This document shows, piece by piece, positions 1 through 64,000 of a stretch of DNA of 64,000 bases (the first letter of the stretch is position 1; every line of letters begins with the position of its first letter). The DNA is from Bilabrum cf. latius (Eukaryota), in assembly GCA_965178125.1 (NCBI GenBank), contig OZ237765.1, positions 558,001 to 622,000 of the forward strand, given 5' to 3'. The translations under genes were made by a program, and so were the position numbers. Under the pieces are notes generated by a model. That model did not search any database. It was not told where the DNA came from and saw only the letters and a program-made list of their open reading frames with translations.

Positions 1-13359: not shown

Positions 13360-13748
13360 GGCGTGAAATCGGCGGCTGGTCCCCTACCAATCAAGCAAGT
13401 CAGCCCACACGGGGCGATGTGCGAGTTGTTGCCTGCGTGGTCAATGCAGACTTTTACTGCGCCAAGAATCGTTTCCAGCAGGTATATTTTTGACAATCTA
13501 GGCCAAATAGGAGGATTGATACAGATTGAGTTGTCGCAAAACGGTCGGAGAGATCTCCCATTTCGCACGGGGCGAACACTAGACAAAAAGTTCGTTTGAC
13601 ACAACGAACCTTCGATTTCTGCATCGAATTTAGGCGCTCCGGTCGGGCGCCGACGGGCGGCCACCGTCACTGCGACATATTCGAAATTGATCGATTTTCA
13701 AACATCGTAAACGGAATTATTTGTCACGCTTTGCAGTACTCTGAGCAA

Positions 13749-16700
13749 TCACCACCCTTCGTCATCTTCATCATCATCGCTGTCACCGATGCCATCGAAA
13801 CGATCACCAGCCGACTCATCATCACTCCATGCATCGCCGTCCTCGCGTGCCCCGTCCTATCCGTCCCCATCGCTTTCCGTGCCTCCCTTTCCTGCCTAGT
13901 TGCTCTCCTCGAGCAAATCACCGCCAGCGTCCACGGCGTAGGCGTGGCGGACGGTGATGTACCGTGCCTCCAGCTCGGTTTTCAGCTCCGGGTCCGCGTC
14001 CTCCCACGCCTCCGACCCATGGATTGACCGCCACTCTCGGAGAATAACCGCCACACAGCCCTCCTTCAGGTCCTCGCACCGGTGCGCGTCCGCGAACGCC
14101 AGCAGCCACAGGGCGTTATCCGCGTCGATGCACCGGATCAGCACACCCTCGCACATGCGCGCCAGCCTGGGCTCGCTGTAGGCCTGGGCGGCCTGCAGTA
14201 GGCTGACGGCTTGCTCGGGCCCGAGGTCCGGCCGGATGGAGTCGGTGTATATGAACTCCAGGAAGAGCCCCAGCGTCTCTGCCTCCAGGTCTGGCACAGC
14301 GATGACTCGGCTCCGGCTCTCATCCATCCCGCTCTGCAGCATAGCGCGGAAGTGGGTGGAGCGGCCCGCGAGCATCCAAGCATGCGCGGAGAACAGGGTG
14401 CCTTCCTGTGACTGGACCTCGATATCGGAGCAAGGGCCGCGCCACCGGGACGAAGGTGAAGCCGAAGACGAAGGTGAAGGTGAAGCCGAAGACGAAGCCG
14501 AAGGTGAAGCCGAAGCCGAAGGTGAAGATGGAGATCCAAGGGTCAAGCCCGATGCGGCACCTTCCCCCGTAGCTCGCGCTCCTGCCTAGTACGAGGATGG
14601 TCCCAATGCTCCACGTAGCAGGCGCACCATGTCACTCGTCACACGGCCATCGTCCCAGGTCCCCATCTGCAGAGGATCCGTGCGGACCATCTTGATGGGC
14701 CACGAGAGCGGCTTGTCGCTGGGGCTGGGCAGCCTGCTGCCACCTGCACTGGTCCCTGCCCCTGCACTGGCACTGGCACTAGCACTTGTACTATTTTCGA
14801 TGATGCCTCCGGGCTCTTCACCAGAGGGCTGCCCACTCATCAAACCATCGTGTCGAACAAGATCCTGCATCCCAACAGGACGGTACCACGAAGAAATGGT
14901 CGCGGTTGCCGTCTGGAGCTTGTCCTGCCTGCAGCGCAAGATCCAGCCTCCCGCCCGCTGCAACTCGATGGTCCACATGGACGTGTCATTCTCGCTGTCG
15001 TAGACTTCTCTGCCGAACGAGTCGGTGAAACGAGCCTGCAGGCGCACGTAGGGACGCGTCAAGCGCTTCGAATCATCCCACTCGGCGCCATCCAGGAGCA
15101 GCCCGTCCTGATACTCAGTGGCATCTTCCTCGTCAATGCCCGTCTGCATTGAGGATTGCACTGCCCCCGCCACCGCTTTGCTCGCTGGCCCACTGGACCC
15201 AACGGTCATGCCCCCCCTCGACTCCCCTCTCGATCTAGCGCCTGTCGTCATTGAGGCAAATGCGCTGACATTCGTGGGCATCAGCGCGTCGAATAACTTG
15301 CATCCTAGGTTACAGGCCGCCACCTGCCGCACGGCCCACTGAACGGCACTCTCACCCTCCTTCAAGGCAGAGGTGTGCAGAGGTCCGGCGCATGAGGGGT
15401 TACCGATGCTGCTGAGAGGTCCAGCGAACCTGCTAATCAGCGCTCTCGTATCCTCCTCGAGTGTCATGTCGGTGTTGCCTTGAATGATACCCCATACGGT
15501 CCCCTTGATGCTGTCCTTGAGCTCTCGTTCGATCCTAGTGCAGGCATCGGGGGCCAGTCGGCGCGCTGCGGCGGCGGCCAGGCCAGCCATCTCGCCGACA
15601 TCTCCGTGCACCTGGTAGCGACCAGCAAACGCATGCATCCCAAAATGAGTGGTCGAACCATCTCCAACAGGAGCTTTTAGTGCGTGATCGGGCTGGCTGC
15701 AACGGAGCCAAGCATCGAGAAGAGTAGAGTATCCTGGCCAAGTCATGCAAGGGATTTCCTCCTCGCCGTCGACAGGGCAACCGATAAAGCCTCCGATCAT
15801 GTGCGTGTCTTCGTACGTTGCTGGTTCATTGACACGATCATCGCGTGATAAAGCAGGCGGCCGAGTCTTGAGGCTCCTCACGTGGCCATCGGGCAGCATA
15901 TGGATGTCACGCGCGGCCTGGTCTAAATCGCCAGTCTTGCCAGTCTTGCCAGTCGCACCAGTCGCACCAGTCGCACCAGTCGCTGCCGGTTTCCCTCTTT
16001 GAAATAGGTCTAGATCAGCCACGCTATCGTCGTCACTGTCACTACTGGCATCCATCGAGCCGCAGTCACCGAGATCGTCCCAGGTAGTCGCGTACTTCGA
16101 CAGGTGGCCCTTGGTCGGTGACTCTTTCTCACGACTATGTGCATTGGAGGGGTGCAAGTCGGCAGCTACTCGGCGTGCAGCTCTTGCCACTACCCAACCG
16201 ACCACGCCCACCAGGCATTCTCGCATGTCTGCAGTGGGCACTGGACCAGCAGCACTGATATGATGCGCCACCGCGGGAATAACCGGCATACCCGTCGCTG
16301 ATGTGACATCATGCATGGCCTGTTTGGCCAGCTATGAACCAGCTGCAGAGCCGGGCGAATCCGACCCAGCCAGCAAGTGCACAACGCTGCGGTGTAGCTC
16401 ATTGCCGCAGAAATACGCGGCTATCGCCAGCCTAGTCGCGAGGTGCGATTCCCTCACTCGCAGCACCTCACTGGGGGACAGCTCGTGAGCGCATGCCGCC
16501 ACGTGGATGCCCTCCTCGCTGAGATGGCCGATCTAGTCATGGCCAAGCGAGGATGCAGCAACGTATCGCGCCGGGCAGAATTGCGGTACGCGGCTCCGTG
16601 ACTCAGTCACATCGTCTTCAGAGACAGAGGCGACAGGCGCGTGATCACCAGCTGGTGCTGATTGCGATGCAAGCGCAGCGACCGGCTTCGGATCGGGTAC

Positions 16701-19700
16701 AACAATTGCGGCAGCCCGTTCCACGCCGATCAGCGCCTGCTCGATCGATCGCAGCTCCTTTTCAAATCGTTGAAAGGCCTCACGGACCCCCACTTCGGCT
16801 TGCGCACCCAACAACTCTGGCCGTCCTGATGTCACATGCAACGGAGTCGCTAGAGGCGGGACAGGACACATAGCCACATGGAAAGGCTCGCCAGGCAGCT
16901 CTGCCTGCCCACCGCGCGCCGCCCTCCCAGCAATCAGCGTGACATCACCTCGATCGTCCATGTCGAGTGATACGCAGGATACCTGCAAAGAGGAGCGTGG
17001 CCCGTCGTCGAACTGCCCTTCGCCTGCACCATTCGCAAGGCACATGGTAGAGTCGCCGATCTGTACCATGCCCGCCACAGAGCGCCACAGCAAAATGCCG
17101 CGCTGACCGCGGTCTGACGGCTCCAGCTAGCGCCATTCTAGCCCGAGAGGGGCACCGTTCGCCAGCCGCCCACCACCACCAACAGAGCCTGCACCGGATC
17201 CAGACGCAGCACCCGCAGCGTTCCCCCCGCCTGGTGGGCTGGAACCATCCTCCCTATCCCTCTCTGTGTCATCTGCAGGCACAAGCGCTGCCATGATCTG
17301 AGTGCCGTGTCTGCTAATGGCACCGCCCACCACGATCCACGGGTCAGCAGTTGAGCAGGCCGGCCGAAGAGTCACCACTTTGGACTCATCCGTGGCACGA
17401 AGCAGGCCACGGTTCCGAATGATGGGCTTAGACCACGAGGCTGACAGCTCGAAAGACATGATGAAGTCGCTTGGTCCGGGGCCAGTCCGAACAGGAGTGT
17501 ACACCGACTCGATGGACAGGCACCACGCGCCCTCAGGCTCGAGGCCGTGCCGGTCCACATCAACCCCGCCGATGTGATACAGGTGCTGATTGAATCGAAT
17601 GCAAGCAGGATCACTGCCACTTGATGGTGCAATACTTCCGGCGGATGCTGAAGGTCCAGCTGCGCTCGTAGATTTAGAACTCGTCGCACTTTCTGTGTCT
17701 CGTTTCGATTCGCTCTTGTCAACCCGCACGTCCAGGGCAGCCAGCCGTCCAGCCGATCTGGCCCGTGCTTCCAGCAGCATCCGATAGTGGCGAGCCAGCC
17801 GCGACCGCGAACTTGTCTTTTCGCTGCGCTTGCCCTACCCCTTGTCTCTGCTCTTGGGGGCATCACCACCCGCTGGCGAGTCAGTTGGCATCTCCAATGA
17901 CTGGGATCCAGCCATCTCAAAGTACGGGTCGAGCCAACCTCGCCTAGTGTTGGCCGAGAATGCCAGCTCCACCGCCGCCTACACATCCTCAGGACATGCC
18001 TCGGCAGAAGCAAGCCCGTCTGCAATGGCACGCTACAAACCAGGGACATCGATCAGGTTTGCCAAGGAGCCACCTATGCTCCTCGGCGGCGCATCACCGG
18101 TGGGCCTGATGAGGTGCCACCTGTGCTCGTGCGTGTCAAGTACTGCCACCACCATGCTCACCCTGCCTTGCTTGATCTTCCCACCGTGCTGCGGGCCCGC
18201 ATTTTGTACCGGGTGATGCTCAGAGAGTCCAGTGTCCCACGCGACAGATGCCAGGAACCGAGGACACAGTTCCGACCACCATGGGTGGCTGTGAGGCGCG
18301 TCGCAGGGCCGTACAGATGGCAGTCCGTGGAGGGTGCACTGCACTGGTAACCGCTGGTAATTTGGGTTCATGGTCCCCAGAATGGCTTGGCCCTGCATGG
18401 GCACGTAGTCGATCGACCCGGTGCGCGGGTCCATGACAAGCGGGTGCGACAGCGGCAGGCTGCCTGTCTTAATACCCCTGCCGCCCACCACCGCCACAGC
18501 GCAACCCTGCCTTCCAAAGGGTACCATGGCAGCTCCGTTGGTGTGCGGGATGTGGCAGGAACCGATTGTTAAGCTGCTCCTGGAGCGAATCGTCGATCCG
18601 TCAGGCCGAGATGCCAGGGGCAGTGCAGACCCGTGCATGCTCCGCAGTGCACGAATCACCTTCCGTCTGCTTTCGTGCGCGGCCCCTAGAGGCAGCATGG
18701 CCAGGATAGACAGTTCCCTGGCCAGTGTCGCCAGGCAAGCCTCGTCTACGCCCCGGCTACCCGACCCGGGCACAGGCATGTTCTCTCGCCGCCATGCGCC
18801 AGCTGCCACCTCAATGGCATGGCGCAGTGCTGGCGGCAGCCGATTCAAATCTCCGAACATGCCTGGGTCTATGCCAAGGCGGCGCAGAACGGCCGGGATC
18901 AACACGTCCTCACTCACGTCAAGCGAGCCTTCTTCAGCTCTCCTCTCCGCCCCGGAACACTCCTCGACGAGGTCTCTGTGCTTCAGATACCAGTCAGTCT
19001 CCCAGTCAGGAGAGCGCGGGTCCATGCCCAGGGATGTATCAAGCCCGCCCTTCTTTCCGGTAGCCATATCGTCCAGGGTGCGCGAGACGTCGATTGCCGG
19101 CTTTGCCGACGCTGCAGATGCGGAAGCGCCTTCGTCCCCTTTCGACTTTCCTGGTGATCTTGTCATCAACTCAGGCTCCGCCTGGAGCAGTTTCGAGAAC
19201 CACGCTTCCCATGCGTCACAGAACACGCCATTCTTCTCTAGCCAGCGCTGCGACGGGGATTCGCCCTCGTCGTCGAGGGCATGGCCCGAGCCCATGATCC
19301 ATGGGGCCGCCTGGCTGCTGGCCAGCTTGAGGTCGAGAGGCACGGGTACAGACTCCAAGTCACGATACCTGCCCGCTTCGCCGAGAAATTCATCGACTAT
19401 TAAGTTCAAGTCGGCGCCTGCAGCCGTTGCGCAAAGCGTAGTCGATGATGCAGCACAGTCAGCCTACAGCACTTCTGGGAGTCTAGCAGCATACCGCGCG
19501 CTCGCTATACGCAGTGCGGTGCACCCATGCGCCCTTGCTACAGCGTACAACGCAACACAAGTGCCCGGACAAAGCCACTTGGCTGCTAGTAGCTGGCACT
19601 GCTCAACCATGCCGTCGAGCCCGAGAAAACGCGCTGCTTTCAATGCCTCGTGCAAAGCTGCGATGGCTTCTACACGGAAACTCGCACCGGCGGTTGCTTG

Positions 19701-22700
19701 AATCTTGCTACCGCGTACGGTTGAAAGCCCACTATCCCAACGCGATGCATCGCTCGGCTGTGCAAAAGCTGAAGCAGCTCCATCCCGAGGACCTACATCG
19801 TCCAATAGAGAAGCAACGGCTGCATCTACGGCTGCACTGCCACTGCCACTAGCCGCTGCCGCATCGCTCCGTTTTCCTGATTCACCATAAATTTCACTAG
19901 GCGTGGCATTTCGCAGGGTCCATTCCTTCAGGCGGCCCTCCGGAAGTGCCACGACCTGCCTATCAGGGCCGTAAAGCACCTCGCAACTGGGCTCCACCTG
20001 CACCAAGTGGACCGACGAATGCAACCCACCGGTAGATTCGCCTGCTACAAGAGGAGCGTGGGCTTGTTTCTAATCGGAAACGATACTTCTGGCCAGGTCA
20101 CGCATCGAGGACCCAGTCGATTCCGGGTCTGACAGCGCGCGCCTGTAGGCAACTGCAGCGGCATCTGCTTCCTGCCTCACAGTGTCAAGGTCGAGCCGAG
20201 GGGCGCCTGCTTCATCACAATAGCAAAGGCACTGCAGGTGCATCGGAAGCGAATCGGCTGCATGTGTGCCTCCTCTTGAGCACAGAGTGGGGTTTGCCTT
20301 TTGCAGTATCACAGTGTCTGTGTAGCAGTACAGAAGAGCGGCCGAGAGGCCACACGATGAGAGCCCTGCCCCTGCCGGCAGAGTCAGTATGCCACGGCGG
20401 GAATCCCTGCCACCCGAGGCCTTTGATACATTTTCCTCATCTTCATCTTCATCATCGCACATGGAAGCAGACCCGCCACCGCCCGTGCCCGAGTCCCGTG
20501 GAGGTGCAAGCATGCCCCCGTGGTCGAGGAGGGCGCCTAGGACAGGCGATCGAGCCCACAGCATGCATGCATGGCAGGAAAACTCCGCGCCGTCTATGCC
20601 CCCAGATGCGCTGCTACCGCCAGACTTGGCGGCTCCCGGAGCTTCAGGTAGCAGGACAAGCCGCACATCAGCCATGTCAAGCGCAGCGCCGTGAGAGCTG
20701 TGTACCTGCCTGTGGTACACTGCGCCAGTTGTCAGATCCGTTCCGTCCGCTGGAGATGCAAGTGCGTCGCCGGATTGCGCGGCTGAAGTGCTGCTCGAAC
20801 CAGCGGGGCTTGCAGTTGACGGGCTAGCCGGGGCGGAGGTCGACCTGACTTTGGCAGCAGCCTGCACCGACTTGTGGCTGATGCCCTCCTTGGCCATCGG
20901 CACGAAAGCGAGGGGGTCATGGGAACTGCTGCGCTCGTACGGTTTCCTGCATATCATCTCCGCGCCGTGTCGCACCCAGTGCGCAGAGGGCCTGCGCCAG
21001 TGATTGGTGGCAGGTGCCTCGTCATCTTCGGACTTGGCCTCGTCAGGCGCTTCAGCCCTGCTGCTCTCTCCCATGGAATCCACCCCATCTTCCTCCATTT
21101 GCGCCTGCGGGACGTAGTCAGCGCCTGGTGCCGTACCAGACTCGCTCCAAGTAGCAGATGCAGCAGCAGTTGCGCCCCTACCTGCTACGATGGGCTGGCT
21201 GGGGTACGTCCTTTGGCTAATTTTAACCATTTCCAGCGGTTGGTCGTCATTGTAGTTGCTCGCAAGGACGGTGACTTCCCCCGGGGTGTGAATGGCTCCC
21301 CGCAGGCTCTGCCCAAATAGACCGGGGCTGGAGACGTCGGGCCACAGCTCAACCGACGCGAGGTGCTCGCCCGTGCTCGTGTCAAAGTACCTGAGCTTGT
21401 CGTCGTTGGAGGTCAGTGTGGCGATCACAGCACCTCCATTGCAGAAGTACGACCGGGTGTACCCCCCTGCGCTGTAGCAGTTGTCCAGCGTGTAGAGTCT
21501 CCTGCCATCCAGCGTGCTGTGGAGGTTGACCTCGCCGTCCTGGGCCGAGGTAAGCATGTACTGGTCGTCGGGAGAAAAAGCTATCAGTACGTTCTTTGAC
21601 CTGCTCGCGCACGTGTAGATGGGAGCAGAAGAGCCCACTCGCATGTCCCATACCTTCACGGCCCTATCGAAGGAACAGGTAGCGAGGAGGTGCGGGGTCT
21701 CGTTGGCGAACCGAGCAATGTTGATGCTCTTCTCATGGATGTCCTTGAAGTTGAGGACCCTTTTCCCCGTTGCCAGGTCAAAGATGGGCACGGATGTGTG
21801 GTACCCGCTCGCCATGAACGCCTGGTCCTCGCTGTTGATGTGCACCGAGGTCATCCGGTCGAACCTCCCTGTCTCCGTGCTCACCAGGTGGCAGCCGATT
21901 TCCGGCTCCGGATTGCCAATCCCGGCGCCGGGACTATTGCCACCAGCAGCAGCATCGCCAGCACCTGCGGTTCCTGCCCCCGCCGCCCACCCAGCGAAGT
22001 GCCCCAGGGCACCCACCAGTGCCTCCTAAGCCTGGCCGATGGCCCCTTCGCTGGGGCACCCGGCGCGCTCCCGCTCCCGAGCGTCCCGAGCTGTTCCCCG
22101 GGCCCTAGCGCCAGCACCGGCCTTGGAAGCGGCTGGCAGGGCTTCGTGCCAGGATCGGCCAGAGGGTGCAGCGCACGGCAGCGCACCTCGGGAGCCCCAC
22201 GGCCCGTCGTGGCCCCGCAGAGCCTGCCAGGTCATTTCGCGGACGACGCAGCCGCCGCCATCCAGCATTCCCCTTGACGTGTGCAGCAAGCCTCCCTTTG
22301 GGATGCGCGGCACCCGGGCTGGGGGTGCCGGGCGACCGGAGGGCAATGTCAGCGGCTGCTCGCTAGGATCATTGGCAGGAACGGACGACTCTGCTGCTCC
22401 TGGTGCTGCTGCTTGACTTTCTATAGAAACTCTACTGGCTTCTCCAGTGATCTTAGTGTCATGGGCTTCATCATCTGTCTCGCCTTTGTTTCCATCTGAC
22501 GATGGCAGCTTGCCTTCAATTGTGTTCACACGCAGCGAGCCACGGGCCGAGCCGCTCAGGAATCGACGAGGGTCAGACCTAAACCAGCAGAGAGCCAGAA
22601 CCTCATCTGATGATTGAGCTGGATGCTACTGTGCGTCGCCTATTGGACCAACTGGCTGAGTCGGGCGCTCGCCGATCATTCTATTCTGCAAGCCGGCCAA

Positions 22701-22949
22701 TCCCATCCAGTTGGTCCTTGCATCATCCAAAGAGCCCAGTCGCGACGACTGCACGCACGCATGCGGATGCAAAGCTACTACAGAATCACTGGTGTGATCC
22801 AGCACGAGTGCCTCGCCGTTTGACGTACCAACTGCCAGCAGACTTGGATGGAATGGTGAATACTCAAACTGACGGGGGACAAAGCGCCCATGTAGGAGGT
22901 GTTGGTGTGTCCATAGATGTGGTTTTCCGGTAACTGCCCTACTATCCAT
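13749..22949 (-). CDS. ~3,066-aa protein: DHU1-like WD40 (DWD/WDxR) domain + BTB/BACK + kelch-like segment + C-terminal BTB/BACK; at least 13 in-frame TAG
   Basis: I translated the gaps by hand: eight successive minus-strand ORFs (22949 to 13896) share one frame, and only TAG occurs until TGA at 13749-13751. Motifs PRQFEYSP, VLALCW, LTSVH-like MTSVHINS, SFDRAVKVWDMR, YTRSYF, QSLRG; BTB HACMLWARSPVL...LLYCYTD and HAWMLAGRSTHFRAML...FLEFIYTD; acidic tail. Confidence 0.8.
14452..14528 (-). repeat. Coding minisatellite encoding a Ser/Pro/Ala linker (SPSASASPSASSS...)
   Basis: Repeated GAAGGT/GAAGCC/GAAGAC hexamers on the + strand, just before the C-terminal BTB domain. Confidence 0.7.
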
Positions 22950-23424
22950 CTACTAAGCAGCTATATCGGGCCTGAAAGTATAAATGCAGCGTGATTGGGT
23001 CTGTGCCATTGGTATACTACTAGTTCCGGGATAAGAGCTCCAAGACCAGTGATAGCGTGCCAATACTGGTATACGATCCGCGCACCACGAACGCGAAGAA
23101 GCGAGCATCACGAGTGGAATCCGAGAAGAAAGGAGAACAGAGGAAAATTTCGAGGCTTACCGGAATCAATGGGGAGTTACTGTTAAGCCAGCTTGTCAGG
23201 ATGCCAGCTAAGCCTCAGGACAAACAAGTCAGAGGCCGGCGACAAACTGCAAGCAGACCTTAAAGTGACACACGCGACAGCTAGCCTGCAAAACAGTAAT
23301 AATGGTACCGTATCCGAGGGACTTAAAAATTGCAATTATGATACTGTTGAAATAGCGCCCACGGCGTGGTCTCCCTCCGTTAAGAATTCTCTCCTTGGGC
23401 GCGGACCTCGCGATCGGCATGAAC

Positions 23425-25299
23425 ACTGAGCGGCGCGAGCTGCACCAGCATCTCTGCATTGTGCTGTTTGGTTTTGCTTGTGTGGCGCTCGCTGCCTGGG
23501 CTCCCTTCGTTGACCTTGTCCGCCTTGGGCGTGGGTCAGCGGGGAGGACTGAGCGGCGCGAGCTGCACTAGCATCTCTGCATTTGTGCTGTTTGGTTTTG
23601 CTTGTGCGGCGCTCGCTGCCTGGGCTTCCTTCGTTGACCTTGTCCGCCTTGGGCGTGGGTCAGCGGGGAGGACTGAGCGGCGCGAGCTGCACCAGCATCT
23701 CTGCATTGTGCTGTTTGGTTTTGCTTGTGCGGCGCTCGCTGCCTGGTCTCCCTTCGTTGACCTTGTCCGCCTTGGGCGTGGGTCAGCGGGGAGGACTGAG
23801 CGGCGCGAGCTGCACCAGCATCTCTGCATTGTGCTGTTTGGTTTTGCTTGTGCGGCGCTCGCTGCCTGGGCTTCCTTCGTTGACCTTGTCCGCCTTGGGC
23901 GTGGGTCAGCGGGGAGGACTGAGCGGCGCGAGCTGCACCAGCATCTCTGCATTGTGCTGTTTGGTTTTGCTTGTGCGGCGCTCGCTGCCTGGGCTTCCTT
24001 CGTTGACCTTGTCCGCCTTGGGCGTGGGTCAGCGGGGAGGACTGAGCGGCGCGAGCTGCACCAGCATCTCTGCATTGTGCTGTTTGGTTTTGCTTGTGCG
24101 GCGCTCGCTGCCTGGGCTTCCTTCGTTGACCTTGTCCGCCTTGGGCGTGGGTCAGCGGGGAGGACTGAGCGGCGCGAGCTGCACCAGCATCTCTGCATTG
24201 TGCTGTTTGGTTTTGCTTGTGCGGCACTCGCTGCCTGGGCTTCCTTCGTTGACCTTGTCCGCCTTGGGCGTGGGTCAGCGGGGAGGACTGAGCGGCGCGA
24301 GCTGCACCAGCATCTCTGCATTTGTGCTGTTTGGGCTGGCTTGTGCGGCGCTCGCTGCCTGGGCTTCCTTCGTTGACCTTGTCCGCCTTGGGCGTGGGTC
24401 AGCGGGGAGGACTGAGCGGCGCGAGCTGCGCCAGCATCTCTGCATTGTGCTGTTTGGTTTTGCTTGTGCGGCGCTCGCTGCCTGGTCTCCCTTCGTTGAC
24501 CTTGTCCGCCTTGGGCGTGGGTCAGCGGGGAGGACTGAGCGGCGCGAGCTGCACCAGCATCTCTGCATTGTGCTGTTTGGTTTTGCTTGTGCGGCGCTCG
24601 CTGCCTGGGCTTCCTTCGTTGACCTTGTCCGCCTTGGGCGTGGGTCAGCGGGGAGGACTGAGCGGCGCGAGCTGCACCAGCATCTCTGCATTGTGCTGTT
24701 TGGTTTTGCTTGTGCGGCGCTCGCTGCCTGGGCTTCCTTCGTTGACCTTGTCCGCCTTGGGCGTGGGTCAGCGGGGAGGACTGAGCGGCGCGAGCTGCAC
24801 CAGCATCTCTGCATTGTGCTGTTTGGTTTTGCTTGTGCGGCGCTTGCTGCCTGGGCTTCCTTCGTTGACCTTGTCCGCCTTGGGCGTGGGTCAGCGGGGA
24901 GGACTGAGCGGCGCGAGCTGCACCAGCATCTCTGCATTTGTGCTGTTTGGTTTTGCTTGTGCGGCGCTCGCTGCCTGGGCTTCCTTCGTTGACCTTGTCC
25001 GCCTTGGGCGTGGGTCAGCGGGGAGGACTGAGCGGCGCGAGCTGCACCAGCATCTCTGCATTGTGCTGTTTGGTTTTGCTTGTGCGGCGCTCGCTGCCTG
25101 GGCTTCCTTCGTTGACCTTGTCCGCCTTGGGCGTGGGTCAGCGGGGAGGACTGAGCGGCGCGAGCTGCACCAGCATCTCTGCATTGTGCTGTTTGGTTTT
25201 GCTTGTGCGGCGCTCGCTGCCTGGGCTTCCTTCGTTGACCTTGTCCGCCTTGGGCGTGGGTCAGCGGGGAGGACTGAGCGGCGCGAGCTGCACCAGCAT
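23425..25299. repeat. Tandem array of a 123-bp unit, 15 full copies plus a 27-bp partial
   Basis: Unit ACTGAGCGGCGCGAGCTGCACCAGCATCTCTGCATTGTGCTG...GGGTCAGCGGGGAGG starts at 23425, 23548, ... 25273; three copies carry one extra T. Confidence 0.95.
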
Positions 25300-26415
25300 G
25301 CATTCTCTGCTCTGTTGTAAAAGGGGAATGGACTGCATGACCCGCTTGATTTTGATTTTGATTTCTATTATTGATATGCATCCTTTTATATTCATGTGGA
25401 GGTGCCATCTTGCATCTGTGGGATTTGGCACCCCACATGGGCCTCTTCCTAGCAATGGATGGACTGGCAATGCCAGGGGCTATTTCTGGGCCAATGGGTG
25501 TCCCTGCGGCGGTTCGATGGGCGAACCACCAAGGGGGGGCCCAGTGTTGTTCCCTGACCAAGTGGTAGGCCGTCCCCAAAGTGGCGTGAATGGTCCGATC
25601 CACCTACCCAGCGGCCAGGGCAACACCAGCCAATACCACAGCGCCACGGAAGGAGGAGAGAAGTAGGAGAATGACGACGACGTGCGACTGATACCGAGAA
25701 CGAGGCGAGGCGAGCAGGAGACGAGAGCGAGGATGAACGGAGCACGGTCACGCGAGCCGGAGGGCAAGCGTGGCCGAGATGAGGGATGATTGCTACTAGT
25801 GACTGTGTCGGACGTAACCAGATAAGCGCCATCATGTGCCATTGGTATACTACTAGTTCCGGGATAAGAGCTCCAAGACCAGTGATAGCGTGCCAATACT
25901 GGTATACGATCCGCGCACCACGAACGCGAAGAAGCGAGCATCACGAGTGGAATCCGAGAAGAAAGGAGAACAGAGGAAAATTTCAAAAAAAATCGATTCT
26001 CATGCGAGACCTCCTCCCCCCATGAAGTCCTGGGGGGCAGGGGGGGGAGACGGGACGAGAGCGAGAGGCCAGCGTGACAGACGCGGTGGGACTTGGGCGC
26101 AGGACATGCGCGAGATACGACGGGCCATCTAGAGGAAACCGACGAGTCAGGCCACCTGACTGCTGCCTTTCGATAGGCTGATAATTGGGAGCAATAGCGA
26201 AGTTATCCGGACGTGGCCCAAGTCTGGGCCAGGCAGCAAGTAAGTAGCAGGTACCCGCGATGACGCAGCGAGCACGAGCGCAGCGGGGTCCAACAATGGG
26301 AACTAACCTCTCCCCTGCCCCCACTACCTATGTAACCAACCCCTTCCACATCTCGCAAAATAGCGAGGCAGATTGTGCATTATCAGCTGACCAGGATCAG
26401 ACGGGGACGAGGGCC

Positions 26416-26915
26416 GAGACGTTGCGGACGGCAACGGAGCAGGGCCAGTAGGACCGTGCAGGAATGGATATCCAGGATTGCACGGACCCGCCGGTGAGGC
26501 AGGGAGCCTCCACCCTTCGTCATCAGCCAGGGTGTGACTACGTAGTCACCCCTGGTGCTTGTACTTCACTGTTCAGCACGGGTTTGCAAGCGGATGGCGT
26601 AGGGGGCCAGGGACTAGGCTTGAGTCCCCGTGGGACCATGATGTGGGAACCAAAACATCATTCAAGAACAGGTTCCGGTGACCCGGGTCTGACTCCGTTA
26701 GGAGAAGCTGTCGTCGAGTCGTTGCGGAGGGCAACGGAACAGGGCCAGTAGGACCGTGCAGGAATGGCCATCCAGGATCGCACGGAGCTGCTGGTGAGGC
26801 AGGGAGCCTCCATCCTTCGTCATCAGCCAGGGTGTGACTCCGTGGTCACCCCTGGTGCTTGTACTTCACTGTTCAGCACGGGTTTGCAAGCGGATGGCGT
26901 AGGGGGCCAGGGACT
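26416..26915 (+). repeat. Imperfect ~200-bp direct duplication with 300-bp spacing inside the element
   Basis: 26416-26615 resembles 26716-26915 (GGGCCAGTAGGACCGTGCAGGAATGG...GTAGGGGGCCAGGGACT). Confidence 0.85.
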
Positions 26916-28148
26916 GGCTGAGTCATGTGAGCGTGGGATACGGATAGGGGTCGGGGACCTGAAGTCCGAACTTCAGGCGACCGGCGACACACCAAGCGTG
27001 CGTCACCCTATTCGCCCGGTAGCGGCACAGCGTGGAACTGCAATGTGGCAAGTGAGGACCTGTTGATCTTGACCACGGGACTGGAAGCATAGGTGTGGTC
27101 CGTGCCGCAAAATCCCCCATAGTGGAGCACCTTGTGGAAGGAAGTAGGAAAGCGCTGGCGGCAGGCACAGGGCACTCTCGTCCGTTGGATGGCTCCGTAG
27201 CCGAAGGGGGACGAGGTGGACCTGCACAGCCGAGAGGAGAGCCTGGATCTCGGACCGACCTTGGGACAGTCGCACCGGCGACACCCACCGAGAGAGCGGG
27301 GCGTTCCAGCACAGCGAATCGCTCGGGCGAGGACGCCCGTTTGCTGCAAGAGACACCGAAAGGCGTGGACGGCAGCCGGACCTCGGATCCTCACGAAGGG
27401 TAAGGCAAGGGTTGCCTGAATAGGAGCGAGCCGGATTGCGACTGTGATGGGCAGTGGACGAGCATACAGGACCGCCCCGGGCGTGGTGGGCTGTGCGGGA
27501 TGTGCGAGTCGACATGCCTATCTCGATCGAGAAAACTTCTTTTCTTTTTGCGTGGATGCCCCTCCTAGGCGGAGGCGGCGTGGGTGTCCCTGCGGCGGTT
27601 CGATGGGCGAACCACCAAGGGGGGGCCCAGTGTTGTTCCCTGACCAAGTGGTAGGCCGTCCCCAAAGTGGCGTGAATGGTCCGATCCACCTACGTAGCGG
27701 CCAGGGCAACACCAGCCAATACCACAGCGCCACGGAAGGAGGAGAGAAGTAGGAGAATGACGACGACGTGCGACTGATACCGAGAACGAGGCGAGGCGAG
27801 CAGGAGACGAGAGCGAGGATGAACGGAGCACGGTCACGCGAGCCGGAGGGCAAGCGTGGCCGAGATGAGGGATGATTGCTACTAGTGACTGTGTCGGACG
27901 TAACCAGATAAGCGCCATCACTTATTTTGGTCTAGTAAATCCCACTTCAAAGAACGTTCTTTTGGCTTCGTTTTTTTGCGTGTCCCCGATGCGACCAAGG
28001 CCGGGTCGCAAGGTCCATAGCCTTAGTTCGGGCAGCGAGAACCTGAGTACAAGGCTTGAGCGTCTAGATCGATTTCATAAACGACTTTGATTCGTTTGCA
28101 GCGACTGGTTCCTTCCGAAATTAAGCCGAGGAGCGGTAAATCGGAACT

Positions 28149-31100
28149 ATGAGATCGGCGTCAGCGATGTACTAGCACCAGTCATGGCCGGAACGAGTGT
28201 ATTCCGGCTTGCAACAGGGCCTGTTTGGACTTGGATTCACGTTTAGCAAAGACGTGACGGACGAAAGCAGGTGGCTATTCGTTCTTAGCGCAGTGGTGTC
28301 AGAGGCGCAAACTTTGTCGTTCGTCCTCAACGACTCCGACAAGCTGCCCTGGAAAGATTCCAGAGTGTTCTCTCCAATCGTATCGAGTATGAGTTTTCTA
28401 GCAGAGCCGTTAGATCCTGACGGAAATGCTACCGGCTTCCTTGTTCTGCTGGTGATGGCTGCGACGTACGTGAGCTGCTTTTTAGCGCTCGCTGTGTGGG
28501 CTGCTCGCAACTTTGTCCTGGAGCTGCCGCAAGCGCCGTTCCTAATAAGGCTTTTAGGATACATAGCCACAGCTTCGACAGGGGTGCTGTTTCTTCCCGT
28601 GGCTGGAATTCTCCTTCGAGGCTCAAGTTGTTCAGAAGACGCCGACGGCCGCTGGCTCGGCACGTCCCTGCTTTGTGGCGAGCCGGCACACTGGCTCCTA
28701 TCCACGATATTATCTGTGCTGGCGCTTGGTTTCAGCGCACTTTCGCTCTTCATTGCCGCGATTTTCGTGGACAGAAGGCCTGATTCGCAGTCCTGGAAGA
28801 GTATGCAGACGGGGCGGGCAACTGTGCTTCGACTGCTGTTCAAGCTCGGGCTCGTGTTCTCGCACTCTATTCTTCGAAATGTGCTGATGGGGACGACTGG
28901 TTTCACCCTGGTACTTGTGCTTCTAGGCATATCAAAGTTCTACCTGTACCTGATCGGGGCGCCGTTCACGCACCGTGACATCAACGCCATGTACGCCGCA
29001 TCGGGCGGTGCATTCACTGCAGCGGCAATCTGCCTCCTCGTGGCACAGCTGGCTGGGCCTGACGTGGCAGGCATGGGGGTGCTGTATGGCATCCCAGTCA
29101 CGGTCATCGCAACTTTTAGCCTGACTCGCCGCCGGCTCAACGCCGTGGGCCAGCAGCCCCTCGCGCGCTGCACGTCCGTGAGCGACATGCACGTGTGGGG
29201 CAGGCGGCGGCTGCAGCGGCGGGCCATCCTTAAGCAGATGCTGGAACGAGCCGACATGGACGGTGACCTGCGCAGCACGCCTGTAGAAGCCGCACAACTG
29301 GCGAGTGGGGGCAGCGGCAGCAGCCGCAGCAGCACCCGCAAACGGTCCGGAGACGGTCTCCTGGCGCAGCTAGGGGTGGAGCAGACCATGGCCAATCGAG
29401 CATCAGATCCCGACTACAAGGGTGCTCTTCGTGACGCCGACACGGAGGACGGGCAGAGCGTGGCCAGCGCGGACGCATCTGAAAAGGGCAGCCACCTGGG
29501 GCACAGGTCCATTCGTCACAGGGAGCACGGTGTTAACATGCCTGTCCGGCTGGGCAGCGCCGACTACCGCGGCGTCCACCTGCAGAACGCCGAGCACCTA
29601 TCCGCGGAGCAACTCAAGGCCGAGATACAGCTTTTGGAGGACGAGGCGCGCAGAGCATACGAGGGCGCGGCGGAGACGTTCTCCACCAACGAGCAGGCCT
29701 TCATCGGGCTATCCATCTTCGAGCGAACCACCAGCCGATATCGGTACAGGGAGTGCATTGCACTGTCGCAGGCGCTCAAGTGCTCCCCCGCTCTCGACTC
29801 GAGGTACTACATCGCCCAGCGAGTGAGGGACATGCGGGAGTCGGATGGGTTCGGCCTGAGTTCCGTAGACCGGGTGCTGTTCGACTCTGCCCTCCGCGAG
29901 ACTGCCCAGCTGCGAGTCGTGGCGTACCAGCTGCTGGTTCGCCTATTCACCCAGCTGACCATGGACAGCCCCGACTTGGCCCACCTGATGGACACGAGTG
30001 TGGCACTTCACAACACAGCGGAACGAGCCGACGAGGCCTACCGCCGGCTCTTCAGCTTCCATAGCGAGAATGCAGGCCTGCTGCGGCAGTACGCCAGTTA
30101 CCTGTCTGACTTTAGGGCGGACCAGCCAAGGGTCAACGAGCTTCTGAGCCAGGCCCAGAGAGTGCAGGAGCAGGCTCGCAAGCAGAAGCATACGAGAATG
30201 AAGACGGTGCGTTTCGGGGCGATGCAGTCAGAGAAAGCTAGCTTCGACGAATCTGCCGCCATCATTACGATCTCTGCAGCTCCAGCTCGACTGGGAGAGA
30301 TCCTGTACGTCTCGCGCTCTGCCTGCCGTCTGTTCGACTTTGTTCCGCACCAGATTGTCGGGCAGAACATCAGCGTCATCGTGCCCAGCCCCATCGATGC
30401 TGTGCACGACAAGCTCTTGCAGGCTTTCTCTAAGAGGAACAGAGAGAGCCGAGTTGTAGGGCAGGCGAGACTCTTGTTCGCTCGAAGAAATGGAGGAGCA
30501 GTCATACCGATATGGCTGGCTGTGAACGAGGCACCCCCGGATCAGGTCACGGCCGAGCCTCGCTTCACCGCGGAAATATCCGAGATCGCAACAGAACAGA
30601 ACTTTGTGCTTTTCGGTGGATCGCAGCAGAACTTCCAGATCTATTCCGCATCGGCTGGCTCCCTTCGTCTAATGGGCATGGACGCCCAAGACATCGAAAA
30701 CGACCAGGTGAGCATGTCACAGTTCTTCCCATCCGTGGAATCGACGTATCAGGAGCGGCTCCGGCTGAGCACGCCGCACATCAAGGCTATCGCATCCACG
30801 CCGGGCGTGACTGACCTGTTCCACTGCCTCGGCAGGGCCGAAATACTGCGGAGGCACGCGGCCAAGCGAAACAGGGGTCCAAGAGTGCGCATGCAAACCC
30901 CTGGTGCTGCGAGCGACGTCTCAATGGCATCGATCGCCGGAGATCCTTCAGCCGTGCCTGCGTCCCCCCACCCGTCCGGCCGCAGAAGCTCAATTCCGTC
31001 CGAATTTGCCAGCGCTGAGCATTTTGTGCAGGGGAGTGGGAAGTCTGCCATGATCAAAGAGGCAACAAGAGGCCCTTGTGCCAACCAGATCTTGATCCGA

Positions 31101-34100
31101 TCCATGCAGCACCTGCGCAAGCCAGGCCTGATCCCCGTCAAGTCGAGGAGCAGGCAGCGGATCATCGTCGGGCAGGTGCAGGTGGCCCGCATCCCGATGC
31201 TAGGTACGCTGCATGTCCTGGCTTGGCACCCTGTGCGCAGGCCGCAGTTGCTGGAGGCTCCCTCGGGCACTGGACTGGACATGAAGCGGCTGATCGCAGG
31301 CAGCTCTCATGACATGATCGACCAGCACGCACGCCACGGCCGTTCAATGAGGAGGAAGTCAAGTCGGAAGTCATCCACGACAAGCAAGGGCAGTGGCAAG
31401 GCCGGTAGAAAGAGGTCAAGCCAATCAAGAGCCGTCTAGCAGGACCAGCGGGGGAGTGCTGCTGCCCAGTCTCCCTCCAGCGATACGTCACATGAAGAAG
31501 AAGATCGCAAGCTGCCGCCAAAACGCGTCGGCCACTCGAAGCGTGAATCCCAAGCTATGGCATTGGAGCAAGCTGACTCGGCGTCAATTGGGGGCGGATC
31601 GCCAGCACGGACCCAGCACGGCGAGCACTCCCGGGACAGAGCCTCACTTCCTGGCGCAGTAGACGATGTCCATGCACGCGATGCCGCAGGTGGGGCTGAT
31701 ACAAATCCATAGCTGTCCCGCCAGCCCTAGAAGGAAGCGGCCAGGCCAAGCGGGCGATCCGGTGAGGCTGCTGCCGATACGCTGACCAATATCATGCATC
31801 TGTCCGGGACAGGCAATGCTACGGAGGCTGTAGAAGGCAGTGGTGAAAGCAGCGACTCTGATGCTGCCGGTGATATGCCAGCGGTTGGGCTGTCGAGCCA
31901 TGCCAGCGGAGGCACCTACAGAGACAGCCGCAGGCATCAGGGCTCTCACGACCCGTACGCAGACCACGACGAGCTAGATGATATGGAGGGCCCCGGCCTC
32001 CGGTCCCAGTCGGAGCGGGCAGCAGCCGCTTCGCGCAGAGTCAGCAGGGCTGGCAAGCGCGGCTGGAGGCGGAGGGATATGCGAGACTCCGAACCCGAGC
32101 CTGGCGTTGAAGTGCTGGTTGACACAGCGGGTGGAGACACGACGGGGCGTGGAATATTCGAGACTGTCATGGGTTCCTATGGAAGGCTGGTGGAGTGGTA
32201 GTCGAGCGGGAACGGGTCGCAGCCGCCGCACCTTCCCAGTGCAGAGGAAGCAAAGCAAGGCAACGAACAGCGAGAGCAACAACAGAAGAATCGCAACGAA
32301 GGCCTTGGCACGCAGCAAAGGGTGGCAAATGGCAGTGGCATGAACCCAGCAGACAGGACAGCCAATGGGTCAGCCGAAAGGTCGAGCGCAGCACAGGAGG
32401 CTGTCGCCAATCATGAGCCTACTCATAGAGTCCAACAGAGTGACCAATCATCAGCACTTGGGTCAAGAGCTCAACCGCTGCCCGGCACGAGCTCAACTGC
32501 GCTCACTGGGTCCAGTGCGGCCATTGGCAGCCAGTCAGGAAGCACTTCATGGAAGAAGCAGCGAGCGAAGACGGATGATGGCAACTCGGAGAGCAGCGCC
32601 GCGGCCATAAGCGTCAGAAAGGCCCTTGGCACTGCGATCACCATGTCGCAAGGAGCGACAGAGAACCAGATTGTGCTGGCGAATCGATTCCTTATTGCGC
32701 AGGCCCTTTTCGTGGTGTTGCTTGGGGTGGTTGTGACGGTGTAGACGCGCAGCTTCGTTGGAGTGCTGGAAGGGATGTCCAACACCGTTTGGCTCGCGGG
32801 CCGCCGTCAGCTGGCCTTTCTCAGCGCCGAGAACAAGCTTGTGTGGACGGCCAACAGGAATGACATCGACCTTGTGTCGCCATACGAGGTGGTGATTGAC
32901 GGAGAGGTCGCGTACCCTGAGTACCGCCAGCAGACCACTAACCGGGTGCGAGAACTTGCCAACTACAACCTCTCTCTGGTAACACGGCGGTCCATCCATG
33001 ACATCGAGGAGATAAGGCTTCTGATGCTGCAGGACGCGGATGAAATCACCGATGCGCACGGACGGTTGTTTGCCGCAATCAAAGATGCAGGGATTGATGA
33101 CACGTTTGAAACGCGTCAAAAGCTTCCGTTGCGCCTGCCAGGCATTTCTGGAGGTGGTAATCAGCTCAAATCTGCGTCCGAGCAGCTCGCTGACCTCGTG
33201 GCGGCCATTCGAAGAGTGGCTAGCGGGATCGCGACTTCCATTTCGCGCCTCCAAAGGGACGTCTAGTTCCTTCTGGAGAACACGGAAGAGTTCGACCTCA
33301 TTATGTCGTATGCCATGCGAAGGCACAAGGTGCGACTGGAGACGAGCATCGAGAACCAAGGCTTCCTTGTCTTGCTGTTTGGCGGCATCGTCGCCAGCGT
33401 GATGCTGATCATAGGCGGGTCGTCGTTCGTGATCTTGCTCCGTCAGCTGGGGGAGAAGACGGAAAACGTCCTCAGGATATTCATGCTGGTGTCCTAGAAT
33501 CACTCCAAGCGTTTGACGCAGTACTCGTAGAAGAGCCTAGAAAATGTGCTGAGCGAGACGCAGTCCTTGCTCGAGCCAGAAGGGAAGGGCCCGTAGGACC
33601 TGCTGGAAGACGCGACCTGGGACAGTGAAAGCGACGGTCAGGAGTCAGACTCGAACTCAATCACAGGTAGTACGGGGCACTACAACACCAGCAACACGTA
33701 CCCACGGCAAAGCCAAGCACAGCAGCACGCCGAGGCTGCTCATCTGCAGATGTAGCAGCAGCATCAGCCGCTTGGGCTGAACCAGGAAGACTTCCGGGCA
33801 GTGCTACGGTCATCGTACGGGTCCTACTCGGGCTCGACCGCGTGGACCGGCAGCACCATCCGCGAGTCAGGCATTCTGCGGAGCACTCACCGTCCTCACG
33901 GCAGTCAGAGCCACCGGTCTGTAAGCAGGACCAAGTCTCAGGCACGCAAGTACTCCAACTCGTCCACCTTCGTGTGCCGGTCAATTGCCTGCCTGCTCCT
34001 CCCAGTCTTCATGATTCCAGTGTTTGCAGTGGCGCTACTGCTCATCCAGCAGGACCTCAGCCGGGACATTGGGGAGCTGACTAAGAGGATCGTCATCGCG

Positions 34101-35351
34101 CAGTCTCTGCAAGCTCGGCTGCAGCTCCTCTCGACGAGGACGCAGATCTTGGCCAACGACTTGTACCAGATCTACTATGATCCGGCAGCTAACACTACCG
34201 CGCTTGAGTCTAGCATTCGATACCAAACCATTCGAATCAATGAGGGCACTCGGATCATCGAGTAGGTGAGCTCGATGCTGGCTACGGGAGCAGAGGCCAG
34301 CGCTGATATGCTGATCTTCGCAGACGGCGAGAGGGGCGACACTCTGTACGAGACACCGCTCAGGCATACGTATGTCGACGGCATTCCTGACGATGGTGCC
34401 AGCGCAACAGAGCAGGCTGTGTACAACGTGCTGAATCGCGACGGGTGCTCCCCAGCTCAGTTCAACTCTGTGGATCTGTTGCAGATCATGCGGCTTGGGA
34501 AACAACAGGCACTTTCGCTTCCAACGATGTAGGGTACCATGGCACAAACCGTGATTGAGGACTGTAGAGCCCTGCAAGACGGCATCATCGCTGAAGGTCT
34601 CGTGTCAGCCGTGGCTTCGTGGGCATTCGAGGCGCGAGACTTTGCTGCCCGCGTGTATAGCAACATCACGGGCGGCGGGTAGGTGCAGGACGTGCTGGGT
34701 GAGACAGACCTCAACACACCTCGGTTTCTCCGCAGACGGGATGGCGTTGAAGATGGCTCTGGTGCTTCGCACGGAAAGGATGCCTTATCAGGTGCTATCA
34801 AGTCTGCGCGTATCTCCTTCATGACTGATGATGCACCGCAACCCAAGACGTTGAACGCGGGTTGGCGTATCAGGGATAGCAGACGCTTGAGACGCCTGCA
34901 AATTGGCGTGGGGATCGGTGCAGACAAGATTGTCGGGCTGAACCGCTCTCTGTCCAGCCTGTCCCTGCCCGAAGCGGCCTTGTACGAGGCCGACAAGCTC
35001 AGAGACATGATGTCACCCTACATGCAGCACTCCCTTGACGTCACCATCGCCCGGTTCTACCTCAGCATGATGGCCAGGCTGCACGACACGGGGCGCAACA
35101 TCGAGATCGCGACGTGGGTCTTCGTGGGTTTCTTCGTGGTCACCACGCTCGTGTACATGTCTTAGCTCAGGCTGCTCGAGCTCCCCTTGCAGTCGGCTCG
35201 CAGGATGCTGGTGCTGCTGCCGCAGCCGTTGCTCTTGAACCACGAGCCTCTCTAGGCGGCCATCAAGGATGCAACGAGGAAGCTCCAAAGCGGCATCACC
35301 GGGGATGTACAACCTCGCGCGGTGGCATACAGGAGCCAGATGGAGGTCTGA
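28149..35351 (+). CDS. ~2,400-aa multi-pass membrane PAS-domain protein (TmcB/TmcC-like); about 16 in-frame TAG
   Basis: N-terminal run of hydrophobic helices, TPR-like LLRQYASYLSDF, PAS GEILYVSRSACRLFDF...GQNISVIVPSPIDAVHD, later paired TM helices and C-terminal RRMLVLLP. One frame from ATG 28149 (or 28167) to TGA 35349-35351 with only TAG interruptions. Confidence 0.8.
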
Positions 35352-35359
35352 CTGAAGCA

Positions 35360-38300
35360 ATGTAGGCTGGTCTGCCAGTGGTACTGGTAGCTCAGAGCCT
35401 TATCCATGGATTGGATCTTGTTGAAGAAGACAGCAGACTGTGCCCGTCTGACAGCAGAGCGAGGGGGACACAGGGAACAGGGGATGATCCAGGCGAAGAA
35501 ACAAACGATTCGGGGGCTATAGCGGCTGCCATGCTTGCCGGTGGGGCGGAGGCGGCGGAGGCGGCGGAGGCACGGCGACGGGAGCTGGAGGGGCACCAAT
35601 TTCATCTCGTAGAGGCTGATGAAGATGCTGTCTCGATCGCGAGCGAGGTGCTGGACTCTGCCCTGGCCACTGCCCTCGCGCTCGATGAATCGGTAGCAAG
35701 GCAGTGCCGGGCACAGCCGCTCTTTGGCCGAGCACCGGCTCAGGCCATCGGGCTTGGCAGCCCTGAAGATGAAGGTAGCTAGGCGGAACGCGGTGCTGTC
35801 GGGTCCATTGCGCTGGCATCTGACAAGCGCGGGTGGTGCAACGCGCAGCGGAAGCGCGAAATCGGCGGCGGCGATGCAGATGAGGAGGACCAAGATGGGC
35901 ACGGTAATGCAGAAAAGCGGGTGGCGAGGCTGGGACAGCTAGACAGCAAGTAGCTTTCGCCTTTGCTCGGCCAGATCGAAGAGGGGGAGCACTGCCCTGC
36001 TGTGTTCTCCAGCCTCCTCGTGGCGCCCGTGGCTCGGCATGATAGCAAGCCCGGTGATTTCCTCCTGTGCATTCGTCGCGTGGAGCAACAGGCCGCGGCA
36101 GCAGATGCATCTAGCGGTGGCAGTCAGGCTGGCGCTGGGGAGTCCACTGCCACTCACAGGTGGGTAGCGACAATCCGCGAGATACCGGAGCTCCTGGTCG
36201 CTGTGCAGGTGGAGCCCAAGGTTCCGGTGGCCTCGCCGGATAATCGTAACCTGGCAGCCACCCTGCAGCTGTTCCTGTCGCACCAGCTGTCCCTGTACCT
36301 GCGGTAGCAAGGGGGAGCAGCCACGCCGGAGGATGTGCAGAAAGCCTTCTTGAGGACCTCAGCGCACGTGAGCCTGAGGGATTGTCTCGAGCTGGTGTCG
36401 TACTACCAGGACCACGCCAGGCGGTGGGTATCCAAGGCAGCATCTGACGATACGAGCTTGCGGACTCTCAGGAGAACACTCACCCCGGAGCAGGTGTGCC
36501 AGCTGTACGGCATGTTTGTCGTCCTGCAGGCACTCCGAGGCGCGGGGGTGGTTCAGTCGGCGATGTTCTCCGCGGCCCAGACGAGCGTTAACCGCCTGAC
36601 CAAGGCGATCGAATCGGTGCTCGACCGCCTGGACCCCAGCCGGGTGGCTCAGCGGCGGCACGGTGTAGTCGGTGTCGTGGCCCAAGCAGCCAAGGAGAGA
36701 GATGACCCCGAGATGATGGCGGCAGCAGAGATGCAGGCGGCGGGGGGAGACCAACTCGATGCCGAGGACCCGCTGGAGGCAGGCCTGCGTGATGCAGAGC
36801 TGCGATCTAGAGGGATGCAGCTGCAAGCCTCGGGGGGCCAGAAGCAGCTGCCTCTGCCTGTCAGGGTGTAGCGTCGGCAAGCACCGCTGGTTGACCTGCC
36901 GCCCGATGAGGCAAAGCTGGTTGTGGCTCGCATGCAGCAGGCGAGTCCAAGGGGTAGAGCCGTGCTCCGGGCAAGGCTCCGCGAGTTGAAGCGAACTCGC
37001 AAGGCGTGCATTGCTGTGCTGCGGCTGCTGCAGACCACCCCGTGGGCTCTGACGGAATCGTTCGTATCGGCCCAGCAGAAGTCAGGAGGCGGTGTTCTCT
37101 CACTCAAAGGACCTGATGACTCGCTGGCTGGGGATCCGTCCGGCTGCAAGCTCGGATTCAGCTTTATCAAAGAGCCGAGCATGAATAAGAGGACCGGGCA
37201 GAAGCGAGCAACCGTGAAGAGAGAGGGAACGGATCGAGACATCCGGAGGCTCCGCATGTCGCAGCTCAGAGGGATCCTGCTAGGATACGGCATGAGCCAG
37301 CCGGATGTCGCCAAGCTCAAGCGCTGGGACCTCGTGCGGGCAGTCAAGTAGTCTACATGCAAGCCAATCTTGCGAGTTGCAGGGCCTTGCCAGGGCGAGG
37401 CCTGGCGTACGACGATATCAAGTTCATTAGCGAGGAGCAGTGGTCACGTCTGGACAAGGACAAGATCAAGCAGAAGCAGGCCAGAGCCATCTATAAGGCG
37501 CAGCTCCGGGCCCTCCGCGACGCTGATCCTGTGAGCAGCGAATCAGATACCGAAGAATCGATCGATACGGATGAAGACGATGCAGGTAGCGCGACGGCTG
37601 GCAGCACAGAGGGCCGGTCCGGAGCAGCCGCGGCGCCGACAAAGAGCAGTGGAAAACAAGGCGACGACAAGGACCACGCTGCCATGCTTGCCGACTTCAA
37701 TTTGGACAGTGACGGAGCCGAGGATGGGAGCGAGGGCGATCAAAAATCGGCCACTGCCTCATCTGTGGGAGGCGGTGGTCGATGGAAGAGCCAGGGTGCG
37801 CAGGGTAGAGGGCAAGGAGGACCCAGTGGGGTGGATGACTGGGAGCACAAGGCGTTCGGTACAGTGGTCATGGAGGCGAATGACGAGCATGACGAGGCAC
37901 AGGAGCTGGCTGCGTATCGTGAGCAGCTAAGAGGGGGAGGAGGTAGGCCTAGTGGAGCTGCCATGGCCCAGCGGCCAATGGAGGGTGGTGCGGGGGCCCA
38001 AGGGGTGTCAGACGGCACCGCAAAGAGGGCAGCAGAGTGGCCCCCGTATTCGTCGCGGCCCACGCACCGGGGAGGCACCTTTGAGGTACGCGCCTACCGC
38101 TCTCGCATGGTGTACAAGGAGCTCCCGGAGGAGTACTTTGTGGAGGAGGTGATCAAGTGGTTGATCGGTACGAGGCAAGGGGTCATCGTGGTGGGCATGG
38201 CTGGTGCCTTCGTCTGCATCGTGGTGCTCGGGTGCCTCTTTGACCAATGTGCCCCGAGTTCCCTCAAGCACTGCCTCACCGGGGGCGGCAAGCAGCAGAA

Positions 38301-38638
38301 GGAAGACATGGGGCGGAAGATGAGGCAGCAGCGGGTCGTAGCCGATGTATAGGTCCTGCTCTCGCAGCCCTCCATACGAAGGCTCGCCTCAGGGAGCTCG
38401 ATCGGGAGCAAGCGAGGCTCCGCCAGGTCGCAGGGCTCGATTGAGGAAGTTGGAGCCGACAGCATACACGGGGAAAAGGCCGCTGCAGCTGCGGCCGCTG
38501 GCATTCACATCCGCCTCGGGTCCGGCGGTGCTGCTCCTGCTAGCGAGGCACTTGCTTCCAGCGGCGGGGTCCAAGTGCACCTGGGGGGCAGGCCAGGCCA
38601 GCGCGGTGACCACGCCTCGAGTCGCGGAAGCAACCGAG

Positions 38639-38670
<32 letters not shown>

Positions 38671-39568
38671 CTTTGCCTAGAGTCAAAGAGGCAGCCAAAG
38701 CCGGAGCATGAGGTCCTCACAGGGCCACGGGCATGGTCCTGGAGACGAGAGCGACGACAGCTCCATGCCCAGCGAGTCGGACGCCGATGATGACGGAGAT
38801 CTAGACGTGCTAACCCCTGCCCAGTCCATGCCCTCTTCGGTGACCGGGGGGCGAAGTGCCATGGGACAAGGGCATGGGCATAGGAGGGCCGTGAGCCGAG
38901 ACCCGTCCGGCGCCGGCGGCATGTACGGCGGGATGGTGGGAGGGCAAGAGACCGTCGACCTGTCGCAGGGGGATCGTATCGTGTACGGCTAGGGGCCTGG
39001 GCTAATGAGCGTCACTTCCTTTGTGCCCGGAGGGGGAGGGCATCCTGCAGGGGGTCCGCAGGGGGGGGGAGGGCATCCTGCAGGGGGTCCGCAGGGGGGG
39101 GGAGGGCATCCTGCAGGGGGTCCGCAGGGGGGGGGAGGGCATCCTGCAGGGGGTCCGTAGGGGGGGTGTGGGTACCCCTAGTACGGCCAAACGGGGGGTA
39201 CGAGGCCGGCGCCGCGCACTGCTCTAGGGGGGAACCGAGGTTCCGTTCGAGTGCTGGGAGGTGGGCCAGGGGTAGTGGGGGTAGGGGGCTAGCCGAATGG
39301 TATGAGTGTTCCTCCAGGGCTAGGGCTGTGGGGCGGTGGCCTCGCGGGGCCCGGAGGGGCATACCACGGGCATACACATGTGGCCGGCAACGTCGGTGGA
39401 GGGGTTGTGGGCGGCGGCGGGTACTAGGGATACGTGCCGCGATCTAGTCTCGGCGGGCGGTCCGGCGCTTCGCCAAAAACCTCGGCTGGCGGCAATGCCG
39501 GAGCAGGAGCAGGAGCAGAGTACTAGATTCTACCGCGGGCAGGCGGGGCGCTCCGGGCGGCGGGTTGA
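35360..39568 (+). CDS. TAF1: TFIID subunit 1-like protein (DUF3591 core) with long low-complexity tail; many in-frame TAG and two frame changes
   Basis: SPLLG...APVARH...DFLL, IREIP...QVEP, LTPEQVC, TTPWALTESF, GDPSGCKLGFSF, GTDRDIRRL...KLKRWDLV match the TAF1 core as I recall it. The frame change near 37350 is explained by a 32-35 bp GT-AG intron ending at 37382. A second change, probably near the G-run at ~38585, is unresolved. Start and tail boundaries are uncertain. Confidence 0.75.
38641..38670 (+). repeat. (CAG)n microsatellite, poly-Gln in the probable TAF1 tail frame
   Basis: About 10 GCA/CAG triplets in a row. Confidence 0.85.
39035..39166 (+). repeat. 4 x 33-bp coding tandem repeat (GGHPAGGPQGG)
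   Basis: Units start at 39035, 39068, 39101 and 39134; the fourth has TAG where the others have CAG. Confidence 0.9.
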
Positions 39569-39856
39569 TGGCCGGCGAGGGGCAGGCAGCAGAAGATAGC
39601 GACTCGGCAGAGCTTCTGTTCGGAACTATTTGAAGTTGAGGAATGATCACTGAAATAAACTGCCATTAATGCTAGACAAGCAGTGAAGAAGATCTGCTCA
39701 ATCCGCGAGACCCCGGGTTGTGTGCACTATCGTGAATTGCATCTTAAACCAGAATTCCTTTCCGAGAGCCGGTTTCACAACCCGCTCGCCAAGTGGCACC
39801 AAAAGCCACTCTACGAACTGGCTAATCGGCGCTTTATCGGGCGATATTTGATTAAG

Positions 39857-40966
39857 ATGCAAACCTGCTTTGCTCTGGCTGCACTTGTGCTGGGGCTTGC
39901 CTGGCAATCGCACGGTAGGCGCCACAAATACCTCAGGGCTGCCCACCACCGCTCCCGGTTAACAGGAGCGAGCGGTGAGCGCTCTATCGGAGACTGGTTG
40001 AACGACGTGAAACATAAGGCCGAAACTGGGACTCAGACCCTGATTCGCAAAGGGATTAATGGGACGACGCCAGATTTTAGCGAACCCTCATCAGGTATGG
40101 AGGCTCTTGCCTTTTCATGGGACGAAATGAAGCGCGAGGCGTATGATGCAGCCGCCATGTACTGTCCCGTCCCCCAAGTAGAGTCCTGGGATTGTGCGTC
40201 ATGCCGCGAGGTCTCCGATAGGTCAGAGGGGTCGCCGACGCAGGTTCGCGTCATCAGGACGCCCTCGTCCTCAACGGATGCCCTCGTAACCGTGCTTCGC
40301 AGGGCTGATGGGGGGATTTCTGTTAGCTTTAGGGGAACCGTCAATGCAAAGGAGTGGTGGCTCAATTTCAAGAGCGCAGCTGCCACAGCGTTCCCTTTTG
40401 GCGGCGGACAGTGCGAGGGATGCCGCGTGGGGATGGGCTTTCTCGAGGGGTACGAGTCCCTCCGTGCGAAGATCATATCCGCAATTGATGAATTCAGGAT
40501 GGAAACGCCACGAGAAGAAGTGGACGTGGTGGTCACGGGGCACTCCAGGGGTTCAGCTCTTGCCACGCTTGGGGTGCTCGACCTCTACTTCGAGCGGTTC
40601 ACGCGCATCAGGGGGGTCGTATTCGCGTCTCCGCTGGTGGGCAACCGCAAGTTTCAGGAGGTTTTCAACGGCAAGATAGCCCGTGGCCGCTTCGTGCGTG
40701 TTGTGCATCACGAAGACCCAGTCCCAAATGTCCCTCGAACTACGCTTCTGGGCAAGCCCTACTTCCACGTTGGGATCGAGGTCTTCCTCACGTATGCCTT
40801 TGGTGATATCCTGAGGATGCACCCCAAGGCGAGCGTGTGCCTGGACGACCACAACTGGGCCAAGGAGGACTGGGGGTGCTCCCGAAACCTCCTCATCCGG
40901 GCCCAGGCCACGGACCACGCCAAGTACATGGGGGTCATGTTCGGCGTGGGGCTGGCTGCGTGCTGA
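39857..40966 (+). CDS. Secreted class 3 (fungal-type) lipase
   Basis: Signal peptide MQTCFALAALVLGLA; motifs AAAMYC..W.C..C, VSFRGT, VTGHSRG (nucleophile elbow), FASPLVGN, HHEDPVP and DHAKYMG; ends at TGA; no internal TAG. Confidence 0.9.
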   Translation: MQTCFALAALVLGLAWQSHGRRHKYLRAAHHRSRLTGASGERSIGDWLNDVKHKAETGTQTLIRKGINGTTPDFSEPSSGMEALAFSWDEMKREAYDAAAMYCPVPQVESWDCASCREVSDRSEGSPTQVRVIRTPSSSTDALVTVLRRADGGISVSFRGTVNAKEWWLNFKSAAATAFPFGGGQCEGCRVGMGFLEGYESLRAKIISAIDEFRMETPREEVDVVVTGHSRGSALATLGVLDLYFERFTRIRGVVFASPLVGNRKFQEVFNGKIARGRFVRVVHHEDPVPNVPRTTLLGKPYFHVGIEVFLTYAFGDILRMHPKASVCLDDHNWAKEDWGCSRNLLIRAQATDHAKYMGVMFGVGLAAC

Positions 40967-41684
40967 TGGGGGGGGGGCGGGGGCTGGAATGGTGAATGGG
41001 CGGACGAGGGGGTGGGATGGAGGCTTATTGCAGGTGCATGGTATAGCGGGGCCTCAACTGAATGGGCAATGCGGCCATTGGGCATTGCTAGAAGGAGATA
41101 GAGGGCGTCAGGGAGAGAGTCGCGGATGGGGAGGAGAACGCACAAACTCGTCTTGGGTAGGGTGGCTGAACTTCTCCGCATAATGCATTAGATCTATATT
41201 TGCAGCTGCTGTGAACTCGATTCGGATCCGGCAATGGTCCACCAGCAGAATAGCAGGCTACCGCCCGAACCGATCCGAATCGATCACCAGGTCGGTCCAG
41301 TAACCTTCCTTTTATATCTTATTCGCATTCTCCGGTAGACTATGCCAACATGTCGGTCTGGGTGTCTCTCGACACCGGTACCTTGTGCCCAAGTGTGATG
41401 ATTGTCTTCGGAACCCCTGGCACTTCTGCTTCTCCTAGACTCTACTTTGCTCGAGTATCGCATTTGCACGGCGATGGGATGCTGCAGTAGTAATACGATC
41501 GTTTCTATTCAATGCAGATACTTCTAACCGAGGAATGGGATGCGATAGATTCAGACCGGTAAGGTAGCACGCTCCGATCTTGCGAAGCCGTACAAGCCTC
41601 CCACCGCCAGACTTCTGCTGCGTATTGATCACATGCCGCAATCGGTACTACCGCGATATATTAATGTAGTTACCATGTTCGTAG

Positions 41685-43372
41685 GAGCGGAGATCTGGAC
41701 ATTGGTGAGCTCATGAAGCTCATGGAAAGGATCGGGGTTCAGATCTCAAGGGAGGTTCTCGAGAAGCGCCGAATTCGACGACGACAGCAGCGGGACGCTC
41801 ACTCGAGACGAACTGATACCATTTTTGAAACAGTATCGGACCGGCCAACCGACGCCATCGACGAGCTGATGACCCGATTCGGGTCCGAGGGCAAGATGAC
41901 CGCAGCGCAGTTTGCACGATTCCAAGCCGAGCACCAGGGCGAAGATGGCGCATCAGGAGAATCCCCGGAGCAGCTCCTGGCGCGATACCGCGCTGCGCTC
42001 CTCCAGGCTGCGGATGAGGCGAAAGATTCCGCGGGCGACGTGGATCCCGCCATCCAGGGGTACCGCGCCACAGTGGAACGCGCGGCGAGCCTTGCCGAGG
42101 ACGGGGCAGAGAAGCCCCCCACGGACGGAGCGGCCGCGGCAAGCGGCGGAGGGGGGGGGGCGATGCGACCTCTTCGGCGGAAGGGACGAGCAAGATGAAC
42201 CCGCTGCAGAAGAAGCGGAGCTCGGAGGAAGGCGCCAATGTGCCTCACGCGGTGCGCCGCAATACGGCAGCCGTGGAGGGCGGCGACCGACGTAGAGCGG
42301 AGAAGGCAAAATCAGCCATATCTGGGTCATCCCCCACCGTGGACGTGCGAGAGCTGATGGCGCTGCTAACGGATCCGGAGCAGAACGGCATCGTGGCCCA
42401 TAGCCGGTCTGCAGCGGTGTGGCAGGATATGTCTCGGCCCCTGTCCCACTACCACATCTCATCCACGCACAATTCGTACCTCGCCGGCAACCAGCTCTGG
42501 GGCGAATCGAGCGGCGATGCTCTAAGGCGAGCCCTTTCGCTCGGTGCTAGAGTGGTGAAGCTGGACACGTACGATGGCAGCCCCGAGCCCATCATCACGC
42601 ACGGAGGCACGCTCGCCTCCAAGCTGGGTTTCAGGGACGCGATTCGCGCCATACGGGAGTACGCGTTCCGGAGCGCCAACGTGCGACCGTCGGATATGCC
42701 AGTCATCATCACACTCGAGAACCACTGCTCGCAGGAGCAGCAGGTGGTGCAGGCTCGCTTTCTGCGCGAGGAGCTCAAGGACCTCATGTACGTGCCCCCG
42801 GCCACGCGGCTTGCGCAGTACCCGAGTCCCATGTCGCTCAAGGGCAAGATCATCATCCGGGCGTGCCGCTGCCTGTGGTAGCGGATGACGGAACCGGCGC
42901 CGCGGTAAAGCACACGGCAGAGGAGAAAGCAGCGGCCCAGGAGGAGGACGAGGGGGAGAACGATGGCGGCAAGGAGGAAGGGGGCGAGGGCAAGGCAACG
43001 GGGGGCGGCGGCGACAAGGCTCACAAGCCCAAGAAAGCGATGCATCCGGATCTACTGGCTCTCGTGACGGTGTCAAATGTTAAGTTCAAGGGACTGGACA
43101 AGCTGGGTGTCCTCGGCGCCGGGAGCACGTCGATCTCCTTCGATGAGGACAAGATCGTCAAGGTGGCGGGCAAGTCGCCGAGCAGCGCCGGCTTCATTCG
43201 GTACTTGCAGAAGCACCTGGCCCGGACGTACCCCCGCGGGCTTCGCGTGGATTCATCGAACTACATGCCCACGTCCATGTGGCAGGTGGGTTGCCAGATC
43301 GTGGACCTCAACTACCAGTCGGACGCACAGCGATGTTCTTGTGAAGCCATCCCAACAACACCTGCCGGGTGA
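41685..43372 (+). pseudogene. Phosphoinositide-specific phospholipase C, frameshifted and truncated (pseudogene or assembly error)
   Basis: EF-hand-like GDLDIGEL, X-box QDMSRPLSHYHISSTHNSYLAGNQL, THGGTL, PVIITLENHCS, LKGKIII; Y-box RTYPRGLRVDSSNY. Spread over three frames (shifts at ~42155 and ~42860); similarity stops after LNYQ and no C2 domain follows. Confidence 0.7.
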
Positions 43373-43688
43373 AGACCAGCAGTAGGCAGACAGGACCCGA
43401 GTGGAGATGCAGAGAGGGAGGGCGCTGATCTGGAGATGCAATCATTTGTCGTTGCGTTTCAATGAAATAGATCTTATCCATTAAATAAAAGAAAGATGAA
43501 TGTTCCCGGATTGTGGGCCTAGCTTGCTGAAAGCCGGGCAGGGTCTGATGATCAGACTCTGATCTTCCCCAGGGATGGTGGCCGACAACCTACACCGGCG
43601 CCGTCGTGGACACCCTACGTCCACTCATTGCATACTTTTTCTGTTCAGCCTAGCTTCAAAAAATGAGGTCAGAACCACCCCCCGATAG

Positions 43689-43910
43689 GCTGGACGCTCT
43701 GCGGCGCCACATTTCAACTCAAATTGTCAAGCCTGGCCCCAGGGTGAACGGTCCCTCGAGTATCAGATTGCTACATCAAAGTGATCACACCTTCAATATA
43801 AATAGTTTGTATATTGTAAAATAATGCGAGTGTGCGCGCCATAGCCACTCGTTGGAATTGTATCGAGAGCCTGCTTGAGACCAGCACGCTGGACGCTCTG
43901 CGGCGCCACA
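43689..43910 (+). repeat. 23-bp perfect direct repeat pair
   Basis: GCTGGACGCTCTGCGGCGCCACA at 43689-43711 and 43888-43910. Confidence 0.8.
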
Positions 43911-45330
43911 AAACACATCACTGAGCACCACATAGAGATACACCAGTGCATGCATCAAAATCACAAATCATTAATACAATTGTATATTATTCTGTACCAG
44001 CAGGCCTTTTGACTTGCTGCAGCTGGGCTAGTGCTGCACACGCCATCTGCGACCAAATCGGTCAGAGCAGGTACCCAAGACAAGTGCGCACTACTTGCTG
44101 CATGCATCTTAAGCTAACTTGACAAGAACTTTCTTATAGGGTGCAAGTATTGCGGCAACACCCCATGAATTCCAGACAATCACCATGCCAGCCTATGCTT
44201 TAGAGCATGGCAGATCTGGTTTGCCCTGAACACTAGCTGCGTGCATCATGGGCCAGGGTTTGCGGTTTTATAATTTAAATTACGGGTTTAGGTTGTCGGC
44301 CAAAGTCTCAGACTAGGCAGGTGAGGTCAGGAGGTCAAGTTGTGATCGACCGGCGAGGTGTCATTCCGGTTCGAGTCTACACGTGCAAAAAAGACAGAGA
44401 TCGGCCTCTGTGCTAGGCAAGACTAGTAAAAGAACTACTAAAGTAGCCTTAGCCAGTAGCTTTCGTTTCTGGCATGGCCGAACTAGCTGGAGCGAACCAA
44501 GATGCGGTCGGAGCAGAGCGCAAATTAACTGGTTCACAGCTTCGTGCTGCTTATTGACGGCGCTTTAAGCACATACATCTGTAATGCAAGCAATGCATTG
44601 CAGAAAAATAAACACAATCATATCTTTTACACAATATCTCCGTGCTATTCACTTGTATGACGGATTTATTGATCAAATTGCAACACGAGCAACCCACATA
44701 TCGTCGGCCGGGATGTTCGGACTTGTGCCTCAAATTTGATGTCGTACGCTGAGCGCAGTTTCCGTTCGAGGTGTAAAAATGGATGAAACGCAATCGAAGT
44801 GGAGAAATGCGTGGTCAGGGGTATCATTTGCGAGGCACGAGTGGGCAGCCGTATGATGGGTGATAAATCCGCAGATTGAGGAGAAAAGGGCAGTACTACA
44901 GCACCAGTCGGTTCGACGACAAGTAAAGGAGAGAATTAGAAGAGTAGTACTAGGTTGTTACGTACGATGTGTGATAGTGTGATATCAGTGCCATTTAGGA
45001 ATATGACGGGTCCTTTCCAAAACTTCACCCCAATCCAATCCGGATCGATGATGTATTTAATCCTGATATCACAGCAAACGCTGGCTTGTCCTGACTATTC
45101 GTGAATAAATAATTGGCCAGTGTTTCATATCTACCTGCTTAAAGAAGTTGTCAACAAGTTGATCCGGCTACGGGAGTTGCCAGCGTGCAAGCATAGTTTT
45201 ACTCAGTGCTTGATTCGCGGGATAGTTGCTCAAATCTATAGCCAGGAACAGTAAAAGAAAGACGGATTTCAAGCAGTTATATACTTGCCTACATATCACG
45301 GGTTCCGCCTTGCGCCATTCATTGTGCAGC

Positions 45331-48300
45331 ATGAACTTGAGAGCGAGGGCATTCATCGTCGTGGCACTCTGCAGTGCCCTTGCTGAACAGTCGAGCCTGT
45401 GTGCTAGAACAGACTAGTGCGGACCGTATTTCACATTCGACACCACTAAACAAATTAATCAATTATGCAGCAACGAATCGAACCCTCCGATGGGTGTAGC
45501 AGACGTACGTAGGACAACGGATTCTTGGGAGGACGGTCAGGTATCTTCAAGAGTGTTGTCACCAACAAAGGCAAATGCATTGATATTGCCGGTGGATGGA
45601 TTCATGAATGTTGTCAAGTCTGGAGACGGACGAGTGGAGCCTAGACGTACCAGCGAGCGTGCAGTTGATGGACGCTCGATGACATTCGCTGCTGGTCCTG
45701 TGCTATCTGCTGCTCGCACTGGAAGATCAGGAGGTGGCGCAGCTGGCTTGGCTGGAGCGCTGGGTCCTAGACTGACCTAGTTTAGCACTTGGAGCAACGG
45801 CAGCTTCTCAGCATCTGTTGGACTAGCGGCCATCGCGCCATGTGATCGCGACAGAAGCGAGCTTTTGCAGACGCACAGCTCATAGGTAGGACAGCTGACC
45901 TCCTTTTTGGGTGGGTGGAAACCGCTGGTGCTGCCTGCCGGATCATCTGGGCTGGTAACTTAGCACTCCAACATCACCATCCTGCTTGACGCAACATTGC
46001 GGCCTTCAGATGCCAACCTTCTGGGTGTCAACAGGAGCACGGTCGTCAGCAGAGGCAATACGAATAGCCCGCTAGATTCAATAAGGGCCGTCCGAGTGCT
46101 ATTTGATAGCGCCGAGCAGCAAACAGAGGTGCCCGACCCACCAGATCTCGACGGGTGCATGTTTGAGAGGTCGGGGGACGCGCGCACGCTGGTGAAGGAG
46201 CTGCACTGGGACCCGAAGCATTTTGGATGGTCTAGTTGGGACTCCGTCCTGGCCAATGTCGCGATGCACGCTGCAGAGTATGTGTGCGATCGCGGCGCCA
46301 TGGATCGAGCTACTGGCAGTATTACCGCTCGTTTGCGATTCAAAGCGGATCCAGTGACTATTTATGGAGCCGCAGCGCTTCTATACAGCTAGCATGGCAA
46401 CTTCAGGCTGGCAGAGCAGGCGACGATGGATCGCAATACCTGCATTCGAGGAGTAGTGCAGGGCGTGTCCGGCCACGCTGTACCCGACTCGCATGTTCAA
46501 AGTAAATCTACGAGTGCTTCTGGTGTATTGGACCAGAAAATCAGCCAGTTCAAGGAGGTGGAGCCCCGCGCTGGAGGCCGGCCATCGATGAGTCCTGGGG
46601 AGGAAGTTGGGCATTTTTCGGCACCTGTTCCAGACCATGATCTACCAGCTGGAGTGTCCCCTAGCGTGACACCTCCAGTGGCTGACTGGACCGTAAGCGT
46701 GGAGCGAGCCCCCCTTGGCGTGGGCTGCATGCCGCGAGACGCCTCATTTCCAAGCAGACATGATGGCAACTACTTCGCCTTGGGACACACGATGCGCTAG
46801 AGGCTGGGACTGACCGAGACGCAGTGGAAGAGAGCAAGTGCTCGCACAGCTGGATGCTTGAGGGTCACAGCGGTGCCCACCATTTCAACGAGAGCTACCA
46901 TGCAGGGTGCATTGACTGGCAATGGATCCTTCACCCGGCCAACTGCGACACGCCTAGACTATGACAGCGCATTGGAAGCATTCGTGGCGCCGAATGGGAT
47001 TCCTGTGCTGCCCAATGGAGCAATGCTTGACATGCCTGTGCAGGCGCAGCGCAACAACCGTGGGGTAGGAAGCTTGCCATACGAGGCGCTTGGAAAGGGA
47101 ATATCGCGCACGAAGGTCGCATGGGGTCCTGGAGACCTTTTCGGCGCGTCGTTCGCAAAGCTGCCTCCGCACCTCTCCGGGTCGTTCAGTCGTCCCCTTG
47201 ACTCTGGAGCGTATGCTTTCGCAAGAAACTAGTCTGTTTTTGCCAACTAGGCCAAGGTTGTCCACGGAGAGCTCGTCACACTCGTCCGACCCCCACCCAT
47301 CCGAGTGCACGCAGTCCGGCTGATTGTGGGTGCCCCTCGTGCCTGGGCAGCGTCTGGCCGAAAAGGAGCCATCTGCGTCGTGGACTTCGTCGTGGACCTC
47401 CTCGATAGGCCCGTTGCCCTGAACGCTGTGGGAGAGGCTGTTCGCATCGACGATCAGGATGCTATCGAGGGTGCAGCTGACGAGGGCCCGGATCTGCTCC
47501 GAAAGCAAGACCTGCAAGAGCGGCTCATTGTGTCCATGTCTAATCCTATCGTTCTGGCAGCACCCGGCCTAGGCGGGGAGCTGACAAGGCAAAGCGGAGG
47601 CTTGGCGCTCGACTTGGACTCGATGCAGGTTCAAGGCGACGTGCATGCTCGCATGGAAGACGTGCTGCGCGCGGGATCGCTCCTCGGTGCATCCCTTGCT
47701 GTCCTTGGGGATCTTTCGCTGCCTACGGAGATGCTTGCCGCGCCTTTCAATGACTCGCTAACGGCAGACCATGGCGCGTTTATGAACACGCATGATTCAT
47801 TTGCACCGCTCTCTGCAATGCAGAGACGCCAGGCAAGCTCGAAGCATCGCTCGGACCGGCAGTCTTACACCGTGATCGCAGCCGGTGCTCCGGGTGCGGG
47901 TACTAGGAAAGAGGGTGCTGTCATTCTACTGTGGCTGCAGGCATCTCCTGCATTGCAAAAGAGACACGCTGTACAAGGACAGGCTGTGATAGACTCAACC
48001 ATGATGTACTCTCGCTCGCAGCCGGGCACCATCCTCGACAGGTTGCCAACTGTGATTGCATGGCGAGTCTTGGGCGTAAGCCCGTAGCCTCATTGCGTGT
48101 ACACGCCATCGTTCTGCCTGTCTCCGGCAGATATGGGCCTGCTCTTGCCTGAGACGCTTAGTCGCGGCACCAACGTCACCGAGGCATTGCAAGGGGCGAT
48201 GCACGTGACGGATGGGCAAGAGTCCTTCCACTGCCAAGGCGAGCTGATCGAGGTTCGACTCGATGATGAATTCAAGGGCATCGCGCACTTGCCCAGTCTA

Positions 48301-51300
48301 GGAATGGTTGTAGATCCACGGCCACGGGAAGCATCGGCAAGTGGTGACATTGACCTGAATGGCACTTTCGCGTCGTGCCCTGCCGGCGAGCTTCCTCCCT
48401 TGCGGGCCTCCGTCAGGTATGACCAGGTATTTATCAATCCCATTGCTCCGCTGCCTGATGCCGCACATGCATGTAGCAGCCCTACACTATTGGTTCAGGC
48501 GTTTGAGAGCAAATGCCTCGAGCGGAGTTCCGTGGATGCGTCGTTTGGGGCCTCGTTAGCAGCGTTGGGCGGTCTGGGGCCGACTCGTGATGGCGTCTCC
48601 ATTGCAGTTGCTGCGAGTAGTCAGGTGATGCTCCCACGCGATGCCTCACAGAACGACACTGAGCGACTCCTTGACAGATCTGCATTCCGGGGGGTTGTTC
48701 ATTTGGTCAGGCTAGGCAAGAACGAGGGCCAGGGACTAATGTCTGGGACAGTTTCCGAGTATAGAGGCCCATTGCGCAGCCTCGCTGTATCTATGGAGGC
48801 GGCTGCAAGTACTGTGCGACGGTAGTAGAACTACAGCAGCTTGGATGCAGGGTAGTATGTCCTCGGGTCAATTCGCGGGAGCCTCGATTCGAATGGCACA
48901 GTGCACCTTGCGGCCCTTGCTGCCCCTCACTACCACCTTAGTGACGGACCATCCTACACTCTGGATCATCAGCCTTTCGGAATGCCAGTATACGCTAGCC
49001 GAGGCCTGAGCTTGAACGAATCGGATGCACGCCGGCTGGCGCCGCTCCTTGCGACCACCGAGGTTCGGCAGAACCCGAAGGCGGTGCTTCAGAACTCAGC
49101 ATCTGTTCTTGCTGATCGTGCAATGGCTGCCTCGGAAGTCAATTGCAGCTCACCCAACTCTGGTTTCAATATTTCCGTCGTGCTCCAAACTAGAGCGATA
49201 GATGTTGGTGTAGAAGCAGATACCCACGTCGAAGTCGAGCTGGACAGCTTTGAGATTATCCGTGCAAGAGTTCTAGGCCTACAGTGTGGGCGTGCTCGTG
49301 TCCTTGCCGCTCGCCTTGACGTAGACATCGAGGCCCGTCGTACGCAAAGTGATCCACAGTACGATCGAGTGGTGCTCGATATATCTTGCGAATGGGGCCT
49401 GATTGCACCTGCTCAATTAGCACTGGCAGAGGCGCAGCTGCAGGAGGGAATGATTCAAGTGGACATGCTCGCTACGCGCCAAGTTGATGTTCCACTCGGC
49501 GGCAGCACCTCGAGGCTGATCGCACTTGCTGGTGAAACAGTCGCAGCAGTGGGCAAGCTTGACCGCGCGATCAACGGCGCGTATACAATGCCCGGTGGTC
49601 TGGCTTATGCATTGAAGTGCTCCCAGGCTGGCAGTGTCGTCTCCATCAGCGGCTGGACCCGACGCACTGGCAGGATGGGTGTCACTGCAACTGGGCAGGC
49701 GAGTGGCATGCTGCTATACAGTGTGGAACAGCGGCGATTTCAGCCCTCGTTTGGTCCTTGGCGCTCCGAGTCGATGATGCTTCCTCCAGCGCTGTCTGAA
49801 TCATTTGATGCAATGGCTTATTTGCACACCCCTCTGCTTCGCATAGGCATTCGGAGGGGTCCTAGGGATGAGGAAGTGCACTTCGTGCCAATGCGCCAGA
49901 ATCGCACAGCTCCCGACGCACGTTTGAATTCAAGCTGGATCGAGCTGGTCAGTGATGGTGGTGCAGGCCGGACCCCATAGTATGGCAAACAGGTACCTGT
50001 GTGGTGGACATCCCGACCAAGTCTCCAGGCTCTGCCAGGTCGCACAACCTACGCCATAGCTGAGCCCGGATTAGTTCTAACAGTGTTTCTGGGCGACGTT
50101 CCTGTGGACGCAATCGCCGTAGAGTCCTGCAGCAATGACACTGTAGAACACCCAATTCAAGCAACGTCTGGTTAGGTTTGCATCCGAGCCGTGTACGTTG
50201 AGCTGACAGCCGTGCCCATTGGCCGTCCAATGCAGGCTCGAGTTGAGCTCTTGCAGCCTGAGGAAGCCGTCGCTCTGCTGGACTCCTCGTCTTCAATGGC
50301 GTGCAAGACGCTGCCTGTTCACAACAGTGGATTGATTCCTGGTGTGATTAGCTGCGCAGACTATGGTCTTGCGGCAGCGGGTGCGTTCGAAGCCAATGTG
50401 ACAGCAGCTGTCAGGGCGATCGCATCTCTGCGTTCCGGGCTCGTTCAGCTGAACTAGTCATGGGTAGACATGGCACCAAATGCTACTGGTTTGCACAAGG
50501 TGCACGTAGCGCGCGCCCCAGTCTCACAAGGCCCTCTGACCTTTGGGGCTACAGAGGGTGCAGAATGGGCACCCAGGGCCACGCGTGAGTTGCTAGGACC
50601 GTCAATCCGTGGCATGTCTGTTGCAGTGGGCGGTGCTCCCGGGTACCTGACAGCGGTTCACTCGAACGCGAGCAGTGTCGATTCGGATCCCTCAACCGAC
50701 GCCGTGCAGGCAATTCCTAGAGGCAAGACGTGGTCTGGCCGCACCCGCCTCTCAGCGTCTGGAGCTGATGACATTCGGCTAGACGGGGTGGGACTGTCTA
50801 TATCATCGGCTGCAGCTGGTCCCGCCTTTTCACCCAATGACACAGTGGTAGAACTCAGCTGCCTCATTGACGAGACCCATAGATGGCTCAATGCCTCTGC
50901 AATCGACGGCCAGCGACTTCGTTCTAGCCGAGGGTGTAGTCGCATGCAGCGCGCTCTATGGGCAGCGGGGGGATTGCCTGGCGGATTAGCGGGAGCACTT
51001 GCCATTCGCATGCCTGAGAATGGTTCCATCGACTCGGCTGCAGGTCCACAGGGCAGCAGCAACGAGACCTACCCGTGGGAATCGTCAACTATAGGCCTCC
51101 ATGCAGCTCAAAATGAGTCGATCAAACATATTATTGATGCAGCAGCCGCCGCGGGCAGCGAGTGGGCTCTTGCGTCACGAGGTACCCCCCAAACCTACCT
51201 AGGCGGCGAGGCGTGCCCAGCTGCCATCGTTGGGGCTCAATGGCGGCAGCACGACTTCAGCTTCGTTGTGGCTCCGGACAATAGCACAGGGGCGCCCCCT

Positions 51301-54300
51301 GCACCGATCGGCGTGTCCGGCTTCGGCACAAGCAGCGAGCCGGTGCATCCTGCCCCGTTGCTCATTCGAACGCCTCCGCTTATGGTAGGCACACAAACCG
51401 GACGGCGCGCCAGCCTCCGCACGACGCTACCGTTTCAGGAGCGGCAGATTCGAAATAGTGCAGACCTTGGCTCAGCGTCAGCCGTGGAGGAGCCGATTGC
51501 AGCCGTGGGTCTCTTGCTGGCTGCTGGAAACTCTTGGAGGATGCACGCACCAGCCGGGTCGACGAAGCTAGCTGTTGAGCCGTTCGCGCTTGGCAAGCTC
51601 GAGCAGCAGGACATTTCCATTCCATACGAAGGCGGGACATCTATTCAGCTGACAGGCACCGGTGCGCTTGCACTTCTTGGGCTCGGAATGGCAGATCTTG
51701 TTCGGCAGACTGCAGAGATGAACCGATTTATTCCTTCGCTGCTAGAATCACCAGCTATGTGGCCAATGCTCCCCGAGAGCATACCTGCAGGCAGAATCGC
51801 CATCAGATCCGGCAACCTGAACAGCTCTGCAACACTGAACGATGGCGATTCCCTGGCAGTTGGGCGCACGCTCCGATCTCGCGCTGGGACAGGACCTGCA
51901 GTAGGCAGCACTGCTGAGCTGCGCATCCCGCTGGCATCCATTTCTCAGGGTGTCCCGAAAGGCCTTGTGGTTGCAGCAGCTGCGTGGAATGGAACCAGCC
52001 TGGTCGAGGGTGCGCATTCTAGCGTTGCGACTGAGAGTCCCCCGATTCTTCCCGCTGTCTCAAGAGACAGTCCCATCGCGTCGTATCTCAATGAGTACCT
52101 AGAGCCCACTCAGCCAGTCGTGTAGAGTCGGAGCAGATCGAGCTCAGAGTATGCTGCAAGTGATGTCAGTGCTTCAAGCCTGGGTATTCGGCTTGCAGAT
52201 ATCGATGGTCATGCTAGCAGCATGAAAGTTGTGCTGCAGCGCGTGGTGCGACACGTGCCTTGCCGGGCATGCGAGGCGCGGGCGGCGTTATATGCCGGCC
52301 AGATGGACCAATTTGACCTTGGCACAAAAATTGTTCCAGCGGTTCTAGATAGGGTTCAGGTCACGTGCAGATATCGAGCCATTAGGCCTTCCCCCACGCC
52401 ATCTACTACAGCCAGCGCCACGCCCACGCCATCTACTACTACCACAGCGACTGCAACGCCCACGCCATCTACCACGGCCACAGCGACTGCAACAGCCACA
52501 GCAACATCGACCCCAACGCCGTCTACTACGGCCAGCGCCACGCCCACGCCGTCAACAACAAGTACGGCGACTGCATCGGCCACGCAGACGCCGATACCAT
52601 CAACGAGTGGAACATCGGGCGCTACGCGGCGGCTTCAAAACTCATTCGATGATGTATTTCTTGATGCTACCTGTCAGTACTTGGAAGCTTGGGTCCCGCA
52701 GCCTCTAAAGGGATCGAGATCGCAATTCAACGACTACCGAAACATTCAAGACATCACGCACACGTACGCTAGCAAGGACACCCACGACACTCTGCTTAAC
52801 GCCTGCACCGTGGCGGACAACCAGCAGGACTTTTTCAACTCTGAAATGCAGTACAGCCGAAACGACCGGCGGCTCAGACTGGTGGGCGAGGCCGATTTCA
52901 GTCGGCAGTGGAAAGGAGAAAGGTACGAGGTTCAATTCGGCTAGGGATCATGTACTACGACCATCGTTCCAAACAATGAGCTGATTGTAGTGCCTAGAAC
53001 CGACGCATCGCTAGCTGGTCGCGAAGGATTCTGGAGGCGTAGCAAGCCGCGGCCACCGGAAGATCCGAAAGGACTGCCTGTTTTCGATGCCGATTGCGCG
53101 AGCCTGAATCTGAGCAGCACCAATGTCAACGAGACACGAGACATATACTGTGATCTGCACACGAGGAGTGCAGTCTGTGCCTTGTGGATCCCTGTCGCCG
53201 CTCAACTCAACTTGACCACGCCGTACGGTTCCGGAGTCGACCTTCAGATGGCTGGGATGGCCACTAGACGGGCGATGAGAACCGATGCGGCGATGATTTC
53301 GTCCAGTGACAAAGCTTTACAAGCACCGCCCGATAGACCCCTCGCTTTGCCCGAGGATTCTACAGACTAGTTTAGCGTTGCCGTGATGGATGGATCCTCC
53401 AGGCTAGGAGGACCTGCCACTGAGCTCGTGCCAGCACCGCATGACGCAGCCTTATCGAGTACACGATGCTTGTCCGACAGCCCTGGCATTCCAGGTGCAC
53501 CGTGTCCAGTCACGCACAGTATGGTTCCAGACGCTGTGCAAGCCGGTGCAGTGAGGCATTACGATTTGGTTCTCTCGCCACTCAGACAAGAGTACCGACC
53601 GTCACTGACCTTCGAGTAGCCGATCCTCTCTTGGATCAACAACCCGTCGAGTAGTGTGGATAGAGAGCGACTGGAGCCTCAAGGAGGGCAGTTTGTTGAG
53701 GCCGCTGTATCAAATCTCCCACCTGAATGGCTGCTGCAATCTCCACTGCAACAGATGCATACTGCCGCTAGCCGTGGATAGGGCTAGCTACAGCTGTATA
53801 TGCGAAACACGCTGATGCCTACGTAGGATATCGTGTCGACCGTGTATCCAGGCACGTTGTCTGCTGGACCCTGGCCCGATGCAGCCCCTATGCTCGTGTC
53901 AGGGCTACGGCAGCAGTATTGCGGGAGAGACGATTCCAAGTGTGTGTACATTCCTTCAGAGACCCTGCCGTTCGACTCAGCAGTCGCTCCAATTGCGGTG
54001 GCAATCGACGGTACGGAGAGCTTGCCGAACGAGCTTGGATACTTGCAGGTGTACGTTCTTAGCATAGTTCCTTCGATTGTGCTTCCGTCCGCCCCTGGTG
54101 TTATCCAGTATACGTTCGAGGTCATCGGTGAGGGTGTGCAGGACCCAGACATCGTGATTCGGGAAATCGTGATCGGGTCGGTGCGCTGCGCCAGCTTCGT
54201 CAGATTCCCGGAGCAAGAGAAGCGACTGGACTGCACCGCGGAAGCTGCCGCTCTTTGGACCAACGATACAGCATACTACAGGCTCGAGACGTCCGGCGGT

Positions 54301-57300
54301 GGGCTGACAGACACCCAGAAGAGAAGCTTCTTGCGGCCACAACCTCCCCCGGAGGTTCTGGCCGTAAACACTGCCATTGATGACGAGCGCCCAAGGAAGG
54401 AAGGAGTGGAGCCCAGCATCGAGGGCCGCGTGCCCACAACAGGAGGCCTGTTTGCCATCATTGCCGGCCTGGGGTTCGGTACCAAGGACCGCCAGCCGGG
54501 CGAGATAGGACCCGATCGGTAGTATGACGGTGACGTGGAGTATGTGGATTTCGGGGAAGGTGAAGACGCTGTCCGGGTGTTTCACAATCGCATGGAGTAT
54601 GCGGACGGCCGAGAAGAATACTGGGTGCCGGTGCGCGATACCAACGGAGACCTCGTTCGAAACCGGCTGTAGCCGATACAGGATCCCTCGGATGTTCCAG
54701 AAGCGCTGTCGTCTTTGAGCAAAACCGATCGCAACAATGCGGATGGACCTCTCATCGATTGGAGGTCTGGGAACAATATCGCGGTAATGATTCCTCCCGG
54801 GGTAGGATCAGCGTCACCTGTGCAAGTTGGCATGCGTACTGGCATTGCTTCACCTCCTGCCGGTACGAGCACAGTCATTTACTCTAGGCCCTAGCTTGAG
54901 CAAGCATTCCCATCGGTGGCTCTTTCTCGCGATTTTGATGTGACAATTGTGCTGAAGGGGCAGTACTTTGGGTATCGGGATGAACACATTGACTTTGTGT
55001 CAATCGGTGGGTTGCTATGCAAGAACGTTCGACAAGGCGCCGATTTTTCGGTTCTGCAGAGATTCGAAGGTTCTTCCGAAGTGCAGGCAGCCAACATATC
55101 CAACCTGGAGGGAAGGTATATCACCTGCAATGGACTTGAATCGACCTATGAGACCCTGAGCGATGATGGCAACAGCACGCGTCTTCCAGTGGGTGATGAG
55201 TGGCCCACTGGAGACGTGGTGGTGCAAGTGGCGGGCTAGCGAACAACCTCGAGCACCGTGTTGGATCTCCAAGGTGTCCCCACTGTGAATTCACTAACAC
55301 CAGTCACCGACCAATCCACAGACTTCGACACCTCTGGATATGGTCAGGCAATTCTGAGCGGAGAGGGGTTTGGGTTGGACGCTCGCGACGTTGTTGCCGT
55401 TGTATTTGGGCCGTGGTGGACGTCAAATATTGCGAGTGACAACGAACTTGATGTCTTGGAGCATTGTGTTAACCCACTGGTGCTCACAAGCGAAGGGGAG
55501 CTCCGGCCGCAGCCTAACGCGACGCCTTCAATATCGCCGGCTGCCAACGGAATCGAACAAAATGTACCAATAAGTTCCAACGCAACATATACCCGTGGAA
55601 ATGGCAGTTTTGTCAGTCCGAGGAACAGCGCGTCTCCCACACCAAGCACCTCAACGTTGGTCCGGCCGGGGAACGAAACTGGGCAAGAAGAAGCGAGCAA
55701 CGGAACCATCGGCAGGCGGGTGCTTTCAGGTAAGAATGGTACAACCGACAGCGCATCGAACTCGACTGCTGGAGCAACGTGGAACGGCACATGCCCCGAA
55801 GTGCATACGTTTGTACCAAACAGCTGTAGTGGTCCTAATGGCACTTCATCCGTGAGATCGAACTTGACAGAGTAGGCTACGAACGGAACGTCTTCTGGTG
55901 GGGAGACAAACGGCAGCACCTAGGCTAGATCTACTCCATCGAGCAGTCCTTCAAGCACCCCTACTCCGAGTAGTTCCCCAAGTCACACACCAAGCGTGAC
56001 GCCTTCAATATCACCTACCCCGTCCGTGTCTCCAAGCGGGTCTCCAAGCGGGTCTCCAAGTAGCTCAACAACTCCGTCTGTTACGCCATCAACGTCTGTG
56101 AGTCCATCGTCTACTCCTCTTGTACTTGCTAGGGACGCTTGCAGCGTACTCTGGGCAAAGACTCAGGCCAGCGATGCAGGTAGTAGCAGCGGAGACGCAG
56201 CATCTGGAAGGGTGCAGTCTGCCCCTGACAGTACCGTACAGTGGCGATCTAGATCGGAGCTGAGAGTTGACGTTCCGGCTGGTGCAAGTGCTGAGGTGGG
56301 AGTTGCAGTCGTCATGCGAACCGGCACCATCGCAATCGGAACATTCGGTTACGAGCCACCCACCATCATGACTCTCCAACCCGACAGTTTCATCTTTGGC
56401 GAGCCAAGGCCCATCCTTGTGTGCGGCGCGAGCTTCGGAGCTGGCCTGCCCATTACGCGCGACTTGACGTTTGGAGGGCGACGCTGCCTTGGCTTCTCGG
56501 ACATCAGCCTTGCAGACGCATCTGCAATGGCACTTGATCGCGGGGGCGTTATTGAAGTGGCGGATCAATATCAGCGGATGCTTCCGGTGGTATCGTGCCT
56601 GATCTGCAGCCAGCTAGAGTGGAGCAAGAATGACTTGAGTGGTCTCGTGGAGTGGACGGGTCCGGTTTCCGTTACCGTTGCAGGCTAGGCATCAGATTTC
56701 ATCATTCCTCTAGGTACTGCGCCTCGGGTAATCTCTCTTGTTCCTGATGAGTGCTCTGACACGACAGGGGGGAAGCAGTATAGTGTCATTGATGCATCAG
56801 AGCTAGGCGTGTTTGGATCCAGTCCCCAAGACATTGAGTACGTGCTGCTGTCCGGATTTGACCTTGAAAAAGCAGCGATGCTAGCAGGCTTCAACTCAAC
56901 CACTACTATCCCAGGCAAACAAGAGGGCATTGTGAATGGGTCTAGGCTCATGGAACCCGAAAGTCTCGCTGCCATGCGAATCCCTTCGTGGCAGCTGGCA
57001 GTTGCTCTGCCCGTTCTCGGGTCCTCAAGCTCGCCAGTCATTCCAATTGGAAACGTAAATGCTACGCTGTAGTCTGCCAGATGGGTGTCTAGCGTGTCAC
57101 TTGAGATTGTCCTCCCGCCGGGGGCAGGAGACACGATTCAGGTCCGGGTGTAGCTGACAGGGGGTGCAGTGAGCAAGCCACAAATCTTGTCGTACTGCCC
57201 CCCGTCCATTGACGACGATAATTCGATCGTAGTGCTTGCTGGGGACGAAGAAGCAACCTTTGTGCTCCGTGGCCGTTCGTTTCCACTCGTCCTGGAACAG

Positions 57301-60300
57301 TTGAATGACCTTCGGGTTGGTGGTGTCTAGTGCAAGAGGGTTGAGTTGGTTGAGGTTGGTCGGGCGGTGCGATGCGTTGGCTTGAAATGGATCACTGCAT
57401 CGTAGGCTCGTTCAAATGCATCAACTGGTTTGGATGGCATGGGCGTCATTGGGAGTACCTGGCCTTCCAGCGGAACCTCTATCACTGTTTTGGGGCAGGG
57501 ATCGTAGGTTTCTTTAGTTGCGATCAACCTGATGCCGCCACCTCGTGTGACAAGCGTCCAACCAACGGAAGCCGGTCCGGGAGAGACAATCACGATCACG
57601 GGGGAAGGGTTTGGTACCAGCTCTATGGATCTGCGAAATCTCACACTGGGTGGAGTCCCGTGTCAGGGGACGCCTGAGAGCTGGTACAAATCTGATTCTG
57701 AGCTAGAGTGCCTCATTCCGAGCGATCATTCCCTGTGGCAGTACGTCTCGCAGAATCCCGGAGCAGTGCAGCCATACGTTGGAATCGAGGTGGTCATGCG
57801 CACGGGCGTTTCCAATCTCGAGAGGTACGAGAACGACGGAGAGGAAATCACCATTGACCCATCAGATATGCTGTCTGACAAGACCGTCGACGGGCTCCTG
57901 CCGCCTGGCAATTTCGGTATGGATGCGCCAATATTCGCTAGGCTAATCCCCAAGGGAATCGCACAGAGCTTCCCACCGCCTGTTCCACCTCTTGCGCCAA
58001 CAGCATGGAGAGAAGTGGGCGATGATCTGCAGGTCATTGCGAGGTGGTTCTACCCCTCCGAGGATCTAGAAAGGCTTGCAGTTAACCACATCAGCGGAAC
58101 CCAAGCTCTAAACTTCTTGCCTGCCTCACGTTTCAGGGTAGAAGCAGCGCTTGAAGAGAGCAGCCTTGGTACTGCAGACGCAATTCAGCACACTGAGTCA
58201 CGGATTCTAGGTGCAGATACCCTTTAGGCGCCTTGGATACTGGAGTCATTCGATGACGATGTGCTTGGTGAACTCGTGGAAGAAGCTCAGTAGTGGAGTA
58301 TTGGGGCATTGGCTGCCAATGCGACCTCAAACGCGACTGCATCATCGATTGCTGCGAGGCTGGCGAAGCTTAATGGCGAATACAGCGATCCATCCGGCGT
58401 TCTTCATCGCGTTCTCCAAGAGAGAACAAGAGTGAAATCTGGAGGTGCTGCTGCGACTGACCTAGGGACGGTGAGTGCGTGGTACATGGTGGAGACCAGC
58501 TTCAACGTGCCATCGTCGGAGCCCTACGTGATCCGAATCAGAGCCGAGCATTTTGCTGGTGGAAATGAAGCCAAGATGAGGTCCAGTGACTGGGCCTACA
58601 TCTCGGCTCCCGTGAAGGCATCGTGCCAGTTCAACAGGTTTATGCCAGACGGGCTTGGGCTACGGTAGCAGTGCTTGCCATGCCCAGTTGGAGCGGTCTG
58701 TGGGGGTATGGGCTCCAGTAGACTCGCAGCCATGGAAGGGTATAGGAGGTTGGAATGGTCGTACGGTTAGATAGGCTTCATTCGTTGCGAGACGGAAGGA
58801 GTATGCAGGGGTGTGCCGTAGTAGCTGCAGCTAGAAGCTGAGTTGGCTGGAATGCCACCGCAGATGCAACTGCAGCCAGACATGCAGTTGCAGCTGGCAC
58901 TTGCACAGACGAATGGAAACGTCCCCGTAGCGTAGGCCCTCATCCGCCTTTGGAGATTCCATGGCCGAGTAGCGTCTATAGTTGGCACCGGCAATGACCT
59001 GATGGAGGCGTCCTTGCTCGAACTCCCGGACGAAAACAGTCTGGATAGCGGCTCTGAAGCAAGAAGGCTTCATGCGAAGCTGGCACAGGAGCTATCGGGG
59101 CGATTGCCTTTGAGGCTCCACGCGGATCACTTCTTGCAAGCTGAGCGAATCCTCCAAGGTGCAGCAGACGTGCCAGCGAATTCGGAGCTGCCGAGGTGGG
59201 CCCTCGAGCGGGTGCGATCGGTGCCTGCCCAGGACGAGAATGGAACTACCTTCGAATTCTAGCTAGCCCCTCCAGATGATGTTATGCGCCTGCTGGCGGC
59301 ATACTCGGAGAGCCAGGCACCGTCAGCGGTACAAGGGATCCAGACCCTTGCCAGCGAGGACCTTGAAGGATGCGTTGAGGGTCACACTGGCATTCTCTGC
59401 CAGAAATGCGAGCTTGGATATTTCAAGAATGCTATCGGTACGTGCGTGCTGTGCCCCTCGCAAGAGGAGACTGGTCTTTGGTCCCTTGCCCAGAGGATGG
59501 TAATCGGGGCTTCCATTCTCGTTGCGATTACAGGTATCCTGTACAATGCGTGGAGGTCGCAGAACGCAGACACGACAAGGAAAGTTGTAGTTGTGGCTGC
59601 TAAAATCATGTTTACGCACGTGTAGACAATTGGTATCATTGGTTCAGTGGACATGCAGTTTCCCACGACAATGGGGAACTTCTTTGGCGGTGCCTCCATC
59701 GGTGCTTCCGCAGCGACGAATGGCGTCGCGCTGGAGTGTAGTCTTGATGATTCATCAGATCCAGTTGGATAGACCATGCTAGCCTATGCCGTACTTCCGG
59801 GCCTGCTGATGTACGCATGCGTCATGTGGACCGTGGAAGTATACACTTCCTATCTCGTTGCATTCCTCAAGAGGCCAGAGCAGAGTGCTGGGGCCCGCTT
59901 CTGCCCTAACTGGCATCGCGTTCTGACCTGTCGGCGTACAACCGACTGGGAGAAACACGTGCAGAAGGCAAAGGAAATTACTGAGAACAGCCAGTCGGAA
60001 TCTGAGCAGCTACGGTAGTGGGACGCATACCGCCGTGAGGTAGCCTACACTCCGGGATTATCACGGCTGTCGTGGTTCGACGCCTGCTGCACGTGCTGTC
60101 TTCGGTGGTGCGGGCGCGGTAGCGACGGCTCGCAGCTCAAGTCGCGAGTTGATATGCTGGATGGAGCTAGGCAGTAGCAGTCGCATTCGGGCAACTCAAG
60201 CAACCGCGCAACTGGTGGGCCTCAACAGACAGATCCTATCCCAACGATGCGGCCAGCTAGACATGGGCGGAGCTCCTACGGTAATTCGTGGGCGAGTAGG

Positions 60301-63300
60301 AGATGGTCCAGAAGTCACAGGACAAGTGGCCCATAGGCATAGGTTAATTAGGGCAGGTTGGGAGGGCAGCAACTCAGCGAGTACGCTTCTTCGTCTGTCA
60401 CAGAGCACCGTATCTTAGTATCGGGCACACGGGGAGGTGCGAGATAGAATAACCTCACCTCTGGTCCAACTCGTTTCGGTGGAGCTAGGGCGGGTGCTCG
60501 CACAGGGCGCCGTTCTGGCGGAGCAGCTTCCTCTACCTTGGCTGCAGGTGGTGCTGCAAGGGCACTCAGGCACATGGGAGGCACGCGATCTTCAGGGGGG
60601 GCATAGCTGGTGGCACATGTTGACGGCGAATTCGTTCGGAATCCAATGCGACATCGGGCGTCCTAGCGCAGAGTTGGAGTAACGATTTCCGATGCAACGG
60701 CGCGACAGCTAGCTGTGACGGTCTAGGAAAGAGATTCTAGGCGTAAACTGGTTTCGATGGCACCTACACCTGGAATCTAGCATGCCCACCCCAATGCCTC
60801 CAGGTTCAGAGACAATGATCTAGTGCCAGCCGTTGAGCTCTACGGCAGATATCTCAATCCTGACGAGGTGGAAATCGCGCGGCAGTAGGGCCAGATAACC
60901 TCGCTGCCTTCGCTGTACGACATGCTGAAGAATTTCGCCCCTGACCAGCTAGTGAGACAGAGATAGAAACACGCCCGCGGCTAGTTTGCGTCATCAAGTT
61001 TGGTCAGGCAAGCAAGCGAGCGAGGTCCAACCGGAACTGTCGGCGGCGACGCTGCTGCGTGGCAAGACCAAAGCATCCCTCTTGTCGACTAGATTCCTCT
61101 ACACGAGGGCATCACCCACGAGACGGAGTGCTTTGATCTGTGCTCCATGTTTGGCAAACGGATGGGCCTGTCCTTTCTTGTGATTAGCTTCCTCGTGCAT
61201 ACCCCGATCACTGAAGCAGCGCTCAAGATACTGTCCTGCAGGCCTATCCAGCCCGAGTCTGGTGCATCGTTTGATGCCTTGACTGAAGCAAGGAGAGACG
61301 CGTTTGAGTCCGCAAATCTCACTGTGCCCGTTGTGAACGCTCCAGAGTCAGCTTGGCTGGCGTACAATGCGTCAGTGCAGGCAGTCGAAGAGTGGGCAAT
61401 GTACGGCGAGTCACCAGCGGCCCAGATGCAGCGCCGTCTGGTCATGGACCTGGAGTATGAGTGCGGCAAGACCATACTCAAGAGGTTGCAAATTGCATTA
61501 CCAATGCTAGGCTTCTGCTTGCTCGTTCCAGGCATAGTGTTTGCTCTAGTTAAGTTTCGATGCGGGAACATCTCTGCGGAGACTTGGGAGAACGTCGAAA
61601 AGTCCATGAGTTTCCTGTACAATGGCCTCGCAGATGACCACAAGTACTGGGAAGCTGTGAATCTGCTCCGCAAGGGGATGCAAGCCGTGGCAGTGACTCT
61701 TCTTGCCCCTATAGGGACGATGTACCAGCTCTTTTGTATGCTGTGCGTGTTACTGATCTCGCTTGGCCTGCAGGCCTGCAACTCTCCATACTAGTAGTCG
61801 CTGCGGACCGATCAGAGTGGTCTGCCTGTCATTCAGCTCGATGCGTCTGGAAGAAAGGTGAAGTTCCAAAAAATTGATGGCGCAACAGCTGGAGGCGCAG
61901 GTGCTTGGTCGAGTGAATCAAACGGCACCAACGAAGTTGATGAGAATGGAGCTGCCAGTGGATCGAGCAAACCGGATGCCAAGGATGATCAAAATGCCCC
62001 CGCGAGCGTTGCTCCTCGTCAAAGAGGGGCTCGTGCTTCAATACGAAGGTCGACAATTTTTGGTGGCCCGAGAAAATCTAGTACGACTACGGCGACGAGT
62101 AGTGGTGGTGTCGAGACTCGCAGAAGTTCCCAGTCTCTGAGGGAGTCCAAGTCTTAGCCGACACTAAAACGCCGTGCGTCTGCCGCAGCCCCCAAGAAGT
62201 CCATCACTGGGCTTGCAAAAGGAGAGGACAGTCTGCCTGAAAACGTCAAGTGGGAAGCAATGCCAGACGAAATCTACAAACGCTGGAAGCAGAGCCTGTT
62301 CCAGCACGTAGTCAGCGCAGCTCTCCGCAAGATGCCTCCGAAACCTGTTGAGCCCTCGAAATGGCTGTTCGAGACCGAAGATTAGTACATGCAACGGCGT
62401 CGGAAATTCAAGGAAGCTGCAAGCCGCTATCCAGCCGATTGCAGGCGGCGTATCAAGCAATTGAGCTAGGAAGTGCGGAGAGCCAGCTCCCATGGCATTG
62501 GCGCCAAGCGTGATCGCGCTCTGTTCGAAAAGGAGCTGCTTGAGAAGCCCTATGCTACGATTAGTGGTGGCGACTGGATCTACTGGATTGCGAAGACCCT
62601 GTGTTGGCGTTGCCACGCAGAGGTTCGCCTCTACGAGAAAGCAATGCAACGAGACGCGGTCCGACGCTGGCTGATGCACGCAAGGATGCAGAAGCGGCAG
62701 TCAATGGAGCCAGTTGAGCGGTATGACCCTCTTGAGGTGGTTCAAAAGGCCACGACAGGACCGTCATCGAGCCCGTTGCCGTCATCAAGAACGACAGCAA
62801 AGGGAGGCGCTGGCAACACAAAGTCAGGATCCCACAATGATGATGATGGTGATGGTGATGGTGAGGTGATGGAGGCTCCATCAAGGAGGGTCCGGAGGCA
62901 TACTCGGCTTTCTCTCTTTGATAACTCAGGACACAGTGACTCCTGGCGGCAGATGGTGCAGAGCGGGCGGCGTTCCATGGCCACAGACCTAGGCATGCCC
63001 GACCAACAGTCTGTCAATGCATCCGAAAGCAAGGTGGAAAGCAAGGGGGCGGGCGGCGACTCGTATTCAAGCTCGAAACCATCCGAACGGTTCATTGACG
63101 AAGCACGTACGCCGTTGGGGTTAGCAGCCTCCGTTCCTGTATGGGTTCCCGACAGTCCTGTGCAGCAAGTGCTCCCCCGAGCCAGGCGCGCGGACTCCAT
63201 CGGCTCGACAACGAGCTTTGACAGCGAGCTCGACATCGATGAGGAGAATTACCCACTATTGGCGCCGTCCATGCGCGATCTTCTGGGTGCAATTGACGAT

Positions 63301-64000
63301 GGACTCAACGTTTTTGCCGACTACGACGATGACAAGGGCGCACCCGGCGAGCGCAAAACCGAGGCGGTGAGGCAGGTACCGGCCGTCTAGTACCAGTACG
63401 ACAATCTGCTTAATCGGCTTGAGCTGCTTGCGATTGGAACTGCAGCTATCTCTCTTCTCATGGTGCTCGTGGTGGAGGTGGAAAGGCAGGTGCAGAGCTT
63501 AGAGGCCTATGGCATCGGCATCGGCATTGATACTCCAGCCACCTGGGTCATCATCATCAGCAACATAGGTCTGATCATATTTGCCATTAGCAGCTTCTGG
63601 TAGGAGTTTAGGGGCTTCGTGGCGAGTGCATTGAGTGCAGGAACACTAGCAATGGGTACCGCTGGTTCCAAGCTCGACGGACCGTGCCAGGTGTGCGGGT
63701 CAGTGCTGGGCAATGCAGCTGCAGGGTTTGCGTACATTTTCTGCTGCATCTGCATATGTTCGTCATTCTGCAAGAGCACATTGACCAAGCCACGATTCCA
63801 TGGGGCGAGCCGCCTTGGTCACGGCTATATGTCTAGCGGCCCCACCTTGACTGGGCATCCGGTGGGTCGGGGCACTATCGGCCCCTCCTTGGCTGGGCCC
63901 CCGGTGGGTCGGGGCACTGGTGGCCCTAGGTAGGCTGAGACTCCTGTGAGTTGGGGCACTGGTGGCCCCACCTTGACAGGGCGCCCGGAAGGCCGAGACA
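45331..64000 (+). CDS. Giant (>6,200 aa, 3'-partial) intronless cell-surface protein: signal peptide, FG-GAP-like repeats, Thr/Pro and Ser/Pro linkers, IPT/TIG repeats, Cys-rich region, multi-pass TM domain; roughly 65 in-frame TAG
   Basis: All + strand fragments from 45331 to the window end share one frame; I read the gaps and found only TAG, never TAA or TGA. Motifs: MNLRARAFIVVALCSALA; GDLFGASFA, LIVGAP, GSLLGASLAVLGD, FGASLAALG; PRVTSVQPTEAGPGETITITGEGFG; CLPCPVGAVC, CVEGHTGILCQKCELGYF; KIMFTHV*TI...FP, FLYNGL...YWEAVNLLRK, PY...NRLE. Confidence 0.85.
52385..52605 (+). repeat. Coding mucin-like repeats (PSTTASATPT)n
   Basis: Imperfect repeats of ACGCCATCTACTACAGCCAGCGCC...; a second Ser/Pro/Thr tract lies at ~55930-56118. 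Confidence 0.75.

Follow-up and report, generated by a model that had tools for sequence, protein, structure and literature searches.

Evidence that UAG, and very probably not UAA, encodes glutamine in the nuclear genome of a GC-rich protist

We analysed a 64,000-nucleotide stretch of DNA (hereafter the window) and conclude, with high confidence, that the genome from which it comes reads UAG as glutamine and does not read UAA as glutamine. The fuller description that we favour, and consider probable, is a nuclear code in which UAG is glutamine, UAA is a residual terminator that does not enter coding sequence, and UGA ends every gene seen. The original prediction for this DNA had proposed a table-15-like code (UAG as glutamine, with UAA either a stop or nearly unused), and its testable parts were upheld: TAG was found at glutamine sites, in-frame TAA was absent from the well-supported genes, and TAG ended none of nine ORFs.

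Results

Gene content of the window

The window is eukaryotic nuclear DNA and is intron-poor, with a GC content of ~60% (0.49–0.66 per 2-kb step) and GC3 values ranging from 0.58 to 0.82. It contains MACPF, Sec1, kinesin, NPC1, TAF1-like, lipase and PI-PLC genes as well as three giant genes (Table 1), with Pfam matches to kinesin (1.7e-75), Sec1 (2.6e-33), the sterol-sensing domain (6e-37), MACPF (6.6e-19), lipase (4.3e-26) and PI-PLC-X (8.9e-45). The Sec1-family and MACPF genes are convergent, with 115 bases between their stops. When TAG was read through, ORFs of 6,258, 3,120 and 2,400 codons were obtained; with table 11 the maximum across the window was 1,080 codons. Pfam domains are found in these long frames, and their orthologues run collinear with them through the TAG positions. 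Giant gene L looks like a membrane protein, with homologues that carry IPT/TIG, DUF7630 and TRP-like modules, and a search for near-length homologues of giant gene E returned a single weak match.

Between 23100 and 28160, a codon-usage scan detected no coding signal and Pfam returned no convincing family; because this interval is satellite and duplicated DNA, it yields no additional gene ends. Within the 64-kb window, ARAGORN found no tRNA genes, Rfam found no families, and the combined Pfam and ORF survey found no eRF1 gene.

Table 1. Coordinates of features in the 64-kb window, with in-frame TAG counts and stops.
Feature	Start	End	Strand	Details
MACPF/B-lectin gene	433	2406	+	2 TAG; TGA 2404-2406
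Sec1-family gene	2522	5791	-	1 TAG; TGA 2522-2524
Kinesin gene	6157	8553	+	3 TAG; TGA 8551-8553
NPC1-type sterol transporter gene	9178	13410	-	6 TAG; TGA 9178-9180
Giant gene E (WD40 + BTB), 9.4 kb	13749	23111	-	15 TAG, 0 TAA; TGA 13749-13751
Giant gene F (TmcB-TPR/PAS), 7.2 kb	28149	35351	+	16 TAG, 0 TAA; TGA 35349-35351
TAF1-like region (DUF3591)	35114	39568	+	three overlapping frames; last ends in TGA at 39566
33-nt tandem units	39040	39200	+	in last TAF1-region frame
Class-3 lipase gene	39857	40966	+	0 TAG; TGA 40964-40966
PI-PLC gene	41512	43372	+	126-nt GT..AG intron at ~41559-41684
Giant gene L	45331	64000	+	first ATG 45331; frame open from 45226 to 63999, 3' end open
Conserved-glutamine TAG codon	59623	59625	+	residue 4800 of giant gene L frame from 45226

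TAG codons stand at glutamine positions

Two close orthologues from another public assembly, P0002 (95% identical to the kinesin) and P0122 (92% identical to NPC1), could be aligned without gaps across the TAG positions. P0002 has glutamine at both of the kinesin TAG positions (codons 6523-6525 and 7084-7086), and P0122 has Q, E and Q at three NPC1 positions (codons 10558-10560, 10369-10371 and 10306-10308), which together makes glutamine the residue at four of five TAG positions and glutamate the residue at the fifth. The one highly conserved site is in giant gene L, whose TAG at 59623 aligns to glutamine in 107 of the 113 distant homologues aligned there (the remainder being serine in four, alanine and valine) and in both homologues of at least 50% identity. 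In the same gene, the TAG at query position 380 matches glutamine in two of two close homologues and the one at query position 12 in two of three; several further TAGs fall at variable sites, where homologues have R, G, H, L, M, T or A. Leucine was never found at the conserved 59623 site; its single occurrence is at a variable site, in a fragment of 72% identity. Judged from these alignments, TAG is translated and stands where relatives have glutamine, as the original prediction had proposed in assigning UAG to this amino acid.

The 33-nt tandem units of the TAF1-like region have CCG CAG in three units and CCG TAG in a fourth, which lends weak backing to the same assignment because the coding status of the frame is itself putative. 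A canonical glutamine codon lies beside 8.3% of TAGs and beside 9.3% of glutamine codons, with values of 5–13% for other amino acids; we set this neighbour test aside because it does not discriminate between meanings of TAG.

TAA is absent from coding sequence

For our main count we used eight solid ORFs, all with Pfam domains or homologues, which together comprise 16,073 codons and contain 109 TAG, 0 TAA, 153 CAA and 446 CAG; in-frame TGA was likewise absent. With the TAA:TAG ratio set equal to CAA:CAG, gene by gene, the expected number of TAA codons was 44.7, and at an A-share of 0.255 the probability that all 109 UAR codons would end in G was 1.1e-14. The A-ending codon is well represented among comparable pairs, with CAA making up 25.5% of CAA+CAG and with similar shares for GAA and AAA. 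Each of the window's other reading frames contains 57–72 TAA, so the triplet is not rare in the DNA itself. UAA is thus not a sense codon here, and TAA is kept from coding sequence. These counts agree with the earlier observations on which the original prediction was built: it had described an 18.7-kb frame with about 65 TAG and no TAA, for which we counted 66 TAG, 0 TAA, 0 TGA, 75 CAA and 154 CAG; it had seen no in-frame TAA in the genes that it sized at 9.2 and 7.2 kb, in both of which we counted none; and its wider claim of no sense TAA held across the eight ORFs. Neither an internal TAA aligned to glutamine nor a tRNA-Gln(UUA) was seen within the 64 kb.

TAG accounts for 15% of glutamine codons overall (109/708). 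The share is lowest in two GC3-rich genes (0–2%) and reaches 22% in the giant gene of lower GC. This pattern fits a codon that arises from CAG through C-to-T change and is tolerated wherever it appears.

The TAF1-like region and the PI-PLC gene

Because the gene model of the TAF1-like region is provisional, its TAGs were excluded from the main count. Its three frames span 35114-37534, 37357-38790 and 38345-39568, and one apparent TAG would disappear if the 35-nt GT..AG stretch at 37348-37382 were removed. In the PI-PLC gene the coding signal changes frame several times. The PI-PLC-X frame (42018-42908) meets a TAA at 42906-42908, the sole TAA seen in any coding frame, beyond which coding resumes in another frame, with the Y-domain frame ending in TGA at 43370. 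Hand inspection of 42863-42932 found no GT..AG pair of the length class needed to splice around this TAA and connect the PI-PLC-X and Y frames.

Contigs from sequencing runs

No RNA run was among the sequencing runs listed for the window. Runs X5–X8 were compared as contigs, a comparison that carries no strand, transcript ends or expression levels. In run X6, a contig of 19,349 nt begins at 45085 and is collinear with the window over 45085-48000 with 0 differences, an interval that includes 8 TAG codons, and the same run also contains a GT..AG-spliced contig. The TAG codons are therefore probably present in RNA, although the RNA nature of X6 is a guess for a run labelled 'probably DNA', which makes any exclusion of RNA editing conditional. 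For giant gene F, contigs ~90–93% alike were found in X5 and X8, with 26 of 32 listed differences at third codon positions and no difference listed at the TAG at 34680; the third-position excess in these diverged copies indicates purifying selection. Contigs of three runs end at 40960-40965, right at the lipase stop. We considered a poly(A) site at this point and rejected it, as the G-run after the stop more likely breaks assembly.

Every gene end observed is TGA

The original prediction had placed eight gene ends, all at TGA. We verified each of them (2404, 2522, 8551, 9178, 13749, 35349, 39566 and 40964) and found that a ninth, at 43370, is also TGA, so that among the nine ORF ends examined there were none at TAG and none at TAA. 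For NPC1, the orthologue P0122 shares its last residue with the TGA-ended ORF. The original prediction had also cautioned that the window cannot show TAA terminating, and indeed no TAA-terminated gene was seen. Extra in-frame stops within three codons past the stop were present at three of 11 ORF ends, all of them TGA and none TAA; two of these tandem cases are at real ORF ends and the third is in the TAF1 region.

Discussion

Alternative readings

The strongest competitor to our interpretation agrees that UAG is glutamine but holds that UAA is neither decoded nor a terminator, leaving UGA as the sole stop, with a 'UGA-only' ciliate-type eRF1 and a CUA suppressor tRNA only. We consider it unlikely. 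The gene ends lean slightly its way. In intergenic DNA the share of TAA among TAA+TGA is 0.30–0.36, which predicts ~3 TAA ends, and at that share the probability of finding none is 0.03–0.06 for eight ends and 0.02–0.06 over eight or nine; the tandem stops, being all TGA, point in the same direction. However, when the share is taken from off-frames overlapping coding sequence (~17%), the probability of none in eight rises to 0.23, and the tandem cases are few, with one of the three in the TAF1 region. Moreover, UAA is still a terminator in both of the UAG-only nuclear codes considered here in detail, those of the rhizarian exLh and Iotanema spirale (PMC5304391). Zero TAA ends thus tilts the balance slightly toward UGA as the only stop in a sample of eight or nine ends. 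The corresponding evolutionary picture, of a lineage (probably stramenopile) halfway along the path from the standard code to code 6 in which UGA is the only terminator and UAA is truly unassigned, seems to us improbable to a similar or slightly greater degree.

Much less credible is ordinary code 6, in which UAA and UAG would both be glutamine and GC pressure or tRNA supply would make TAA too rare for the window to contain it. The genome is GC-rich, with high GC3, and UAR as glutamine is the commonest nuclear variant (as stated in PMC5304391), but the A-ending sister codons are well used, and a chance of 1e-14 attaches to the missing ~45 TAA; a bias that removed all TAA but spared CAA would amount to UAA being undecoded. 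Nor do we give much weight, and here even a little less, to the idea that UAG is Glu, Leu or Ser, or is sense or stop depending on context. Glutamate does occur at one close-orthologue position, non-glutamine residues occur at several variable giant-gene sites, and codes with UAG as leucine or serine are known (PMC5304391, PMC11687900). Against this, glutamine occupies the other four close positions, the conserved 59623 site is overwhelmingly glutamine and never L or E, and a dual meaning sits poorly with a codon that ends none of the nine ORFs yet occurs as near as 31 codons before the TGA of giant gene F. The least plausible alternative is that the TAGs are not translated as such, owing to U-to-C RNA editing, tiny in-frame introns, pseudogenes or assembly errors. 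The several frame changes of the PI-PLC gene are of the kind that it would predict, and the 35-nt GT..AG stretch of the TAF1-like region implies that, where gene models are weak, some apparent TAG codons are not genuine. But gene decay cannot account for a frame of 18.7 kb that has 66 TAG and is free of TAA, TGA and frameshifts; orthologue alignments run gap-free across TAGs; 8 TAGs are unchanged in a contig from the run that also contains a spliced contig; and diverged copies differ mostly at third positions, as under purifying selection.

A possible mechanism

Under our preferred reading, in which UAG is glutamine and UAA a residual terminator, a tRNA-Gln carrying the anticodon CUA would decode UAG. 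By wobble rules this anticodon would pair with UAG and not with UAA, and it could derive from tRNA-Gln(CUG) via a single base change. Wobble rules and precedent also lead us to expect no tRNA-Gln(UUA) in the genome. The release factor eRF1, which the original prediction required to separate UAA and UGA from UAG, would have lost recognition of UAG while retaining that of UGA. Recognition of UAA is most likely retained as well, and UAA would then serve as a rare terminator in a GC-rich genome. We infer this tRNA set and release factor by analogy with published precedent, namely the tRNA(CUA) specificity and the change in the eRF1 GTS motif described for Iotanema (PMC5304391). On balance, we clearly prefer UAA as a terminator to UAA as an unassigned codon.

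Relation to known codes and lineages

In NCBI table 6, the ciliate, dasycladacean and Hexamita nuclear code, UAA and UAG are both glutamine and UGA is the only stop. The window resembles this code in having UAG as glutamine and UGA at all observed stops, and departs from it in using TAA as glutamine 0 times versus ~45 expected. Codes of the Condylostoma/Blastocrithidia type use one codon as both sense and terminator by position; in the window, by contrast, TAG is found at none of the nine ends and the solid ORFs have no in-frame TGA or TAA.

The type of code proposed here, with UAG as glutamine and UAA not sense, is rare but has precedents in Iotanema and in some ciliates. In the fornicate Iotanema spirale, UAG is glutamine and UAA and UGA are stops (PMC5304391). 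Like the window, Iotanema has UAG at conserved glutamine positions, never as a terminator, and is described without sense UAA; the mechanism inferred above, with its predicted tRNA-Gln(CUA) and an eRF1 blind to UAG, would also be shared. The two differ at gene ends, with UAA the main terminator in Iotanema (104 of 119 gene ends, PMC5304391) and TGA at nine of nine here. Termination at UAA has been demonstrated in Iotanema (PMC5304391), whereas what the window offers is 0 TAA among nine ends. Iotanema is, furthermore, a metamonad, whereas the window is GC-rich and its NPC1 tree points to a stramenopile. Among ciliates, Protocruzia tuzeti and two phyllopharyngean lineages read UAG but not UAA as glutamine, the same assignment as here, with independent origins in several lineages according to PMC11687900; the NPC1 of the window stands apart from ciliate and alveolate sequences, and its DNA is ~60% GC. 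Other UAG-only codes have different meanings, leucine in the rhizarian exLh and serine in Scotinosphaera (PMC5304391, PMC11687900), unlike the window, where glutamine is supported and leucine and serine are not. The 'genetic code 15' of crAss-like phages also has TAG as glutamine and, as described in PMC9523058, keeps both other stops. Those phages depend on a bacterial host, whereas the present case concerns the nuclear genome of a eukaryote, in which spliceosomal introns occur.

The assignment to stramenopiles comes from a single-gene tree, in which the NPC1 protein groups with a bicosoecid. Scans of metagenomes gave zero matches to 4,999 amino acids of giant gene L and, with the kinesin alignment, 80 loci that were all at or below 38% identity and hence not a relative's DNA; a scan of genome contigs for relatives' DNA found nothing, and the TAG-free lipase matched only generic lipase clusters in the ESM Atlas, with no taxonomic lead. 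Our literature search, which ran outside subscription journals, found no reported nuclear stop-codon reassignment in stramenopiles and no report that UAG is glutamine in any stramenopile or GC-rich protist.

To our knowledge, UAA and UAG are nearly always reassigned together, and the nuclear lineages that separate them amount to a handful. The window would add a further independent case of decoupling, from a GC-rich, intron-poor protist that is a probable stramenopile on the single-gene tree, a background unlike those of the known cases. Should UAA prove to be unassigned instead of a stop, the genome would give a rarely seen view of stop-codon reassignment at an intermediate step. A genome assembly apparently exists, from which tRNA-Gln(CUA), eRF1 and genome-wide stop usage could be read directly; the Iotanema discovery was transcriptome-only. 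In practical terms, a gene finder that assumed the standard code would fragment nearly every long gene of this organism, and databases already contain such pieces: a 465-amino-acid piece of a 798-amino-acid protein and an 874-amino-acid piece of a 1,410-amino-acid protein.

Gene content of the window

Read with translation table 11, no ORF of the window exceeded 1,080 codons in length, the size of the longest. When TAG was read through, ORFs of 6,258, 3,120, 2,400, 1,410, 1,089, 798 and 657 codons appeared, in DNA with a GC content of 0.49–0.66 per 2 kb. The 18.7-kb gene L (45331–64000) had no Pfam match above threshold; its homologues bear IPT/TIG, DUF7630 and TRP-like (PF06011) membrane modules. 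This family comprises very large proteins (matches of 2,000–7,000 amino acids) with two conserved membrane-region blocks, at residues ~220–410 and 930–1057 of the 1,200 residues used as the query.

Coordinates of the reading frames and genes discussed in the text
Feature	Position	Strand or end	Basis
6,258-codon ORF	45226–63999	3′ end open	TAG read through
MACPF gene	433–2406		Pfam
Sec1 family gene	2522–5791	minus strand	Pfam
Kinesin gene	6157–8553		Pfam
NPC1-type sterol transporter gene	9178–13410	minus strand	Pfam
WD40/BTB giant (gene E)	13749–23111	minus strand	Pfam
TmcB-TPR/PAS giant (gene F)	28149–35351		Pfam
DUF3591/TAF1-like region	35114–39568		Pfam
Class-3 lipase gene	39857–40966		Pfam
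PI-PLC gene	41512–43372		Pfam

TAG appears to be read as glutamine

Homologues from the databases show that TAG is translated, and as glutamine. The protein P0002, from another assembly, is 95% identical to the window kinesin over 465 residues and has Q at both of the TAG positions that it covers. P0122, which is 92% identical to the window NPC1 over 876 columns, has Q, E and Q at three covered TAG positions, and its last residue is the last residue of the TGA-terminated NPC1 ORF. Neither alignment has gaps around the TAG positions. For gene L, searching 1,200 residues against 1.84 billion representatives yielded 433 matches, and we read the TAG columns from the local alignments of the best 150. 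Among these, 113 distant homologues cover the TAG at 59623; 107 have Q there (the remaining six have S four times, A and V), as do both homologues with at least 50% identity. Other TAG positions of gene L are variable sites at which homologues have mixed residues: Q occurs in two of two close fragments at one site and in two of three at another, and further sites align to R/R/G/Q, H, L, M, T/A, A/S and K. Within a 33-nt tandem repeat, three units have CCG CAG, and a fourth unit has CCG TAG.

UAG = Leu and UAG = Ser variants are among those described in PMC5304391 and PMC11687900; the homologue residues at TAG positions did not support Leu, Ser or Glu. Two short database fragments, P0243 (query position 379) and P0242 (514), stop one residue before a gene L TAG, as expected from a standard-code gene caller if the relatives carry TAG there too, although this is suggestive only.

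Editing of TAG in transcripts would offer another way past these codons. A 19,349-nt contig from run X6, starting at 45085, had no differences from the window over 45085–48000, a span with eight TAG codons. The run also has a spliced contig, which suggests that it is RNA, but the kind of run is a guess and its annotation reads 'probably DNA'; RNA editing of TAG is excluded only if the run is indeed RNA. As a separate line of evidence, contigs from two other runs, X5 and X8, show only ~90–93% similarity to the 3′ portion of gene F (34248–35167). Of their 32 listed differences from the window, 26 fall at third codon positions, and the TAG at 34680 has none listed. These copies come from a sister species or strain or, alternatively, from a paralogue that purifying selection maintains.

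TAA is absent from the solid coding frames

The original observation of about 65 TAG codons, no TAA and frequent CAA in the frame from 45331 was confirmed by our counts (66 TAG, 0 TAA, 0 TGA, 75 CAA and 154 CAG). Across eight solid ORFs (16,073 codons, omitting TAG codons in the DUF3591/TAF1-like region and the PI-PLC gene, whose gene models are uncertain), we counted 109 TAG, 0 TAA, 153 CAA and 446 CAG. Were TAA:TAG equal to CAA:CAG, one would expect 44.7 TAA codons; finding none has a probability of 1.1e-14. GC pressure does not account for the shortfall, since GAA and AAA, too, are in good use. The window's other frames contain 57–72 TAA each. Selection therefore acts against TAA in coding frames, and TAA is not a working glutamine codon.

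According to PMC5304391, a tRNA-Gln with anticodon CUA decodes UAG and not UAA, whereas a UUA anticodon decodes both. The codon pattern would fit a CUA-anticodon tRNA-Gln alone supplying UAG decoding, together with an eRF1 that lacks UAG recognition; the eRF1 of the fornicate Iotanema is described as having a T-to-G change in the GTS motif (PMC5304391, PMC9161772). Such an eRF1 might still read UAA, which would then be an infrequent terminator because the genome is GC-rich, or UAA might be unassigned; we favor the former as about three times more likely.

Stop codons and the PI-PLC gene

All eight gene ends originally listed as TGA were confirmed, and a ninth TGA was found at 43370. With nine of nine ORF ends being TGA, we agree with the earlier view that the window cannot show termination at TAA. 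The probability of no TAA in eight ends is 0.03–0.06 when the TAA share of TAA+TGA is taken from intergenic trinucleotides (0.30–0.36) and 0.23 when taken from off-frame trinucleotides (0.17).

The one TAA met by a coding frame lies in the PI-PLC gene, which is legible in at least three frames. The frame encoding a complete PI-PLC-X domain (E = 8.9e-45) reaches a TAA at 42906, 15 codons past the domain, and the acidic linker and Y domain lie in a different frame; a search for a GT..AG intron of suitable size to join the two frames found none. There are at least two further frame changes, though the window and the X6 contigs are collinear there. We tentatively read the gene as decayed or recoded, and do not take the TAA at 42906 as evidence for termination.

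A canonical-looking EF-hand loop is out of frame with its flanks, as if one shift had been compensated by a second. Other shifts include one near an 11-G run (~42148–42160), at which the TGA of an upstream frame and an ATG of the X-domain frame share the bases ATGA (42195–42198), and another between the X domain and linker; X6 contigs are collinear across all of these features. The gene may thus be split, recoded or a pseudogene. A stretch of 126 nt, bounded by GT..AG at 41557/41684, is missing from an X6 contig; its removal brings both parts of an EF-hand-like motif into the same frame, which indicates that the genome has spliceosomal introns.

Known codes and lineage

UAG = Gln with UAA not sense is described for Iotanema spirale, Protocruzia tuzeti and phyllopharyngean ciliates (PMC5304391; PMC11687900), so the code type is already known and the window is an additional case. 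It differs in that only TGA stops were seen, whereas UAA is described as dominant in Iotanema, and in that, unlike the published cases, it is GC-rich and its lineage is probably stramenopile. In full-text literature, with most subscription journals outside its coverage, we found no report of nuclear stop-codon reassignment in stramenopiles; the source assembly, whose runs date from 2025, may already be described in print.

A 30-sequence NPC1 tree joined the window protein and its 93% relative to Cafeteria roenbergensis and to unnamed sequences, with SH-aLRT values of 88–94 on the enclosing forks; a brown alga formed the next branch out, and alveolate and plant sequences were separate. The tree covers a single gene and its stem branch is long, so we treat the probable position, a stramenopile possibly near bicosoecids, as a lead rather than as a placement. 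For kinesin, the top matches were taxonomically mixed.

Introns, repeats and gene boundaries

Excision of a 35-nt GT..AG stretch (37348–37382) would connect the DUF3591 frame to the next TAF1-like coding frame, and the apparent in-frame TAG at 37349 would then belong to the 5′ splice site. Should this candidate intron be real, the genome has very small introns.

A satellite with a 123-nt unit (~15 copies, 98% matches, 23425–25299) is open in several frames because its unit lacks stops; it shows no coding signal, and no Pfam family matched it convincingly. A 150-nt duplicate (23002–23151 and 25835–25984, 100% identical) covers the annotated 5′ end of gene E, whose true start, given this duplication, may lie downstream of 23111. 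A 300-nt direct repeat (25495–25794 and 27581–27880, 99% identical) has copies 2,086 nt apart, and the 5-kb gap next to gene E may hold a repeat-bounded element.

At the end of the lipase gene (40964–40985), a G-run follows the stop (TGA T G10 C G5), and contigs from three separate runs terminate within 6 bases of the stop, probably through assembly breakage at the G-run. The MACPF and Sec1 genes are convergent, with TGA stops 115 bases apart (2404–2524), so their 3′ UTRs must overlap or be very short.
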